Shown: positions 1 through 50,011 of the stretch, piece by piece
Position numbering within the stretch: the first letter of the stretch is position 1
Layout of the letters: every line of letters begins with the position of its first letter
NCBI GenBank assembly: GCA_041748215.1
Contig: JBGTDR010000212.1
Span: 1 to 50,011 of the forward strand
DNA: 50,011 nt
Direction of reading: 5' to 3'
DNA from: Chthoniobacterales bacterium
GTDB taxonomy: Bacteria; Verrucomicrobiota; Verrucomicrobiia; Chthoniobacterales; JAATET01
Position numbers and translations under genes: made by a program
The notes under the pieces: generated by a model
Databases searched by the model: none
The model's input: only the letters and a program-made list of their open reading frames with translations
What the model was told of the DNA's origin: nothing

Positions 1-1
1 A

Positions 2-1630
<1,629 letters not shown>

Positions 1631-1639
1631 ATCGACGGA

Positions 1640-1675
1640 AAAACGAAACAAGCCGCGGATCGCTCCGCGGCTTGC
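1640..1675. terminator. Bidirectional hairpin terminator between convergent acs and acpP: stem caagccgcgga, loop tcgc, stem tccgcggcttg
   Basis: A perfect 11-bp inverted repeat at 1649-1674 lies 19 nt after the acs stop. On the minus strand the hairpin is followed by a T-rich run (ttgtttcgtttttcc) 3' of acpP. Confidence 0.5.
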
Positions 1676-1710
1676 GTAAAGTGAATTGGGGGGGGTATTC
1701 GCGGCGGGCG

Positions 1711-1956
1711 TTATTTCCCGGCGCGCTCTTCGATGTAGCGATTCACGTCGCCCACCGTCTGCAATTTCTCGGCGTCTTCGTCCGGGACCTCGACGCTGAA
1801 TTCCTCCTCGAACGCCATGACGAGCTCGACAGTGTCGAGCGAATCGGCGCCAAGGTCTTCGATGAACGAAGCCGTGGGAGTGACCTGTTCGGGCGTCACG
1901 CCAAGCTGCTCAACAATGATATCTTTGACTTTCTCTTCGATGGATTTTTCGGACAT
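1711..1956 (-). CDS. acpP: Acyl carrier protein
   Basis: Internal ATG at 1956 gives [20 protein letters not shown]...[23 protein letters not shown] with the canonical DSLD phosphopantetheine site. It aligns closely to E. coli AcpP. The longer ORF start at 2016 adds a non-conserved 20-aa extension. Confidence 0.88.
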
Positions 1957-2079
1957 GTCGGTAGGGTATGGATGTAAAGTGCGGTAGCAGTTATTGATGC
2001 TCGTGAGCTTTGACAATGATTTATTTCCTGCAACCGCAGAAAACTCTTTTCCCCCGGGGGGTCAAGGAGAATCCCGGAC

Positions 2080-2538
2080 GTGAATCCCTGCCGGTTTGAG
2101 AAATCCGTGTGGCTTGCGGCCGCACCCGAAGCCGTCTTCGAGTTCCACCAGGACCCGCACAACATTACCCGGATCAGCCCGCCTTCTCTCGTTGTGGTGA
2201 GCGTGGAGGCGGACCCGGTTGCCCAGGTCGGAGGGCGATTTACGCTGCACCTGCGGCAGCTGGGCATTCCCATGAGCTGGGTGGGGGAGTGGGAACACGT
2301 GCAACGCCCGGTAGCGCTGGTGGACCGGGCGGTCAAATCGCCGTTCCGCGTCTTTCGTCACGAACACCTCTTCGTGGCCGAAGGGGACGGCACGCGAATG
2401 ACGGATCGCGTCACTTACGTGCTGCCGTTCGGCATTCTGGGGTGGTTCGCAAGTATGACCGCCGTTCGGATCGTGCTGATGGCGATGTTCCGTCAGCGTC
2501 ACGCCGCGACGCAGCAGTTTTTTGCGACCGGAGCCTAA
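2080..2538 (+). CDS. SRPBCC-superfamily protein (polyketide cyclase/dehydrase-like, START/Bet v1 fold)
   Basis: GTG start preceded by aaggaga 9 nt upstream. The 152-aa protein has the SRPBCC pattern FEFHQDP...RVFRHEHLF...GDGTRMTDRVTY..PFGILG. Confidence 0.55.
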   Translation: MNPCRFEKSVWLAAAPEAVFEFHQDPHNITRISPPSLVVVSVEADPVAQVGGRFTLHLRQLGIPMSWVGEWEHVQRPVALVDRAVKSPFRVFRHEHLFVAEGDGTRMTDRVTYVLPFGILGWFASMTAVRIVLMAMFRQRHAATQQFFATGA

Positions 2539-3233
2539 TTCCCCGCGGGGCTGGCCGCAGGAATTGGCTGGTCTTCCCGCTTGCGCGGCGTGCTCTTTGG
2601 GGTGACCTGAGTGGTCTTCGTAAACTCGGGGTTGTTCACCAGAGCGGCCTCGACGGTGTAGGTGACACCCGGCTGCATTTCGCGGGTGGCAATCCGTTCC
2701 TTGTATTCGATGCGCTCGTCGGGGTTGATCATCACCACCCCCGCTTCGTCCTGGAACGCACGGTCGTCGGACCATTTTTCGATCTCCTTGCCGTCGGCAT
2801 CCCGCACGAGGATTTCGATGCGCTGCGACGTTGGGAACTCGAGTTTGATGAGCTTGCCCGTCTTGTTGAAGACGGTGAAATCGACGTTGATTTCGCGGCG
2901 TTCGTCGAGCGAGAAGCTCGCCGGCTCGACCGTCAATTTGCTCACCGAGCTGGCCTGCGGCATGATCCGGACAGACGCAAACATGTTGGTGAAAAATCCG
3001 GTGAACATCCGCCCGGCATTTACCTCGGCGTCTTTATTGAGAGGAAACGCTTTCGATGCGCTGGCTGACTGGCCGCGTTTGCGCGGACCGGCAGATTCAC
3101 GATCAGTTTTTTGAATGATAAAAAACGGGCTCTCTTCGTCGGGAATGAACGGCACTGGTGATTCGTCGTTTTGCGCGAACGCGGTGAGCAGAGTGCTCAG
3201 GAGAATCAGAAATGCGAGTCGGGCAGCGGACAT
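2535..3233 (-). CDS. Secreted hypothetical protein with N-terminal signal peptide
   Basis: Internal ATG at 3233 gives MSAARLAFLILLSTLLTAFAQ (cleavable signal peptide). The longer ORF extension to 3599 is low-complexity and overlaps the neighbouring gene. The 3' end overlaps the SRPBCC stop by 4 nt. Confidence 0.5.
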   Translation of the reverse strand: MSAARLAFLILLSTLLTAFAQNDESPVPFIPDEESPFFIIQKTDRESAGPRKRGQSASASKAFPLNKDAEVNAGRMFTGFFTNMFASVRIMPQASSVSKLTVEPASFSLDERREINVDFTVFNKTGKLIKLEFPTSQRIEILVRDADGKEIEKWSDDRAFQDEAGVVMINPDERIEYKERIATREMQPGVTYTVEAALVNNPEFTKTTQVTPKSTPRKREDQPIPAASPAGN

Positions 3234-3300
3234 CGAGCAATCGGTTAGCGCACCGCCGGGGCGGTTGCAAATCCTATCGCCCCGGGTACCCTTCGCCCTG

Positions 3301-3858
3301 ATGAAACGCGCTGTCCTTCTCCTCGTGCCGCTGCTGGCGTGTTTGCTCCTGACCGCCGGAGCGAAGCAGTCACCCAAAATGGCCATTCTCGTCAACCCAC
3401 AGGCCAGTTCGGCGACGGGTGGGGAGTTCAGCCGGCCCGTGCAGCTTCTCCATTCGAAAAAGGAGGTTCCCATGGGGGTTTTGCCGCTGCTGACGCATTC
3501 GGAATTTAAATCGTTCCACGCGTTCAAAGCTCCCGACGGCACGTGGGGTGCTTCGTTCCGACTTGATCCCCACGGAAAAAATCTGCTCGAGCAGCACACG
3601 CTTTCGATGCGCGGCAGCTACCTTTTTGTCTGGGTGAATGGCCGGCAGGTGATCGACCTCTTCGTGGATCGTCCGGTGCGGGACGGAATTTTTACCATCC
3701 CGCGCGGCCTCACTGCCAACGAAGCGGAAATGATGAAATATCAATTTCCAGCGATGGGTCGGGAAAAGGACAAGTTGCCCAAGGCGCCCAAAACGCCGAA
3801 GGAACCCAAAGCCGTCCCGGCCGAAGACGCCAAACCCGAGAACAAACCTTCGGTTTGA
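3301..3858 (+). CDS. Secreted hypothetical protein with signal peptide; Lys/Pro-rich C-terminal tail
   Basis: ATG at 3301 gives MKRAVLLLVPLLACLLLTAGA (signal peptide). The stop overlaps the M23 peptidase start by 4 nt (3855-3858), which suggests co-transcription. Confidence 0.5.
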   Translation: MKRAVLLLVPLLACLLLTAGAKQSPKMAILVNPQASSATGGEFSRPVQLLHSKKEVPMGVLPLLTHSEFKSFHAFKAPDGTWGASFRLDPHGKNLLEQHTLSMRGSYLFVWVNGRQVIDLFVDRPVRDGIFTIPRGLTANEAEMMKYQFPAMGREKDKLPKAPKTPKEPKAVPAEDAKPENKPSV

Positions 3859-4895
3859 TGGTGCGCGTTTTCCTTTGCGCGGTCCTTGCCGCAGTGGTCC
3901 CGGCTACGGCTGCGGAATTCCTCTTCGATTTCCCCACGGCCAACCACGCCCTCGTCGAGGGCCGGCCGGATGATTTTTTCATGTATGTGAATCGAGACTT
4001 CGAGGGCAAACGCACCACGCCGTGGGAGGGCGGGCAATACGGGTTTGTCCGGGGACCAGAGCGGAGCGGCGGCGAAATTGTCTATTCCGCGCTGCACGAA
4101 GGCATCGACATCCGTCCCCTTCGCCGTGATGCGGCGGGCAATCCGCTCGATCCCATCCTCGCGGCCGCGGCGGGAACCGTCGTTTACGTCAACGACCGTC
4201 CGGGTGGTTCGAACTACGGCCGCTACCTCGTGATCGAACACATCATCGACCGCAGCCCATACTACACACTCTACGCACACCTCGCGTCCATAGCCGTCGC
4301 TGTCGGCGACAGCGTCCGCCAGGGCCAGACTCTCGGTGTGATGGGCTACTCCGGCGTGGGTCTTGACCGGGAGCGCTCCCACCTTCACTTCGAATTTGCC
4401 CTCATGCTCAGTCCGAATTTTTCGTCCTGGTACGCGAGCGTTGATCCCAACCCGAACCCTCACGGAAATTTCAACGGCCGGAATCTGGTGGGCCTCGATC
4501 CGGGGGATCTGCTCGCCGAAATTCGCGCCCAACCGGGCACGTTTCGTCTCACTGAATACCTCCGGAACCAGGAGGCGTATTTCAGCGTCGCGGTGCCCGC
4601 CTCACCCCACCTCAACATTCTTCGGATGTATCCCTGGCTCTTTGACAGCGGCAGTCCGACGAGCGCCCCGACCTGGGTGATCTCGTTCACGCGGACCGGT
4701 GTGCCCGTGCGGGCGAAAGCGTCCCCGCAACCGATCCCGTCCCCACGTGTGACGTGGGTGCGTTCGACGGGAGCGCCGTATGCGCGGGCCACCCGCGGGC
4801 TGGTGACCGGAGGCGCAGGGCAGCCAATCCTTTCGAAATCCGGACAACAACTCATTCAACTCCTCGCCGCGCCTCCGGTCGCTCCCGCCAATTGA
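3855..4895 (+). CDS. M23 family metallopeptidase (LytM-like)
   Basis: N-terminal signal-like segment. M23 motifs HEGIDI (HxxxD), YYTLYAHL and HLHFEF (HxH). Confidence 0.75.
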   Translation: MMVRVFLCAVLAAVVPATAAEFLFDFPTANHALVEGRPDDFFMYVNRDFEGKRTTPWEGGQYGFVRGPERSGGEIVYSALHEGIDIRPLRRDAAGNPLDPILAAAAGTVVYVNDRPGGSNYGRYLVIEHIIDRSPYYTLYAHLASIAVAVGDSVRQGQTLGVMGYSGVGLDRERSHLHFEFALMLSPNFSSWYASVDPNPNPHGNFNGRNLVGLDPGDLLAEIRAQPGTFRLTEYLRNQEAYFSVAVPASPHLNILRMYPWLFDSGSPTSAPTWVISFTRTGVPVRAKASPQPIPSPRVTWVRSTGAPYARATRGLVTGGAGQPILSKSGQQLIQLLAAPPVAPAN

Positions 4896-5293
4896 ATGCT
4901 TCCGCTGCTCCGGCCAGCCAGCGTCCACGCGCGCGAATCTCCGGCCAGTGGCTCGTCATCGTACTGGTCGGGGCGGCTGTGCTGTTCGGCGGCCTGACGT
5001 GGCGGCAGTACCAGTGGGACAACCCGACATCGGTCCGCGGCGAACTCGTTTTGGTGGATGGTGTCTGGCAGGCGAACGCGACGTTCGCCGCGGAGGATCT
5101 GCCGCGCGTGCTGCCGGGCGCGGGCGTGATTCTGAGCAGCCCGGCATTTCCCAGCCACAAGATGTCCGGGGCGCTCGTGAGCGTGTCACCGGACGGCACG
5201 GCCACGGTGGCAATTCAATCCGGACCGCCGCCCGACACGCAGGTCACCACGGCGGAATGTGTCGTGACCGTGGACTCCGCGACGGCACCTTGA
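4754..5293 (+). CDS. Hypothetical small membrane protein (one TM helix, WLVIVLVGAAVLFGGLTW); start uncertain
   Basis: An ORF in a different frame overlaps the last ~140 nt of the M23 gene. No in-frame ATG/GTG/TTG exists between the M23 stop and the TM helix, so either the genes really overlap or this is not a gene. Confidence 0.25.
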   Translation: MGAFDGSAVCAGHPRAGDRRRRAANPFEIRTTTHSTPRRASGRSRQLNASAAPASQRPRARISGQWLVIVLVGAAVLFGGLTWRQYQWDNPTSVRGELVLVDGVWQANATFAAEDLPRVLPGAGVILSSPAFPSHKMSGALVSVSPDGTATVAIQSGPPPDTQVTTAECVVTVDSATAP

Positions 5294-5363
5294 TGCCGAA
5301 CCATCGCACGCCGGAAACCGACCTTGCCAAGGCGCGGGATCGCTGCTGCCGTTCGAGCGCACG

Positions 5364-7013
5364 ATGAAGTCTTTCTGGCCCTGGCTCCTCGCCGCCCTGA
5401 GCGGAGTGCTGCTTGCGCTGTGCTACCCGCCGTTCGACCAGGGGTGGCTGTGCTGGATCGCGCTCACACCGCTCACTGCGGCCTTGTGGTTGAGCTCGTC
5501 CGCGGGCCGGTGGCAGCCACTGCGCCTGGCTGGCCTCGGCTACACCATGGGCTTGGTTTTCTTTTGGATGTCACTCCATTGGATTACCGAAGTCACCACG
5601 CTCGGGTGGTTCGTTTTTGCGTTTTACCTCGCGCTGTTTCCGGCCGCTTGGGCGCTGTTTGTCGGCATCGTCGCCCGCCCCACCGCGGGGCCGGCCCCAT
5701 TTCTGCACTCGAGCACCAACCTTCGTTTGGCCGTAATTGGAGCCGTGGGCTGGACCGGGATCGAATGGGTGCGCGGAACGCTCTTCACGGGGTTTGGGTG
5801 GAATTCACTCGGCGTCGCGCTCTGGCAGAATACGGCACTCCTCCAGATCGCGGATTTTGCCGGCGTCGGCGGCGTTTCGTTTCTCATCGTGATGGTGAAT
5901 CTCACGGCGGTGCTCACGGTCAGACGGCTCACCCTCGAGGTCGGCCACGTTCGCATCCGGCCGCATTACGATTTCACGCTCACCCTCGCTCTCGTCGCCC
6001 TCGCGTTCACCTACGGCGTTCGGCATTTTTACCGCCCGCCGGTGCCATCCGTGCCTCTGAAGGTTGCTGCGATCCAGGCCAACATTCCGCAGGACCAGAA
6101 GTGGGATCCGGTATTCGAACGCCGCATCATGGAAATTTACCGCCAGCAATCCGAGGCGGCCATCGCCCTTGAGCCGGATTTGCTCGTCTGGCCGGAAGCC
6201 GCCACGCCGCAAGCCCTGCTCAACAATCTCGACATGCAGCGGGAGGCGACTGCGCTGCTCGAAAAACACGGCGGCCCGTTCCTGCTCGGAACCGTGCACT
6301 TCACCACGAACCAGGCCTTCAATTCCGCCGTCCTGCTGCAGCCGGACGGGGACGTGCAACTTTACAACAAGATCCATCTCGTACCGTTCGGTGAATACGT
6401 ACCTTTCCGCGAAACGTTCCCGCTCTTCGCGTGGGCCGTCGGCGATCAGGTGCCGAGTGATTTCGATGCCGGTACGGAAACGCGGGTGCTCGACGCCACC
6501 CCGAAACCGATGCGCAATCCGGGCCACATTCCCTTTTTGCCGGCCTCCATCGCCCTCGACTTCGCCCGCCATCCCGTGCGCATCGCCCCGCTCATTTGTT
6601 TCGAGGATACTCTCGGCGATCTGACACGGCATTTCGCCGCTCGCGGAGCCCAACTTCTCGTGACGCTCACGAATGACGGATGGTTTCGCGAAAGCGCCGG
6701 TTCGCGCCAACACCTCGCAAATTCCGTTTTCCGTGCTGCCGAGACCAAACTCCCGATGGTCCGCGTCGCCAATACCGGTGTCACTTGCTTCATCGATCAC
6801 CTTGGCCGTATCACCGAGACCCTGCGCTCCGCCGACGGCAGCACGTTCATCGAAGGGTTTCTTTTTGGCACTGTGCAAGTCCCGCTCGACCCACAAAAAA
6901 CCTTTTACACCCGCCACGGCGACCTCTTCGCGCTGGTCTGCTTTTTCGGCTCCCTCGTCGCGCTTCAAGTCCATCTCTTCACCGCGCGGCGCGAACACCA
7001 GGATTCCGCTTAA
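5364..7013 (+). CDS. lnt: Apolipoprotein N-acyltransferase
   Basis: 549 aa with an N-terminal polytopic membrane domain and a C-terminal CN-hydrolase domain (Lnt architecture). No convincing E-K-C triad could be picked out; the call rests on domain architecture. Confidence 0.8.
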   Translation: MKSFWPWLLAALSGVLLALCYPPFDQGWLCWIALTPLTAALWLSSSAGRWQPLRLAGLGYTMGLVFFWMSLHWITEVTTLGWFVFAFYLALFPAAWALFVGIVARPTAGPAPFLHSSTNLRLAVIGAVGWTGIEWVRGTLFTGFGWNSLGVALWQNTALLQIADFAGVGGVSFLIVMVNLTAVLTVRRLTLEVGHVRIRPHYDFTLTLALVALAFTYGVRHFYRPPVPSVPLKVAAIQANIPQDQKWDPVFERRIMEIYRQQSEAAIALEPDLLVWPEAATPQALLNNLDMQREATALLEKHGGPFLLGTVHFTTNQAFNSAVLLQPDGDVQLYNKIHLVPFGEYVPFRETFPLFAWAVGDQVPSDFDAGTETRVLDATPKPMRNPGHIPFLPASIALDFARHPVRIAPLICFEDTLGDLTRHFAARGAQLLVTLTNDGWFRESAGSRQHLANSVFRAAETKLPMVRVANTGVTCFIDHLGRITETLRSADGSTFIEGFLFGTVQVPLDPQKTFYTRHGDLFALVCFFGSLVALQVHLFTARREHQDSA

Positions 7014-7047
7014 CACTTCGAAAGTTAAAACCTAAAACACCCGTTCC

Positions 7048-7284
7048 ATGAAGGCCCTCGTCACCGTGATGCCCAAACCCTCCGTCCTCGATCCGCAAGG
7101 TGCCGCTGTCGCTCAAGCCATGGCGCACCTCGGCCACACCGGTGCCAGAAAAGTGCGCGTCGGGCGCTCAATCGAGATCGATTTCGGCTCGGCCTCAGTC
7201 GACGAATCGCAGTTCCACAGCCTCTGCCGCGACCTCCTTTCAAATCCGGTCATCGAAGATTACACCCTCGAAATCCTTCCATGA
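7048..7284 (+). CDS. purS: Phosphoribosylformylglycinamidine synthase subunit PurS
   Basis: 78 aa, [21 protein letters not shown]...[11 protein letters not shown], the typical PurS pattern. It lies directly upstream of purQ/purL. Confidence 0.85.
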
Positions 7285-7359
7285 TTCCCGGACCTGTGGC
7301 GGACGGCAGGCATCCGGAAAGCGAAGGTTTCACCGCCGAATTCCGTTTCGTGAACACCC

Positions 7360-8014
7360 GATGAAATTTGCCGTCATTCAATTTCCCGGCTCGAACTGCG
7401 ATCAGGATTGCCTGACCGCGCTGGCGACGTTCCCCGGCGTCACCGCCGAATACGTCTGGCACAAGGACACGTCGCTGGGCGGTTGTGATGCCGTGATCGT
7501 TCCCGGCGGATTTTCCTACGGCGATTACCTGCGTTGCGGGGCAATCGCGCGATTTTCCCCAATCATGACGGCGGTCAAAAACCACGCCGCCGCGGGTGGT
7601 CCGGTCCTCGGCATTTGCAATGGATTTCAGATTCTGTGCGAATCCGGATTGTTGCCCGGTGCACTCGTTCGCAACCGCGGTCTGCACTTCATTTGCGAGC
7701 ACGTTGATCTCAAGGTCGAAACGTCCAGCCGCTTCACGGCGGCCGCCGCACCCGGCGATCTGCTGCGCATTCCCATCGCGCACGGCGAAGGATGTTATTT
7801 CGCCGACGACAGCACGCTCCGCGACCTCGCGGAGCACGGCCAGGTTTTGCTACGGTACCACGGCCGGAATCCCAACGGTTCACTCGAAAACATCGCCGGC
7901 ATCACCAACCGCGCGGGCAACGTCTTTGGTCTCATGCCACACCCCGAACGCGCCTGCGATCCTCTGCTCGGCAGCACCGACGGCCGCGTCATTTTCCAAT
8001 CTCTGATCGGATGA
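7360..8014 (+). CDS. purQ: Phosphoribosylformylglycinamidine synthase glutamine amidotransferase subunit PurQ
   Basis: Internal ATG at 7360 gives [16 protein letters not shown].... It has the class-I GATase Cys in GICNGFQ and His-Glu in MPHPER. The upstream ORF extension overlaps purS and is discarded. Confidence 0.88.
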
Positions 8015-10311
8015 ATTCTCCCTCGAATCCTTCTCTGCCCGTCGTGGAAAACGATCCTCCCATCACGCCTGAAATCGTCGCCAAACACGGGATCACCCCC
8101 GACGAGTACGTCCGCATTCAAGAAATCCTCGGCCGCGACCCGAACTTCACCGAACTCGGAGTTTTCTCCGTCATGTGGAGCGAGCATTGCTCATACAAAA
8201 ACTCGAAGCTCGAACTCAAAAAATTTCCGACCACCGGGGAGCGGGTGCTCGTGCGGGCCGGTGAAGAAAATGCCGGCGTCATCGACATCGGCGACGGCTG
8301 GGCCATCGCGTTCAAGATGGAAAGCCACAACCACCCGAGTGCGGTCGAGCCGTTTCAGGGAGCGGCCACCGGGGTCGGTGGCATTATCCGCGACATCTTC
8401 ACGATGGGAGCGCGACCCGTGTTTTCGATGAATTCGCTGCGTTTCGGAGCGATCTCCGGTGACAGCGCGGAAGCCCGCACGAATCGCCGCCTTTTTGCCG
8501 GCGTCGTTTCCGGCATCTCGCACTACGGCAATTGCATTGGCATTCCGACCATCGGCGGGGAAATTTATTTCGACGATTCCTACAACGGCAATCCCCTCGT
8601 CAACGTGCTGAATCTCGGCATCCTCCGACACGACCAGATCGCCCGCGGCGGTGCGGTCGGCATCGGAAATCCGGTGTTCTACGTTGGAGCCGAGACCGGA
8701 CGCGACGGTCTCGCCGGAGCCGCGTTCGCCTCCCGGGAGCTCACCGAAGAGAGTAAGGAAGACCGGCCGGCCGTTCAGGTCGGCGATCCGTTCCGTGAAA
8801 AACTTCTGCTCGAAGCCTGCCTCGAACTCCTCGCCAGCGGCTGCGTGGCCGGGATCCAGGACATGGGTGCTGCCGGACTCACCTGCTCGACCTGCGAGAC
8901 CGCCAGCCGGGGCGGCACCGGCGTCGAAATCGAACTCGACCTCGTGCCGAAACGCGAAACGGGCATGACGCCCTACGAGATCCTCCTCAGCGAATCGCAG
9001 GAGCGCATGCTCGTCATCGTCAAGGCCGGTCAGGAACAGACCGTCCGCGACATCTTCGAAAAGTGGGACCTGCCGTACGCTCACGTCGGCGAGGTCAAGG
9101 ATGATGGCATGATGCGCGTCAAATCCGGCGGTCGAACGGTCGTGGAAATCCCGGCCCGGCAGCTCGCCGATGAAGCCCCGCTCTACGCCCGCGAAGCCGC
9201 CGAAAAAATCATCGCCGATGACGCGGAGTTTGCGGAAATCGTGAACGCGATGTCGTCACCGGCACCTGCGGTCGTGGACGCGCTGGTTGCGCTCCTGAGC
9301 GATCCGAGCATTGCAAGCAAACGCTGGGTCTGGCGGCAATACGATCACATGGTCCGCCTCGGTGCGGCAGTCCTGCCCGGTTCCGATGCCGCCGTTTTTT
9401 ACGTGCGGGAAGCGGACAAAATTCTCGCCGCTTCCACCGATTGCAACGCGCTTTATTGCCGCCAGGACCCCCGCCAGGGAGCTCGCATCGCCGTTGCCGA
9501 ATGCTGCCGCAACCTCGCGTGTTCCGGTGCCGTGCCGCTTGCACTCACCGACAATCTGAATTTCGGCAACCCGCACAAACCGGCAAATTTTCTCCAGCTT
9601 CGCGAAGCCGTCGAAGGAATGGCCGAAGCGTGCCGCGTATTTGGAACTCCGGTGACAGGTGGCAACGTGAGTCTCTACAACGAGTCGCCTGCCGGTTCCA
9701 TCGATCCGACGCCGACGGTCGGTGTTGTTGGTCTGATCGCCGACGCGGCCCACATCACGACGAGCGCCTTCAAGACGCCGGGGGATCTCGTCCTCCTGCT
9801 CGGAGCTCCCGTCGAAGAGACGGGTGCCCGCGGGATGGGCGCGAGCCATTACCTCAAGGTCGTGCGGGGTGAAAAACTCGGCCCGCCGCCCGCCCTCGAC
9901 TACGCCACCGAACGTGCCCTCCACGATGCCGTGCGCTCCCTGATTTCTGCCGGACTGATCCGCAGTGCTCATGACCTGAGCGAAGGCGGCCTGGCCGTCG
10001 CCGCTGCGGAAAGCTGCCTCGCCGCGAGCCCCGCTTCGCTCGGAGCAAAGCTTGCCTTTGCGACATCCCATTCAGCAATCGTCACGCTTTTCAACGAATC
10101 CCAGTCCCGCATTCTCGTTTCCATCGATCCTGCCCACCGGGAATCCGTGCTCGAGCAGCTCGCCACCGCCGGCGTGCCTGCGGCGGTCGCCGGCGAAGTC
10201 ACCGACGGCTCCGAACTCGTGATCACCTGCGGAGACGAGACGTTCACATGGCCGCTCGCCACGCTCCAATCCGCTTGGGCCGACACCATCGGCTCGCTGA
10301 TGGAGACCTGA
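8011..10311 (+). CDS. purL: Phosphoribosylformylglycinamidine synthase subunit PurL (FGAM synthase II)
   Basis: ATG at 8011 overlaps the purQ stop (ATGA). MNSPSN...[17 protein letters not shown]...ESHNHPS is the PurL/AIRS-domain signature. 766 aa. Confidence 0.9.
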
Positions 10312-10330
10312 GCGCAGGAAGGTTTCGGCT

Positions 10331-10879
10331 CTACGATTCGTCGCCGCAGAAATCAGCTTCGATTTCTGCCAGATGCCGTCCCGCGACTTCACGAATCCGG
10401 TTGAAGTGACCCTCCTCGCAACAGCAGACAAATCCTTCAGTCACCGTTTTGAGTTCTTCCCAGCGCTGGCGCACCTCCCGCGCTTCGCCCGGAGCGATCC
10501 GCCCGTCCGCACCAGCCAGCGCGATGATCGAAATCATGCTCGCGAATTCCTGAATGATCTCCGTCGTCGCAGGCAGCAGGTCGAGGCATTCGCCGTAGCC
10601 GTTCGGATCTTTCACGTAGAATCCGCCCGCCTGATGACAGAGCCACTGGATGATCGGTTCGTGGCCGGTGATCCGAATCAAGGCCGCGAGTCGATCCAGC
10701 GGATTGGTCGCGCCGCTGGCTCCGTCACCGCTTGCTTGCGTCCATTTATAAACGCTCGAAAGCGACACCCCGAGCTCCGTCGCCACGGCCTTCGGACCGC
10801 TGGCTTCAAAGGCGTCGCGCAAGACGTCGTGGGAATCCTGCATGAGCGGACGATGGGATGGCGGGTTCCCGGCTGACAA
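10331..10879 (-). CDS. HTH DNA-binding regulator (phage CII / Cro-like helix-turn-helix) with Cys-rich C-terminus
   Basis: KAVATELGVSLSSVYKWTQ is a classic Cro/CII-type HTH. The C-terminal FVCCCEEGH...FCGD is a cysteine cluster. It is divergent from the yqiJ/yqiK-like operon. Confidence 0.5.
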   Translation of the reverse strand: MSAGNPPSHRPLMQDSHDVLRDAFEASGPKAVATELGVSLSSVYKWTQASGDGASGATNPLDRLAALIRITGHEPIIQWLCHQAGGFYVKDPNGYGECLDLLPATTEIIQEFASMISIIALAGADGRIAPGEAREVRQRWEELKTVTEGFVCCCEEGHFNRIREVAGRHLAEIEADFCGDES

Positions 10880-11032
10880 GCAAATAGCCCACGGCCGCCC
10901 GCCGGAAGCGATGCGAAAATTACGCCAAAATTGTAAATGCGCGAATTACTTCGAGCCGGATAGGGTCCCAGCCATGAACCGCACTCGCCCCCCGCGTCTG
11001 CACAGCTTCACGGCTGGAGAGGAGGTCTTCGC
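10880..11032. promoter_or_regulatory. Divergent promoter/operator region between CII-like regulator (-) and nfeD-flotillin operon (+)
   Basis: A 153-bp non-coding gap between divergently transcribed genes. It is AT-richer than its surroundings (ttacgccaaaattgtaaatgcgcgaattacttcgag). Confidence 0.35.
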
Positions 11033-11662
11033 ATGAACGATCTGATTAACAGCGCACTTTTTCCGGTGAACCTCCCGTTCACGATCCTGCTGGCCGGTCT
11101 GGTCGGTTATTGGATCCTCGTGAGTTTCGGCATCTTCGATATCGAAGCTGGCGGAGATTTTTTCGATCTCGCCGATGCCGATCCCGATCTCCCAACGACC
11201 GGCGGGTTTCTGCATTTTCTCAACCTTGGCGAGGTGCCTCTGCTAGTAGTGCTCACCATCTTCACGCTTTCGATGTGGACCTGCGGACTGCTCGCTCATT
11301 TTTTCTTCAATAACGATTCGATCCTTCTCGGGCTCGCCTGCCTGGTTCCGAGTTTCGCGGTGAGCACCGTGGTGACGCGCTTTGTCACACTTCCGCTGAG
11401 ATCGGTTTTTCGCGCGCTTAATCGTCCCGTCGCCAGCGATCGGTCGCTCGTCGGTCAGACCTGCGTCATCCAGACGCGCGAAGCCACTGCCAGCTACGGT
11501 CAGGCCGAAGTGACCGCCGAAGGCGCGCCGATTCTCATTCAGGTGCGCGCAACCCGCAACGAAGCGCTCCGACGCGGCGACACGGCCCTCATCATCAGCC
11601 AGGACGCCGCGTCCGGCACATTCTCCGTTATCCCAGTCACCAACGAACAACTCGAACCCTAG
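11033..11662 (+). CDS. NfeD/YqiJ-like membrane protein (N-terminal TM helices, C-terminal OB-fold)
   Basis: Hydrophobic N-terminal half plus a soluble C-terminal ~80 aa (VGQTCVIQT...GDTALIISQD). It sits immediately upstream of a flotillin gene, the conserved NfeD-SPFH pairing. Confidence 0.6.
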   Translation: MNDLINSALFPVNLPFTILLAGLVGYWILVSFGIFDIEAGGDFFDLADADPDLPTTGGFLHFLNLGEVPLLVVLTIFTLSMWTCGLLAHFFFNNDSILLGLACLVPSFAVSTVVTRFVTLPLRSVFRALNRPVASDRSLVGQTCVIQTREATASYGQAEVTAEGAPILIQVRATRNEALRRGDTALIISQDAASGTFSVIPVTNEQLEP

Positions 11663-11674
11663 AATCCCACCGCA

Positions 11675-13708
11675 ATGTTCACCGCCCTCGGCATCGTCAT
11701 CGGCTTCGTCGCCCTCATCATCCTTCTCGGATTTATGGTCATGCTCATCCGGTGTTACCGGAAAGTGGACCAGGGCCAGGCCCTCGTTCGCAACGGACTG
11801 GGCGGAACGAAGGTCGCGTTTTCCGGCATCGTCGTTCTCCCTGTCATTCACAAAGCCGAGTTCATGGACATCTCGGTCAAGCGCGTCGAAATCGACCGTG
11901 GCAGCCAGACGGGTCTGATCTGCAAAGACAACCTTCGCGCCGACATCAAAGTCGCCTTCTTCGTGCGGGTAAACCAGACGTCGCAGGATGTTCTCAAGGT
12001 CGCACAGTCGATTGGTTGCGTGCGTGCATCCTCGCAGGCGGCAATGGTCGAGCTCTTCGACGCCAAGTTTTCCGAGGCTCTCAAAACGGTCGGCCGACAG
12101 TTCGAATTCGTCGAACTCTACAACTCCCGCGAACTCCTCAAGGACGACATCATCAAACTCATCGGCACCGACCTCAACGGCTTTGTCCTCGAAGACGTCG
12201 CCATCGATTACCTTGAGCAAACGCCGCTGAATCTCCTCAACCCCGACAACATTCTCGATTCCGAGGGTATTAAAAAGATCACGGAACTCACCGCGTCACA
12301 AAAGGTTCTCGCCAATAAAATCGACCGGGAGCGCGAGAAGACGATCAAACAACAGGACGTCGAGGCCCGCGAAGCGATCCTCGAACTCGAGCGCCAGCAA
12401 AAGGAAGCTGAGGAAAAACAAGCCCGCGAAGTCGCCATCGTCACCGCCCGCGAACAGGCGGAATCCAAAAAGGTTCAGGCCGAACAGTTGTTGCGTTCCG
12501 AGCAGGCCCGCATCCAAAGCGAAGAGGAAATTGCCATCGCCGAGGAAAACAAAGCCCGCCAGGTCATCGTCGCCCGCAAAAACAAAGAGCGCACCGACGC
12601 TATCGAGACCGAGCGTGTCGAGCGCGATCGGCTCATTGAAGTCACCGAACGCGAACGCATCGTCGAACTCGCCGTCATCGAAAAAAACAAGGCGGTCGAA
12701 ACTGAACAAAAGGTCATTCAGGACGTGATTCGCGAACGCCTCGTGGTGGAAAAAGCCGCCGTCGAAGAGCGCGAGCGCATCCGCGACACGGAAGCATTTG
12801 CCGCCGCCGAGCGTCAGAAAAAGGTCCAGATCACCGAAGCCGAAATGCAGGCCGAACAGGCGCTCGTCAAGGACATCAAAGCGGCTGAGGCCTCCAAAAA
12901 AGCGGCCGAACTTAAGGCCGAGGAGGATCTGTTCTCGAAGGTGAAAAATGCCGAGGCCGAAAAGGAAAGTGCGGAACTGCACGCCGAGGAAATTCTTATC
13001 GCGGCCGAGGCCCAGCAGGCCGCTGCCATCAAACAGGCCGACGCCAAAAAGACGCTCGCGCAGGCCACCACAGCCGAAGAAGCCGCCCACGGTCTCGCCG
13101 AGGCTCAGGTTCTCGAAGCCAAAGCCGCCGCCTCCGAAAAACAGGGCGTGGTGGATGCCAAAGTCGCCCAACTCAAATACGCGTCGGAAGCCAGGGGCAT
13201 CGCAGAAAAGGCGGAGTCGATGAAGGCGCTCGATGGCGTCGGACGCGAACACGAGGAATTCAAACTCCAGCTCGAAAAGGAAAAAGAGATCGAACTCGCC
13301 GGCATCAACATCCGCAAAGACATCGCGGCGCATCAAGCCGCCGTCCTTGGCGAGGCGCTGCGCAGTGCGAAGATCGACATCGTCGGCGGTGAAGCCCAAT
13401 TTTTCGACCGCATCACGTCCGCCATCACCAACGGCAAATCGATCGATCGCCTCGTGGACAACAGCCGTACGCTCACCGGCGTGAAAGACACGTTCTTCAA
13501 CGGCGACGGGGAAAAGTTCCGGGAGCAACTTGATGGTTTGATCGAAAAATTTGGCGTCAAGACCGAGGACATCAAAAATCTCACGATCGCCGCCGCCCTT
13601 GGCAAACTCATGACGGATACCGACGACCTCGAGAAACGCACATTTCTCGCCAACCTCCTCCATCAGGCCAAAAATCTCGGCCTCTCCGATCAGCCCGTCG
13701 CGAAATAG
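11675..13708 (+). CDS. Flotillin-family SPFH/Band-7 protein (YqiK-like) with long Glu/Ala/Lys-rich coiled-coil
   Basis: N-terminal TM followed by an SPFH domain (VRNGLGGTKVAFSGIVVLPVIHKAEFMDISVKRVEI), then ~400 aa of EA-rich heptad-like repeats. 677 aa. Confidence 0.8.
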   Translation: MFTALGIVIGFVALIILLGFMVMLIRCYRKVDQGQALVRNGLGGTKVAFSGIVVLPVIHKAEFMDISVKRVEIDRGSQTGLICKDNLRADIKVAFFVRVNQTSQDVLKVAQSIGCVRASSQAAMVELFDAKFSEALKTVGRQFEFVELYNSRELLKDDIIKLIGTDLNGFVLEDVAIDYLEQTPLNLLNPDNILDSEGIKKITELTASQKVLANKIDREREKTIKQQDVEAREAILELERQQKEAEEKQAREVAIVTAREQAESKKVQAEQLLRSEQARIQSEEEIAIAEENKARQVIVARKNKERTDAIETERVERDRLIEVTERERIVELAVIEKNKAVETEQKVIQDVIRERLVVEKAAVEERERIRDTEAFAAAERQKKVQITEAEMQAEQALVKDIKAAEASKKAAELKAEEDLFSKVKNAEAEKESAELHAEEILIAAEAQQAAAIKQADAKKTLAQATTAEEAAHGLAEAQVLEAKAAASEKQGVVDAKVAQLKYASEARGIAEKAESMKALDGVGREHEEFKLQLEKEKEIELAGINIRKDIAAHQAAVLGEALRSAKIDIVGGEAQFFDRITSAITNGKSIDRLVDNSRTLTGVKDTFFNGDGEKFREQLDGLIEKFGVKTEDIKNLTIAAALGKLMTDTDDLEKRTFLANLLHQAKNLGLSDQPVAK

Positions 13709-13765
13709 CCTCCAGCGTTTTAGCCACATTTGACATCAAATCGATGGTGCAATAAATTTTCCATC

Positions 13766-14005
13766 ATGACCAAAACACAAATTCAGCTCCCGGAAGACCT
13801 TTACCGCGAGGTGAAGGAATTTGCCCGCCAGCGGGAATGGTCCCTGGCGGAAACGTTCCGCCGCGGCGTCGAGGAACTTCTTCGCCAGTATCCAGAAAAT
13901 CCCACGCCTCGTGCGGAATGGAAACTGCCGGAGCCCCAGTTCCGCGGATATCGGCAAATGTCGGAAGCCGAGTTGAAACGCCACGCCCAGGAAGATTTCG
14001 ATTAA
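13766..14005 (+). CDS. vapB: Ribbon-helix-helix antitoxin (VapB-like)
   Basis: 79 aa (MTKTQIQLPEDLYREVKEFARQREWSLAETFRRGVEELL) directly upstream of a PIN-domain gene, 6 nt apart. Confidence 0.6.
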   Translation: MTKTQIQLPEDLYREVKEFARQREWSLAETFRRGVEELLRQYPENPTPRAEWKLPEPQFRGYRQMSEAELKRHAQEDFD

Positions 14006-14011
14006 CCCGTC

Positions 14012-14455
14012 GTGCAATCTCTCGACACAAACATCCTCTTCAACGCATTTGCCGGAGAGTCGATTCTGCGCCAATCCGCGGTCGCCTGGATGCAGAGTCT
14101 GGTTGATCGCGACGATGTCGTCCTCTCGGAACTGGTTCTCGTCGAGTTTTATCGCCTCCTCCGTAACCCCACCGTACTCGCGGATCCCCTCACGGCCCCG
14201 GAAGCGACCACTCTCATCAACACCTACCGACGCCACCCCCGCTGGCGGATCGTCGGTCTGCCGGCAAAGTCCCGCGAACTCCACGACGAACTTTACGCCT
14301 GCATGGCCCGGTCCAACGTCGCTTACCGCCGCATTTACGACACTCGCCTCGCCCTCAGCCTTCGTGCCGTCGGCGTCACCGACTTTGCCACCACCAACAA
14401 AAAGGACTTCCAAGGATTCGGTTTCGACCGGGTTTGGAATCCCCTCACCAAATAG
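14012..14455 (+). CDS. vapC: PIN-domain ribonuclease toxin (VapC-like)
   Basis: GTG start. LDTNIL (first conserved Asp), then E in VLVEFY and the C-terminal DTRLALSL...TNKKDF. Size and order are typical of VapBC modules. Confidence 0.7.
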   Translation: MQSLDTNILFNAFAGESILRQSAVAWMQSLVDRDDVVLSELVLVEFYRLLRNPTVLADPLTAPEATTLINTYRRHPRWRIVGLPAKSRELHDELYACMARSNVAYRRIYDTRLALSLRAVGVTDFATTNKKDFQGFGFDRVWNPLTK

Positions 14456-14460
14456 CCCAA

Positions 14461-17400
14461 ATGTCGGAGGATCCCGCCTCTCTCGAATCCGGCACCTACG
14501 AGATTCTCCGTCAGAGGTTGACCGAATGCGGTCGCGACCTGCGCGACCGCCTTGATCAACTCAACGCCGCGCGTCACGAAGTTTTTGGAGCCATTGAGAC
14601 CGCTCTCGTCGCAACGGATCGTGTCACCACCGAAAACAACTGTCTGCCCCGCGACCTTGTCGCCATTGGCGCAAATCGCTTCCTCTTCGGATACAACGTC
14701 CACCTTGGCCTGCGCACCGAGACTCAGCTCGCCGATGTTTTTTCGGCCTTTGAGTGGAGCGAGCGCCAGTTCAAACCCGTCCCGCTCGATTTCCTCGGCG
14801 ACCCCGATTTTCTCACCGACTTCAAGAGCCTGTTCAAATATTACCGCGAGACCGTTTTCGCGAAATTCGGCTTCATCGGCCCGCACCTTTTTATGGTCTT
14901 CCGCGTCGGCGGACGTTCGACCGACATCAAGACGTTCAAGTGGGCGCTCGATCACGGGAAATTCACCTACCTCGGCAACCGCAGTGATCACGAGTTCGCT
15001 TTTCCTCCTCAACACGAATTCGAGTGGACGCGCACCCACCGCGACTTTCATCGCAGCGGCCCCCACCCGCATATTTCCATCGAAGATCGTCTGTTCGTGG
15101 AATGCGTCGGCGGCGACCTCACCATCAAGGTCGAGGACAACACCGACTCCGGCACAGGCATTTATTCCGAGCCGGTTGACAATCCCGACCAGACCCTCGA
15201 CGACGCGGAAATTTTTTACGCCAGTCTCGGAAATCTGATCCTGCTCAGGATCCGCCCCTACCAGGAGAAGGCCTGGCGTTACCTCATCTTCAACGACAAG
15301 CTCGACCAGATCCACCGTGTGGATGCCATCGAGCAATCCTGCGTCCTCCTGCCCGATAGTCACGGAATCATCTTCTCGCGCGGCTATTACCTGCAAAGCG
15401 GCGAGCTCAAACTTTTCGACGCCAACTCGACCGACATGCTCTTCGAGAGGCGCATCCAATCGACCAACCGCGAAGATTTTCTTTACGTCTTCTACAATCG
15501 TGAGCGCGGGGATTACATCCTGATGCCTTACAACGTCATCACGCAGCGCGTGGAGACGCCGATTCATTGCCACGGATTTTCCACGTTCGAGAACGGCGAG
15601 ATCGCCCTGTTCAAATCCGACCCGGAGCCGCAAAAACACCATACCGTCCAGATTTGGCAAACCCCGTTCACCGGGCTTTCCTTCCAAGCGGCGGAGGCGC
15701 AGTCCGACTCCTATCTTTTCAAAGTCGGCAACGGCGATCTTGTCCGTTGTATGGCCGAATGCCACGAGATCCTCGGACTGCTCCAACGCGACGACAGCTA
15801 CGCCGGGCTTTACCTCGACATTCGCAAACGCACCGGCGACCTGCTCGATTCCTACTTCTGGCTCGCCCGCGACGAAACGTTTCAACTCGCGGAACCGCTC
15901 ACCGCCTTGCGCGACGCCGCCTCGCGCACCGTCGATGAATTCGACAAAGTCCTCGAGCTCCGCCGCCACGCCGCGACCGAAGTCGACCGGCTCGCCACTC
16001 GCGCTCGCACCCTGCTCGACGGATTGATCGTCGGTGAACTCCAGTCCATCGAGGCATTCGTCCACGCCCTCGCCGAACTCCGCAGCCTCCGTGGCGAACT
16101 CATCACTCTCAAGGACCTCCGATACATCGACCTGCCCGCCGTCGAATCGCTTGAAACCGCCGTTACCAAGAAATCCGACACGCTCTCCGCCGATTGCGTG
16201 CATTTCCTGCTCGGAGAATCCGCGCTCGGACCCTACCGCGAAAAAACCGCCGCGCTCGAAGCCCAGGTCGCCGCCATCACCCGCGTCGTCGAGGGCCGCG
16301 AACTCGAGACCGCGATCGAAAAAGCCGGATCCGAACTCGAACTCCTCATCGAAATTGTCGGCAACCTGCGCATCGCCGATGCCACCGAAACGACCCGCAT
16401 CGTCGAAGCGATCTCGGGCATTTACGCGAGTCTCAATCAGATCCTCGCCCGACTCCGCCAGCGTTTGCGCGAACTGCGAACCACCGAGGGCGCCGCGCAA
16501 TTCGCAGCCCAGCTCCGCCTCGTCAGCCAGGCGGTCGCGAATTCCATCGAACGTTGCGACACCCCCGACAAATGCGACGATTACCTCGGCCGCCTCATGG
16601 TTCAGGTCGAGGAACTCGAGAGCCGCTTTGCCGAATTTGATGACTACCTGATCGAACTCACCGAGAAGCGCACCGAAATCCAAAGCGCCTTCGAGGCCAA
16701 AAAACTCTCCCTGCTCGACGCCCGCAACCGCCGCGCCACCGCTCTCATGGGTGTCGCGGATCGGCTCCTCAAAAGCATCGCCCACCGCGTCGACACGCTG
16801 CCGGGCATCTCCGAGATCAACGGATTTTACGCCTCGGACCAAATGGTCGACCGCCTGCGCGATGTCGTCCAGCAGCTCCTTGACCTCGGCGACCCGGTCA
16901 AATCCGACGACCTCCAAAGCCGCCTCAAAACGATCCGCGAGGACGCTGTGCGCCAGCTTCGCGACCGCCAGGAACTTTTTGTAGGCGGCAGCAACGTCGT
17001 CGCGTTCGGCCAGCACCACTTCAACGTCAACACCCAGCCGGTCGAACTCACGGTGCTCGAACGTGACGAGACCCTCTCCGTACACCTCTCCGGCACCCGT
17101 TTTTTTGAAACCGTCAACGATTCCGAGATCACCGCGCTCAAACCGATTTGGAAACTCGAAGTCCCCGCTGAATCCCCGACCGTTTACCGCGCGGAATTTC
17201 TCGCCTACACCTTCCTGCGCGAGCTCGAATCCAGTCACCGCCTTGAGGAAGCCGCCGCCTGGTCCGAGGCCGACCGCCTCACCGCCGTGCAAACGTTCAT
17301 GGCCCCGCGCTACGCGGAAGGATATTTGAAGGGCGTTAACGACGCCGACGCCGCGCTCCTGCTCGGTGCTCTGCTCGAAATTCATCTCGCCGTCGGCACG

Positions 17401-19503
17401 CTGCGATTCCACCCCGAGGCCCGCGCCCTCGCCGTCGCCGCCTGGCAGCAACACCCCAACGAGAATCTCGCGCAGCAACTCGCCAGTTTCGGCGCGATGC
17501 AATTGCACTTCCCCGGCACTGACCGCCAGCCGGACTACCTTGCGCGACTGGATTCACTCGCCCGGCAATTCGCTGCTGAGACCGCACTCTTCCTGCCCGA
17601 CCGCGCGCCTGAGGCCGCCGCCTACCTCTTTGCCGTGCTCACCGCCGGAGCGGAGTTTCGCTTCAGCCACGACGCCTACACGCTCTTTGACGCCTTCGAA
17701 AAAGCCCTCGCCGACCAGCACGTGACCGAACGATTCGCCAATCTCCGCGTCCCCCTGCGCGACGATTTCATCCGCCACTTCGAGCTCCTGCGTGACTGGG
17801 TCGGCGGGTTTCTCCACGCTGCCGATCCCACCCGCGCCCGATATCGCGACGAAGTTGTCCTGCTCCTGTTGCGCGAACTGCACAACCGCCATGGCATCCA
17901 GCCTGTGGCCCTGCAAATCGAAATCACCGGCCTGCTCGGCCAGCATGCCGTTGTCCGCAACGGCACCTATTCGCTCGATTACCTCGAATTCATCGACCGT
18001 CTCACCCGGCATGCCAGCGAAGTCGCCCCGGCCTTCCATCAATTCCAGGCAGCGAAACGCCGGGTCGTCGAAGCCGCCCAGCAGCGCCTCCGCACCTACG
18101 AATTTCAGCCCCGTGTCCTCTCGTCCTTCGTCCGCAATCAGCTCGTCGACAAAGTTTTCCTGCCCCTCATCGGCGCAAACCTCGCCAAACAAATGGGCAC
18201 CGCGGGCGAAAACACCCGCACCGACCGCTCCGGCCTGCTTCTTCTCATCTCGCCGCCCGGATACGGCAAAACCACCCTCATGGAATACATCGCCGCCCGC
18301 CTTGGCGTCGTTTTCATGAAGATCAACGGCCCGTCGCTTGGTCACGCGGTCACGTCCCTCGATCCCGCCGAGGCCCCGAACGCCGCCGCCCGTGAGGAGG
18401 TCATCAAAATCAATCTCGCCTTCGAGATAGGCGACAACGTGATGATCTACCTCGACGACATCCAGCATTGCCACCCCGAGCTGCTGCAGAAATTCATCTC
18501 GCTCTGCGACGGCCAGCGCCGGATCGAGGGTGTTTATAATGGCGTTGCCCGCACCTACGACTTCCGCGGCCGCAAAGTCGCCGTTGTCATGGCCGGCAAT
18601 CCCTATACCGAAAGCGGCGAAAAATTTCGCATCCCTGACATGCTCTCGAACCGCGCCGACACCTACAACCTCGGTGACATGGCCACCGGCGCCCACCTCG
18701 ACGCATTCAAACTTTCCTACCTCGAAAACTCCCTCACCTCCAACCCCATTCTCGGTCCACTCGCCACCCGCTCCCGCCAAGACATTCACGGCATCATTCA
18801 AATGGCCGAAAATGGCCGCTCCGAAGGCATTGCGCTTGAAGGCACCTACTCCGCCCAGGAAATTGCCGACCTCGTCGCAGTGATGCAAAAGCTCCTGCGC
18901 ATCCGCGACGTCATTCTCAAGGTCAACGCCGAATACATCCGCTCCGCCGGCCAGGCCGACGCCTACCGCACCGAACCTCCGTTTCTGCTCCAAGGCTCCT
19001 ATCGCAACATGAACCGCCTCGCGGAGAAGGTCGTCCCCGTGATGAACGATGTCGAACTCGAGAACCTCATTGCGGACCACTACCGCAACGAAGCCCAAAC
19101 GCTCACCACCGGCGCCGAAGCCAACCTGCTCAAACTTCGTGAGCTCCTCGCCAAACTCACCCCCGAAGAAGCTGCCCGTTGGGCCGACATCAAAAAAACG
19201 TTTACCCGCAATCTGATTGTGCAGGGCGGCGACGGCACCGACCCGATCTCCCAAGTCGTCCGCCAGCTTTCCGCCTTTAACCACGGCCTCGAATCGCTTC
19301 GCGAAACGATTCAGAGCGTGGCCGAAAAGTCTCCTGACCCGCCGTCGGTGGCCACTTCGCCCGCCCGCTCCACCCTGAGTGCGAGCGGTGAGCGGGTTGC
19401 GATCAGCGCCGAAACGCTTCGCAAAATCTGGGATCTCATTGAAAACCAGAACGCGTCATCCGACGAATCCGTCGACGCGGTGATCGAAATGCCGAAACGT
19501 TGA
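14461..19503 (+). CDS. Giant (1680 aa) protein with C-terminal MoxR-like AAA+ ATPase domain; N-terminal ~1250 aa of unknown function
   Basis: ATG at 14461 (MSEDPASLE...). The ORF track's start at 14434 overlaps vapC. Walker A LLLISPPGYGKTTL, Walker B VMIYLDDIQH, and a MoxR-type sensor segment VVMAGNPYTESGEKFRIPDMLSNRADTYNL. One continuous ORF. Confidence 0.7.
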   Translation: MSEDPASLESGTYEILRQRLTECGRDLRDRLDQLNAARHEVFGAIETALVATDRVTTENNCLPRDLVAIGANRFLFGYNVHLGLRTETQLADVFSAFEWSERQFKPVPLDFLGDPDFLTDFKSLFKYYRETVFAKFGFIGPHLFMVFRVGGRSTDIKTFKWALDHGKFTYLGNRSDHEFAFPPQHEFEWTRTHRDFHRSGPHPHISIEDRLFVECVGGDLTIKVEDNTDSGTGIYSEPVDNPDQTLDDAEIFYASLGNLILLRIRPYQEKAWRYLIFNDKLDQIHRVDAIEQSCVLLPDSHGIIFSRGYYLQSGELKLFDANSTDMLFERRIQSTNREDFLYVFYNRERGDYILMPYNVITQRVETPIHCHGFSTFENGEIALFKSDPEPQKHHTVQIWQTPFTGLSFQAAEAQSDSYLFKVGNGDLVRCMAECHEILGLLQRDDSYAGLYLDIRKRTGDLLDSYFWLARDETFQLAEPLTALRDAASRTVDEFDKVLELRRHAATEVDRLATRARTLLDGLIVGELQSIEAFVHALAELRSLRGELITLKDLRYIDLPAVESLETAVTKKSDTLSADCVHFLLGESALGPYREKTAALEAQVAAITRVVEGRELETAIEKAGSELELLIEIVGNLRIADATETTRIVEAISGIYASLNQILARLRQRLRELRTTEGAAQFAAQLRLVSQAVANSIERCDTPDKCDDYLGRLMVQVEELESRFAEFDDYLIELTEKRTEIQSAFEAKKLSLLDARNRRATALMGVADRLLKSIAHRVDTLPGISEINGFYASDQMVDRLRDVVQQLLDLGDPVKSDDLQSRLKTIREDAVRQLRDRQELFVGGSNVVAFGQHHFNVNTQPVELTVLERDETLSVHLSGTRFFETVNDSEITALKPIWKLEVPAESPTVYRAEFLAYTFLRELESSHRLEEAAAWSEADRLTAVQTFMAPRYAEGYLKGVNDADAALLLGALLEIHLAVGTLRFHPEARALAVAAWQQHPNENLAQQLASFGAMQLHFPGTDRQPDYLARLDSLARQFAAETALFLPDRAPEAAAYLFAVLTAGAEFRFSHDAYTLFDAFEKALADQHVTERFANLRVPLRDDFIRHFELLRDWVGGFLHAADPTRARYRDEVVLLLLRELHNRHGIQPVALQIEITGLLGQHAVVRNGTYSLDYLEFIDRLTRHASEVAPAFHQFQAAKRRVVEAAQQRLRTYEFQPRVLSSFVRNQLVDKVFLPLIGANLAKQMGTAGENTRTDRSGLLLLISPPGYGKTTLMEYIAARLGVVFMKINGPSLGHAVTSLDPAEAPNAAAREEVIKINLAFEIGDNVMIYLDDIQHCHPELLQKFISLCDGQRRIEGVYNGVARTYDFRGRKVAVVMAGNPYTESGEKFRIPDMLSNRADTYNLGDMATGAHLDAFKLSYLENSLTSNPILGPLATRSRQDIHGIIQMAENGRSEGIALEGTYSAQEIADLVAVMQKLLRIRDVILKVNAEYIRSAGQADAYRTEPPFLLQGSYRNMNRLAEKVVPVMNDVELENLIADHYRNEAQTLTTGAEANLLKLRELLAKLTPEEAARWADIKKTFTRNLIVQGGDGTDPISQVVRQLSAFNHGLESLRETIQSVAEKSPDPPSVATSPARSTLSASGERVAISAETLRKIWDLIENQNASSDESVDAVIEMPKR

Positions 19504-19585
19504 TTCTCATTGGGGACGGAGTGTTCGCTGTCTTCACCACGCCGCAAAAGATCAGCTGCACGCTTCGCGTCTTCGTCTTTCGGGA

Positions 19586-20179
19586 CTAAGGAGGCGGTGG
19601 TTCGGAGGTTGCTTCGCGAACCAGAGTGGCAATCGGTGTGGGAAGGTCGAGCGAAAGCGCCACGTCGCGCGCGGCCGGGCTCATCTTGCGCCACGTTTTT
19701 TGGAGGATGCCGATGAATTTTTCGCGCGGGTATTCGGCGTGTACCTCGGCGAAGTGGGCAATTTCATTTTCCAGGAAAACGAGGCAGGCCGCGTCTTCGA
19801 GTGCCTGCGTGCCCGCATCGCTGCCGAGATCCTTTTTTGCGATCCAGGCCGCTGCCTGGTCTGCTTCCGATGGGGTGACGCCTGCAGCGAGGAGCATCCC
19901 GCGCGCACGCTCCGCCTGGGTCACGTAGAGGCCGCGCCGCCACGCGAAATAACCCGCCCGACCCTCCGGGTAGTTGCTACGTGGCACCTTCCATCGCTCG
20001 AGATGCTGGCAGCGTGCGGCGAGTCGCAGGATTTGCGGGGCGTTCGCGGCCATTCGTGTGACCCAGGACTCCATCCGGTCTGCGTAAACCAGTTCCACCG
20101 CACGGCCGTCCGGCGTCAACCGGAAATCCGCCGCGTGAGCCGCATCGATCAGTTCTCGCGCTCGCGCGTACACATCCAT
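19586..20179 (-). CDS. DUF4202-family protein
   Basis: Internal ATG at 20179 (MDVYARARELIDAAH...RCQHLERWKVPRSNYPEG...) gives ~198 aa, the normal family length. The longer ORF start is at 20275. Confidence 0.5.
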   Translation of the reverse strand: MDVYARARELIDAAHAADFRLTPDGRAVELVYADRMESWVTRMAANAPQILRLAARCQHLERWKVPRSNYPEGRAGYFAWRRGLYVTQAERARGMLLAAGVTPSEADQAAAWIAKKDLGSDAGTQALEDAACLVFLENEIAHFAEVHAEYPREKFIGILQKTWRKMSPAARDVALSLDLPTPIATLVREATSEPPPP

Positions 20180-20427
20180 CCCGGCCCGGTACAAATAATC
20201 CGATGGAGCGGCGACAACTATTTTCCCTGAAGTCGGCTCGGACGCTGGGGTGGGTAAAGATTTCGTCACACCCATTCGGTTTCCACCGAGGACCGGAGAA
20301 CGGATGCGTTCGCCGATTTACGCACAGGTTCTTCCGTGATACACGAACGCGACGGATGGGCCTGACGTGCCGGCCCCACCGTCAATCGGGGAACTTCTTA
20401 CACGCGCGAAACAGCAGACGGGGAAAA
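20180..20427. promoter_or_regulatory. Divergent intergenic region between DUF4202 gene (-) and pyk (+)
   Basis: A 248-bp non-coding gap between divergent starts. No motif identified. Confidence 0.3.
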
Positions 20428-21861
20428 ATGACGGAAATCAGCCAACCACGCGCCGGTCGCTACCGGCACACGAAAATCATCGCCACGATCGGTCCTGCGA
20501 CCGAGAGCGACGAGCAGCTCGAACGTCTCATCCGCAGTGGGGTGGACATTATCCGTTTGAACATGGCACACGCCTCCCACGAGTGGGTGTCCAGCCTCGT
20601 TCAGCGAATCCGTGCCGTGTCAGATCGTGTCCAGCGTCATGTCGCGATCATGATGGACGTTAAAGGTCCGGAAATCCGCACGGGCCGGGTCGAACGCGAC
20701 ATCGAGCTCGAACCGGGCGAAACGTTCGAATTTTACACCGACACACCCACGGGTGACGTGCGCGCCGTCGACGTCAATTACAAGGGCCTCCCCGGTGATG
20801 TGAAGATCGGCGATACCATACTCGTCGACAGTGGTTTGATCCGGCTCGAGGTGCTCGAGACCCAGGAGACCCGCGTTCGTTGCCGGGTCCTCATCCCGGG
20901 CACCCTCGGATCGAAGCGGCACATTAATCTGCCCGGCGTGATGGTGAATCTCCCCTCGCTCACTGACAAAGACCGGGGTGACCTCGAAGTCGGCGCCCGG
21001 CTCGGCATGGACTTCGTCGCATTGTCCTTCGTGCGTGAAGCTGAGGACGTCCGCGTGCTCCGACGATTTCTCGACAGCGTCAATTCGCGCGCCCGCATCG
21101 TGGCGAAGATCGAGGACCAGACCGGCGTCAAAAATTTGAAGGACATCGTCCGTGCCTCGGATGGTGTGATGGTGGCCCGCGGGGACCTCGGCATCGAGAT
21201 CGATTACCACATTCTGCCCCTCGTCCAGACCCAGATCGTCGAGGAATGCCAGGCCGATGGCAAACCGGTCATCATCGCGACGCATCTGCTTGAATCGATG
21301 ATTTTTACCCCCATGCCGACGCGCGCGGAGATCAGCGACGTGTCGACCGCGGTTCGGGAAATGGCCGACGCCATCATGCTTTCCGGTGAGACCACCACGG
21401 GGAAATATCCGCTCGAGTGCGTGCAAGTGCTCAAAAATATCATCGGCAGCATCGAGCCGACGGTGAATCGCAAAATCAACGAGCGCATCGTCCTCCGCGA
21501 ACCGAAAGCGATGATGTTGCGCTCTGCAACCGTGCTGGCTCAGGAATTGGGGAATTCCGGGATCATCGTTTTCACGCGCAGTGGATTTCTCGGCTACGTG
21601 CTCGGAGCATTGCGACCTCAGGGCGTGCCCATTTTTGCGTTCACCGACGTGGAGGAGATTTTCCGCCAAATGCTGCTGCCTTGGGGCGTCGAGCCGTTTT
21701 ACATGCCCTTCGACGAAGATCCAGAAGTGACGATCATGAATGCCATGGCGCGGCTGAAACAGCGCGGCTGGTGCGAGACGGGACGATGGCTGGTCGTGAT
21801 CACCAACGCCCTCGCTCACGAACGGGTGATCGACACGCTGCAGCTCCGGCAGGTCGAATAA
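20428..21861 (+). CDS. pyk: Pyruvate kinase
   Basis: ATG at 20428 gives MTEISQPRAGRYRHTKIIATIGPATE...RLNMAHASHEW, then MVARGDLGIEI and the C-terminal allosteric domain. 477 aa. The upstream ORF extension is discarded. Confidence 0.9.
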   Translation: MTEISQPRAGRYRHTKIIATIGPATESDEQLERLIRSGVDIIRLNMAHASHEWVSSLVQRIRAVSDRVQRHVAIMMDVKGPEIRTGRVERDIELEPGETFEFYTDTPTGDVRAVDVNYKGLPGDVKIGDTILVDSGLIRLEVLETQETRVRCRVLIPGTLGSKRHINLPGVMVNLPSLTDKDRGDLEVGARLGMDFVALSFVREAEDVRVLRRFLDSVNSRARIVAKIEDQTGVKNLKDIVRASDGVMVARGDLGIEIDYHILPLVQTQIVEECQADGKPVIIATHLLESMIFTPMPTRAEISDVSTAVREMADAIMLSGETTTGKYPLECVQVLKNIIGSIEPTVNRKINERIVLREPKAMMLRSATVLAQELGNSGIIVFTRSGFLGYVLGALRPQGVPIFAFTDVEEIFRQMLLPWGVEPFYMPFDEDPEVTIMNAMARLKQRGWCETGRWLVVITNALAHERVIDTLQLRQVE

Positions 21862-21982
21862 GCTGACCGGACAGCCGCAGGGAAACCCGGACTCATCACG
21901 CGTCTGCCGCAGATTGACCGGCGGACGCGATCACAACTGGCGGGGCGATAGATGACCCGGTCCCAGATCGGAAACGATGCAC

Positions 21983-22366
21983 TCAGCCTTGCAGCGAGTC
22001 GCTTTTGGCGAGGACTGCGGCGAGCTTGTCGTCGAGTTCCTTGGACAGCGACGTCTTGAGCACCTTGCCTTCGAATCGATCGAGATGTTCGAGCACCTTG
22101 TCCGTCGTCGCTTTGCGCACGAGGACAAACAGCACGGCCTTGCCCTCGTCGAGATTGGCGCTGAGCTCCTTCATCATTTCGTCGTTGATCCCGAAATCAG
22201 CCATGGAGCCGGAGATCGCACCAAACCCGGCGCCAAAAACCCCCGCGATGATTGGCAGCAGCGGGCCGCCAAAAGGGATGGAAAAGATCAGGCCGATCAA
22301 CAGTCCCCAGAAGCCGCCCGACCACGCGCCGGCTGCGGCGAGGTTGACGGTCTGATCGAGCTTCAC
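21983..22366 (-). CDS. DUF1269-like small membrane protein (Gly-rich TM segments plus soluble C-terminal domain)
   Basis: 127 aa (GAWSGGFWGLLIGLIFSIPFGGPLLPIIAGVFGAGFGAISG...KAVLFVLV). Last gene of the minus-strand phosphorelay operon, 15 nt after the preceding gene. Confidence 0.5.
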   Translation of the reverse strand: MKLDQTVNLAAAGAWSGGFWGLLIGLIFSIPFGGPLLPIIAGVFGAGFGAISGSMADFGINDEMMKELSANLDEGKAVLFVLVRKATTDKVLEHLDRFEGKVLKTSLSKELDDKLAAVLAKSDSLQG

Positions 22367-22381
22367 GTTGGCCCGGGCTGC

Positions 22382-23494
22382 TCAGACCGGGACGATGCGC
22401 TTGACCGGGATCGACGCCATAAATTCCAGCTCGCCCGCGGAGTCGAACGCGCATTGGACGGCAGCCGAAGCGTATTCGGCGACTTTCCGGCAAGTAGCGA
22501 GCTCGAGGCCGAGGCTCGTGCGATAGCCGGAGTGGTCGTTGATGGAAAATTGGTACGGCTCGAAAAGCTGCTCGAGGTCGTTTTTGCGCAGCAGGTTCAT
22601 GTGAATGCCGGTCTGCGTGACGTGAAGCTGCAACGCGCTGCCGCCGGCATTATCCTCGAGCGAAATGGTCACGCGCACATATTTCGATTGGTGTGACGCC
22701 ATTGTCGCGAGCTTGCGCGTGATCATGAGCACGGAGCCAGCCGGGCCGATCAATTGCGCGCCGAGCGCTTCGTCTCCCTCCAATTCGACCGCGACGTGTT
22801 TGTCCTGAAATGCTTCGATCATCGGCTGGAGCAAGGATTCGAGCGCGAATTCCTTTTCGAGGCCGGCTGATGCGACGTGCGCCGCACCGATGTAGTCGAC
22901 AATTTCCATCAGGATGTCGTGCAGATGCATGCCCGAATCTTTGATGTCCTGCGCCCACGACGCGTGTTCCGGATGTTCGAGCGTTTGTGAAAGGAGCTCC
23001 GAAAATCCGAGGATGATGTTGAGCGGGGTATTGAACTCGTGGCAGAGCAGCGAAAAGAAATTGTCGTGCACGCTCATGAGCCGCTGGCGCATCTCGGTTT
23101 CACGCAGCGTTTGCTGTTCGTAGACATCGAACCCGTCGGCGACGATTTTGCGCAGTCGCGAAGTTTCAAAGGGCTTGGTGAGATAATTAAATGCCCCATG
23201 ATTGAGCGCCGAGATCGCGCTCTCCATGCTTTCGTAAGCTGTCAGGATAATGACGTTTTGCTGATCCCGAATCTTCTTGAGCCGTTTCAGCGTCTCGATG
23301 CCCGAGATGCCCTCCATGCGGAGGTCCAGAATGACCACCGGAAACGCTTCGCGACGTGAAACTTCGATGGCTTCTTCTCCCGAGGAAACGGCGGTCACTT
23401 CGTAGTTGTCCCGCAGACACATGCTGAGGGTCTGCCGGAGCAGCGGTTCGTCATCGACAACGAGGACTTTGCGGGGCGCGGCTTCGGCAATCAT
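22382..23494 (-). CDS. Response regulator-histidine kinase fusion (REC + HisKA + degenerate HATPase)
   Basis: REC: VLVVDDEPLLRQ...VILDLRMEG...ILTAYES...KPF. HisKA H-box: SLLCHEFNTPLNIILGFSELL. C-terminal ATPase-like region lacks clear N/G boxes. Confidence 0.75.
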   Translation of the reverse strand: MIAEAAPRKVLVVDDEPLLRQTLSMCLRDNYEVTAVSSGEEAIEVSRREAFPVVILDLRMEGISGIETLKRLKKIRDQQNVIILTAYESMESAISALNHGAFNYLTKPFETSRLRKIVADGFDVYEQQTLRETEMRQRLMSVHDNFFSLLCHEFNTPLNIILGFSELLSQTLEHPEHASWAQDIKDSGMHLHDILMEIVDYIGAAHVASAGLEKEFALESLLQPMIEAFQDKHVAVELEGDEALGAQLIGPAGSVLMITRKLATMASHQSKYVRVTISLEDNAGGSALQLHVTQTGIHMNLLRKNDLEQLFEPYQFSINDHSGYRTSLGLELATCRKVAEYASAAVQCAFDSAGELEFMASIPVKRIVPV

Positions 23495-23497
23495 TGT

Positions 23498-24700
23498 TCA
23501 ACAAAGGGTGCGCGCGCCGCGTCGCGGTTTGCGCAGAGTAAGGGGGTCTGCCCCGAGCACTTCGTGAGGCTCACACGGCAGAAAGAACGAAAAACAAAGG
23601 CCTTTGTCATCCTTTACTTTTGCAGTGAGCGAGCCGCCGTGGTGGCGAACGATGAAATAGCAGGAGACGAGGAAGATGCCGAATTCCCGGGGATTGGCAC
23701 CGCGGAGGTTAAACGGATGCAGCAAACTCTCCGGCGACATTTGCGGAGAAATCGGCACCGAGTCTTCAAAATCGATGCGCACTCCGATGGTTTCGCCGTC
23801 GGCCTCCTGCTTGCTGAATCGAATACGCACCGTGCTGTTCGCCGGTAACGAGACGATCTCCTCCGCGATCATGAAACGGAACAATTTCGCAATTTGGTCC
23901 GGCGATCCGGCGATGTTCGGAATCGGGGATTCGGAAATGGTTTCGATCCGGAGCTGCTTCTGATTCCGGATGATGGCGGTGTCGGCCAGCGCCTGATCCA
24001 GCATGGTTTCGAGATTCATCGGACGCAGTTCGCGCTGCGCCGGGGGCACGCTGGCTTGCTCGAGGTCCTTGAGCGTGCGCGCGACGTCGTAGATGTGATC
24101 CCGCACGCTTTTCAGAAAATCCACGGAATAACTGGCGCCGCCGAGATTGCGGTCGAGCAGGTCGTCAACGAGGAACGTCAGCGGGCAAAGCGCGTTGTGA
24201 ATGTAATGGCCGATCTTGGCCGAGATGAGCCCGACATCGTACGCGCGATCTTCCAGCAGGCGTGCCTTAAGTTCGACGATCTTTTGTTCAAAAATCCGGG
24301 CGTCCTGAAGTTGGGTCTGGTGATGATCGAGGGCGCTCTCCAGCGTCTGGCCGAGGTTGTCGAGTTCCCAAGGTTTCGAAACGAATGAATAAACCGCTCC
24401 GGTGTTGATCGCTTCGACCAGAATATCGAGCTCCGAATAAGCGGTGGTCAGGATGCGCACCGTTTGCGGAAATTTGCGCCGGACGGTCTTGAGCAGCTCG
24501 ACTCCGCTCGATTCGGGCATGCGTTGATCGGTCACGATCACGCCGATTTCGTTGCCGTGCACGGCCAGAATGTCGAGCGCCTCGCTTGGCGATACCGCCG
24601 CGTAAATCGTGAAGCGATCTCCGAATGCCCGCGCGAAATACTTCAGGGCCATGGCTTCGTCGTCCACCAGCAGCACGCCTTTTTTGTTCATCGCGTTCAT
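23498..24700 (-). CDS. Response regulator with degenerate histidine-kinase-like output domain
   Basis: REC: VLLVDDEAMALK...VIVTDQRMP...ILTTAYSE...KPW. Then a divergent H-box-like GHYIHNALCPL and an ATPase-like tail. Confidence 0.7.
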   Translation of the reverse strand: MNAMNKKGVLLVDDEAMALKYFARAFGDRFTIYAAVSPSEALDILAVHGNEIGVIVTDQRMPESSGVELLKTVRRKFPQTVRILTTAYSELDILVEAINTGAVYSFVSKPWELDNLGQTLESALDHHQTQLQDARIFEQKIVELKARLLEDRAYDVGLISAKIGHYIHNALCPLTFLVDDLLDRNLGGASYSVDFLKSVRDHIYDVARTLKDLEQASVPPAQRELRPMNLETMLDQALADTAIIRNQKQLRIETISESPIPNIAGSPDQIAKLFRFMIAEEIVSLPANSTVRIRFSKQEADGETIGVRIDFEDSVPISPQMSPESLLHPFNLRGANPREFGIFLVSCYFIVRHHGGSLTAKVKDDKGLCFSFFLPCEPHEVLGADPLTLRKPRRGARTLC

Positions 24701-24744
24701 GATTCGTGTGCGTGTTTTCCCTCTTCGCCCCGGATTGTCAAAAA

Positions 24745-25827
24745 TCAGCGCCTCAGGATGTCCCAGCTGGAAAATTTCTCGTAGAGGCCCGCGATCGCTT
24801 CGTCTGGAGAGTCGGGGGTTTCCGCCGACGGCGCAAAAACAAACTCACGGGGCTCGGCGTCCGGCACGGCGAGCGTCAGGATCACCCGGCCTTGCGCGAG
24901 CGCGGCGGTGGCCACGGCGGCAAATAATTCGAGCGAGACATCGGACGTGTCGCGCTCCAGGAGCAATCCGAAAAGCGTTTTTTCGCACGCGGCGACTTTT
25001 GCCGCCGGTGGGCGGAGCGTGACCTGCAACGACCAGTTGGGATCGTTCGACACGGAAACGTCGATGTCTTCGGCCGTGAGATAATCCATGGTCGCGAGCG
25101 CAGCCGAAAGCGATGCCGTCTCAAACCCGGCGGCAGACTCCGGCAGGCGCGCGTCCAGAATGTCGAGACAGCGAGTGGCGTTGCGGTATTCGTCCCGAAT
25201 GAGTGATCCGATCTCGAAATGTCGATGACTGAAACCGTCAATCCCCTCGATCACCGGGTTGAGAGAATCCGGCAGCGCCGCGATGAAGGCCGGCAGTGCG
25301 CGGCGAAACGCGGATTGCCGCTCCGCACTCCAGCCGCGGCTGGCGAGCATCAGCAACTTGAGCCGGTCGCTGCAGATGATGCGCTGCAGAGTCGTCATCT
25401 TGAGCGCCAGGAGCTGGTCGCGCTCCATCATCACGTGGAAATAATCCGCGGCCCTCTGCAGGACCATGCCGAGCTCGGGGATCTCCCATGGCTTCACCAC
25501 ATATTGATAAATGTGGCCCTTGTTGACGGCCAGGATGGCACTTTCGAGATCGGAGTAGGCCGTCGTGAGAATGCGCACGATCTTGGGAAATGCTTCGCGC
25601 GCGGCCGCCAGCACCTCGGAGCCTTCCATGTTGGGCATGCGCTGATCCGTCAGCACGATGGCAATGTTTTTGGATTCCTGCTGAAGGACTTCGAGGCCGG
25701 CTTCCCCGGACGATGCGGTAAAAATGTTGAACTTTGATCCGTAGGCTCGGCGAAAATACTTCAGCGCCATCTCTTCATCGTCGATGTAGAGGATCCCGGA
25801 TTTGGGCGTTTCGTCGTTGGTCAGCAT
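24745..25827 (-). CDS. Response regulator (REC domain) with ~230-aa C-terminal domain of unknown function
   Basis: ATG at 25827 (MLTNDETPKSGILYIDDEEMALKYF...LTDQRMPNMEG...ILTTAYSD...KPWE). Its start overlaps the upstream kinase stop by 7 nt (ATGCTGA). The ORF-track N-terminal extension is discarded. Confidence 0.7.
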   Translation of the reverse strand: MLTNDETPKSGILYIDDEEMALKYFRRAYGSKFNIFTASSGEAGLEVLQQESKNIAIVLTDQRMPNMEGSEVLAAAREAFPKIVRILTTAYSDLESAILAVNKGHIYQYVVKPWEIPELGMVLQRAADYFHVMMERDQLLALKMTTLQRIICSDRLKLLMLASRGWSAERQSAFRRALPAFIAALPDSLNPVIEGIDGFSHRHFEIGSLIRDEYRNATRCLDILDARLPESAAGFETASLSAALATMDYLTAEDIDVSVSNDPNWSLQVTLRPPAAKVAACEKTLFGLLLERDTSDVSLELFAAVATAALAQGRVILTLAVPDAEPREFVFAPSAETPDSPDEAIAGLYEKFSSWDILRR

Positions 25828-28448
25828 AGTTTGAGTGCCTCTTCGGCCAATGGAAGGTTGATGGTGAAAATTGCTCCGCCTTCGGGCCGGTTCGCCACCC
25901 TCATCGACCCTTGGTGCGATTCCACGATGGTATGACAGATGCTCAATCCCATGCCCATCCCGGAACCGACTTCGCGCGTAGTAAAAAATGGTTCGAAGAC
26001 GCGATTGAGAATGTCTTCGGGGATGCCCGGTCCATTGTCCCAAACTTCGATCGTGACGCGGTCGTCCGCTTCGGCGGTCGCCCGCACGGTGATCGTTTTG
26101 ATGCCGTTGGATGCGTGCGCGGCCAGCGCCTTGCCCGCATTGCTGAGCAGATTGATGAACAAGTGGGTGAGCTGGGTGCGCTGCCCACGGACCACGAGTG
26201 ATGGCGGCAGGTCGACGTCGAGCCGCACGTCTTCGATTTCTTTGCCAATAATTTTCCGCGCTGCCTGAAATACCTCCTCGAGTCGGAAGACCGTTTCGCT
26301 CCCGGGTTTTTCGGGATACGCGAAGTGTTTCAGATCGGTGATCACGTCGCGAATCCGCACCATCCCCTCCTCGATGTCCGCGATGATTTCCATCATCTCC
26401 GGGCCGAGCGAGTCCTTGAACTGTTTGGCAAAACTGATCGCCGTGAGTGTGTAATTGAGCGGGTTGTTGATTTCGTGAAGCAGTCCGGCCGAGAGCGAAC
26501 CGATGGCATTCATCTTCTCGCTCTGGATGAGCATGGTCTCGGTGCGCTGGAGTTTTTCCAGCGTCTCACGGAGTTCGGTGTTGCGCGTGCGAAGATCGCG
26601 CTGGAGGCGGGCGGCGCGCAGAAGGTTCGCGGCGCGCGTTTTCACCTCGATGCTACTGAAGGGTTTGGTGAGGAAATCGTCGGCGCCGGATTGCAGGGCG
26701 TCGATCTTGGATTTTTCGTCGATGCGGGCCGTTAGCAGGATGATTTTGAGATCGCGATTGGAATCGTCGGATCGCAGTTCCCGGCAGACGGACAGACCGT
26801 CCTTTCCGGGCATCATCCAGTCGAGCAGCACGAGCTCGGGTTCGTGCTCTGCGACGAGATCGGAGACGTTGTCGCCGCGTGGTGTCTGGACGATGCGGTA
26901 GTCCTCGGAAAGCAACGACACGATGTATCGGCGCATGTCGTTTTCGTCGTCGGCGACCAGCACGACATTTTCGCCACTGCCGACCATTGGGAGTTCGGTG
27001 TCCGTGCCTTCCGTGTGGCTCCAGCTGCGATCGGCGGAGCGAAACGCCTTCTCGAATGGCTCTTCGGCGCTCGCGAACTCGGGGTCCTGATCAACGGTGA
27101 TCTGGGGGAGCTCCTCGGTGGCCACGCCCGCGGGAAGGCGGATCCGAAACGTGGTTCCCTTGCCGACCACACTTTCAACTTCCAGCGTGCCGCCGTGCTG
27201 TTCGACAAGTTCCTTGGCGAGAGCGAGACCGATGCCGACGCCCTGGTTCTGGTTCGACGCGTTGCTGCGCACCTGGTGAAATCGATCGAAAACCTTGCCA
27301 AGATCCTCTGGCGGAATTCCCACGCCGGTGTCGCTCACCTCGATCGCAGCTCCTTCGGCGTCGCCATTCCATCGCACCGTGATCGCACCACCGGCCGGGG
27401 TGTATTTGATGGCGTTGGTCAAGAGATTGATCAGCACCTTTTCGAGCCGTCCGGAGTCCGCGATCACGGCCACACCGGCATCGCCATCTTCGACGCGCAT
27501 CCGGAGTTGTTTCGAAAGCCCGAGGTGGCGCACGGATTCGACCACACCCTTCACGAAGATTCCCAGCTCGATCGGTTTTTTGCGTAGAATGTCCACGCCT
27601 TGATCCAGGCGGGTCAAATCGAGGAGATCGTTGATCAATTTCAGCAACCGGAGCGTGTTGCGGTGGATCAGAATCAGGCTGTCGTGAACCCGGCCCTCCA
27701 GCAGATCACTGCGACTGAGCAGCGTTTCGACCGGGCCGAGGATAAGAGTGAGCGGTGTGCGCAGTTCGTGGCTGACGTTTGAGAAGAACTGGGTCTTCAA
27801 CCGGTCCATGTCCTGCAGCTTCTGGTTCTGCACGTCGAGCTGGTGGCGCAGGCGGAAATCCTCAAACCGCCCGCGCGTGAGGAAATACGTCGACGTCACG
27901 CAGATGACTGTTGTGAGGATGATGAAAAACAGGTTGCTCGCGAAGATGGAGAGTGAATCCGGTGTCCCAAATCCCGGATGTGCAAAACAGGCGATAAAGT
28001 AGGCAGCGAGTGAGGCCGCGCAGACGAGAGCGGTTTCCCAAAACGTCCACGGCAGCAACGTTGCCATGATCAGAAAGACCGTGTTGAGGCCTGCGTAATA
28101 CGGGGATTTGGCTCCCTCGGTCAGGAAAATCATCAGGCACATCGAGAAATTCACGACCAGCGCCGAAAGCACCCCCAAGACCTTTACGGAGAACAGATTG
28201 CACCGGTCCTTCCCGAAGACCAGCGTCAGCACGAACGCCAGCAGGATCAGATCAACGCCGAGGCGAATTGCGAGAAAGTCGAGGACTCGATCGGGATAGA
28301 CGAAAAATTCCAGCAAACTTCCCAACGGGAAAAAGACCAGGCAGACGAGGTCGGCAACCGTGAGGTAGCGGATGCGCAGCTTGCGGTCGAACTCCCGATA
28401 CGCAGCGTCGAGCTCGCCTTCAGCCGCGATTGCCGTGGCTGTGCTCAT
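25821..28448 (-). CDS. Hybrid sensor histidine kinase with two kinase modules: polytopic N-terminal sensor, HisKA-HATPase, REC, second HisKA(HEINNPL-type)-HATPase
   Basis: 6-7 TM helices. First H-box NVSHELRTPLTL with HATPase (LTNAIKYTP...DTGVGIP...GVGIGLALAKE). REC: VLVADDENDMR...LLDWMMPGKDG...KPF. Second H-box GLLHEINNPLNY with HATPase (NLLSNAGKA...DNGPGIP...GMGMGLSICH). 875 aa. Confidence 0.85.
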   Translation of the reverse strand: MSTATAIAAEGELDAAYREFDRKLRIRYLTVADLVCLVFFPLGSLLEFFVYPDRVLDFLAIRLGVDLILLAFVLTLVFGKDRCNLFSVKVLGVLSALVVNFSMCLMIFLTEGAKSPYYAGLNTVFLIMATLLPWTFWETALVCAASLAAYFIACFAHPGFGTPDSLSIFASNLFFIILTTVICVTSTYFLTRGRFEDFRLRHQLDVQNQKLQDMDRLKTQFFSNVSHELRTPLTLILGPVETLLSRSDLLEGRVHDSLILIHRNTLRLLKLINDLLDLTRLDQGVDILRKKPIELGIFVKGVVESVRHLGLSKQLRMRVEDGDAGVAVIADSGRLEKVLINLLTNAIKYTPAGGAITVRWNGDAEGAAIEVSDTGVGIPPEDLGKVFDRFHQVRSNASNQNQGVGIGLALAKELVEQHGGTLEVESVVGKGTTFRIRLPAGVATEELPQITVDQDPEFASAEEPFEKAFRSADRSWSHTEGTDTELPMVGSGENVVLVADDENDMRRYIVSLLSEDYRIVQTPRGDNVSDLVAEHEPELVLLDWMMPGKDGLSVCRELRSDDSNRDLKIILLTARIDEKSKIDALQSGADDFLTKPFSSIEVKTRAANLLRAARLQRDLRTRNTELRETLEKLQRTETMLIQSEKMNAIGSLSAGLLHEINNPLNYTLTAISFAKQFKDSLGPEMMEIIADIEEGMVRIRDVITDLKHFAYPEKPGSETVFRLEEVFQAARKIIGKEIEDVRLDVDLPPSLVVRGQRTQLTHLFINLLSNAGKALAAHASNGIKTITVRATAEADDRVTIEVWDNGPGIPEDILNRVFEPFFTTREVGSGMGMGLSICHTIVESHQGSMRVANRPEGGAIFTINLPLAEEALKLC

Positions 28449-29842
28449 GCAGGTTTCCGGAAATTCAGAAACACGTTGACGCCGGTTTCATCCGCAAAAA
28501 TTTCGGGATCGGTTCCCTTGGGAGCCAGCGTCGCCATGTGGGCCTCGTCACGATAAATGAGATACCACTCGAGCAGATGCTCGATGCTGTAGCGTTCGGG
28601 ATTGTTCGGGTGGACGTTTGTGGTGACGAGATAGCCACCCGGCCGCACCCAACGGTAATACAGCTGGATTAGGTTGCGGCAGACGTTGTCCGGGAAATAG
28701 TCGAACAGACCCGCGCAATAAATCATGTCGTAAGTCGGCAGAAACCCGTCGGTCTCCTGATGCACGTCCTTGAGCAGCTCATCGATCGACTTTTGGATGA
28801 ACTTGATGACCGGTTTTCGCCCCGAGACTTCCATGGAGGCCGCAGTTCGCTCCTGGGCGTAGGCCAGCGTTTCTTTATTGAAGTCCATCAGATGGATCGC
28901 GCTCTGGCTGGACGAGTCGTGGTTTCGGATGAATCGTTGAATTTCGACCGCGGGTCCGCAGCCAATGGTGAGCACGGTGAAGATGCGTTGTTCGTCCGCA
29001 ACGCGCTCCGCTTCCGCGGAAATGAGCCGCTCCAGAATCACGATGCGATTGCGATGCGCGGCGGATGCGGCCATGTCCACCTGGAGATCATGGAAGATGC
29101 GGGCATAAGTGTTGTTACCAACGGACGGCGACTCCTTGAGCATCATGTTCACCATCTCGTAGTCGCCGGCGTAGCCGAGAGGTTTTGTGAAACACCGGTA
29201 TGCGAACGGCGCGCACAGCATGTAGGGGTGAATTTCCCGGCGCGCGAACGCCTTGTAAACCATCACCTCTTCCTGCGGCACGCGGGCGGCCTCACTTTCG
29301 AACATGGAAATCAGTGTCTGCAGTTTGCCCGCCATCGGCTGTTCGATCGACTCGCGGAACCGCGTCGCTTTCGTTTCGTCGGTATTGACGTTTCCGATGA
29401 TCGCGGTCTCGGCCTCTTCGATCCATCGGCTCGTCTCGGCAAGGAAATTGGCCATCTTGTTGACGGCGAGTTGATACGATTCGGAGAGATTGAGACCTTC
29501 CTCCCATTCGTGGATGAACCGCTCGAGTTCGCTGCCGAGCGCCGGGCCGGGCTCGAGGTGATCGAGATTATTCCACGAGTCGATCAGCGTAACGGAGACG
29601 ATCACCATCAATCCCGTAGTTACAATGCTGGTGACCACACCACGGCCGCGGTAAATGACGCGGTCGCCGCGCATGACGGTGAGTTCCTGAAGGACCTCGC
29701 TGAGCTGGACGAGCGAATAGGGATTGTAGACCTCGAAAACGGCGACGGATCGCGAGATGTGGACCAGGGTGCCGCGACCATTGATTCCCGACGTGTTCGT
29801 GAACGCGACGAGACTGTCTATTCCTGCAATTGCTTTTTCCAC
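28445..29842 (-). CDS. Class I SAM-dependent methyltransferase with N-terminal ~100-aa beta-rich (possibly PilZ-like) domain
   Basis: Motif I VLTIGCGPAVE. Post-I acidic LMDFN. Motif II/III region DMIYCAGLFDYF. The stop overlaps the hybrid kinase start by 4 nt. Confidence 0.65.
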   Translation of the reverse strand: MEKAIAGIDSLVAFTNTSGINGRGTLVHISRSVAVFEVYNPYSLVQLSEVLQELTVMRGDRVIYRGRGVVTSIVTTGLMVIVSVTLIDSWNNLDHLEPGPALGSELERFIHEWEEGLNLSESYQLAVNKMANFLAETSRWIEEAETAIIGNVNTDETKATRFRESIEQPMAGKLQTLISMFESEAARVPQEEVMVYKAFARREIHPYMLCAPFAYRCFTKPLGYAGDYEMVNMMLKESPSVGNNTYARIFHDLQVDMAASAAHRNRIVILERLISAEAERVADEQRIFTVLTIGCGPAVEIQRFIRNHDSSSQSAIHLMDFNKETLAYAQERTAASMEVSGRKPVIKFIQKSIDELLKDVHQETDGFLPTYDMIYCAGLFDYFPDNVCRNLIQLYYRWVRPGGYLVTTNVHPNNPERYSIEHLLEWYLIYRDEAHMATLAPKGTDPEIFADETGVNVFLNFRKPA

Positions 29843-29881
29843 GACTGAGTTCGGCTGATCGGAAGAGTGTTGAGCTTTCGG

Positions 29882-32800
29882 TTATGCACCCCAGAGTTTG
29901 GTCTCCGACATCGAGGCCAGTTGTTGCACAGTCGGGCCTTTGAGAAACTCCATGGCTGAGAAGCTTATGCCCAGCCGTTCCTTAATGCCGAGCCCTAGTT
30001 CGAGCACCAACAGCGAGTCAACGCCCATCTCGTTAAGCTTGCGGTTCATCGGAACATTTTCGGCGGACATTTTCAAAATTTCGGCCAGCACTTCTTGCAA
30101 AAGCAATTGAAGGGCCACAAGTCGCTGCTCTTTGGAAAGATTTGCAAGTTCGGCCCGAATCGCCGAGGCCGGGTTTTCACGACCCTCGTCCAAAATTCGC
30201 TGGTTTTTGAACCTCGGATCCGTAGCGAGCCGCGGGTTCACGTCGTTCCATTGAGCCCAATCCACCTTAAAGACACCGACTTGGGGAACCGGCAGGCGCA
30301 GGACAACCTCGAGGGCGGCGAGGGCCTCGCGATTTGTCAGGCCGGTCACTCCGCCGGAGGCCAGGACACTTCCGAGGCGTTCGTCGCGGGCGACGACTCC
30401 CGTTTCCGCGAGCGCTCCCCAATTCACGGAAGTGGCCGGTAGTCCGCGTTTCCGCAAGGCGTGAGCAAGACCATCGAACACCCCATTGGCGGCCACGTAA
30501 CTGGCCTGACCCCGGTTGCCGATGAGCGACGAGATCGACGAAAAAAGAAGGAAAAAATCGAGGTCCGGTTTGTCCGCAACGGCCGCCGCCAGGTGGAGGG
30601 CTCCAGCGACTTTTGGGGCAAAGACCCGCCGAAAGCTCGTTTCGTTGACCGCCTCGATCATCGCGTCATCGAGGACCATCGCGGCGTGAAGAATCCCGCG
30701 CAGCCGGTACGCTCCGGCATCCGCTTCGGTGACCAACGCCCGGACCTGCTCCTCGTTGGTCACGTCCACTGAGATCGCTTCGACATCAACACCGCGCGCG
30801 GCGATGCGTTCCAGAGCCTCGTTGACGCCTGGAGCATTCCGCCCGGAGCGGCTTGCGAGCAGAATGCGGCCGGCACCATGGCTCGCAAGCCAAAGCGCAC
30901 TCATCAGGCCAAATCCCGACGTACCTCCCGTAACGATGTAACAGCCGTCTGCTGCGACGACCGGATCAACTTCGGGTTTGTCGAAAACGGAAACCTCGCC
31001 GTGCGAAAGATCGACGAGCAATTTGCCAATCTGTTTGCTGCGTGCCATCACGCTGAACGCTTCGTGAAATTCGGGCGCGGAAAATGTCTGGGTTGGCCCA
31101 AGGGTGAATTCGCCATGGGCGAATCCGTCGAAGATCCTCGCCAGCAATTTTTCGACCACGTCGGGACGCTGGTTGGTGAGCTGATCGACGTCCACGGACG
31201 CAAAGATCAGGTTCCGGTTGAATGCCGCCAACGGCAGGCCGTTATCTTCCGCGATATCCTTTTTGCCAACTTCGATGTAACGCCCACCCGCTCGCAGCAG
31301 ATTGAGGCTCACGTGCATGGCCTGTCCGGTCTGGGCACTGATGACGACATCGATTCCTTCGTGCGCCGTGTCTTCGCGAATGCCCTGGCCGAAATCGAGA
31401 TCCCGCGAAGAATAGACGTGATCGATTCCGAGGCTGCGGAGGTAATCCTGTTTTTCGCTCGATCCGGCAGTCGCGAAAATCTCGGCTCCGACCGATTTGG
31501 CGACATCGATTGCCGCCAGTCCGAGCCCACCGGTCCCGTGGTGAATCAAAACGCGCTCGCCTTGTTTCAGGCCGGCGATGTCAATGAGGCCGCGGAATGC
31601 CGCCATGTAAACGATGGGAATGGCGGCCGCTTCCATCCCGAGACTCTCCGGAATTTTGGAAGCAAATCTTTCCGGGATCGTGACGTAAGTCCGATAGCCG
31701 CGTTTGAGAGGTGCGGCCACCCGGTCACCAGGCTGAAAGCGACTGCCATCAGCACAACGCACCACGACCCCCGCGCATTCCATTCCCAACTCCGGGCCGC
31801 AGTAGGTGTTTTCGAGAGCGATCGGATGGAGTCGTCCGTAAATTTTGAGGAGATCTTTATAATTGAGGGCGGCGCTGTGAACGCGCACTTCGATTTCTCC
31901 AGTTCCAGGATCGGTCCTCGCAGCCGGTTCAAAACGCAGCGACTCGAGTTTTCCTTTCGTTCCAAGACGAAGCTCGAGGGGCGTTTCGAGCGACACAGTC
32001 GTGACAGTTTCAGCCGCGGTCTCCGGTGCGGTCGCCTCCAGCACGCATTCGAAACGCCGGATTCCGCGCAACGCGATTTCGCCACGCGATTCCGCGGCGA
32101 TCTCGAGCAGAATTTGATCGAGGTGAGTGTCGGCGGTCGCCGCCGGGAGATCGATCGAACGCACAAACAAAGATTCGCATTCGTTCTGGGCCACCAGGCC
32201 AATGGCGCCGGCGGAAAAACACGCATCGAGCGAAATCTCGTCCTCCGGCAAAACCGCTTTTGCAGATTTCGAGACAATCGTGACGTCGGAGCGTCCGGAA
32301 CGCCCGGCCGCGAGCGCCTGGAAAAAACCAATCAGTCGTTCGTTGCTGAATTGAAGCGACTCGTAGCCGGTCACCTCCCCGGGAAGCGTTGGGCATTCCA
32401 GGATGATGATGTCGCGACGCGAAATCTCCTCAGTCGTCAATCGTTCGATCCACGACTTGGTTCCCATCCCGGACGAAGCGTGATCCCACGATACGACCGC
32501 GGCACCCGGGATCTTTTCTTCGAGTCGTGTGAGAATTGAGCTTTGTGGATTCGTTACAATCAGCACCCGGCTGTCATCGACTGCCCCGGTGGCATTCAAC
32601 GACGATTCGTTCCAGTCGAGCTGGTAAAAGATGCCCGGTTGGTTCTGGCGCGATTCCGTTTCGATGAGCTGGCAGGAAATCCGGCGAGCGTGCGCAAAAA
32701 TGCGCCCCTCGGAATCGAGCAACCAGACGTCTGCAACGATCAGTGTTTCCGTCTGGAGAACGACGCGGCCGAAGGCGTAAAGCTCGGCCGAGTCCGGTCG

Positions 32801-35800
32801 TCCAAAATATTGAAGTTGTTCGATGGAAAACGGAACGAAGAGCTGGTCTCCCTCGGCGCAATAAAGCACGGGCTGCAAGGCGGCATCCATGAGCGTGGGA
32901 TGCAAGGCGTGATCCGACGCATCGAGAACGCTCGTGCCGTCGATTTCTGCGAGAAAACATTTTTGCCCGACCGTGAGTTTCTGGATCGGACGGAAAGTTG
33001 GGCCGTAGCGCAAACTCCGGGTGGCAAGGCGCTCGTACAATGCGTCGATTTCCACATCGGTGGCGCACTCAGATTTCAGCGACGCAAGATCGAGTCGGGC
33101 AACGGGAGGTTGAGTCTGCGGATTGACGCGTCCACGGCAGTGGCGCAGCCGACCCGTCTCGTCACCTTCGATGCGGCTGGAAATGGTGAAGCGGCTCTCG
33201 TCGTCACTCAATTCGGTGACGAGGTATTGAAGCTTCGTGTCATCGACGATGAGCACTTTTTCGAAGCTCACGTTTTCGAGGACGACCGCGGTTTTTTCAT
33301 GAATCCGTGCGCTCAGCGCGATGGCGGCTTCGACGTAGCCCATGCCCGCGAAGACGGTTTGATCCTGCACGCCATGATCGAAAAGAAACGGGAAGTACGC
33401 CCGGTTGATCTCGACTTCCCAGCATGGATTGGGGCTGGGCACGGAGCGATTGAGATAGACCGGACCCGGCAGGCCGAGACGGTCCATTTGGGAAGTCTCC
33501 GATTCGAGCCAGTGTTTTCGTTTCTGCCAGGGATATTGCGGACCGCGGAGAAATTGGCCGCGGTCCGGGGCGAGCGCGGTCCAGTCGAGCGTGTGACCTG
33601 CGCAATACAGTTCGCCGAGCGTGAGCATCAGTCGGGGCAGTTCGGGTTCGGCGCGGCGCAGCGAAACGAACGAAACGGCTTTCCGTTCGAGGTGGGCGGC
33701 GCATTCCTTGATCGAATTTCCCAGCACCGGGTGCGGACCCACTTCCAGCATCGTGGCGAATCCGTCGTCGAACAGAGCCTGGACGGCATCGGCGAATCGC
33801 ACGGGCTGCCGCACGTTGTGCCACCAATAATCGGCTCCCCAATCGCTGGCCGGTACGATGCGGCCATGCGCCGTGGAATAGAGCGGCATCGTGGGTTCTT
33901 TCGGAGCGAGTCCGGCCAGTGCCGCGAGCAGTTCGTCGCGAATCGGGTCCATCTGCGGGCTGTGGTACGCGACCTCGACGCGCAGGAATTTACTAAAAAT
34001 GTCGCGCTCCGTGAGCTCCGCGGCGATTTCCTCGAGCTGCGCTTTGTCGCCGGACAGCGTGACGGCCTCAAAGCTGTTGATCGCTCCAATCGAAACACCG
34101 GTGCGGTTGCCGATGGCGACGAGAGCGTCGGATTCAGCGAGGCCGACGGCGAGCATCGCGCCGAGCCCCGCGGTCGTTTGCTGGAGACGGCTCCGGTGAT
34201 AACTCACGGTGACCGCCTCCTCGAGCGTGTAAACACCCGCGACGTAAGCCGAGGCAACCTCCCCAACACTGTGTCCGATCACGGCCGAAGGGCGGATGCC
34301 GTGCGCTGCCCACCAGCGGGTCAGCGCGACCTGCAGCGCAAAATTTGCGGGCTGCGCAACTTCGGTGCACGCCATGCGCGAGGACGTTTCGTCCGCGAGC
34401 ATGGCATCCTTGAGCGACCATCCCGCGAGGCGGGTGAAGATCATGTCGATCTCGTCGATCGTGGCGGCGATGATCGGCTGGGTCCGGATGAGTTCGTGCC
34501 CCATCGCCCACCATTGCGGTCCCATTCCGGTGTAAATGAAAGCGAGTTCCGCGGCCTTGTCGGCGGGTTCCGTCGAGATCGCGACCGTGGCGTGTGGTTG
34601 TCCGGTCGAGGTAGCGATAAGCTGGTCGCGGAGTTCGTCGGGTGTGGCGGCCACGGCGGCGCAGCGCCATTCGAGGTGGCTGCGCCGATGCGCCGTCGTG
34701 TGGGCAAGGTCGGCGAACGTGCCAGGCAGCGGCTGGCCGAGTTGAAAAGCGTATTTCGCCGCGAGGTCGCGGAGCGCTTCTTCGCTGCGGGCCGAAAGCG
34801 TGATGAGCCGCGGGCGGCCGGGTTCGTCTGGTGCCGGGACGGCGACCCTGGCGGGAGCGGACTCGAGAATGACGTGGGCATTGGTGCCGCCGTAACCGAA
34901 AGAATTCACTCCGATGGTGAGCGTGGATTTTTCTGTGGCGTTCGGCAGCTTCGTCGTCTCGACCGGCACCTTCAGGCAATAATCGTCGAACGGGATCTTC
35001 GGGTTCGGTTTTTTGAAATGCAGGTTTTTCGGTACCTCGCGGGCCTGGAGTGCGCCGATGCCCTTGAGCATGCCGGCCACTCCGGCCGCCGCTTCGAGAT
35101 GACCAACGTTTGTCTTCACCGAGCCAACGACAAGTTTCCGCCCGGGATCGCGCCCCTTCGAAAAATTCACGTGCAGCGCCCGGGCCTCGGCGGGATCGCC
35201 CGCTTGCGTGCCGGTGCCATGAGCCTCGACGTAATCCACCTCGCCCGGAACCAGGTCGGAACGGCGGTAGACGTCGCGCACGAGTTCCTCCTGCGCCACG
35301 GTATTCGGCAGTGAAATGCCGTCGGTGTGGCCATCCTGATTGACGCCCGAGCCGGCAATCACGGCGTGAATCGGGTCACCGTCTGCAAGCGCGCGCACGA
35401 GCGGTTTGATCAAAAAAACTCCCGCGCCCTCGCCGCGTGCGTAGCCCGCCGCGGTTTCGTCGAACGTGTGGCACTCGCCGTGGGGGGACAGGAAGTGTCC
35501 CTTGCTCATCATGATCGGATTGTCCGGCAGCGACATCACGTTCACCCCGCCGGCGATGGCCATTTCCGATTCGCCCGAGCGCAGGCTCTGGCAAGCGCAG
35601 TGGATCGCCACGAGTGATGAGGAACACGCCGTGTCGAGGGTGAAACTCGGGCCGCGTAAATTGAAAACGTGGGAGATGCGGTTCGACAGCACCGTCATCG
35701 TCGCGCCGCCGGGCGAATGCGCGTTCAGCAAATACCGGTTCGCGGGCCGCATCTGGAGGATGAGGTGATCCAGACAAAATCCGCCGATGAAGACCCCGGT

Positions 35801-36178
35801 TGCGGAACCCGAGACGCGCTCGAGCGGCATCCCCGCATCTTCGAATGCCTCCCACGTCACCTCGAGCAACAGGCGCTGCTGCGGATCGATGCAGTTTGCC
35901 TCACGCGGTGAAATCCCGAAGGCGAGAGGATCGAAAAGCTGGATGTCAGCGTCGAGGAAGGCGGCCTTCGGCGCGTAGCTTTTTCCGGGCCGTTTGGGGT
36001 CTGCGTCGAAAAATTGGCGCACGTCCCACCGGTCGGGTTTTACGGAACGCAGCGCGTTGCCACCGCGGAGCAGAAATTTCCAGAATGCCGGGAGCGAATT
36101 TGCGTTCGGTGGCATCCGGCAACCCAGGCCGATGATCGCAAATTTATCTTCCCCGCCAGCCGTTGTGCCCATGTTCAC
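29882..36178 (-). CDS. Type I polyketide synthase, single fully reducing module KS-AT-DH-ER-KR-ACP (no TE)
   Basis: KS: DTACSSSLVA, EAHGTGTQAGDP, NVGHLEAAAG. AT: GHSVGEVASAY. DH: HALHPTLMDAALQ. ER: LIHHGTGGLGLAAIDVAK. KR: VTGGTSGFGLMSALWLASHGAGRILLASRSG. ACP: MGVDSLLVLEL. 2098 aa. Confidence 0.9.
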   Translation of the reverse strand: MNMGTTAGGEDKFAIIGLGCRMPPNANSLPAFWKFLLRGGNALRSVKPDRWDVRQFFDADPKRPGKSYAPKAAFLDADIQLFDPLAFGISPREANCIDPQQRLLLEVTWEAFEDAGMPLERVSGSATGVFIGGFCLDHLILQMRPANRYLLNAHSPGGATMTVLSNRISHVFNLRGPSFTLDTACSSSLVAIHCACQSLRSGESEMAIAGGVNVMSLPDNPIMMSKGHFLSPHGECHTFDETAAGYARGEGAGVFLIKPLVRALADGDPIHAVIAGSGVNQDGHTDGISLPNTVAQEELVRDVYRRSDLVPGEVDYVEAHGTGTQAGDPAEARALHVNFSKGRDPGRKLVVGSVKTNVGHLEAAAGVAGMLKGIGALQAREVPKNLHFKKPNPKIPFDDYCLKVPVETTKLPNATEKSTLTIGVNSFGYGGTNAHVILESAPARVAVPAPDEPGRPRLITLSARSEEALRDLAAKYAFQLGQPLPGTFADLAHTTAHRRSHLEWRCAAVAATPDELRDQLIATSTGQPHATVAISTEPADKAAELAFIYTGMGPQWWAMGHELIRTQPIIAATIDEIDMIFTRLAGWSLKDAMLADETSSRMACTEVAQPANFALQVALTRWWAAHGIRPSAVIGHSVGEVASAYVAGVYTLEEAVTVSYHRSRLQQTTAGLGAMLAVGLAESDALVAIGNRTGVSIGAINSFEAVTLSGDKAQLEEIAAELTERDIFSKFLRVEVAYHSPQMDPIRDELLAALAGLAPKEPTMPLYSTAHGRIVPASDWGADYWWHNVRQPVRFADAVQALFDDGFATMLEVGPHPVLGNSIKECAAHLERKAVSFVSLRRAEPELPRLMLTLGELYCAGHTLDWTALAPDRGQFLRGPQYPWQKRKHWLESETSQMDRLGLPGPVYLNRSVPSPNPCWEVEINRAYFPFLFDHGVQDQTVFAGMGYVEAAIALSARIHEKTAVVLENVSFEKVLIVDDTKLQYLVTELSDDESRFTISSRIEGDETGRLRHCRGRVNPQTQPPVARLDLASLKSECATDVEIDALYERLATRSLRYGPTFRPIQKLTVGQKCFLAEIDGTSVLDASDHALHPTLMDAALQPVLYCAEGDQLFVPFSIEQLQYFGRPDSAELYAFGRVVLQTETLIVADVWLLDSEGRIFAHARRISCQLIETESRQNQPGIFYQLDWNESSLNATGAVDDSRVLIVTNPQSSILTRLEEKIPGAAVVSWDHASSGMGTKSWIERLTTEEISRRDIIILECPTLPGEVTGYESLQFSNERLIGFFQALAAGRSGRSDVTIVSKSAKAVLPEDEISLDACFSAGAIGLVAQNECESLFVRSIDLPAATADTHLDQILLEIAAESRGEIALRGIRRFECVLEATAPETAAETVTTVSLETPLELRLGTKGKLESLRFEPAARTDPGTGEIEVRVHSAALNYKDLLKIYGRLHPIALENTYCGPELGMECAGVVVRCADGSRFQPGDRVAAPLKRGYRTYVTIPERFASKIPESLGMEAAAIPIVYMAAFRGLIDIAGLKQGERVLIHHGTGGLGLAAIDVAKSVGAEIFATAGSSEKQDYLRSLGIDHVYSSRDLDFGQGIREDTAHEGIDVVISAQTGQAMHVSLNLLRAGGRYIEVGKKDIAEDNGLPLAAFNRNLIFASVDVDQLTNQRPDVVEKLLARIFDGFAHGEFTLGPTQTFSAPEFHEAFSVMARSKQIGKLLVDLSHGEVSVFDKPEVDPVVAADGCYIVTGGTSGFGLMSALWLASHGAGRILLASRSGRNAPGVNEALERIAARGVDVEAISVDVTNEEQVRALVTEADAGAYRLRGILHAAMVLDDAMIEAVNETSFRRVFAPKVAGALHLAAAVADKPDLDFFLLFSSISSLIGNRGQASYVAANGVFDGLAHALRKRGLPATSVNWGALAETGVVARDERLGSVLASGGVTGLTNREALAALEVVLRLPVPQVGVFKVDWAQWNDVNPRLATDPRFKNQRILDEGRENPASAIRAELANLSKEQRLVALQLLLQEVLAEILKMSAENVPMNRKLNEMGVDSLLVLELGLGIKERLGISFSAMEFLKGPTVQQLASMSETKLWGA

Positions 36179-36393
36179 TCACTCCGATTCGTTCAATGTT
36201 GACCTAACCGTGGAGCCGCTATTTCCACGCAATCCGTCGCCGGACTTCGTGAAAGACAACCTGCTAACCCCGCACCGCAGTCGGAGATAGCGAACGGCAG
36301 CGCGACGGTCAAGGCCCTGCCACCGCGAGCGGCTGCAGCCTGGCAATTCAGCACGCCGCGAGGTCGCCGCTTGAGGCACGCTTTCGTTCAGCG

Positions 36394-37611
36394 TTACGGT
36401 TGGGCTCCGCGGCGGATCTGCGACCCTTTGAAGCGCAGACTCATCCGGTAGACTTTTTTGATGCGGCAGTCGATTTGGCCGGTCGTGAGGTCGAAGCGGT
36501 CGGGGATTTCGATCCGATGCACGTCCACGGCAGCGTGAAATCCGCGTTCGGAAAAAACGTCGATCAACATGGCGAGCGCGAGCGGGTCGTCGAAAAGCGG
36601 ATCCTCGGAATTGACGTTGGCCTGCCCGGAAATCGCGTGACGCACAACGATCGGCATCATGCGGTCTTCGATGAAGGCGACGACGCGCTGGAGGGTTGCA
36701 GAGTGTTCGATTTCGTAGCTGTCGAGCCGTCGCACGAGGTCCTGTCGGGCGTGAAGGACGATCTTGCTGGCGACCGGCAGGCGGCGGAGTCGGGCGAACG
36801 TCCGCGGGTCGAGCTCGAGCGAGCTTTGGTATTCCAGCTCGCGAACGATGTTTTCCTGCACCAGCTCGAGCGGGGCCTGGGCGTTGATGAAGTGGTAGTG
36901 GAAGATTTCCTTGAGCGAGACGAGGGCGTCGTAGGTCTTTTCCTTGAACACGCGGTAGCGGTTGCGGGCGAGGGCCTCGCTGAGATCGGTGGGGCGTTCC
37001 TCCCACGGTTCGCCGATGCCCGAGCGCCGCACTTCTTCATTGTGTGCGATCACCTCCCGGCCGCGTTTGAGCTGCCGGGCAATGCTTTCCGTCTCGTCCA
37101 CAAAAAGCACCATGATGTGGAAGATCGGCTGTTTGAAAAACATGGCCTCCGGCGAGTCGGAAAACTGCCGGTGCAGCGCGATCATTTCGTCGTAAAGCAT
37201 CTTGAGGCATTCGACCTGGACCTTCGTGCGTGGAAAGCCGTCGAGGATCGCGCCATTCTGCTGCTCGGGTTCGAGCAATTTGCGCAGGAGAATGCCGACG
37301 ACCTCACTGTCGCCCACCATGCCTCCCTGGGCCTTGAGCTGGCGGGCCTCCGGGCTGTCCAGGAGCTGGCTCACGACGATCGGCTCAGCCGTGATGTCGC
37401 GCAGCGCGCGTATGAAATCCGTGTTGGTGCCCTTGCCCGCGCCGGGCGCACCGCCGAGCAGGATCAATTCTTTCGGGAATCGCAGCCGTTCCCGGCCGAA
37501 CTCGCTTTCGAGCTCCTTCCACACACGGTTGAAGATGAGCTGCGCGTCCTTCACCTCGAGGTCGGCGGGTGCGGGTGGACGGACGATCGATTCGGAAGTC
37601 GGGCTGGCCAA
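36394..37611 (-). CDS. Fusion protein: N-terminal adenylate kinase-like NMP-kinase domain plus ~200-aa C-terminal domain of unknown function
   Basis: P-loop LILLGGAPGAGKGT and NMP-binding ILDGFPRT both match the adenylate kinase family. The LID region is short or absent. 405 aa. It lies 74 nt downstream of the EssC-like gene. Confidence 0.6.
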   Translation of the reverse strand: MASPTSESIVRPPAPADLEVKDAQLIFNRVWKELESEFGRERLRFPKELILLGGAPGAGKGTNTDFIRALRDITAEPIVVSQLLDSPEARQLKAQGGMVGDSEVVGILLRKLLEPEQQNGAILDGFPRTKVQVECLKMLYDEMIALHRQFSDSPEAMFFKQPIFHIMVLFVDETESIARQLKRGREVIAHNEEVRRSGIGEPWEERPTDLSEALARNRYRVFKEKTYDALVSLKEIFHYHFINAQAPLELVQENIVRELEYQSSLELDPRTFARLRRLPVASKIVLHARQDLVRRLDSYEIEHSATLQRVVAFIEDRMMPIVVRHAISGQANVNSEDPLFDDPLALAMLIDVFSERGFHAAVDVHRIEIPDRFDLTTGQIDCRIKKVYRMSLRFKGSQIRRGAQP

Positions 37612-37685
37612 GATGCGCGCAGGCTAGCGCCGCGGGATTCGCTCCGTCGAGGCGAACCTCCGGCGGTCTTGGCGTGACTCGATGC

Positions 37686-40600
37686 TCAACGTTTGGCCGC
37701 CGGAGCCGCCTGCCCGATCCACGCTGCGTCGGGCATGCCGTACGGCCGAAACGTTTCAAGGGTGCCGTCGTGTTCGTTGTAAAAAAGGGCGCGGTGCAGG
37801 CCGAGACCGCTGGCTTTGGGCGAATCGATCAAACTCGCGGAGTCGTTGGCGCTCATCTGGAAAATGACCCGCATTTCGAATTCACCGAGCGCTTTGCGGC
37901 TGAGGGATCGATTGACGTTGTTGAACGTGTCGACGGCCACGAGCAAATGAAGCCCGTGGCTGCTGCCTTCGTTGATCAATTCCCCGAAATGCGCTGCCGG
38001 GCTCGCCTCGGCACCCGGCTCACCGAAAGAAAAATCGAAGCTGTCTTCGCTGCGTAATTTTTTGAACCGCTGCAATCCGTGGATGAAAACAAATACCGCC
38101 GGTGCTTCGTGGACGAGCGCACCGTCTTCGCCCCGCGTGTGCAGCTCGGTGGCGAGATTTGCCATCACTCCGGGCAATTCGGACGCACCGGCAAAAACGA
38201 CGTCGTGTCCGGCGGCGTCGCGAATTGCCGCGAGGAAATCTGCTTCGACGGATCCCGGCGGATATTGGTGGAAAAAAACAAACTGCGCTGCGCCGGTCGA
38301 GTATTGCGCCGCGAGGGCAAGCAGTGCGAGCCCGAGCATCGTGAGAGTTGCGTCATCACGCTGACCCGCGATCAACAAATGATTCCCGCTCTGGCGATGG
38401 AAGATCGCTTCGGTCGGGCCTTTAATTGCGTTTGGCGCTCCCAGCCAGACGCGCGCTGCGGTGGGCTGACGCTCGGGTTCGGTGGCGAGAAGTTGGGCGA
38501 GGAGAGAATTGTCGCGCACATCGGCCGGCGCGTTTCCTTCGAACACGACGGGAGCCGCAAGCGGTTCGGTACGGCGTTCGGCAAGTGCGCGCACTTCGTC
38601 GAGGCGGGCGTCGCGTTCGTCGTCAGGCAGCCAGACGACCTGGAACGGGCTGTTGCCTTCGACCGCGCCGGCGGCGTCGTTGTAAATGCCCTCACCGGGT
38701 CGTGAGAGCAGGCGCGGCGCGGAATTGCTGTCGTCCATGATCAAATACGCGTCGGCTTCATTGCACTGGAGCGCGACACGAATGACCATTTGGCCAAGGG
38801 TTGCCCGCGCCAGCGTGAAGGCCCCGCCGAGCGTTTGTGATCCGAGCAGGACGTGAATCCCAAACGCGCGGCCCTGTCGCACGATCCGGTCGAGCAGCAC
38901 GGCCGCATTTTGCGCGATCGTGTCGTCCTCGACGAAAAATTCCTGAAATTCGTCGATGATCAGGAGCGAGCGGGGCATCGGCTCGGTGCCGCCGCCGCGC
39001 AAATACCCGGCGACATCCTGCGCGCCCGCCCGTCGGAAAAGATCACCACGCCGCCGCAGTTCTTCGTCGAGCCGCTGGAGCACGCTGAGGCCGAATTCCC
39101 GATCGCTCTCGATGGCGACCACGCGGGCGTGTGGCAGCCGTTTCTCGGCGTAACATTTAAACTCCACGCCCTTCTTAAAATCGATCAGGTAAAACTCGAC
39201 CTGCTCCGGGCTGCACCAGAGCGCAAGGTTCGTGATGATCACGTGAAAGAGCGTGGATTTTCCGGATCCGGTCTTGCCCGCAAACAGCGCGTGCTGGCGC
39301 GTGCCTTTGCCAATGGCGAGGTATTGCAGTTTTGTGGCTCCGGTGCGCCCGATGGCCACGCGCAGCTCGTTCGTCGTGATGCCGCTCCAGCATTCCCCGG
39401 GATCGGGAGCCACGCTGGCAAACGGGACCTGGACCCGGTTCGCATCGACGCTGGCGCTGCCGGTGCGTTGGACAAGTTCAAGAGCGAGCGCGGGAGTGGG
39501 TAGGGGCTGGAGCACGAGGCGCGTCCCGGGTATAAAGGACGGATCGTCCACGACGAGAGTCCCCGCTTCGCGGCGTAGAACCAGACTGCCCTTGCGCAAA
39601 TCCTCTTCCGCAAGCCCGTCCGGTAACGGCTGGCGACGGTCCCAATGGATCAGGGTGAAAACGCCGCAGCGCGGCCCGCTGGCGATGATGCTCGCCAGGC
39701 GCCGGGCGGCCGTTTCGCTGAAATGCGCCGGAAAGTCCGCGATCACGAGAAAGTGGTATTTCTCCGCCGTGCTGCCCGCGCGTTCGTTGTAGTCCGCGAT
39801 CGTTGCGTATTCGTTGCGCAAATACATCTGGATGATCTTTTCGATGTGCTCGTTCAGACCGGCGAGCCGCTCTTCGATTTGCTCGCGTTGCGTCCAGATC
39901 CGGCGGTTGATCAGGCTTTCCTCGTAGTCCGCGAGGTGCATGAGTCCGGCGAAATTTTGTCCGAGGCCGACGGGATCGATAATCGTGAAGCTCAGTTTCC
40001 CGGGTGGCGTGGTCGCGAGCAGGCGAAGAATGATCGCGTTGAGAGTGTCCGTCACGTCATGCGCGCCCGAGTCATTCGATTCGATCAAGAGCGAACCTTC
40101 GTCCGGATAACTCAGCGCGAGCGGTACCGAGATTTCTGCCGGACCGGGCAGCGCCAACCTGGGCGAGTCCTCGCGCTTAAGCGAAAATTCGAGACGCGCA
40201 AAAAATGTTGCCGGTGTGAAAAGAACGGGTGGCTGCCACGAGCCGACAAATTCCTCCGACCACGGTGGGAAGATTTCCGACGCCGATGTTTCGATTTCTG
40301 CGATGGCTCGATAGAGCGGCACGAGCTGTTTCCGCCAGTCTTCTTCGAGTGCCTGCCAGCGGAAATTCGCATCGGCCGCTAGCGTCGCGGTTGCCTCCTC
40401 CCGTGTGCGTTCAATTCCGATGCGGGCTGCATCCGCCCCCTGTCGGGTGAGCTCATCGCGAAGCTGAATTTCCGAGGCAATCCGATCAAGGCCCGCTTGA
40501 AGAATGGCGTCATTTCGAGCCGCTGCTCGCGGGACTTGAACCTCGAGTTTTTTTTCGGATGCGCGCCGAAAATCTTCCGAGACCGTGTCTGCGCGTGCGA

Positions 40601-41588
40601 GCTCCTGCGCGATTTCGGCGGCGGCACGACTGTGTTCGTGCTCGCTGCGCGCGATGTCGCGCGTGTGGGTGGTTTCTGCGGCGGTCCGGCACGCAACGGC
40701 GAGCCGGCGCGCTGCGTGAAGATGGTTGGCCACGGTCACGGCGTCCTCCCGCGAACGACGTTTTCCGATCTCGTGCAGGACGGTAAAGATCACGCTTCCC
40801 GCCAATGCTCCTCCAATCGCCACCGCCGGGTTGAGCACTTCGCTGTCGGCCAGTAGAAATGCCGCCAGTCCGATGAGTGCCCACCAGACGGGCAGGGGAA
40901 GCAGGCTGAACATCCGGGGCAGCGGGTGCGTGCGAAATTTCGCCAGAGCGGCTTCGGTCCGGGAAATTTCTCCCGCAAGTTCTCCGTAAATCCGGTTGGG
41001 TTCCCCAGCGGGACTCTCCGCTTTCTCCTCCGTCCGCAGCAGCCTCAAAAAACGCCAGCTTCCGGCGAAATATGCGCGGGCCCGACGTTCGAGTGCGGCG
41101 AGAGCACGCTCCTGGTTGGCCAGCTCCGCAAGGAAGTTTGCGAATGCCTTGTCCGCTTCATCGCGCCGGGCGGTAAGCCAGCGCCCAGCTTCAAATTCCC
41201 GCAACTGCAGCTCTCCGATCCAACGTGCGCGTTCCTCGCGCACGCGTTTCGGCAACAGGCGGATCGCCTCTTTCCGCGCGTGTTCGATGCGATCCCGGCG
41301 CGCGGCGTGTCGGTTTCGCAACTTCTCACCAGCGTCCGATAAAACGGCTTCGGAATCCACCGCGCCCGCCTCGAGCGTTTCGGTCAATTTCTCGACGGCT
41401 TCGCGATGGGTGCGCTCGATGGTTCGCTCGCGCGTCCGCAGCTCGCGAGTCAGCGTGGCCGATGCGGCATCAAATTCCGTCACGACCTCGCGCAGGCGCC
41501 GTACGAGCGCGAGTGCCCGGGACGGCCGCTGATCCACCCGATCACTCACAATCCCTCCTGATGCGGCGAAGCAGAGCGTCGAGGTCAT
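37686..41588 (-). CDS. EssC/EccC-like FtsK/SpoIIIE-family secretion ATPase (N-terminal coiled-coil, 2-TM hairpin, three tandem P-loop ATPase domains)
   Basis: TM hairpin: MFSLLPLPVWWALIGLAAFLL / AVAIGGALAGSVIFTVL. The first and third ATPase domains are degenerate (HFLVIADFP..., AAQFVFFHQYPP...VFVFIHG). The middle one is canonical: Walker A FAGKTGSGKST, Walker B LLIIDEFQEF. An alternative GTG start at ~41549 directly overlaps the upstream gene stop (GTGAGTGA). Confidence 0.8.
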   Translation of the reverse strand: MTSTLCFAASGGIVSDRVDQRPSRALALVRRLREVVTEFDAASATLTRELRTRERTIERTHREAVEKLTETLEAGAVDSEAVLSDAGEKLRNRHAARRDRIEHARKEAIRLLPKRVREERARWIGELQLREFEAGRWLTARRDEADKAFANFLAELANQERALAALERRARAYFAGSWRFLRLLRTEEKAESPAGEPNRIYGELAGEISRTEAALAKFRTHPLPRMFSLLPLPVWWALIGLAAFLLADSEVLNPAVAIGGALAGSVIFTVLHEIGKRRSREDAVTVANHLHAARRLAVACRTAAETTHTRDIARSEHEHSRAAAEIAQELARADTVSEDFRRASEKKLEVQVPRAAARNDAILQAGLDRIASEIQLRDELTRQGADAARIGIERTREEATATLAADANFRWQALEEDWRKQLVPLYRAIAEIETSASEIFPPWSEEFVGSWQPPVLFTPATFFARLEFSLKREDSPRLALPGPAEISVPLALSYPDEGSLLIESNDSGAHDVTDTLNAIILRLLATTPPGKLSFTIIDPVGLGQNFAGLMHLADYEESLINRRIWTQREQIEERLAGLNEHIEKIIQMYLRNEYATIADYNERAGSTAEKYHFLVIADFPAHFSETAARRLASIIASGPRCGVFTLIHWDRRQPLPDGLAEEDLRKGSLVLRREAGTLVVDDPSFIPGTRLVLQPLPTPALALELVQRTGSASVDANRVQVPFASVAPDPGECWSGITTNELRVAIGRTGATKLQYLAIGKGTRQHALFAGKTGSGKSTLFHVIITNLALWCSPEQVEFYLIDFKKGVEFKCYAEKRLPHARVVAIESDREFGLSVLQRLDEELRRRGDLFRRAGAQDVAGYLRGGGTEPMPRSLLIIDEFQEFFVEDDTIAQNAAVLLDRIVRQGRAFGIHVLLGSQTLGGAFTLARATLGQMVIRVALQCNEADAYLIMDDSNSAPRLLSRPGEGIYNDAAGAVEGNSPFQVVWLPDDERDARLDEVRALAERRTEPLAAPVVFEGNAPADVRDNSLLAQLLATEPERQPTAARVWLGAPNAIKGPTEAIFHRQSGNHLLIAGQRDDATLTMLGLALLALAAQYSTGAAQFVFFHQYPPGSVEADFLAAIRDAAGHDVVFAGASELPGVMANLATELHTRGEDGALVHEAPAVFVFIHGLQRFKKLRSEDSFDFSFGEPGAEASPAAHFGELINEGSSHGLHLLVAVDTFNNVNRSLSRKALGEFEMRVIFQMSANDSASLIDSPKASGLGLHRALFYNEHDGTLETFRPYGMPDAAWIGQAAPAAKR

Positions 41589-41754
41589 CCATCACTGCCG
41601 TGGTTTTGGCGAGCTGCTGAGGCAGCGCGGCCAGGTAGCGGTGTTCGAATTCCAGCGCCTTGGCATCGCGCCAGTGGACGCGCGCTTCCTGCCACTGGGC
41701 GGCGAGATCCTTGGCGGACTGCTCGAGATTCGACGCTCCGGCTTTGACGCTCAT
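41542..41754 (-). CDS. Small helical protein (70 aa), WXG100-like partner
   Basis: ATG at 41754 overlaps the stop of the 171-aa gene (ATGA). MSVKAGASNLEQSAKDLAAQWQEARVHWRDAKALEFE.... The ORF-track N-terminal extension is rejected as low-complexity Arg/Pro-rich. Confidence 0.45.
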   Translation of the reverse strand: MSVKAGASNLEQSAKDLAAQWQEARVHWRDAKALEFEHRYLAALPQQLAKTTAVMDDLDALLRRIRRDCE

Positions 41755-42266
41755 GCAGCTTCCTCCGTGTTCAATGCTGGTGTTTGCGGTGGTGGCGCGG
41801 TCTCGGCGTACTCGTCGAGGTGACGCTGCGCCTGCGCGAGAAACGTCACGGCGGACGGTAAATCCTGGTCGAGCACGTTCCGCAGGGCGTTCATTTGTTT
41901 GACGAGGGGATCGACCACGACGTCGAAGTCGCGGGTCCAGCGCCGGACCATGCGCAACTTTTCTCCGGCTTCGGCGAGTGCCCGTTTGGCATGGTGCACG
42001 GCGGCCTGCTGGGCGGTCGTGGTGTCGCGGAGTGAAGAAATGCGGGCACTCAAAAGCTCTTGCTCGGCCTGGTCGAGCGTCCGCTGCCAGCGCCGAATTT
42101 CGCCTTCCCAATACAGGCGTTGATCCGTTTGCAACCACAACCGGGTGCGCCGTGCTTCGTCCGTGGCGGCGTCGAGTGCGTGCCGCGATCGCGACAAAAA
42201 AACGATGAGATTTGCACGAAAACGTTCAAGCGCGTCCAGCGAGGTGACTCTGGCGTCGGTAGGCAT
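41751..42266 (-). CDS. Helical/coiled-coil protein (171 aa), possible LXG/targeting-factor-like T7SS accessory
   Basis: All-helical heptad-rich sequence. It sits between the WXG100-like gene (9 nt gap) and the 70-aa gene (ATGA overlap). Confidence 0.45.
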   Translation of the reverse strand: MPTDARVTSLDALERFRANLIVFLSRSRHALDAATDEARRTRLWLQTDQRLYWEGEIRRWQRTLDQAEQELLSARISSLRDTTTAQQAAVHHAKRALAEAGEKLRMVRRWTRDFDVVVDPLVKQMNALRNVLDQDLPSAVTFLAQAQRHLDEYAETAPPPQTPALNTEEAA

Positions 42267-42275
42267 TTCCGAAGG

Positions 42276-42548
42276 TCAGCGCTGATCCAGGTATTGCTCG
42301 ATGCGCTGGGCTTTGCGCAAGAGGTACGGCGTGTGTTTTTCCGAGGTCGCGACAAATTTTTTGAGGACCTTCATCGTCGCAATGAATTCCTCGGCAAATT
42401 TTTCATGTTCCTGATCCTGCCAGGTTCCGCCGAGGGCGGCGAACCGCGCCTGCAGCGACGAGCCGCGCGCCTGCAGGTCATCGTTGAACCGCTTGAGTTC
42501 GGTTGCAAATCGCCGGACTTCCTCCGGATCCATGATTGCCTGCGCCAT
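42276..42548 (-). CDS. WXG100-family (EsxA/YukE-like) small helical hairpin protein
   Basis: 90 aa. N-terminal MDPEEVRRFATELKRF and central GTWQDQEHEKFAEEF parallel B. subtilis YukE (TPEELRAMAKQY ... SMWEGASSEAFADQY), with Gly replaced by Asp. First gene of the operon ending in the EssC-like ATPase. Confidence 0.55.
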   Translation of the reverse strand: MAQAIMDPEEVRRFATELKRFNDDLQARGSSLQARFAALGGTWQDQEHEKFAEEFIATMKVLKKFVATSEKHTPYLLRKAQRIEQYLDQR

Positions 42549-42631
42549 AATATTGGGTCGTCTTTCCTGGTGGGCTGCCTTGGTGCCCGAAAGATACGCG
42601 TCATGCGCTCAGGAGCAACCCTGCGGCCGCT

Positions 42632-43105
42632 TCAAAACATCGCAGCAAACAAAAACCAGCCAACCATCAGGAGTCCGATGGCCAGTTTGCCGGCAATGCC
42701 CGCGGTGGTACCGATCAGCGTTCCCCACGATGACTTGCCTGCGGGAAGGATCCCTTTCCCGCCGAGCAGTTCACCGATCAACGCTCCGATCAACGGCCCG
42801 ACGAAAATTCCGATGATGCCGAAAAACAATCCGACGATGGCACCGAGGATGCCGCCGATCGCTCCCCAGCGTGTCGCGCCAAACCACTTTGCACCCAGCG
42901 ATCCGCTCACGATATCAAGCGCCTGCGCAAGCAGCATCAGCACCAGCAGCACGCCCAGCGTCGGCCATCCCACCGCTCCCACGGTGAAATGATTCAGCAC
43001 CGCGCCCGCCAGAATCAGGATCGTTCCCGGGATCAATGGCAGGAACGTGCCCGCCAGTCCGAGTAGCATCAGCAGAAACGTGAGTGTCCACCAGACCGTG
43101 TCCAT
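42632..43105 (-). CDS. DUF456-family small membrane protein
   Basis: 157 aa, Gly-rich polytopic (GAIGGILGAIVGLFFGIIGIFVGPLIGALIGELLGG). Confidence 0.55.
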   Translation of the reverse strand: MDTVWWTLTFLLMLLGLAGTFLPLIPGTILILAGAVLNHFTVGAVGWPTLGVLLVLMLLAQALDIVSGSLGAKWFGATRWGAIGGILGAIVGLFFGIIGIFVGPLIGALIGELLGGKGILPAGKSSWGTLIGTTAGIAGKLAIGLLMVGWFLFAAMF

Positions 43106-43108
43106 CGA

Positions 43109-44299
43109 TCAGTCTGTGGCGCGCTTGCGCGGAAGATTCCGCCGTTCGGCGAGCAGGTTGAGCAGTCCAAAATAAAATCCGGCCTGAATCGTCTGCCCCC
43201 CGAGGATAAGAAGGAGCGCGGAAGAAATCACCAGTCGGATCGGCGAGACAATCGGATCGAGATCACCAAATCCCGTGCCGCCCCAATGCCGGGCTGCCGC
43301 CAGACCAAGCACCAGTCCGATTGCGACAATGCCACCGCCAAGCATGATCAATCGCTCCAGTGTGCCTTGTCTCACCAAATCTTCGAAACGTGTTCCCGAC
43401 GGGTGCAGGCGGGTTTCCACCGCGATGATCTTGGCAAAAATTGCCAGCAGGATCGCCTGGTAGCCGATGATCATGGCCGCCGACGAATAGATGAGCGTGT
43501 GGTAGTCGAGCGTTATACGTCCAATCTCGAGTTTGCCGGGCAGGAGCGCCAGCGTGACCAAACCGCCGAGGCCCATCAGGGCTAGGCCGGGCACGCCAAA
43601 AACCCATTTCGGGCTCATCAGGAGATAAAGCCGCAGGCTGCGCCAGCCGTCGCGATACGTGCGCAGGTGCGGTTTTCGATTGCGACCATCAGGCGACAGG
43701 GTGGTGGGCACCTCGGCGATTTTCACCGAGTTGAGAGTCGATTTGATGACCATCTCGATCGCAAATTCCATTCCGTCGCTCTGAAGCTGGAGGTTTTGGA
43801 TCACCGACTTTCGAAATCCGCGAAGGCCGCAATAAAAGTCGCCGCACACTTTCGTCCCGTAAAATTTCCGTCCCATCAGGCTGAGCACGGGATTGCCGAG
43901 ATACCGATGCATGAGCGGCATTGCGCCGGGTTCGATTCCGCCCAGAAAACGATTCCCCATCACGAGTTCCGCCCCGTCGCGAAGTTTTTCGACGAACGGG
44001 TGCAGCGCGGAAAAATCGTAGCTGTCGTCGCAATCACCCATGATTACGAAGGGAGCTTTCGCCGCATGGATGCCTTCCCTCAGCGCCGCTCCGTACCCAC
44101 GAGTGGCGACGGGCACAACGCGCGCGCCCAGTTCCTCGGCGATCTGGATCGAACCGTCCGTGCTTCCGTTGTCCGCGACAATGACCTCGCCCGCGACTCC
44201 ATATTTTTCAAGGTAGCCCAATGCCTTGCGGATGCAGATGGGAAGTGTGCGTGCCTCGTTCAGACAAGGCATGACGATGGAAAGTTCGAGATCGGCCAT
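43109..44299 (-). CDS. GT2 glycosyltransferase with C-terminal membrane anchor (polyprenol-phosphate sugar transferase, ArnC/GtrB-like)
   Basis: LSIVMPCLNEA, DNGSTDGS and the DxD motif in MGDCDDSYD. Four C-terminal TM helices. Confidence 0.8.
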   Translation of the reverse strand: MADLELSIVMPCLNEARTLPICIRKALGYLEKYGVAGEVIVADNGSTDGSIQIAEELGARVVPVATRGYGAALREGIHAAKAPFVIMGDCDDSYDFSALHPFVEKLRDGAELVMGNRFLGGIEPGAMPLMHRYLGNPVLSLMGRKFYGTKVCGDFYCGLRGFRKSVIQNLQLQSDGMEFAIEMVIKSTLNSVKIAEVPTTLSPDGRNRKPHLRTYRDGWRSLRLYLLMSPKWVFGVPGLALMGLGGLVTLALLPGKLEIGRITLDYHTLIYSSAAMIIGYQAILLAIFAKIIAVETRLHPSGTRFEDLVRQGTLERLIMLGGGIVAIGLVLGLAAARHWGGTGFGDLDPIVSPIRLVISSALLLILGGQTIQAGFYFGLLNLLAERRNLPRKRATD

Positions 44300-44302
44300 G
44301 GG

Positions 44303-46234
44303 TCAGCGGGAAGCGGGATTTTGGGGGGCGGAAATGAAAACGACGCAACCGGCGCGCGGGACCAGCACCACTTCCGCGGAACGCATCCTCGACATGATGT
44401 TTTGGTTTTCGCCGACGCGGGATTCCGGATCCACAAAGCGGTAATAAAACGCCATCCACATGTCGCGCGCCTGATTGAATTTCAAGCCGCGAAATACCGG
44501 CATCTCCCAGAACTGATCGGCGACGTTGCCGCGTGCGGCCGCGGACGCGGTCAGCGAGCGGTCCAGCGAACGTTGGGCGAAGTCCGGCAAAGGAACGATG
44601 GTGGGAGTCGGCAGGCTGCGGCGCGCAAGGTCGGTGACCGCGAGGTGCTTCCACAACGCGTCACCAAGCTCATCTCCGGCGGGAGAATCAAGATCAATGC
44701 CGGCTGCTTCCGCATCTTCGTCGAGCAACGCGCGGTCGATCATTGGGAGATCCATCTGGGACTCGATGAAGACGACGGGTGCCGGGTGGTTTTCAGAAAA
44801 ATCGCGCCGCACCGGAGCCACGCTCTGGACGGGCAGACCGAGGTAATATGTCCAGACGAGGTGGTTGTTGGGCGTCGCGTAGAAACGCGTGCCGGGCGGA
44901 AAGGAGCGTTCGTTAAATACGCCAGCCATCGAAGCAATCATGGTCGGCTGGTGAACCAATGCGTTGATGGACCGCGCTCCAAGGAATCCGATGCGGTGAT
45001 TGCTCTGGAGGAAGACGACCACGACGATGACGGCCAGCGCGGGAGCCCAGCGAATCGAAACCGCTCGCAGCGCGTCCGCCAGAAACAACGCTGCCAGCAA
45101 CACAAACGGCGTCCACAAAACCAGCGTCAGCCGTTCGTAAAAGAAACTCGCCGCCGGCACGACGAAGTGAAACGCCGTGTAGCCCACGGCCAGCCAGCCC
45201 AGCAGAAACACGTAAAGCAATCGGTGGTCGAGGAATCCCTGGCGGAAACGCGCCGGCAGCCAATGTGCGCCGGCGACGACCGCGACGATCAGCGCCCCAA
45301 AAATGAGCGGTTCACGGCGCTGCAGCAGGTAATAGACCCAGTCCCCGGCGGATTCGAAAACCGACCGTGCTTTCGGGACGGCCGCGGCGGTTTCAAAAAA
45401 TCCACTCAGCCAAACCCACGGCAGGATCAGTGCCGCAGCAATGCCCGCGGCGAGGAGCGAGCGCGGCAGCCAGCCACTGCGCCGTATAATGAGCGGGGCC
45501 GCCAGCAGCGAGGTGATCGCAAAGACGAGCGCCGAAAACTGATGGGTGTGAAACAGCAGTCCTTCCGCAACACCCAGAGCGACAAAGGATTTCCAACTTC
45601 CGTGCCGGACGACGTGCCACAGCGCCAGCGCGACAACGACCGAAAGAAACAGCGTGAGCGAATAATACCGCGCCTGGTAGCCGAACAATTCGGCTCGCGC
45701 ACTCAGCGCGGTCAGCGCCAGCGTTGCAAGGCCGGCGGGTGTGCCGCCCAATCGGCAACCGAGCACGAAGGTTGCGATCATCGTGCCGAGTGAAAACAGG
45801 AGCGCGGGAATGCGCGGCACGATGGTGCGAAGCGGGGCGTCGGCCGCGCCGTGAAGCACACGTGGAGGATCGGTTGCACGGTCGGGTTCCATTCCAAACA
45901 GCCACTGAGACGCGGCGATGGCGTAAAGCGGCAGCCAGCCGTGGTAAACCGCGACGCCCTTCGATGAATAACTGCTGTCGCGGAATTCGTATTCCGGATG
46001 GTCCGGCCAGGGTTCGGTGAGCGTGTTTTCGTAAATCGGCAGGCCGAGGTATTCGCTCACCGGCACGCCGTGATCCAGGATCGTGAGCGCATTGATGCTC
46101 GATTCGGCTTCGTCCACCCAGAGCGTTCCGCCCACGAGTGAGATGCGCAAAGTCATACCGACGACGATGAGCATCGCCGCCGCAGCCAGTGCCAGCCATT
46201 TGCTTCCGACGGACGACTCGGAGACGTCCGTCAT
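44303..46234 (-). CDS. GT-C fold glycosyltransferase, ArnT/PMT-like (GT39/GT83 family) polytopic membrane protein
   Basis: First-loop DE motif TLWVDEAESS. ~11 TM helices with a large C-terminal soluble domain. It sits adjacent to, and 3 nt downstream of, a polyprenol-P sugar GT2, the canonical ArnC/ArnT-like pairing. Confidence 0.65.
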   Translation of the reverse strand: MTDVSESSVGSKWLALAAAAMLIVVGMTLRISLVGGTLWVDEAESSINALTILDHGVPVSEYLGLPIYENTLTEPWPDHPEYEFRDSSYSSKGVAVYHGWLPLYAIAASQWLFGMEPDRATDPPRVLHGAADAPLRTIVPRIPALLFSLGTMIATFVLGCRLGGTPAGLATLALTALSARAELFGYQARYYSLTLFLSVVVALALWHVVRHGSWKSFVALGVAEGLLFHTHQFSALVFAITSLLAAPLIIRRSGWLPRSLLAAGIAAALILPWVWLSGFFETAAAVPKARSVFESAGDWVYYLLQRREPLIFGALIVAVVAGAHWLPARFRQGFLDHRLLYVFLLGWLAVGYTAFHFVVPAASFFYERLTLVLWTPFVLLAALFLADALRAVSIRWAPALAVIVVVVFLQSNHRIGFLGARSINALVHQPTMIASMAGVFNERSFPPGTRFYATPNNHLVWTYYLGLPVQSVAPVRRDFSENHPAPVVFIESQMDLPMIDRALLDEDAEAAGIDLDSPAGDELGDALWKHLAVTDLARRSLPTPTIVPLPDFAQRSLDRSLTASAAARGNVADQFWEMPVFRGLKFNQARDMWMAFYYRFVDPESRVGENQNIMSRMRSAEVVLVPRAGCVVFISAPQNPASR

Positions 46235-47019
46235 TATTCGACCGAACGCACCGTGAATCCGCCGGACTTTTCGTCGGCGTCGAGTTTCAGGATCCCCTGT
46301 CTTTCCGCCTCCTTGAGCAGGTCGTTGAAGGACCGGAAACCGTGAGCTCGTTCGTTAAATCCAGGGTTGCGACGTTTGAGCGCTTGTTTGACCGCGGAAC
46401 CCCAGATTTTGTCGTCCTCGCCACGTTCGTCCTCAAGCGCCTCCAACGTGTCGGCGACCTGGTCGAGCGCCTGCTGCAGGGTGGGCCCGTCGCTCGGCGG
46501 GCGGGGCGCGGTGTCTTCGGTTTTCGGTTCGGCCCGGCGGCGCGGTGCGGCATTTTTCCGCTGAGGTTTTTCGCGAACGAGATCGTCGTAATAGACGAAC
46601 TGGTCGCAGTTATTGATGAAAAGATCCGAGCTGGAATTTTTCACCCCGACGCCGACGACCGTCTTGGCGTTTTCGCGGAGTTTGCTCACGAGTGGAGAAA
46701 AATCCGAATCGCCGCTCAGGATCACGAATGTGTCCAGATGCTGCTTCGTGTAGCATAGGTCCAAAGCGTCCACGACCATGCGAATGTCGGCGGAATTTTT
46801 CCCGGACTGGCGCACGTGGGGGATTTCGATCAACTCGAACGCCGCCTCGTGCAGGTCGCGTTTGAATTCTTTGTAACGGTCGAAATCGCAGTATGCCTTT
46901 TTGACGACGATGTGCCCGCGGAGGAGCAGGCGCTCAAGCACGAGCTGGATTTCGAAGCGCGGGAATCGCGCGTCTTTCGCGCCGAGGGCGATATTTTCAA
47001 GGTCGAGAAAGACGGCCAT
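46234..47019 (-). CDS. NYN-domain (LabA-like) protein with C-terminal OST-HTH/LOTUS domain
   Basis: ATG at 47019 gives MAVFLDLENIALGA... (NYN start pattern). ILSGDSDFSPLV matches the NYN catalytic region. The C-terminal WGSAVKQALKRRNPGFNERAHGFRSFNDLLKEAERQGILKL matches LOTUS. The stop overlaps the downstream ArnT-like start by 1 nt. Confidence 0.65.
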   Translation of the reverse strand: MAVFLDLENIALGAKDARFPRFEIQLVLERLLLRGHIVVKKAYCDFDRYKEFKRDLHEAAFELIEIPHVRQSGKNSADIRMVVDALDLCYTKQHLDTFVILSGDSDFSPLVSKLRENAKTVVGVGVKNSSSDLFINNCDQFVYYDDLVREKPQRKNAAPRRRAEPKTEDTAPRPPSDGPTLQQALDQVADTLEALEDERGEDDKIWGSAVKQALKRRNPGFNERAHGFRSFNDLLKEAERQGILKLDADEKSGGFTVRSVE

Positions 47020-47165
47020 CGTCGCGTCACTCGTCGCTTCCGGTTTGCTCATCAGGTGGAGCAAATCACATTCGTCCTCCGTCAGCGACCCTTTCACGCG
47101 AAGATTCCTCACACCCGGCGCATTCCGGCTTCCCGTTTCCGGCGGACCCGTGGCAGGTTGCCGCC

Positions 47166-47516
47166 ATGCCCGATCCTTCCAATACCGCGTCCCGTAACGT
47201 CCTCTCCAACGACATCCAGATCACCGGCACGGTGAAGTTTGGCAGCGATCTCCTGCTCGATGGAAAAATCGATGGCGAAATCCTCTCCGGCGGCCAGCTC
47301 GTGATTGGCAAACGCGCCGAAGTTCTCGGCGAAATCAAAACCGGCTCCGCTTCGATCCAGGGCACCGTGATGGGAAATATCACCGTCACGGACCGCGTGG
47401 AGCTCAAGTCCACCGCGCAGGTCGAAGGTGACATCAAGGCCGCCCGCGTCTCGATCGACGACGGCGCCGTGTTCATCGGCAAAGCCGAGATCACTTCGGG
47501 CGCGGCGCGAAAGTAA
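47166..47516 (+). CDS. Bactofilin
   Basis: 116 aa with the beta-helical repeat pattern IDGEILSGGQLVIGKRAEVLGEIKTGSASIQGTVMGNITVTDRVEL. Typical DUF583. Confidence 0.8.
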   Translation: MPDPSNTASRNVLSNDIQITGTVKFGSDLLLDGKIDGEILSGGQLVIGKRAEVLGEIKTGSASIQGTVMGNITVTDRVELKSTAQVEGDIKAARVSIDDGAVFIGKAEITSGAARK

Positions 47517-47583
47517 GTTTTCGCTGGATTGCGCGGCGGGTGGGCCGACGTTTGGGTTAACCCCCCAACCGAAAGGAAACGTC

Positions 47584-48033
47584 ATGGAAATCACCACGAC
47601 CCTTCGCTCCGTGCTTGATCGCAAAGGTACCGACACCTGGTCGATCCCGCCCGGTGCCAGCGTCTTCGAGGCAATCTCGGAGATGTCCACCCGCAACATC
47701 GGTGCCCTCCCGGTCATTCGCGACGGGCACCTCGTCGGCATGATCTCCGAGCGCGACTACACGCGCAAAGTCATCCTGCTCGGGCGCTCGTCCCGCGATA
47801 CGCGCGTCGATGAAATCATGACGGTCGATTCCGTCACCGCCGACCCGCATGATTCCATCGAAAAGTGTATGCAGCTCATGACGAAATGCCGCGTGCGGCA
47901 TCTGCCCGTCCTCGAGTACGGCCGCCTTCTCGGAATCGTTTCCATCGGCGATCTGGTGAATTGGATCATCAACGCCCAGACCGCCGCCATTGAAGATCTC
48001 GAGCATTACGTGACCGGAGCGTATCCGGGCTGA
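47584..48033 (+). CDS. CBS-pair domain protein
   Basis: ATG at 47584. Two CBS motifs (IGALPVIRDGHLVGMISERD ... VRHLPVLEYGRLLGIVSIGD). Confidence 0.75.
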   Translation: MEITTTLRSVLDRKGTDTWSIPPGASVFEAISEMSTRNIGALPVIRDGHLVGMISERDYTRKVILLGRSSRDTRVDEIMTVDSVTADPHDSIEKCMQLMTKCRVRHLPVLEYGRLLGIVSIGDLVNWIINAQTAAIEDLEHYVTGAYPG

Positions 48034-48090
48034 GCGCGGCCCGTCCGAAGATTGACGCCGCCGCACCAATCCGAAAAGGTGCGCGGCGTC

Positions 48091-48945
48091 ATGGAACTCA
48101 AAAAGGCACTGATCACCGCCGGGGGAGCGCACCAGCGGACCCTGCCACTGCAGTCCATCGTGGACCGCGATGGGCAAACCAAAACGTGTCTTGCCGTCCT
48201 GGTGGAGGAGGTGCTCGAAGCCGGCATCGAGACATTGGGCGTCGTCATTCATCCCGACGACGAACGCGCATACCTGACGGCGGCCGGGCGACACGCGGAT
48301 CGGTTGCGCTTTTTGCCGCAGGCCGAGCCGTTGGGTTATGCGCACGCGATTCACAGTGCAGCGGTATTCACGGAGGACGACCCGTTTTTGTTGCTGGTTG
48401 GGGACCATCTTTATCTGAGCGCGGTGGCGCGCCGCTGCGCTCAGCAGCTGGTCGACGTGGCGGTGGCCGAAAATTGTTCGGTTTCGGCGGTGCAGGCCAC
48501 GCACGAGAGCAAGCTGCCGTATTACGGCGCGGTGGGTGGACGTTTGGTCAACGCGGCGCAACGCCTTTACCAGGTCGAGAGTGTGCTCGAAAAACCCACG
48601 CCGACCGAGGCCGAACAGAAGCTCATCGTTCCTGGCCTGCGCGCCGGCTATTACCTCTGTTTTTTTGGCATGCATGTGCTCACCGCAGGCGCGCAGGACA
48701 TTTTGAAGGAACTCCTGGCGGGCGCGGCCCACGGTCCGGCTTCCGTGAATTTTCGCCAGGTGCTAGCCCGGCTGGCCGAGGACGAACGGTTTCTCGCGTG
48801 TGAGCTCGAAGGTCGGCGTTACGACATTGGCGTGAAGTACGGATTGCTCACCGCGCAGCTCGCGCTGGCGCTGTCTGGAGTGGACCGCGACGAAGTGCTT
48901 GGCGGAATGGTCGAACTGCTCGCGACGAAGCTGAAAACGAGCTGA
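48091..48945 (+). CDS. Sugar-1-phosphate nucleotidyltransferase (UTP-glucose-1-phosphate uridylyltransferase/GalU-like)
   Basis: ATG at 48091 gives MELKKALITAGGAHQRTLPLQ, a GalU-like N-terminal loop (KAVIPAAGLGTR pattern, divergent). 284 aa. Confidence 0.55.
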   Translation: MELKKALITAGGAHQRTLPLQSIVDRDGQTKTCLAVLVEEVLEAGIETLGVVIHPDDERAYLTAAGRHADRLRFLPQAEPLGYAHAIHSAAVFTEDDPFLLLVGDHLYLSAVARRCAQQLVDVAVAENCSVSAVQATHESKLPYYGAVGGRLVNAAQRLYQVESVLEKPTPTEAEQKLIVPGLRAGYYLCFFGMHVLTAGAQDILKELLAGAAHGPASVNFRQVLARLAEDERFLACELEGRRYDIGVKYGLLTAQLALALSGVDRDEVLGGMVELLATKLKTS

Positions 48946-48954
48946 GGCGGCGCC

Positions 48955-50011
48955 ATGGTGTTCCTCGATCTCATCACTTCGCCCGACCCCGCGATTCGCG
49001 ACCGCTCGCTCGACAGCGTGTGCGCGGGAGCGTCGCTGGAAGATTTGCTCGCCGGTTGTGACGAGCTGGAAACCTTTCGCCGTTCGTCCGCAAATCTCTA
49101 CGATCGCGTGCGGGCGCTGTTTTTTCTCTACGCGATTCACCGGTTTCACCTGCCGCTGCGGCCCGGCATCCGCCAGAGATCGCTGATTCCCTTCCGCGGC
49201 TACGAACACCTGCTCCAGCGGCGTTTCGAAGAGGCCATCGAGGTATTCAGCCGGGAACAACGTTCTCACGGACCAAGCGACGGGCTGAGCAGCGCGCTCG
49301 CCGCGGCGTATCAGCGGCTGGCGTTTCAGACTCTCGCGGATCAAGTCCGCCGCAGCGTGCGCAGCGTGCGGGGAAATCAGTGGATGTTTCGGCTTGGCCA
49401 CTCGAAGGATCAGCCGTTGCGGATTCATCCCGGCCTGCTCGAGCGCTCACCCGCGGACGGATCCTACCCGATCCTGCGTGAACGCACTCCGGTCCGTATG
49501 GACCTTACGCACAGCGCGTGGAGCGACATTTTTTTCCTCGGCATGGATTATCCCGAGGGCGCGAAGGTCCTGAATATCTCGGTCGATCTGGGTGTCCACG
49601 GACGTGATCATTCCACGCAGCCGCCGGTGTCCGCGTGGCTCCGTGTGATCGACGAACCGGTGCTCCGGCTCGTGAGCGTGGACCTCGGCGTGTCGGCCGA
49701 CATCGACAATCTCGCGGAAGTTTTTGACTTCGCGAAAGACTACCTCGGTCTGCTCAAAGCCGCGGTGATCGCATCCGGCATCGTGCCGCCCGGCATCGAA
49801 GGTTCGGGCACCCGGCTCGCGGATCTGCTCGCACAAATCGTCGGCCCCGGCCGCGGGCTCGAACTCGTCAGCAGCGTCAACGACATTCCGAAAGGATCCC
49901 GCCTCGCGGTTTCGACCAATTTGCTCGCGGCGCTCGTTTCGGCATGCATGCGGGCCACCAGCCAGGCGGCTTCGCTCACGGGTCCACTCGAGGAAAATGA
50001 GCGCCGCCTGG
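48955..50011 (+). CDS. Hypothetical protein, 3'-partial (runs off window end)
   Basis: ATG at 48955. The open frame is uninterrupted to the window end (MVFLDLITSPDPAIRDRSLDSV...GMDYPEGAKVLNISVDLGVHGRD...). No recognised family. It is not in the supplied ORF track because it has no stop. Confidence 0.45.
   Translation, partial: MVFLDLITSPDPAIRDRSLDSVCAGASLEDLLAGCDELETFRRSSANLYDRVRALFFLYAIHRFHLPLRPGIRQRSLIPFRGYEHLLQRRFEEAIEVFSREQRSHGPSDGLSSALAAAYQRLAFQTLADQVRRSVRSVRGNQWMFRLGHSKDQPLRIHPGLLERSPADGSYPILRERTPVRMDLTHSAWSDIFFLGMDYPEGAKVLNISVDLGVHGRDHSTQPPVSAWLRVIDEPVLRLVSVDLGVSADIDNLAEVFDFAKDYLGLLKAAVIASGIVPPGIEGSGTRLADLLAQIVGPGRGLELVSSVNDIPKGSRLAVSTNLLAALVSACMRATSQAASLTGPLEENERRL

Follow-up and report, generated by a model that had tools for sequence, protein, structure and literature searches.

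A PSP-associated operon that encodes a flotillin/Band-7 protein, a YqiJ/YuaF protein and an ATPase of beta-propeller, coiled-coil and AAA+ architecture has been described by comparative genomics (Ravi et al., mSystems 2024, PMC11237479). [quoted passage not shown] No experimental work on this flotillin-YqiJ-ATPase operon was found in the literature. Homologues of its flotillin and YqiJ genes are present in Escherichia coli as yqiJ-yqiK, where no ATPase gene follows yqiK.

Related arrangements are known in which an AAA+ protein is paired with a membrane assembly. In HflK/C-FtsH (PMC12048511, PMC13220708), an SPFH scaffold is paired both genetically and functionally with a membrane AAA+ machine, FtsH, a membrane-anchored classical-clade AAA+ protease inside the HflK/C cage. 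Vps4 with ESCRT-III and PspF with PspA offer a functional analogy, with an AAA+ ATPase encoded together with a membrane-remodelling polymer whose assembly state it is proposed to control. PspA is itself an ESCRT-III homologue. According to a 2025 review, a Vps4-like ATPase appears to be absent from bacteria (PMC7619361). In Bacillus subtilis, PspA is reported to be linked to the membrane by an SPFH protein (PMC8581546).

The window analyzed here is a 50,011-nt stretch of a Chthoniobacterales bacterium (GCA_041748215.1, contig JBGTDR010000212.1, positions 1 to 50,011, forward strand), in which a giant ATPase gene ends the conserved operon yqiJ-like, yqiK-like flotillin, ATPase (Table 1). The locus shares with the operon of PMC11237479 its gene order and all three architectures (flotillin, 3TM YqiJ/YuaF and ATPase). 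Because neither PspA nor CesT is found in the 50-kb window, the locus represents an 'abbreviated' form from which the CesT/Tir-PspA pair is absent. It further differs from the described operon in having vapBC between the flotillin and ATPase genes and in its divergent regulator, which is CII-like and not of the S24 type. PMC11237479 gives no Pfam name, and the identity of its ATPase with the DUF3686 family is drawn from the matched operon and architecture, not from a shared accession.

Table 1 Features of the ATPase operon in the window.
Feature	Position (nt)	Strand	Residues (aa)	Basis or remark
CII/YmfL-like HTH regulator, divergent; candidate operon regulator	10331..10879	-		Pfam Phage_CP76 E 1e-5, HTH_23
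YqiJ/YuaF (NfeD-like) membrane protein, first gene of the operon	11033..11662	+		BLASTP to E. coli YqiJ, E 3e-5
YqiK-type flotillin-like protein	11675..13708	+		BLASTP to E. coli YqiK, 29% identity over 527 aa, E 6e-44
Promoter-like box TTGACA-17-TAAATT	13730..13758	+		Directly before vapB
vapB-like RHH antitoxin	13766..14005	+		Weak RHH_1, E 0.0026
vapC PIN-domain toxin	14012..14455	+		TIGR00028, 76.2 bits (cut-off 73.6); Pfam PIN
DUF3686-family giant AAA+ ATPase	14461..19503	+	1-1680	First ATG 14461; 1680 aa, 189 kDa
Helix ahead of propeller			12-42	AF2 model
N-terminal beta-propeller, core of DUF3686	14602..15660	+	48-400	AF2, ~26 strands; Foldseek
Helical-bundle/coiled-coil arm including DUF7902	15712..16977	+	418-839	AF2 secondary structure, PF25472
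Small beta unit; helical domain; beta-hairpins and linker helix	16999..18105	+	847-884; 910-1137; 1146-1215	AF2
MoxR/AAA_5-like AAA+ module	18118..19140	+	1220-1560	
Walker A, SPPGYGKTT	18250-18276	+	1264-1272	
Walker B, MIYLDDIQ	18442-18465	+	1328-1335	
Sensor 1 and putative Arg finger, AGNPYTESGEKFRIPDMLSNRAD	18592-18660	+	1378-1400	
LQGSYRNMN	18988-19014	+		Inside the AAA+ module
C-terminal helices and Ser-rich tail	19141..19500	+	1561-1680	Tail of low confidence; poorly conserved

Results

In the ORF scan, the plus-strand reading frame opens at TTG 14434 and closes with the TGA at 19501-19503. Homologues align from the methionine encoded by ATG 14461, and the single ORF of 1680 aa recognized in the initial annotation is indeed real. 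A Pfam search identifies the product as a member of the DUF3686 family: PF12458 matches aa 26-466 across profile positions 1-448 of 448 (E 8.8e-183; score 608.3 bits, gathering threshold 25), PF25472 (DUF7902) matches aa 588-671 (E 1.9e-24), and both AAA_5, above its cut-off, and AAA are matched as well. The initial annotation had guessed at DUF3686 plus AAA, as this search confirmed, but had regarded only the last ~350 aa as assignable, whereas the two N-terminal Pfam domains extend the assignment well beyond them.

More than 5,600 homologues were found, all of them co-linear and 1,600-1,950 aa long, and the 120 best cover 96-100% of the query with an identical Pfam set. The nearest named relative comes from a Chthoniobacterales MAG (75% identity), and identity across phyla amounts to 42-55% over ~1,600 aa. 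When representatives were searched, the N-terminal domain matched only 740 clusters at 50% identity; matches of ~1,600-1,930 aa have the DUF3686 domain at the N-terminal end, and the numerous shorter matches look like fragments. The family is distributed sporadically rather than ubiquitously and also occurs on megaplasmids. Source databases name the homologues 'DNA repair ATPase' or 'ATPase involved in DNA repair'.

Structure prediction of the N-terminal region, proposed in the initial annotation, yielded a beta-propeller followed by a helical arm. Over the whole protein, the AF2 models (pLDDT 81.6 and 83.6) place a beta-propeller at the N-terminus, followed by a long helical arm and then a helical domain, with a MoxR/CbbQ-like AAA+ module at the C-terminal end. 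Confidence is mostly 80-94 across the region between arm and AAA+ module (16999..18105) and drops under 50 in two C-terminal stretches, aa 1631-1648 and 1664-1680 (481-498 and 514-530 in model numbering). Foldseek matches the propeller to those of WD40 DCAF1, Ycf48, TolB and CyRPA (E 1e-4 to 1e-2). The propeller has an invariant face, to which DQTLDDAE (aa 243-250) belongs. Further Foldseek matches of the N-terminal model to dynein, IFT and clathrin proteins had TM-scores of at most 0.11 and were read as long-helix noise, the weak LmuB and ATG17 matches in the arm were put down to coiled-coil similarity, and a PDB sequence search returned p97, Rix7 and RuvB at the P-loop level only.

The Walker A, Walker B and sensor motifs are present as initially quoted. 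The GYGKTT sequence with its Walker A lysine, DD1332-1333, sensor-1 N1380 and R1398, which is called the finger by position, are invariant in alignments of 20 and of 54 sequences, and the AAA+ motifs are also conserved in Pseudomonas, Streptomyces, Clostridia and Bacteroidota homologues. The loss of an arginine finger or sensor, which the initial annotation had considered as a mark of an inactive domain, is thus not seen, and the motifs of the ATPase active site are intact.

Fold searches place the AAA+ module structurally closest to CbbQ, NorQ, midasin and dynein. As regards the pre-sensor-1 beta-hairpin and helix-2 insert of the MoxR/AAA_5 class, aa 1354-1367 form a hairpin ahead of sensor 1 in the AF2 model, and the region after beta-2 forms a conserved loop with no clear hairpin. 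At the pore-loop-1 position (TSLDPAEAPNAAAREE) the aromatic residue is absent, and classical polypeptide threading is therefore doubtful. MoxR-type ATPases are normally paired with a VWA partner; among the recurrent neighbors in 80 related loci, no VWA-domain partner was found. CbbQ and NorQ (PDB 6l1q, 9qh4) are ~260-aa stand-alone rings with the VWA partners CbbO and NorD, whereas the window ATPase has no VWA gene, carries 1,200 aa of propeller and arm fused in front, and is 12-17% identical to them. It likewise differs from FtsH in being MoxR-like, with neither a predicted TM segment nor a protease domain. The HflK/C cage is periplasmic, whereas a scaffold of the YqiK type would be exposed to the cytoplasm.

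The flotillin/NfeD operon of the initial annotation is also real, as judged from the BLASTP matches of its two genes to E. coli YqiK (E 6e-44) and YqiJ (E 3e-5). The YqiJ-like protein has a weak YqiJ_N Pfam match, about three TM segments (aa ~12-35, 58-90 and 95-120) and a C-terminal soluble domain. The flotillin-like protein gave no Pfam (including Band_7), NCBIfam or PDB sequence match, and its homology came through BLASTP against YqiK; its homologues are named flotillin or YqiK in the sources. Behind a single N-terminal TM segment and an SPFH region, it has a long helix rich in Glu and Ala and then a C-terminal region that exceeds that of YqiK in length. In comparison with YqiK, ATPase-linked flotillins are ~120-140 aa longer and have an extra region (aa 526-600) that is conserved among the ATPase-linked copies and has no counterpart in the E. 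coli protein. The divergent HTH regulator is 47% identical to proteins of one cluster (cluster 9), which five Verrucomicrobiota/Kiritimatiellota-type loci and the syntenic locus L083 encode upstream of the operon. A plus-strand ORF at 10373-10876 was rejected as a gene, being the shadow of this antisense HTH gene (10331-10879).

Gene neighborhoods were compared across 80 related loci from at least 7 phyla, 65 of which have enough upstream sequence. In 62 of these 65 loci the ATPase gene has a YqiK-type flotillin gene upstream of it in the same orientation, and in 53 a YqiJ-like gene precedes the flotillin gene; the intergenic gaps in the operon are often shorter than 150 nt or replaced by overlaps. 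An adjacent flotillin gene was not found in the remaining 3 loci, nor in 3 more with less than 3 kb of upstream sequence. PspA is present in 17 and CesT/Tir in 12 of the 80 loci (cluster counts, with the families confirmed by profiles); beyond flotillin, YqiJ, PspA, CesT and the HTH regulator, no recurrent neighbors were found in the 80 loci. The Bacteroidota operons, with PspA (E 6.5e-35) and CesT_Tir_1 (E 7.3e-56) upstream, reproduce the full form of PMC11237479, down to the divergent cHTH-protease regulator and, occasionally, a PLD; in some of them, the divergent regulator is an S24-peptidase HTH (LexA/CI-like) protein. On the Pseudomonas plasmid pQBR103 the order YjfI-PspA-...-SPFH-ATPase occurs on a single strand, with a CesT/Tir chaperone also encoded in the operon, and a Streptomyces plasmid carries a flotillin-ATPase pair. 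Literature related to pQBR103 contributed nothing specific.

The initial annotation had looked to conserved neighborhoods for a link with defense islands. The conserved partners turned out to be the flotillin and YqiJ-like genes, and no conserved association with defense genes was found. As a finding that would speak against its reading, it had named homologues that are ubiquitous single-copy genes in conserved housekeeping contexts; a conserved, non-defense context was largely found, but ubiquity was not, the family being sporadic.

A vapBC module does lie immediately upstream of the ATPase gene, as initially described, although the spacer given as 6 nt is in fact 5 nt, the vapC TAG ending at 14455 (the spacing between vapB and vapC is 6 nt). 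The promoter-like box before vapB is the sole sigma-70-like match in 10200-20400, where 1.9 are expected by chance; this count is not significant alone, and the promoter and terminator scan is statistically uninformative. An identical box stands ahead of the orthologous vapB in L082, the closest relative. Orthologues of vapBC occur only in L082 (VapC 59% identical) and are missing from L083, and a PIN toxin with antitoxin was found in 0 of the 80 related loci. Other small selfish genes occupy the flotillin-ATPase junction in some of the related loci, roughly between one quarter and one third of them, and include ParDE, AbiEii, DUF559, PDDEXK_3 and an IS200-type transposase; a 292-aa ORF at the L083 junction is spurious, being Arg/Pro-rich and built from hairpin repeats. 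Because the pair is absent from the 80 loci, present in L082 and absent from L083, and because other mobile genes enter the same junction, we read vapBC as a local, unrelated selfish insertion, with its own promoter-like box, at a site that often receives such genes. Apart from this insertion, the copy in the window shows nothing out of the ordinary for the family.

Discussion

The near-constant operon with a flotillin-like scaffold makes it most likely that the ATPase remodels that scaffold. We consider it moderately probable that the protein is an ATP-driven machine for the assembly, disassembly or remodelling of the flotillin (SPFH) scaffold and, where present, of PspA polymers. We infer this function from gene linkage and the predicted fold; the oligomeric state, the choice of flotillin or PspA as substrate and the direction in which the ATPase acts are inferences too. 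The ATPase, which has no predicted TM segment, is taken to be cytoplasmic and would work on the SPFH scaffold at the inner face of the membrane. Its AAA+ modules probably assemble into a ring, as in their structural relatives; the propeller and arm would recognize the scaffold while the ring does the mechanical work, and the module as a whole would belong to a system for envelope stress and membrane maintenance. Counting against a remodelling role are the absent VWA partner, the pore-loop-1 that lacks an aromatic residue, the 3 of 65 loci (and 3 more with short upstream sequence) with no adjacent flotillin gene, the absence of PspA from the window and the PADLOC matches among flanking ORFs described below.

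The same operon linkage would be seen if the ATPase left the scaffold itself unchanged and docked on the flotillin/YqiJ platform, where the client membrane proteins gathered there would be unfolded, extracted or matured by it, much as FtsH works in the HflK/C cage or MoxR chaperones mature enzyme complexes. CbbQ and NorQ, the nearest relatives of the AAA+ module, are indeed chaperone-like MoxR proteins, and HflK/C-FtsH sets a precedent for an SPFH cage with an AAA+ machine (PMC12048511, PMC13220708). However, a protease domain, a VWA adaptor and a recurrent client gene are all absent from the operon, and its conserved neighbors are limited to flotillin, YqiJ, PspA and CesT; we consider client extraction unlikely. 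Still less likely is an anti-phage function, in which the ATPase by itself, or jointly with vapBC or the flotillin module, would sense infection and trigger defense or abortive infection. The initial annotation had linked the gene to defense islands, and such a role would suit a large, sporadic ATPase found on megaplasmids, with toxin-antitoxin and other small mobile genes often at its junction. Up to ~15% of immediate flanking ORFs in related loci match PADLOC models (such as Mokosh, HamA, DRT and SAVED-TIR), none of them in more than two loci, and some ATPase copies may therefore lie in variable regions. Yet the ATPase, flotillin-like, YqiJ-like, HTH and vapBC proteins themselves have no PADLOC match (the best PADLOC-DB v2 scores of the ATPase were LmuB at 2e-4, through the coiled coil, and IetA at 9e-4, through the P-loop only), and vapBC recurs in none of the 80 loci. 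Conserved partners are confined to membrane-scaffold and PSP genes, the 42-55% identity maintained across phyla is untypical of arms-race proteins, copies of the ATPase were found in neither 50,697 phage records nor IMG/VR, and the surrounding window is metabolic and housekeeping, with no defense-island character.

The database names would imply an SMC/SbcC/RecN-like coiled-coil ATPase acting on DNA, which we regard as very improbable. Besides these inherited names, such a role could draw on the weak coiled-coil match to LmuB (E 2e-4) and on the LexA/CI-like S24-peptidase regulator diverging from some Bacteroidota operons. Against it, the P-loop domain is a contiguous C-terminal MoxR-type AAA+ module and not a split ABC/SMC head; Pfam, NCBIfam, AF2 and Foldseek revealed no DNA-binding, nuclease, SMC or ABC domain; the conserved partners are all membrane proteins; and no paper naming DUF3686 or PF12458 was found in the literature searched.

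These results suggest that two readings should cease to be propagated, namely the name 'DNA repair ATPase', which is without support, and the defense-island interpretation. The recurrent landing of selfish genes at the flotillin-ATPase junction can mislead guilt-by-association screens.

Returning to the remodelling of scaffolds, a bolder and more tentative form of this proposal is possible, in which the DUF3686 ATPase might be the energy-consuming partner that bacterial membrane scaffolds have seemed to lack, a MoxR/dynein-class ring with propeller-tipped arms that grips and disassembles or reshapes YqiK-type flotillin domes and, where present, PspA (ESCRT-III) polymers. If this is true, bacteria would have in it a functional counterpart of Vps4 or NSF, drawn from a different AAA+ clade. 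Very large, unusually conserved and linked to a flotillin gene in nearly all sampled loci from at least 7 phyla, the DUF3686 family is a strong candidate for a Vps4-like role on SPFH/flotillin assemblies and PspA polymers.

Domain architecture and active site of the ATPase

The ATPase gene begins at the first ATG of its open frame, 5 nt past the stop codon of the PIN toxin gene, and the Met at this position coincides with the alignment start of its homologues. The product is acidic, with a mass of 189 kDa. The Walker A, Walker B and sensor motifs quoted in the initial annotation were all found in the translation, and its proposed assignment to DUF3686 plus AAA is correct. Two long antisense ORFs over the gene probably arise as shadows of its GC-rich composition. 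GC skew across 14-19 kb is strongly negative (-0.19 to -0.26).

AlphaFold2 models were built in two pieces from 54-sequence alignments, with a mean pLDDT of 81.6 for aa 1-1200 and 83.6 for aa 1151-1680. By Foldseek, the N-terminal domain resembles generic 6-7-bladed propellers (DCAF1 WD40, Ycf48, TolB, CyRPA; E 1e-4 to 1e-2). One propeller segment, containing HPHISIED... and the invariant DQTLDDAE, ranks with the best conserved parts of the family, yet its model confidence is the lowest (pLDDT 43-65); its folding may require a partner. Walker A, Walker B (DD), sensor-1 N1380 and R1398, a putative arginine finger by position, are invariant in the alignments, and the same residues occur in homologues of Pseudomonadota, Actinomycetota, Bacteroidota, Clostridia, Kiritimatiellota, Omnitrophota and Desulfobacterota. 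Because these four elements are invariant, the ATPase is very probably active. No convincing transmembrane segment was found in it. The ATPase is soluble; its MoxR-like AAA+ module is intact, and a long helical arm bears the conserved propeller.

Features of the window and of the ATPase
Feature	Position	Strand	Remarks
CII-like (CII/YmfL-like) HTH gene	10331-10879	-	divergent
Rejected ORF	10373-10876	+	tblastn matches, but merely shadow of HTH gene
YqiJ/NfeD-like gene	11033-11662	+	
Flotillin-like gene	11675-13708	+	
Flotillin/ATPase junction	13709-14460		holds vapBC
RHH antitoxin gene	13766-14005	+	weak RHH match
PIN toxin gene	14012-14455	+	TAG 14453-14455
Antisense ORF	14335-17508	-	1057 aa
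Open frame of ATPase	14434-19503	+	TGA 19501-19503
ATPase gene	14461-19503	+	1680 aa
Antisense ORF	17554-19284	-	576 aa
Methyltransferase gene	28445-29842		downstream of polyketide synthase
Type I polyketide synthase	29882-36178	-	2098 aa; single-module, fully reducing, KS-AT-DH-ER-KR-ACP
FtsK-like protein	37686-41588	-	1300 aa; FtsK/SpoIIIE (aa 746-918) only recognised domain; ~740 aa N-terminal, no domain recognised
N-terminal helix	aa 12-42		AlphaFold2
DUF3686 (PF12458)	aa 26-466		Pfam, E 8.8e-183
Beta-rich domain	aa 48-400		AlphaFold2, ~26 strands
Conserved propeller segment	aa 195-250 (15044-15210)	+	
Helical bundles	aa 418-839		AlphaFold2
DUF7902	aa 588-671		Pfam
Small beta unit	aa 847-884		AlphaFold2
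Helical domain	aa 910-1137		AlphaFold2
Hairpins and linker helix	between helical domain (aa 910-1137) and AAA+ module		AlphaFold2
AAA+ module	~aa 1220-1560		AlphaFold2
AAA and AAA_5	aa 1260-1384		Pfam, weak matches
Walker A	aa 1264-1272	+	SPPGYGKTT
Walker B	aa 1328-1335	+	MIYLDDIQ
Sensor segment	aa 1378-1400	+	AGNPYTESGEKFRIPDMLSNRAD
C-terminal tail	past AAA+ module		poorly conserved

Conservation and spread of the family

Of over 5,600 homologues scored, the best 120 come from several phyla and are without exception co-linear, with lengths of 1,640-1,950 aa and identities of 52-76%. The window's copy, of Verrucomicrobiota type, still shows 42% identity to Pseudomonas or Streptomyces copies over ~1,600 residues. 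Some homologues (P0062, P0072, P0084, P0087, P0113, P0117) have ankyrin, TPR or HEAT repeats added ahead of the propeller, which hints at extra protein-binding modules. When the propeller alone was searched against 1.84 billion cluster representatives, just 740 clusters matched; matches of ~1,600-1,930 aa have the propeller N-terminal, and the numerous shorter ones look like fragments. The family has a single fixed architecture and evolves slowly. When one genome per species was scanned, at least 597 species had a copy. The family also occurs in 13 plasmid, chromid or mislabelled chromosome records, and none was found in phage records or IMG/VR contigs.

The name 'DNA repair ATPase' seems unsupported, and probably came from coiled-coil similarity to SbcC/SMC-type proteins; a weak PADLOC match of the ATPase to LmuB is of this coiled-coil kind. 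The window ATPase is an ordinary orthologue of the Pfam-defined family.

Operon context

Window genes were compared with 80 related loci, each with up to 10 kb of flank. A flotillin-like gene is present in 70 and a YqiJ-like gene in 53, and the PIN toxin, antitoxin, DUF4202, pyruvate kinase and purL genes in none. Where more than 3 kb of upstream sequence was available (65 loci), the flotillin gene lies upstream on the same strand in 62 and the YqiJ-like gene in 53; a few related loci have no adjacent flotillin gene. Unsupervised all-against-all clustering of every ORF in the related loci returned the same three-gene core. The neighbours named initially, a vapBC-type pair with flotillin-like and NfeD/YqiJ-like genes ahead, are borne out. 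The PIN toxin belongs to the VapC family (TIGR00028, above cut-off). Since Pfam and NCBIfam gave no match for the flotillin-like protein, its identity was settled by BLASTP to E. coli K-12 YqiK (29% identity over 527 aa, E 6e-44); the NfeD/YqiJ-like protein matches K-12 YqiJ (E 3e-5).

The next commonest neighbours, mainly in Bacteroidota, are PspA (PF04012, E 6.5e-35) and a CesT_Tir_1 chaperone (E 7.3e-56), with a divergent HTH-S24 regulator and now and then PLD. The divergent HTH gene of the window recurs in related Verrucomicrobiota loci. On the Pseudomonas megaplasmid pQBR103 (83437-102855), ten genes lie on one strand in the order YjfI, PspA, rhomboid, DUF2491, DUF350, DUF1190, glutathionylspermidine synthase, hypothetical, SPFH, ATPase: a yjfI-pspA-yjfKLM-gss type cluster fused with the flotillin-ATPase module, into which a rhomboid protease gene has been inserted. 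On a Streptomyces plasmid the order is hypothetical gene, flotillin, ATPase. The operon is the one reported by Ravi et al. (PMC11237479), of which the window carries an abbreviated version; no PspA lies inside the 50 kb. The operon is already known from comparative genomics, and only the vapBC insertion is specific to the window.

The flotillin/ATPase junction

The vapBC pair lies exactly between the flotillin and ATPase genes. The closest relative, L082 (ATPase 76% identical), has an orthologous pair in the same place, with a TTGACA-17-TAAATT promoter-like box common to both. The next relative, L083 (74% identical), is syntenic from purL onward, and its junction holds ~0.9 kb of unrelated GC-rich hairpin-repeat sequence and no vapBC. 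A 292-aa Arg/Pro-rich ORF there is spurious, being built on repeated GATCCCGAAGGGATC hairpins. In L083 the flotillin gene falls into three ORFs, through frameshifts or assembly errors; the broken gene and the repeat-bearing junction both lie within L083:3189-5998.

Most other loci have the two genes overlapping or with a gap below ~300 nt. One to three unrelated small genes occupy the junction in about a quarter to a third of loci, among them a ParDE-like pair, an AbiEii toxin, DUF559 endonucleases, PDDEXK_3 proteins and an IS200-type transposase; small selfish genes occur there in different lineages (loci L007, L027, L028, L029, L033, L039, L057). Small selfish genes thus land repeatedly in this junction, and vapBC is a lineage-specific insertion and no functional partner of the ATPase. 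In E. coli K-12, yqiJ-yqiK (3192208-3195240) occurs without an ATPase gene, and the type I toxin-antitoxin loci ibsD/sibD and ibsE/sibE come next downstream; here too a flotillin gene has toxin-antitoxin genes close behind it.

Possible functions

The initial annotation had read the adjoining toxin-antitoxin pair as a sign of an anti-phage defence island. vapBC is absent from all 80 related loci; PADLOC returned nothing more than coiled-coil or P-loop noise for the ATPase, and no match for its four operon neighbours or the HTH gene. When 129 ORFs immediately beside the operon in related loci were compared with PADLOC models (E 1e-8), at most ~15% matched any model, several as generic enzymes, and no model recurred in more than two loci. 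This share may be above genome background, which suggests that some ATPase copies sit in variable regions, and there is no conserved association with the operon. Elsewhere in the window the genes are those of an ordinary chromosome (acyl-CoA synthetase, Lnt, purL, pyruvate kinase, two-component proteins, the polyketide synthase and the FtsK-like protein). The very high conservation of the ATPase and its absence from phages likewise speak against an arms-race function, and the defence reading should be dropped.

The ATPase is linked, in a way that looks obligate, to two membrane components, an anchored flotillin and a protein of the YqiJ/NfeD type, and repeatedly to PspA. We propose that the ATPase would form a ring like its structural relatives, that it would attach by propeller and arm to the flotillin assembly or to PspA polymers, and that ATP would be spent to assemble, disassemble or reshape these under membrane stress. 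This proposal has indirect support. ATPase-linked flotillins exceed YqiK of E. coli, which has no such ATPase, by ~120-140 aa, and their conserved extra region (aa 526-600) could be a docking site. One account of B. subtilis describes an SPFH protein as required to bring PspA to the membrane (PMC8581546), and a Vps4-like partner of PspA appears to be absent in bacteria (PMC7619361). The weak points of this mechanism are the missing VWA adaptor, a pore-loop-1 position without an aromatic residue, and the loci where no flotillin gene adjoins. A close rival is that the scaffold is merely a platform from which the ATPase acts on client proteins. As a family, the DUF3686 ATPases are good candidates for an unsettled problem in bacterial membrane biology.

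Follow-up and report, generated by a model that had tools for sequence, protein, structure and literature searches.

The stretch of DNA analysed (50,011 nt, hereafter the window) carries six consecutive minus-strand genes that are best explained as one operon, spanning 22382-36172. The first gene encodes a polyketide synthase (PKS), followed by genes encoding a methyltransferase (MT), a hybrid sensor kinase, and three response regulators: RR1, which is PhcQ-like, and RR2 and RR3, which are PhcR-like. The gaps are short or overlapping: the MT start (29842) lies 39 nt past the PKS stop, the MT and kinase genes overlap by 4 nt, and the kinase and RR1 genes by 7 nt. The 221-nt intergenic region 5′ of the PKS (36173..36393, with no strand assigned) is presumed, from gene spacing only, to hold the operon promoter; no significant sigma-70-like site was found in this region. 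The neighbours named in the original prediction all exist and share this minus-strand orientation.

The PKS lies in an uninterrupted ORF (29882..36178) of 2098 codons counted from the first GTG. The likely start is the ATG at 36172, with a GGAG just 5′ of it, so that translation probably skips the two initial codons of the ORF as listed. The original frame is real, and it is corrected here to the minus strand and to this probable start. From this ATG the protein has 2096 aa and is 100% identical to the database protein P0001. Pfam, P0001, the alignment to mycocerosic acid synthase (MAS), and the alignment of 93 orthologues all point to an iterative, fully reducing type I PKS (29882..36172). 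The Pfam scan gave the order KS (13-388), KS-AT linker, AT (547-828), DH (911-1178), ER (1426-1722), KR (1745-1924), and ACP (2027-2089), and detected no TE or R domain in the PKS, confirming the stand-alone fully reducing module without TE that had been predicted. Genes for a TE or a PPTase were not found within the window.

Active-site residues are given in P0001 numbering and were read from the alignment of the 93 orthologues, which shows little or no variation at the catalytic positions; the motifs of all six domains are intact, as had been claimed. The KS domain (aa 13-440 of the 2098-codon ORF; 34859..36142, minus strand like all the domains) retains the Cys-His-His triad (C183, H318, and H358), and its motifs DTACSSS, EAHGTGT, and NxGHxE are present in 93/93 orthologues. 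The AT domain (aa 547-828; 33695..34540) presents GHSVGE (S635) and VAYH, both invariant, where the aligned methylmalonyl-specific DEBS ATs have GHSQGE and YASH; we infer a malonyl-type AT. The DH domain (aa 911-1178; 32645..33448) is of the PKS type and has its catalytic His and Asp (H933 and D1096, each in 93/93), with the motif HxxxGxxxxP replaced by HxxxDxxxxA. In the ER domain (aa 1426-1722; 31013..31903), the NADPH motif HHGTGGLG is intact, and a few of the 93 orthologues deviate from it. The KR domain (aa 1745-1924; 30407..30946) contains TGGTSGFG and an intact Tyr and Asn, and its LDD motif assigns it to the B-type, which implies a 3R-hydroxy intermediate; L1834, D1836, Y1892, and N1896 are each found in 93/93. 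The single C-terminal ACP (aa 2027-2089; 29912..30100) has the phosphopantetheine serine in GVDSL (S2053, 93/93). The AT specificity and KR stereochemistry, which the original prediction had proposed to call, read from these motifs as non-methylmalonyl and B-type.

The MT gene (28445..29842, minus strand) encodes a 465-aa SAM-dependent methyltransferase, which homology and synteny place in the PhcB family as a proposed signal synthase and off-loading partner. It comprises a beta-barrel (10-86), a helical bundle (100-283), and a Rossmann MT domain (288-462), in a structure model with pLDDT 84.7; no hydrolytic domain was recognised in it. Residues 8-458 match a Cupriavidus PhcB orthologue with 42% identity (E 1.5e-130), and a Paraburkholderia PhcB-family protein is 43% identical; these matches span about 97% of the MT length, and the matched proteins head MT-HK-RR-RR operons. 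Orthologues of the MT carry the JGI name 'EF 3-hydroxypalmitic acid methyl ester biosynthesis protein'. The MT is the best-conserved gene of the cluster, with identities of 60-74% in Chthoniobacterales and Puniceicoccaceae and 51-56% in Opitutales. Its near-invariant R23 corresponds to the PhcB position of the functional R22C mutation, and its fold is similar to that of ACP-acting PKS methyltransferases. Some distant relatives of the MT occur as fusions with REC or PilZ domains. The original prediction rightly saw in this gene the only candidate partner of the PKS, 39 nt downstream, but took it for a tailoring enzyme; since its orthologues sit in a phcBSRQ-type module, a signal synthase of the PhcB type is the better reading.

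The next gene (25821..28448, minus strand) encodes an 875-aa hybrid sensor kinase, considered PhcS-like from its MASE8 membrane domain and its homology to PhcS. The MASE8 domain is followed by HisKA-HATPase, REC, and a second, PhcS-type HisKA-HATPase; it is polytopic, lacks a large periplasmic loop, and is also present in the kinase orthologues. In hhalign, residues 10-204 align with PhcS 3-192 (probability 99.9%, E 1e-31, 190 columns), and residues 614-869 are 40% identical to PhcS 187-443. H658, in LLHEINNP, matches the PhcS H-box LLHE[IV]NNP with its autophosphorylation site H230 (H230/231), and all phospho-sites of the kinase are invariant among orthologues.

RR1 (24745..25827, minus strand; 360 aa from ATG 25827) combines a REC domain with a C-terminal domain that does not bind DNA. 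RR1 is a tentative PhcQ counterpart: among whole-protein profiles it fits PhcQ best, the REC domains are 41% identical (E 2e-39), the C-terminal domain matches PhcQ weakly (89% probability over 42 columns), and D61 and K112 are invariant. RR2 (23498..24700, minus strand; 400 aa) has a REC domain 44% identical to that of PhcR and a degenerate histidine-kinase-like domain, its C-terminus matching that of PhcR with a probability of 95.9%. RR3 (22382..23494, minus strand; 370 aa), with REC, HisKA (H152), and a weak HATPase, is a second PhcR-like regulator, 28% identical to PhcR over 187 aa and with a C-terminal match of 96.6% probability. The five genes downstream of the PKS retain phospho-acceptor and ATP-binding residues. 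No DNA-binding domain occurs in any protein of the six-gene operon, and no LysR gene was found in the conserved block or among the window ORFs scanned. In Ralstonia, the Phc output runs through the LysR-type master regulator PhcA. The sizes and architectures of the regulators agree with those published for PhcR and PhcQ (PMC8578825).

The gene order is identical for all six genes in 17 of 21 verrucomicrobial loci, distributed over Chthoniobacterales, Puniceicoccaceae, and Opitutales, and the remaining four retain at least PKS-MT-kinase-RR1; RR3 closes the conserved block and is found in 17/21. In all 16 verrucomicrobial loci of sufficient length, the PKS is followed by the MT, kinase, and regulators, as it is in Terrimicrobium sacchariphilum and Coraliomargarita algicola, which bears out the suspected operon link between the PKS and the kinase genes. 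Four loci that were found through the MT (L084, L085, L086, and L087) all have this succession of PKS, MT, kinase, and regulators, and among loci reached in this way no verrucomicrobial MT without a PKS was found. For 35 further PKS/MT cluster pairs, the longest contig is equally long for both members. Across loci the PKS always opens the operon and the MT comes right after it, the gaps being 9-150 nt as called. The six genes travel together in at least three verrucomicrobial lineages while their surroundings change, and upstream of the PKS nothing is common to different lineages.

This synteny bears on the 25-kb envelope or secreted-lipid system originally predicted, in which the PKS would act with GT-C/GT2 transferases and a T7SS-like FtsK/EccC ATPase to make an alkyl or glycolipid-type envelope lipid. 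These genes are co-oriented in the window, and mono-modular PKS/FAS enzymes elsewhere, such as WcbR/RkpA and MAS, produce lipids of the envelope or capsule (PMC3908369). However, the upstream genes accompany the PKS in none of the related loci: the FtsK/EccC-like gene (37686-41588) and the adenylate-kinase-like gene (36394-37611) have no counterpart, and the GT2 gene no match, in the 79 loci compared. The EccC-like match is also far under the family cut-off (115.7 vs 509 bits), and the conserved partners of the PKS are signalling genes. Such a system is largely refuted by synteny, and we consider it very improbable.

The closest solved relative of the PKS is M. tuberculosis MAS (9d2y), with which residues 13-2088 align end to end (MAS 8-2093, E 1.4e-296), and the best NCBIfam model is Pks2 (NF041183), with 1220 bits, half of the cut-off of 2400. 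As MAS, Pks2, and PpsC, it is a single KS-AT-DH-ER-KR-ACP module without TE, an intact iterative module of the MAS type lacking a release domain. Unlike in MAS-like PKSs, the AT motifs (GHSVGE/VAYH) are not of the methylmalonyl type that gives multi-methyl-branched acids, and the partners are a methyltransferase and a phosphorelay; a FadD/FAAL loader and a PapA-type acyltransferase are absent from the conserved block. PUFA and heterocyst-glycolipid synthases (PfaA/HglE type) are marked by tandem ACPs, a KS-CLF pair, FabA-type DH domains, and a multi-gene pfa/hgl cluster. The PKS does not fit this type: it has a single ACP and a PKS-type DH, its score with the PfaA model TIGR02813 is 339.9 bits where the cut-off is 1010, and no pfa or hgl genes are among its neighbours.

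Stand-alone KS-AT-DH-ER-KR-ACP enzymes whose product is a lipid or unknown include SwfA/SupA of sponge symbionts and WcbR/RkpA, and these share with our locus a dedicated downstream processing enzyme (PMC3908369). An identity with the Swf mono-modular PKS/FAS was rejected because the partners swfB (reductase-sulfotransferase) and swfC (radical SAM) are absent beside the PKS and the AT motifs differ, being IAFH/GHSSGE and QCALVEL in SwfA (PMC3908369) and VAYH/GHSVGE and QPANFALQVAL here. The TE-less single-module PKSs of other phyla are 35-44% identical, with the same length and architecture. Directly downstream they have trans-acting off-loaders, namely alpha-oxoamine-synthase-type aminotransferases (12 loci), NRPS C domains (5), or thioester reductases (2). 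In contrast, the MT is absent from all those loci, and in the operon described here this slot is taken by the PhcB-type MT, followed by a receptor pathway. The search for a trans-acting release enzyme, suggested earlier, yielded then no TE in the window but an MT in the off-loading position. A multi-protein PKS on an Enterobacter ludwigii plasmid ends in KS-ACP-(PhcB-like MT), with the PhcB-like region directly after the carrier protein and 26% identical over MT residues 40-436. There, however, the MT is fused in cis, the last protein lacks an in-cis AT, the plasmid is mobile, and kinase/regulator genes are not adjacent.

As judged from their sequences, the five genes downstream of the PKS are homologous to phcBSRQ, which serve quorum sensing in Ralstonia and Cupriavidus, an assignment based on Cupriavidus and Paraburkholderia orthologues and a source annotation rather than on the Ralstonia proteins themselves. 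Gene content and order after the PKS are alike. PhcB, the SAM-dependent methyltransferase that acts as signal synthase, measures about 464-468 aa (PMC8578825) and has an N-terminal region outside the MT domain, comparable to the 465-aa three-domain MT with its 42-43% full-length identity; the gene directly after the phcB-like one encodes a sensor kinase that shares MASE8 and the H-box with PhcS; and the regulators are of the REC plus kinase-like and REC-only kinds, without DNA-binding domains. The differences are the 2096-aa PKS ahead of the phcB-like gene, which none of the proteobacterial operons examined has, the additional HisKA-HATPase-REC segment that separates MASE8 from the PhcS-type core, the two PhcR-like genes with the PhcQ-like gene ahead of both, and the phylum, Verrucomicrobia. 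A search of the literature found no paper linking PhcB with Verrucomicrobia or with an adjacent PKS, and the operon is best read as a variant of the known Phc-type module in which the PKS linkage is new. The phosphorelay operon of the original prediction is then present, but the better reading makes it the receptor pathway that belongs to this module. The orthologues do lie in a cluster of known kind, of the phcBSRQ type and not the lipid or PUFA cluster that the original prediction had named as its refutation.

Then, we propose that the PKS feeds the PhcB-like MT and that the resulting methyl-ester signal is sensed by the MASE8 kinase relay (probability roughly 0.6). Since the other five genes of the operon are phcBSRQ homologues, the PKS most likely makes the fatty chain of the signal. 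The malonyl-type AT would load the PKS, which would build an unbranched acyl-ACP iteratively; the MT, whose gene occupies the position of a trans-acting off-loading enzyme in related PKS loci, would turn the chain into a fatty-acid methyl ester and so free the TE-less PKS. Interception may occur while the chain is at the (3R)-hydroxy stage, whose configuration comes from the B-type KR. The Phc signals (R)-methyl 3-hydroxymyristate ((R)-3-OH-MAME) and (R)-methyl 3-hydroxypalmitate ((R)-3-OH-PAME) have the 3R configuration (PMC11298618). Phc regulation is dependent on cell density. The hydrophobic ester would diffuse out and be sensed in the membrane by MASE8, the signal then running down the REC/kinase relay to an output whose gene lies outside the operon, as with PhcA in Ralstonia. 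Co-transcription of synthase and receptor would provide the positive feedback typical of quorum sensing.

Some points count against this PKS-fed signal. SAM-dependent O-methylation requires a free carboxylate and the MT has no recognised hydrolytic domain, so the release step is left unexplained. A fully reducing module normally goes past the 3-hydroxy stage, and the product might therefore be a simple saturated ester or a different compound. The weak match of the RR1 C-terminus to PhcQ and the additional kinase core and REC relative to PhcS also weigh on this side, and the PKS could be a co-regulated output. The MT family needs no PKS, since the beta-proteobacterial PhcB works without any, and canonical phcBSRQ operons lack one. 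The Phc-like module might then be self-contained, its MT using fatty-acid-synthesis intermediates as in Ralstonia, and the PKS a co-transcribed or regulated output making a density-controlled lipid or secondary metabolite. The full reducing loop, set against the 3-hydroxy esters known as signals, agrees with this, as does the control of PKS/NRPS products by Ralstonia Phc described in PMC9197120. We find it unlikely, given the constant place of the PKS just before the MT, its want of a release enzyme of its own, the MT in the off-loading slot, and the pairing of every verrucomicrobial MT found with a PKS.

A cell-autonomous role, in which PKS and MT make a membrane-resident lipid whose level is monitored by the MASE8 kinase to adjust envelope physiology, appears more doubtful still. 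The polytopic MASE8 without a large periplasmic loop would suit it, and the REC and PilZ fusions of distant MT relatives suggest intracellular control. Fatty-acid methyl esters, however, are volatile and diffusible, and experiments have established the homologous PhcS/PhcB pair as a system with a diffusible signal (PMC8578825, PMC11960443). As the operon is carried by cultured species, the PKS-fed signal is open to experiment.

The PKS gene is an uninterrupted ORF on the minus strand (29882..36178), with 2098 codons when counted from the first GTG. An ATG at position 36172, with GGAG in front of it, gives a product of 2096 aa that is exactly the database protein P0001, whose numbering is used here. 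Pfam placed the domains in the order KS, KS-AT linker, AT, PKS-type DH, ER, KR and one ACP, and found no thioesterase or reductase domain in the protein. Every diagnostic motif was checked in an alignment of 93 PKS orthologues of 2000–2200 aa. KS residues C183, H318 and H358, the VAYHS motif of the AT, DH residues H933 and D1096 and ACP S2053 are invariant; the AT motif GHSVGE is invariant but for V636 (91/93); and TGGTSGFG, LDD, Y1892 and N1896 of the KR are conserved. The HxxxGxxxxP motif of the DH reads HxxxDxxxxA, and the NADPH motif of the ER is intact in the window PKS. The original prediction of a KS-AT-DH-ER-KR-ACP synthase with intact motifs and no thioesterase is thus correct by both Pfam and the alignment. 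The calls of AT specificity and KR stereochemistry that it had proposed gave non-methylmalonyl AT motifs and a B-type KR.

At both diagnostic positions, the AT motifs (GHSVGE, VAYH) depart from those of the aligned methylmalonyl-specific ATs (GHSQGE, YASH). By established motif rules, malonyl extender units and an unbranched chain are therefore expected. The KR, B-type by its LDD motif, is predicted to yield the 3R-hydroxy configuration that the Ralstonia signals also have. The best relative with a solved structure is mycocerosic acid synthase (MAS) of M. tuberculosis (13-2088 aligned with 8-2093, E 1.4e-296), and among NCBIfam models the MAS-like Pks2 comes first, with a score half the cut-off; the PUFA/Hgl, Swf/Sup and strict MAS groups were considered for the PKS and rejected on their defining features. 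The closest relatives, 57–63% identical, are from Terrimicrobiaceae, Chthoniobacterales and 'Spartobacteria', followed by those of Puniceicoccaceae and Coraliomargarita at about 49%. The host of the window is an uncultured member of Verrucomicrobiota, of Chthoniobacterales or Terrimicrobiaceae-like type.

Five genes lie 3' of the PKS on the same strand. They encode a methyltransferase (MT, 28445..29842), a hybrid kinase (25821..28448) and the receiver proteins RR1 (24745..25827, start ATG at 25827), RR2 (23498..24700) and RR3 (22382..23494). The PKS and MT genes are separated by 39 nt; MT overlaps the kinase gene by 4 nt, and the kinase gene overlaps RR1 by 7 nt; RR1 and RR2 are 44 nt apart, and RR2 and RR3 only 3 nt. 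When all ORFs of the window were compared with 79 loci bearing a PKS relative, these five genes were found directly after the PKS, in unchanged order, in Chthoniobacterales (L001, L002, L003, L006, L012, L015, L022, L053 and L056), Puniceicoccaceae (L004, L005, L037 and L070) and Opitutales (L025, L050 and L069, and the cut locus L040). A search from the MT side showed the PKS immediately upstream in four more contigs (L084–L087), and in 17 of 21 loci the genes come in the same order. Moreover, 35 PKS clusters and 35 MT clusters, taken from two homology lists, pair by identical longest-contig size. Identity to the nearest relative is 63% for the PKS and 87% for MT. All six genes are present in the cultured Terrimicrobium sacchariphilum and Coraliomargarita algicola.

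The 79 loci held no counterparts of the adenylate-kinase-like (36394-37611) and FtsK/EccC-like (37686-41588) genes, nor of the window genes beyond 22382, and reciprocal searches from three relatives revealed no further conserved genes on either side. Since the order is conserved, the packing tight and the flanks not conserved, the functional unit is the six-gene operon 22382-36172. The PKS had been placed in a 25-kb co-oriented block for an envelope or secreted-lipid system with a T7SS-like module; synteny contradicts this block, and the EccC-like match lies far under the family threshold (115.7 vs 509 bits). A promoter and terminator scan of 21800-37800 was uninformative, as sites were no more frequent than in shuffled sequence. 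In one of the four additional contigs (L084, 3460-9855) the PKS is divided between two ORFs, one for KS-AT-DH (1132 aa) and one for ER-KR-ACP (954 aa), which lie 132 nt apart, and MT and the MASE8 kinase still come after; the split may be genuine, giving a two-subunit variant, or may be an artefact of assembly or of a frameshift.

JGI names many orthologues of the 465-aa MT 'extracellular factor (EF) 3-hydroxypalmitic acid methyl ester biosynthesis protein', a name that denotes PhcB, the signal synthase of phc quorum sensing in Ralstonia solanacearum. The phc operon has the order phcB-phcS-phcR-phcQ and encodes PhcB (464–468 aa), the sensor kinase PhcS, PhcR (368–374 aa), with a receiver and a kinase domain, and PhcQ (336–337 aa), a receiver protein without a DNA-binding site (PMC8578825). 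Its signals are (R)-methyl 3-hydroxymyristate or (R)-methyl 3-hydroxypalmitate (PMC11298618). The canonical operons of Paraburkholderia (L082) and Cupriavidus (L088) served as Phc references; Ralstonia PhcB was absent among the matches listed. The Cupriavidus operon encodes an MT of 463 aa, a MASE8-HisKA-HATPase protein of 443 aa, a REC-HisKA-HATPase protein of 381 aa and a REC protein of 332 aa. Unlike the window operon, neither beta-proteobacterial operon contains a PKS.

The five genes downstream of the PKS very probably form a Phc-type module. MT is 42–43% identical to the PhcB-family proteins of Cupriavidus and Paraburkholderia over residues 8-458 (E about 1e-130), an alignment that takes in the N-terminal half outside the methyltransferase domain. 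A functional mutation of the PhcB N-terminus, R22C, affects a residue that Ralstonia, Cupriavidus and Paraburkholderia have in common (PMC6989110), and this position corresponds to the near-invariant R23 of MT. NCBIfam holds no PhcB or PhcS model, and MT has only marginal BioC/CpaM matches there (E about 1e-3). In pairwise comparisons two stretches of the kinase match PhcS (12-439 with 28% identity, 614-869 with 40%), RR1 is 41% identical to PhcQ over the receiver, and both RR2 and RR3 match PhcR. Profile comparisons related the C-terminal domains of RR2 and RR3 to the kinase-like domain of PhcR (96–97% probability), and the RR1 C-terminus weakly to PhcQ (89%, 42 columns).

MASE8 gives no Pfam match in the window kinase itself and was seen in its orthologues and by profile-profile alignment, in which the membrane region 10-204 matches the PhcS N-terminus 3-192 (probability 99.9%, E 1e-31). 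The best global profile path to PhcS skips from MASE8 to the second kinase core, so the window kinase is predicted to be a PhcS with an extra HisKA-HATPase-REC unit inserted. Its H658 sits in LLHEINNP, the same box in which PhcS is autophosphorylated on histidine (H230 in Ralstonia, 231/233 in orthologues). The phospho-acceptor His and Asp residues of the relay and both ATP-binding cores are all invariant across about 21 orthologous clusters, from which the relay is predicted to be functional.

An AlphaFold model of MT built from 65 family members was confident (pLDDT 84.7). In it, residues 10-86 form a six-stranded beta-barrel, 100-283 a long helical bundle and 288-462 a Rossmann methyltransferase domain. 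The barrel looks PilZ-like, and the c-di-GMP binding motifs are lacking in its sequence. Foldseek against the PDB matched the catalytic half only (TMq < 0.4) and found no solved structure for the whole protein; its top hits include AprA MT2 and the CurJ, citrinin and DszA C-methyltransferases. These enzymes act on carrier-bound substrates within PKS systems. A PDB sequence search with MT gave only marginal matches, one of them CheR (E 0.017); a role as a CheR-like protein methyltransferase was set aside because the whole MT, N-terminal domains included, is homologous to PhcB.

A census of the PhcB family among 1.84 billion representatives yielded 1,177 clusters at 50% identity (E ≤ 1e-30), and most of the best matches to MT are full-length. 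Since a REC or bona fide PilZ domain is added at the N-terminus of some distant members (P0450, P0475 and P0493), the family is repeatedly wired into signalling, which suggests that signal synthesis itself is under phosphorylation or c-di-GMP control in some lineages. The contexts of mid-distance MT relatives were uninformative, as one contig (L089) ends just upstream of MT and another (L090) is only 5.5 kb long. On the latter, a FadL/Toluene_X-type channel gene (2511-3770) lies divergently, directly beside the PhcB-family gene; on L087 a gene for such an outer-membrane channel for hydrophobic compounds (1149-2438), also divergent, adjoins the PKS. These channels could be the outer-membrane route of a hydrophobic signal.

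The PKS probably supplies the acyl chain of the signal. No thioesterase was found within the window, and single-module PKSs of other phyla, 35–44% identical and without MT, have a different trans-acting off-loader in the place of MT (alpha-oxoamine-synthase-type aminotransferases at 12 loci, NRPS condensation domains at five and thioester reductases at two). In Verrucomicrobia this off-loader slot is always taken by the PhcB-like gene, whose product is the best-conserved protein of the cluster. As the PKS lacks a release domain and MT sits in the off-loader slot, we infer that the PKS feeds MT. The B-type KR is compatible with, and no proof of, interception at the hydroxy stage. The main rival explanation, that the PKS is a co-regulated output and not the source of the signal, gains from proteobacterial PhcB working without a PKS; a second one is that the system is a cell-autonomous membrane-lipid sensor. 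The weak point of a PKS-to-MT transfer is the chemistry of ester release, because SAM-dependent ester formation requires a free carboxylate and no hydrolase domain was found in MT.

Such a methyltransferase does stand directly behind a carrier protein in Enterobacter ludwigii, where the last protein of a multi-protein PKS on the IncFII plasmid NZ_CP134637.1 (L083, 7078-10215) ends KS-ACP-(PhcB-like region), the latter being Methyltransf_20/25 at about aa 816-1029. Tn3 transposase and recombinase genes flank this cluster, so it is a mobile PKS with a possible terminal methyl-ester-forming domain. The class I/II aminotransferase pairing (L014, L016, L023, L033, L039, L043, L060, L061, L063, L064, L075 and L077), with hosts in Planctomycetota, Nocardia, Cellvibrio, Methylobacter, Chamaesiphon and others, represents a second widespread type of TE-less PKS plus off-loader, whose products may be amino-lipids or alpha-hydroxyketone-like compounds.

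We tentatively propose, with a probability of about 0.35, a phylum-wide verrucomicrobial quorum sensing in which the autoinducer would be a PKS-made fatty-acid methyl ester and the PhcB-type MT would double as the release enzyme of the TE-less PKS. We know of no description of methyltransferase off-loading for type I PKSs. Full-text searches of the literature found Phc orthologues only in Ralstonia, Cupriavidus and Paraburkholderia and nothing linking PhcB to Verrucomicrobia or to an adjacent PKS, and MASE8 in a single relevant paper. What is new here is therefore that a Phc-type signalling module is combined with a MAS-like PKS dedicated to it and with a sensor kinase that is fused and extended, and that this set is conserved across a different phylum. 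To our knowledge, Phc signalling has been studied almost solely as the virulence switch of the wilt pathogen R. solanacearum. If the proposal is true, this would be the first cell-cell signalling system defined in Verrucomicrobia, and Phc signalling would be ancient and modular, no peculiarity of Ralstonia and its relatives. If such a module with a dedicated PKS of its own is conserved among soil, freshwater and marine Verrucomicrobia, it would offer a specific and testable lead on cell-cell signalling in a phylum that is abundant but little understood. It would also indicate what a very common 'orphan' single-module PKS, listed by genome-mining tools as an unknown polyketide cluster, probably does, and would suggest that iterative PKSs without a TE are off-loaded by the trans-acting enzyme of the adjacent gene, whichever that is, here a methyltransferase. 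Experiments are feasible because cultured carriers exist, namely T. sacchariphilum, C. algicola, Puniceicoccus vermicola and Thalassobacterium spp.

Among the other genes of the window, the segment 36394-41588 (minus strand) encodes a 1300-aa FtsK/SpoIIIE ATPase, the protein with the sub-threshold EccC-like match, and then an adenylate-kinase-like protein of 405 aa that bears a long C-terminal extension; in none of the related loci do the two accompany the PKS. The gene at 46234-47112 (minus strand) encodes a fusion of an NYN nuclease domain with an OST-HTH/LOTUS RNA-binding domain, and several ORFs around it (41542-49428) have no Pfam match. On the plus strand, 14434-19503 encodes a protein of 1689 aa in which DUF3686 ('ATPase involved in DNA repair', 608 bits) is combined with DUF7902 and an AAA ATPase domain. 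The plus strand carries the real gene here, since the long antisense ORFs 14335-17508 and 17554-19284 have no Pfam match, and its product could be a defence or repair ATPase.

Follow-up and report, generated by a model that had tools for sequence, protein, structure and literature searches.

The closest described relatives of the locus analysed here are single WXG genes paired with a three-domain FtsK-like ATPase, as exemplified by HP0062/HP0066 of Helicobacter pylori (PMC3397514, PMC4978471) and by the TerY-P cluster of Caballeronia pSBC2-5. Exactly this architecture, with the Verrucomicrobia explicitly included, was described by Zhang et al. [quoted passage not shown] In the T7SSb of Bacillota (EssC/YukB, EsxA/YukE), one WXG100 gene is encoded with an ATPase whose cytoplasmic N-terminal domain is followed by two transmembrane helices and tandem FtsK-like domains. 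EssC and its counterpart EccC in the T7SSa/ESX systems of Actinomycetota carry four nucleotide-binding domains, and T7SSb requires EsxA as one of its core components (PMC11217815), which we count toward the role of the WXG protein discussed below. Small helical-hairpin proteins are likewise co-encoded in T7SSa/ESX.

The window, a stretch of 50,011 nucleotides from a Chthoniobacterales bacterium, carries such a cassette at 37686–42548, which confirms the original prediction for this position. The ORF listing places four genes there, all on the minus strand: WXG90 (42276–42548, 90 aa), p171 (41751–42266, 171 aa), p70 (41542–41754, 70 aa, from an ATG within a longer ORF) and the ATPase gene (37686–41549). 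The sequence has the ATGA overlap proposed between p171 and p70, found as a 4-nt overlap in 57 of 66 loci, and a GTGAGTGA overlap between p70 and the ATPase gene. Because these stop/start codon overlaps are conserved and independent gene calls agree, the four genes are shown to form a single translationally coupled operon. Counted from its first ATG, the ATPase ORF (37686–41588) encodes 1300 aa. The GTG at 41549, within GTGAGTGA, is likely to be the true start and gives 1287 aa, since an AGGAGG lies 4 nt upstream of it, homologues share a TGTGA(G/A)TA(A/G) junction, the family alignment begins only there and two independent gene callers return 1287 aa.

About 70 of the 74 informative loci, almost all of them verrucomicrobial, share this gene order, the WXG100 protein, p171 and p70 being co-encoded with the ATPase; this recurrence in about 70 other genomes excludes a chance ORF pattern. 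The cassette is chromosomal, fixed in content and spread over at least four orders, and it is not visibly mobile. Its flanks are unrelated between loci and never the same, so the PKS, adenylate-kinase fusion and glycosylation genes that had been singled out as unusual neighbours are incidental. The reported lack of T7SS membrane partners holds for the window and extends to 80 related loci, in which no such gene recurs, be it EssA, EssB, EsaA, EsaB, EccB, EccD, EccE or MycP. As LpxC and LpxA adjoin the cassette in another locus (L081) and Lnt is encoded within the window, the Verrucomicrobiota hosts are diderm.

WXG90 belongs to the WXG100 family (PF06013, 39.1 bits, cut-off 27.3) and displays the anticipated signature (W43-Q-D45, then E47 and F51). 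Among solved structures, it comes closest to H. pylori HP0062 (3fx7; E = 4.7e-10 with the family profile) and EsxB (3e-7). As in the solo-WXG relatives, it is of the W-x-D type, with a conserved Tyr close to its C-terminal end; an invariant Asp takes the place of the glycine in the canonical WxG motif. By inspection, no YxxxD/E signal was found in the C-terminus. WXG90 is 69–89% identical to its orthologues, with a mean column identity of 82%, a conservation that equals that of the catalytic domain of the ATPase.

All three small proteins had been proposed to be WXG100-like; this is demonstrable for WXG90, weakly apparent for p70 and not borne out for p171. In the family alignment, p70 has invariant W21, W28, D30, F36 and C69. 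It aligns with a diversified WXG profile in register at W-x-D...F-E (hhalign P = 5e-4), its HMM matches the Caballeronia WXG protein with 17.5 bits and its best PDB match is Staphylococcus aureus EsxA (E = 0.41). The link to WXG proteins is weak, and p70 is probably a shortened WXG-like protein; with WXG90, it could parallel an Esx heterodimer. The helical hairpin expected from structure prediction was obtained for p171, which is confidently modelled by AlphaFold2 (pLDDT 87.4) as a long antiparallel two-helix hairpin (helices 9–77 and 80–155) with a short disordered tail. The p171 gene is present in 73 of 81 loci. The family has no Pfam or NCBIfam match and no annotation, a Foldseek search returned only generic coiled coils, and similarity to WXG100 was not significant. 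Mean column identity is 38% for p171 and 52% for p70.

The ATPase (residues numbered along the 1300-aa ORF) shows the predicted layout of a two-helix hairpin followed by three FtsK-like domains with only the middle one canonical. The cytoplasmic N-terminal region (residues 14–225; 40914–41549) is by composition helical and rich in R, A, E and L. It is poorly conserved (about 40% column identity) and matches neither a Pfam domain nor FHA. Two hydrophobic segments follow at residues 229–247 and 254–272 (40773–40904), with Kyte-Doolittle maxima (19-mers) of 2.10 and 1.67, a 6-residue acidic loop between them and basic outer flanks; 70 of 77 orthologues also possess at least two such segments. This predicted helical hairpin, N-in/C-in in topology, anchors the ATPase in the cytoplasmic membrane. 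The linker to the ATPase domains (residues 273–449; 40242–40772) is weakly conserved and, judging from its A/R/E-rich composition, probably helical or coiled-coil.

The first of the three domains, D0 (residues 450–728; 39405–40241), is degenerate and lacks a Walker A motif. Sequence comparisons with D1 and with the PDB gave no significant match. By our reading of the AlphaFold2 model, strands and helices follow each other in D0 much as they do in D1 and D2, and the three-domain alignment with EccC includes D0, which is thus P-loop-like at the fold level only. It marks this ATPase family as its signature domain and has 2346 cluster representatives at E <= 1e-3. D1 (residues 729–1005; 38574–39404) is the only catalytically intact FtsK/SpoIIIE domain: PF01580 covers residues 746–918 (108.9 bits), and Walker A (G771-KTGSGKS-T779, 39252–39278) and Walker B (D879-E880) are invariant among homologues. 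D1 is also the most conserved stretch (82–95% column identity, against a mean of 54% for the whole alignment). D2 (residues 1006–1300; 37689–38573) is homologous to D1 (hhalign 95% probability, E = 3.6e-8, 202 columns) and is modelled with an alpha/beta fold; it has GQRDDA and IHGLQ at the Walker A and B positions and no PDB sequence match. By comparison with D3 of EccC, D2 is a candidate substrate-docking domain.

At the sequence level, the active domain is closest to EccC/EssC. The ATPase scores 116, 89 and 78.9 bits with the NCBIfam models of EccCa, EccCb and EssC (partial matches), and 22 bits with FtsK; in the PDB, EccC is matched with E = 2e-29, TcpA with 8e-10 and FtsK with 3e-7, and YukB is also matched. 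The three-domain AlphaFold2 model aligns full length with Thermomonospora curvata EccC (4nh0; Foldseek E = 3.5e-29, compared with about 1e-10 for FtsK and about 1e-8 for TcpA). The proposed EssC/EccC architecture is therefore upheld in affinity and fold; it differs in domain number, with three nucleotide-binding domains instead of four. Further differences from T7SSb are the helical N-terminus, the W-x-D motif and the diderm host, and from T7SSa/ESX the long cytoplasmic N-terminal extension before the transmembrane helices. Overall, the original prediction is supported as a minimal cassette of a WXG100 protein and an FtsK/SpoIIIE-type ATPase, and none of the results named beforehand as contradicting it was obtained.

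HMMs of D0 and of the WXG protein also match plasmid-borne ATPase–WXG pairs of Caballeronia, Helicobacter, Rhodococcus and Deinococcus (28–98 bits for D0). These relatives share the D0-D1-D2 plan with D1 alone intact, and their WXG gene is a same-strand neighbour of the ATPase gene, lying upstream of it in Caballeronia and Helicobacter and downstream in Rhodococcus and Deinococcus. In contrast to these four, whose ATPases have no transmembrane segment, the verrucomicrobial ATPase is extended at its N-terminus by about 440 aa, the hairpin included. The verrucomicrobial cassette also differs in its fixed partners p171 and p70, whose HMMs detected no orthologues in the other loci save a weak p70-like match in Deinococcus, and in the absence of the TerY, kinase, phosphatase, TerD or toxin-immunity genes amid which the relatives sit.

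We consider it probable that the locus is a verrucomicrobial, chromosomal version of the module of solo WXG and YueA-like three-domain FtsK ATPase, and as such a pared-down T7SS relative. By analogy with EccC/EssC, the cassette would serve in export: the ATPase would form a hexamer at the membrane, powered by D1, and the degenerate outer domains would control its assembly and serve as docking sites for the helical-hairpin proteins. The latter may bind as a homodimer of WXG90, like that of HP0062, or in complexes with p70 and p171, and would then be pushed through the cytoplasmic membrane to reach the periplasm. A hexamer would contribute twelve transmembrane helices, which might not form a protein channel. 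Several observations speak against T7SS-like export, namely the diderm host with no outer-membrane conduit or further inner-membrane partner linked to the cassette, the relatives devoid of transmembrane segments, the Asp in place of the WxG glycine and the absence of a YxxxD/E signal on inspection, as do the weak p70–WXG link and the non-significant similarity of p171 to WXG proteins.

It is possible, though rather unlikely, that nothing is exported and that the ATPase is a membrane-tethered, ATP-driven intracellular machine (e.g. in stress sensing, remodelling of helical assemblies, or conflict and defence), with the WXG-like proteins as adaptors or regulators instead of cargo. The relatives with the same ATPase plan and W-x-D WXG protein, which have no transmembrane segment and lie in TerY-kinase-phosphatase, CARF or TerD clusters, would fit such a role, as would the lack of any outer-membrane or further inner-membrane partner, a non-cytoplasmic part predicted to comprise only the 6-residue loop, and the conservation of WXG90, as expected of a core subunit. 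However, the verrucomicrobial ATPase does have a membrane hairpin with the N-in/C-in topology of EccC/EssC, the sole PADLOC match was to the generic FtsK domain, with no small protein recognised, and the Helicobacter relative has an HNH toxin and an SMI1/KNR4 immunity gene between the WXG and ATPase genes, an arrangement typical of exported polymorphic toxins (PMC3482391).

This arrangement could also point to a T7SS-like system for interbacterial toxin delivery, with p171 as an exported effector or its carrier: in Helicobacter and Caballeronia, the slot between the WXG gene and a small pre-ATPase gene holds a nuclease with a helical N-terminus, accompanied in Helicobacter by an annotated immunity protein. 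The long p171 hairpin loosely recalls LXG-type targeting domains. Nevertheless, toxin delivery is improbable, given that the p171 model has no toxin domain, the cassette lacks toxin and immunity genes, its content is invariant across orders and not polymorphic, the p171 HMM has no significant similarity to toxin N-termini, and Pfam LXG, Lap and DUF3130 were not matched. A role in chromosome segregation or conjugation, as a FtsK-, SpoIIIE-, TraB- or TcpA-type DNA translocase, is more improbable still: D1 falls in PF01580 and the ATPase matches FtsK-like PHROGs families, but it has three tandem domains with two degenerate instead of a single motor domain, has no Pfam match to the FtsK gamma DNA-binding domain, scores 60–90 bits higher with EccC/EssC than with FtsK and is in every case accompanied by a co-encoded WXG100 protein, while no relaxase, integrase or mating-pair gene recurs in the flanks and no plasmid carries at least 80% of the protein.

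For the pared-down T7SS relative favoured here, the membrane-anchoring N-terminal extension, the partners p171 and p70 and the strong conservation of WXG90 seem not to have been described before. Since the four sampled relatives in other phyla lack transmembrane segments and reside in TerY/TerD or toxin-immunity contexts, the ancestral role of the family need not be secretion. In the Verrucomicrobiota, WXG90 equals the catalytic domain in conservation and no toxin or immunity gene accompanies it; therefore, it is more likely to be a fixed structural or co-factor component with a housekeeping function in the envelope than a fast-evolving effector.

The predicted module at 37686-42548 on the minus strand was confirmed as a whole. 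The ORF listing gave four head-to-tail ORFs in this interval: the 90-aa WXG100-family protein WXG90 (42276-42548), its partners p171 (41751-42266, 171 aa) and p70 (41542-41754, 70 aa), and the ATPase (37686-41588, 1300 aa counted from the first ATG), all on the minus strand. Direct reading of the DNA bore out the predicted gene junctions: an ATGA is common to the p171 stop and the p70 start, and a GTG is embedded in the overlap with the p70 stop codon, which sits within GTGAGTGA. This GTG, at 41549, is preceded by AGGAGG at a spacing of 4 nt. It is the likely start of the ATPase (1287 aa), because the alignment of homologues begins there, the junction TGTGA(G/A)TA(A/G) is conserved among them and two gene callers independently arrive at that length. 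ATPase residue numbers in this text follow the 1300-aa ORF; subtracting 13 converts them to the 1287-aa protein. The 4-nt overlap of p171 and p70 recurs in 57 of 66 loci, and the four genes form a conserved, translationally coupled operon. A scan for promoters and terminators found nothing exceeding shuffled controls. Among 71 loci drawn from L001-L081 and the window, 11-13 have a word like TTTGCGATAGTG in the 150 nt before the WXG gene; in shuffled controls, no 8-mer exceeded a count of 5. This word could be a clade-specific promoter or operator.

The ATPase is membrane-anchored, and of its three domains a single one is active; this domain is nearest to EccC/EssC. Over its first ~450 residues the protein is weakly conserved, and R, A, E and L abound. 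Two hydropathy peaks, at residues 229-247 and 254-272, have a 6-residue acidic loop between them and basic flanks on either side. Two hydrophobic helices with such a short acidic loop and basic flanks imply a predicted N-in/C-in topology. The remainder, residues 450-1300, is well conserved and divides into three blocks. The middle one, D1 (residues 729-1005, PF01580), carries an invariant GKTGSGKST and DE. D2 (residues 1006-1300) has degenerate counterparts (GQRDDA, IHGLQ) and aligns to D1 in hhalign (95%, E = 3.6e-8). D0 (residues 450-728) has no Walker motifs and no significant sequence similarity to D1, D2 or any PDB chain, and is FtsK-like at the fold level only. An AlphaFold2 model of residues 450-1300 (pLDDT 75.7, only 10 sequences) consists of three alpha/beta domains, and the strand-helix order of D0 in this model appears to be the same as that of D1 and D2. 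The original prediction of a triple ATPase with a 2-TM hairpin and a canonical middle domain only was therefore correct, and its two degenerate domains are indeed FtsK-like, D2 by profile alignment and D0 by fold.

In Foldseek, the entire three-domain model aligned with T. curvata EccC (4nh0) over its three ATPase domains (E = 3.5e-29, ~900-940 columns), followed by two-domain EccC/EssC fragments and then by FtsK (~1e-10) and TcpA (~1e-8). Domain scores also place D1 nearer to EccC/EssC than to FtsK or TcpA. In NCBIfam it reached 116 bits with EccCa, 89 with EccCb and 79 with EssC, all three far under the model cut-offs, versus 22 with FtsK; in PDB, the E-values were 2e-29 for EccC, 8e-10 for TcpA and 3e-7 for FtsK. 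Taken together, hydropathy, PF01580 and the model describe a membrane-bound FtsK/SpoIIIE-type ATPase with two predicted TM helices ahead of tandem nucleotide-binding domains. EccC/EssC proteins possess four such domains, a DUF domain followed by their own D1-D3 (PMC11217815), whereas the stretch from residue 450 to the C-terminus has room for three only. Identity to the window's ATPase is 46-58% among relatives.

WXG90 passes the Pfam cut-off for PF06013 (39.1 bits versus 27.3) and stays under that of TIGR03930 (27.3 bits, cut-off 44.85), and its 90-aa orthologues are labelled "WXG100 family type VII secretion target" or YukE by NCBI and JGI. Its nearest solved structure is H. pylori HP0062 (profile E = 4.7e-10), then EsxB, and EsxA is also among its PDB relatives. 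The canonical W-x-G is absent from the hairpin turn, which reads W43-Q-D45 with Asp instead of Gly, within the W-x-D/G signature originally proposed; W and D are invariant in 71 sequences, and HP0062 likewise carries WRD (PMC3397514). The orthologues are 69-89% identical to the window protein, with a mean column identity of 82%, a conservation that matches that of the catalytic domain. A protein search with the WXG profile returned no distant relatives and was saturated by near-identical verrucomicrobial sequences. By inspection, no YxxxD/E export signal is found in the C-termini of WXG90 (...HTPYLLRKAQRIEQYLDQR) or p70 (...RRIRRDCE). A Tyr located 3-5 residues from the C-terminus is conserved in the W-x-D subfamily of WXG proteins across five phyla (the window and the relatives L083-L086; ...EEYLNQR, ...RDYLQS, ...RTYGGI, ...DQYLGR, ...RRYLHGG). 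An invariant Tyr153 also marks the end of the second helix of p171. These tyrosines may act as a family-specific recognition signal.

All three small genes had been described as helical and WXG100-like, which stands for the 90-aa protein and, as regards the helical hairpin, for the model of the 171-aa protein. p171 has no sequence relative in Pfam, NCBIfam or PDB. Its AlphaFold2 model (pLDDT 87, 56-sequence alignment) is one long hairpin of helices 9-77 and 80-155 with a disordered tail. Foldseek matched it to generic coiled coils only, with nothing at E <= 1e-3, and Pfam gave scattered coiled-coil matches, including weak YscO in 7 of 74 members and weak FliJ in 5 of 74. The sole match of a PDB profile search, a prolyl-hydroxylase helix, was spurious. 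We also considered p171 as a toxin-less targeting domain. This idea found no support from a fold or family match, and the p171 HMM gave no significant match to the N-terminal regions of the HNH protein from Helicobacter and the nuclease-like one from Caballeronia. Identity of p171 to the window is 36-58%, that of p70 30-57%.

The WXG-likeness of p70 is weak but consistent. W21, W28, D30, F36 and C69 are invariant, and the stretch W-R-D-A-K-x-x-E-F-E is in register with the WXG turn. In hhalign, p70 gave P = 0.06 against the verrucomicrobial WXG profile and P = 5e-4 once the profile was diversified by proteins from four other phyla. Its HMM scored 17.5 bits on the Caballeronia WXG protein, its top PDB match was S. 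aureus EsxA (non-significant), and Pfam WXG100 was weakly touched by 4 of 73 members. We therefore take p70 as probably a WXG-like protein in shortened form. The 76- and 77-aa genes at the same position in Caballeronia and Helicobacter were tried as p70 orthologues and rejected, since they show no similarity.

In a genome scan, no fewer than 384 matches from species-representative genomes encode a relative. The set of 80 loci retained comes almost entirely from Verrucomicrobiota (Chthoniobacterales, Verrucomicrobiales, Pedosphaerales/Limisphaerales of subdivision 3, and Methylacidiphilales); cultured carriers among them are Verrucomicrobium sp. BvORR106 (L012) and Spartobacteria bacterium LR76 (L018). 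Searched by itself against 1.84 billion cluster representatives, D0 matched at least 2346 of them at E <= 1e-3 and 907 at E <= 1e-30; most of its top 150 matches are ~1300 aa long with D0 at ~440-730. The order WXG-p171-p70-ATPase on one strand holds in ~70 of the 74 loci that include upstream sequence. The exceptions lack WXG only (L017, L080), WXG and p171 (L004) or every small gene (L056). This last ATPase (L056, 7240-13945) is the sole ortholog with no small gene of the cassette in the 10 kb upstream and, by reading of the translations, is preceded by a histidine-kinase-like ORF and an NtrC-like (sigma-54-type) regulator ORF. An insertion between p70 and the ATPase in L032 was considered as a cargo gene and discarded, as it is unrelated and lies on the opposite strand.

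The clusters of ATPases roughly track the subdivisions of the phylum. Several metagenome-assembled loci carry other titles (L020 Bacteroidetes, L037 Limnocylindrales, L046 Acidiferrales, L052 Bifidobacteriaceae, L058 Sulfopaludibacter, L061 Klebsiella, L074 Aquilonibacter, L075 Acidoferrum). Most of these cassettes fall within verrucomicrobial clusters, which suggests that the bins are probably mislabelled or contaminated. Mobility genes are not recurrent in the flanks, though the flanks differ between genomes. Clustering the flanking ORFs of at least 100 aa from 81 loci, we found no family outside the cassette in more than ~5 of them. The cassette is self-contained. Among the flanks that the original prediction called unusual, the polyketide-synthase-like, adenylate-kinase-like and GT2 genes are thus incidental, as is the DUF456 gene, and are not conserved in other loci.

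Just downstream of the ATPase lies a 405-aa gene (36394-37611, minus strand) whose N-terminus is an adenylate-kinase-like P-loop region (PF00406, residues 54-144) and whose C-terminal half (~220 aa) matches no family; it does not accompany the cassette in other genomes. It is followed by a 2098-aa ORF (29882-36178, minus strand) with polyketide-synthase-like motifs by reading of the translation. Next come a gene for a protein with a methyltransferase domain (28445-29842) and a series of genes for response regulators and histidine kinases (22382-28448). Upstream of the cassette, 42632-47112 (minus strand) encodes a DUF456 protein (157 aa), a GT2 glycosyltransferase with a TM C-terminal domain (396 aa), a 643-aa protein and an NYN-domain protein (292 aa), and an independent assembly has identical gene calls there. 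The 643-aa protein, previously taken for a GT-C enzyme, had no match in the Pfam scan. Farther away, at 14335-19503, two very long ORFs of 1057 aa (minus) and 1689 aa (plus) overlap on opposite strands; neither the 1057-aa ORF nor the adjacent 576-aa ORF has a Pfam match. The window also holds the chromosomal housekeeping genes PurL, pyruvate kinase and Lnt, and in L081 the neighbours are LpxC/FabZ, LpxA and ImuB/DnaE2 instead. As to whether the host is monoderm or diderm, gene content indicates a diderm, because L081 has lipid A genes and the window has Lnt.

Outside the phylum, a tblastn search of plasmids brought up no near-full-length copy; it did reveal ATPases matching D0 through D1 or D2, and two WXG90 homologues. 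Caballeronia pSBC2-5 encodes, in order, VWA, a WXG protein 44% identical to WXG90, proteins of 436, 113 and 76 aa, a 927-aa ATPase, CARF, VWA, PP2C and a Ser/Thr kinase, a TerY-P triad cluster of which PMC4978471 treats. From our reading of its sequence, the 436-aa protein would have a helical N-terminus and a nuclease-like C-terminus. A Helicobacter sp. plasmid carries WXG, an HNH endonuclease, an immunity-type SMI1/KNR4 protein, a 77-aa protein and an 823-aa ATPase. In Rhodococcus (L085, 4480-8448) a 1322-aa ATPase, whose N-terminus looks TerD-like, is followed by proteins of 314 and 73 aa and an 87-aa WXG, with TerD genes alongside on the plasmid. The Deinococcus plasmid (L086) has a 142-aa helical protein, a 947-aa ATPase, two WXG-like proteins, a 326-aa coiled-coil protein and a 144-aa p70-like protein. 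The 142-aa protein (5147-5575) has a C-terminal TM helix and lies directly upstream of the TM-less ATPase; it could be a separate membrane anchor. The verrucomicrobial D0, D1, D2 and WXG HMMs clearly match proteins of all four relatives; the WXG HMM scored 78.8 bits in Caballeronia and 48.9 on the Helicobacter plasmid protein. No hydrophobic segment was found outside the ATPase folds in any of these four ATPases.

These relatives lead to the three-domain YueA-like ATPase with a solo WXG protein (Zhang et al. 2012, PMC3482391). Like the cassette, that kind of system has three HerA/FtsK domains of which the middle one alone is active, with a stand-alone WXG of the HP0062 subfamily beside the ATPase, and D0 of the cassette is homologous in sequence to its counterparts in Rhodococcus (98.4 bits), Caballeronia (94.8), Deinococcus (56.9) and Helicobacter (28.0). 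WXG100 proteins have been reported in Verrucomicrobia (Sutcliffe 2011, as quoted in PMC6471051), and a recent survey of T7SS variants covers Gram-positives only, Bacillota and Actinomycetota (PMC11217815). Since the kind of system is on record, this phylum included, the cassette belongs to a known kind. Our literature search found no experiments on any family member, nor any account of p171, p70 or the membrane anchor. Three features appear undescribed so far. One is the ~440-aa N-terminal extension with the TM hairpin, by which the verrucomicrobial ATPase differs from the four relatives; another is the pair of fixed partner families, p171 and p70. The third is that the cassette is highly conserved throughout the phylum, whatever its context, which seems to sit uneasily with the label "mobile versions of T7SS" (Zhang et al. 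2012).

At the level of homology, the original interpretation as a minimal FtsK/SpoIIIE plus WXG100 pair, the core of a T7SS, is supported. Compared with the core definition, the cassette has a WXG100 protein beside the ATPase, but neither the W-x-G motif nor four nucleotide-binding domains. T7SSa (ESX) loci encode EccB, EccD, EccE and MycP with EccC and place a YxxxD/E signal on the Esx partner; these four Pfam families are absent from the cassette's flanks, and the signal from WXG90 and p70. T7SSb (Ess/Yuk) systems comprise EssA, EssB/YukC, EsaA/YueB and EsaB/YukD and an N-terminal FHA on EssC. Pfam scans of the ATPase and flanks detected neither FHA nor these partner families, and no neighbour is conserved. 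The lack of EssA, EssB, EsaA, EccB/D/E and MycP nearby, noted from the start, thus extends to the flanks of 81 loci, where none is recurrent.

How might such a cassette work? The ATPase would operate as a membrane hexamer powered by D1, with D0 and D2 regulating the machine or docking the helical proteins, and these would be carried across the inner membrane. Export by the cassette is, in our judgement, somewhat favoured. We argue for a structural, co-factor or housekeeping role of WXG90 and the cassette rather than that of a weapon, because there is no toxin or immunity gene, the gene content is fixed and WXG90 evolves very slowly. A bolder reading is less likely than not: a vertically inherited, housekeeping and self-sufficient minimal verrucomicrobial T7SS, in which a lone membrane-anchored three-domain ATPase without EssB/EccB-E-type partners would move a fixed WXG90-p70-p171 complex across the diderm inner membrane for an envelope function.

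The main rival, a machine that acts inside the cell, is less likely than export but a serious alternative. The relatives without TM segments, found in Ter or kinase contexts, speak for it, as does the lack of an outer-membrane route; the predicted TM hairpin of the verrucomicrobial ATPase speaks against it. Toxin delivery is improbable given the arguments against a weapon. DNA translocation is the least credible, since FtsK/SpoIIIE combine a single motor with a C-terminal gamma winged-helix domain, Ftsk_gamma is absent from the Pfam scan of the ATPase and the FtsK model NF007615 gives 22 bits against a cut-off of 1566. A defence or phage origin was also considered and set aside, as PADLOC and PHROGs matched the generic FtsK domain only.

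If the minimal T7SS reading is true, the cassette would be the simplest working T7SS-like translocon and would offer a view of the origin of T7SS; interest in the cassette would rise if export by the four genes were demonstrated. In T7SS research the system counts as a Gram-positive machine, and the cassette is a very widespread diderm relative with four genes only. It makes tractable the question of whether an EssC-like ATPase and WXG proteins are sufficient for protein translocation, as well as the job of the degenerate ATPase domains and the conserved role that WXG100 proteins play other than as effectors. Two unannotated families, of 171 and 70 aa, both plentiful in soil and freshwater metagenomes, would also gain a function.
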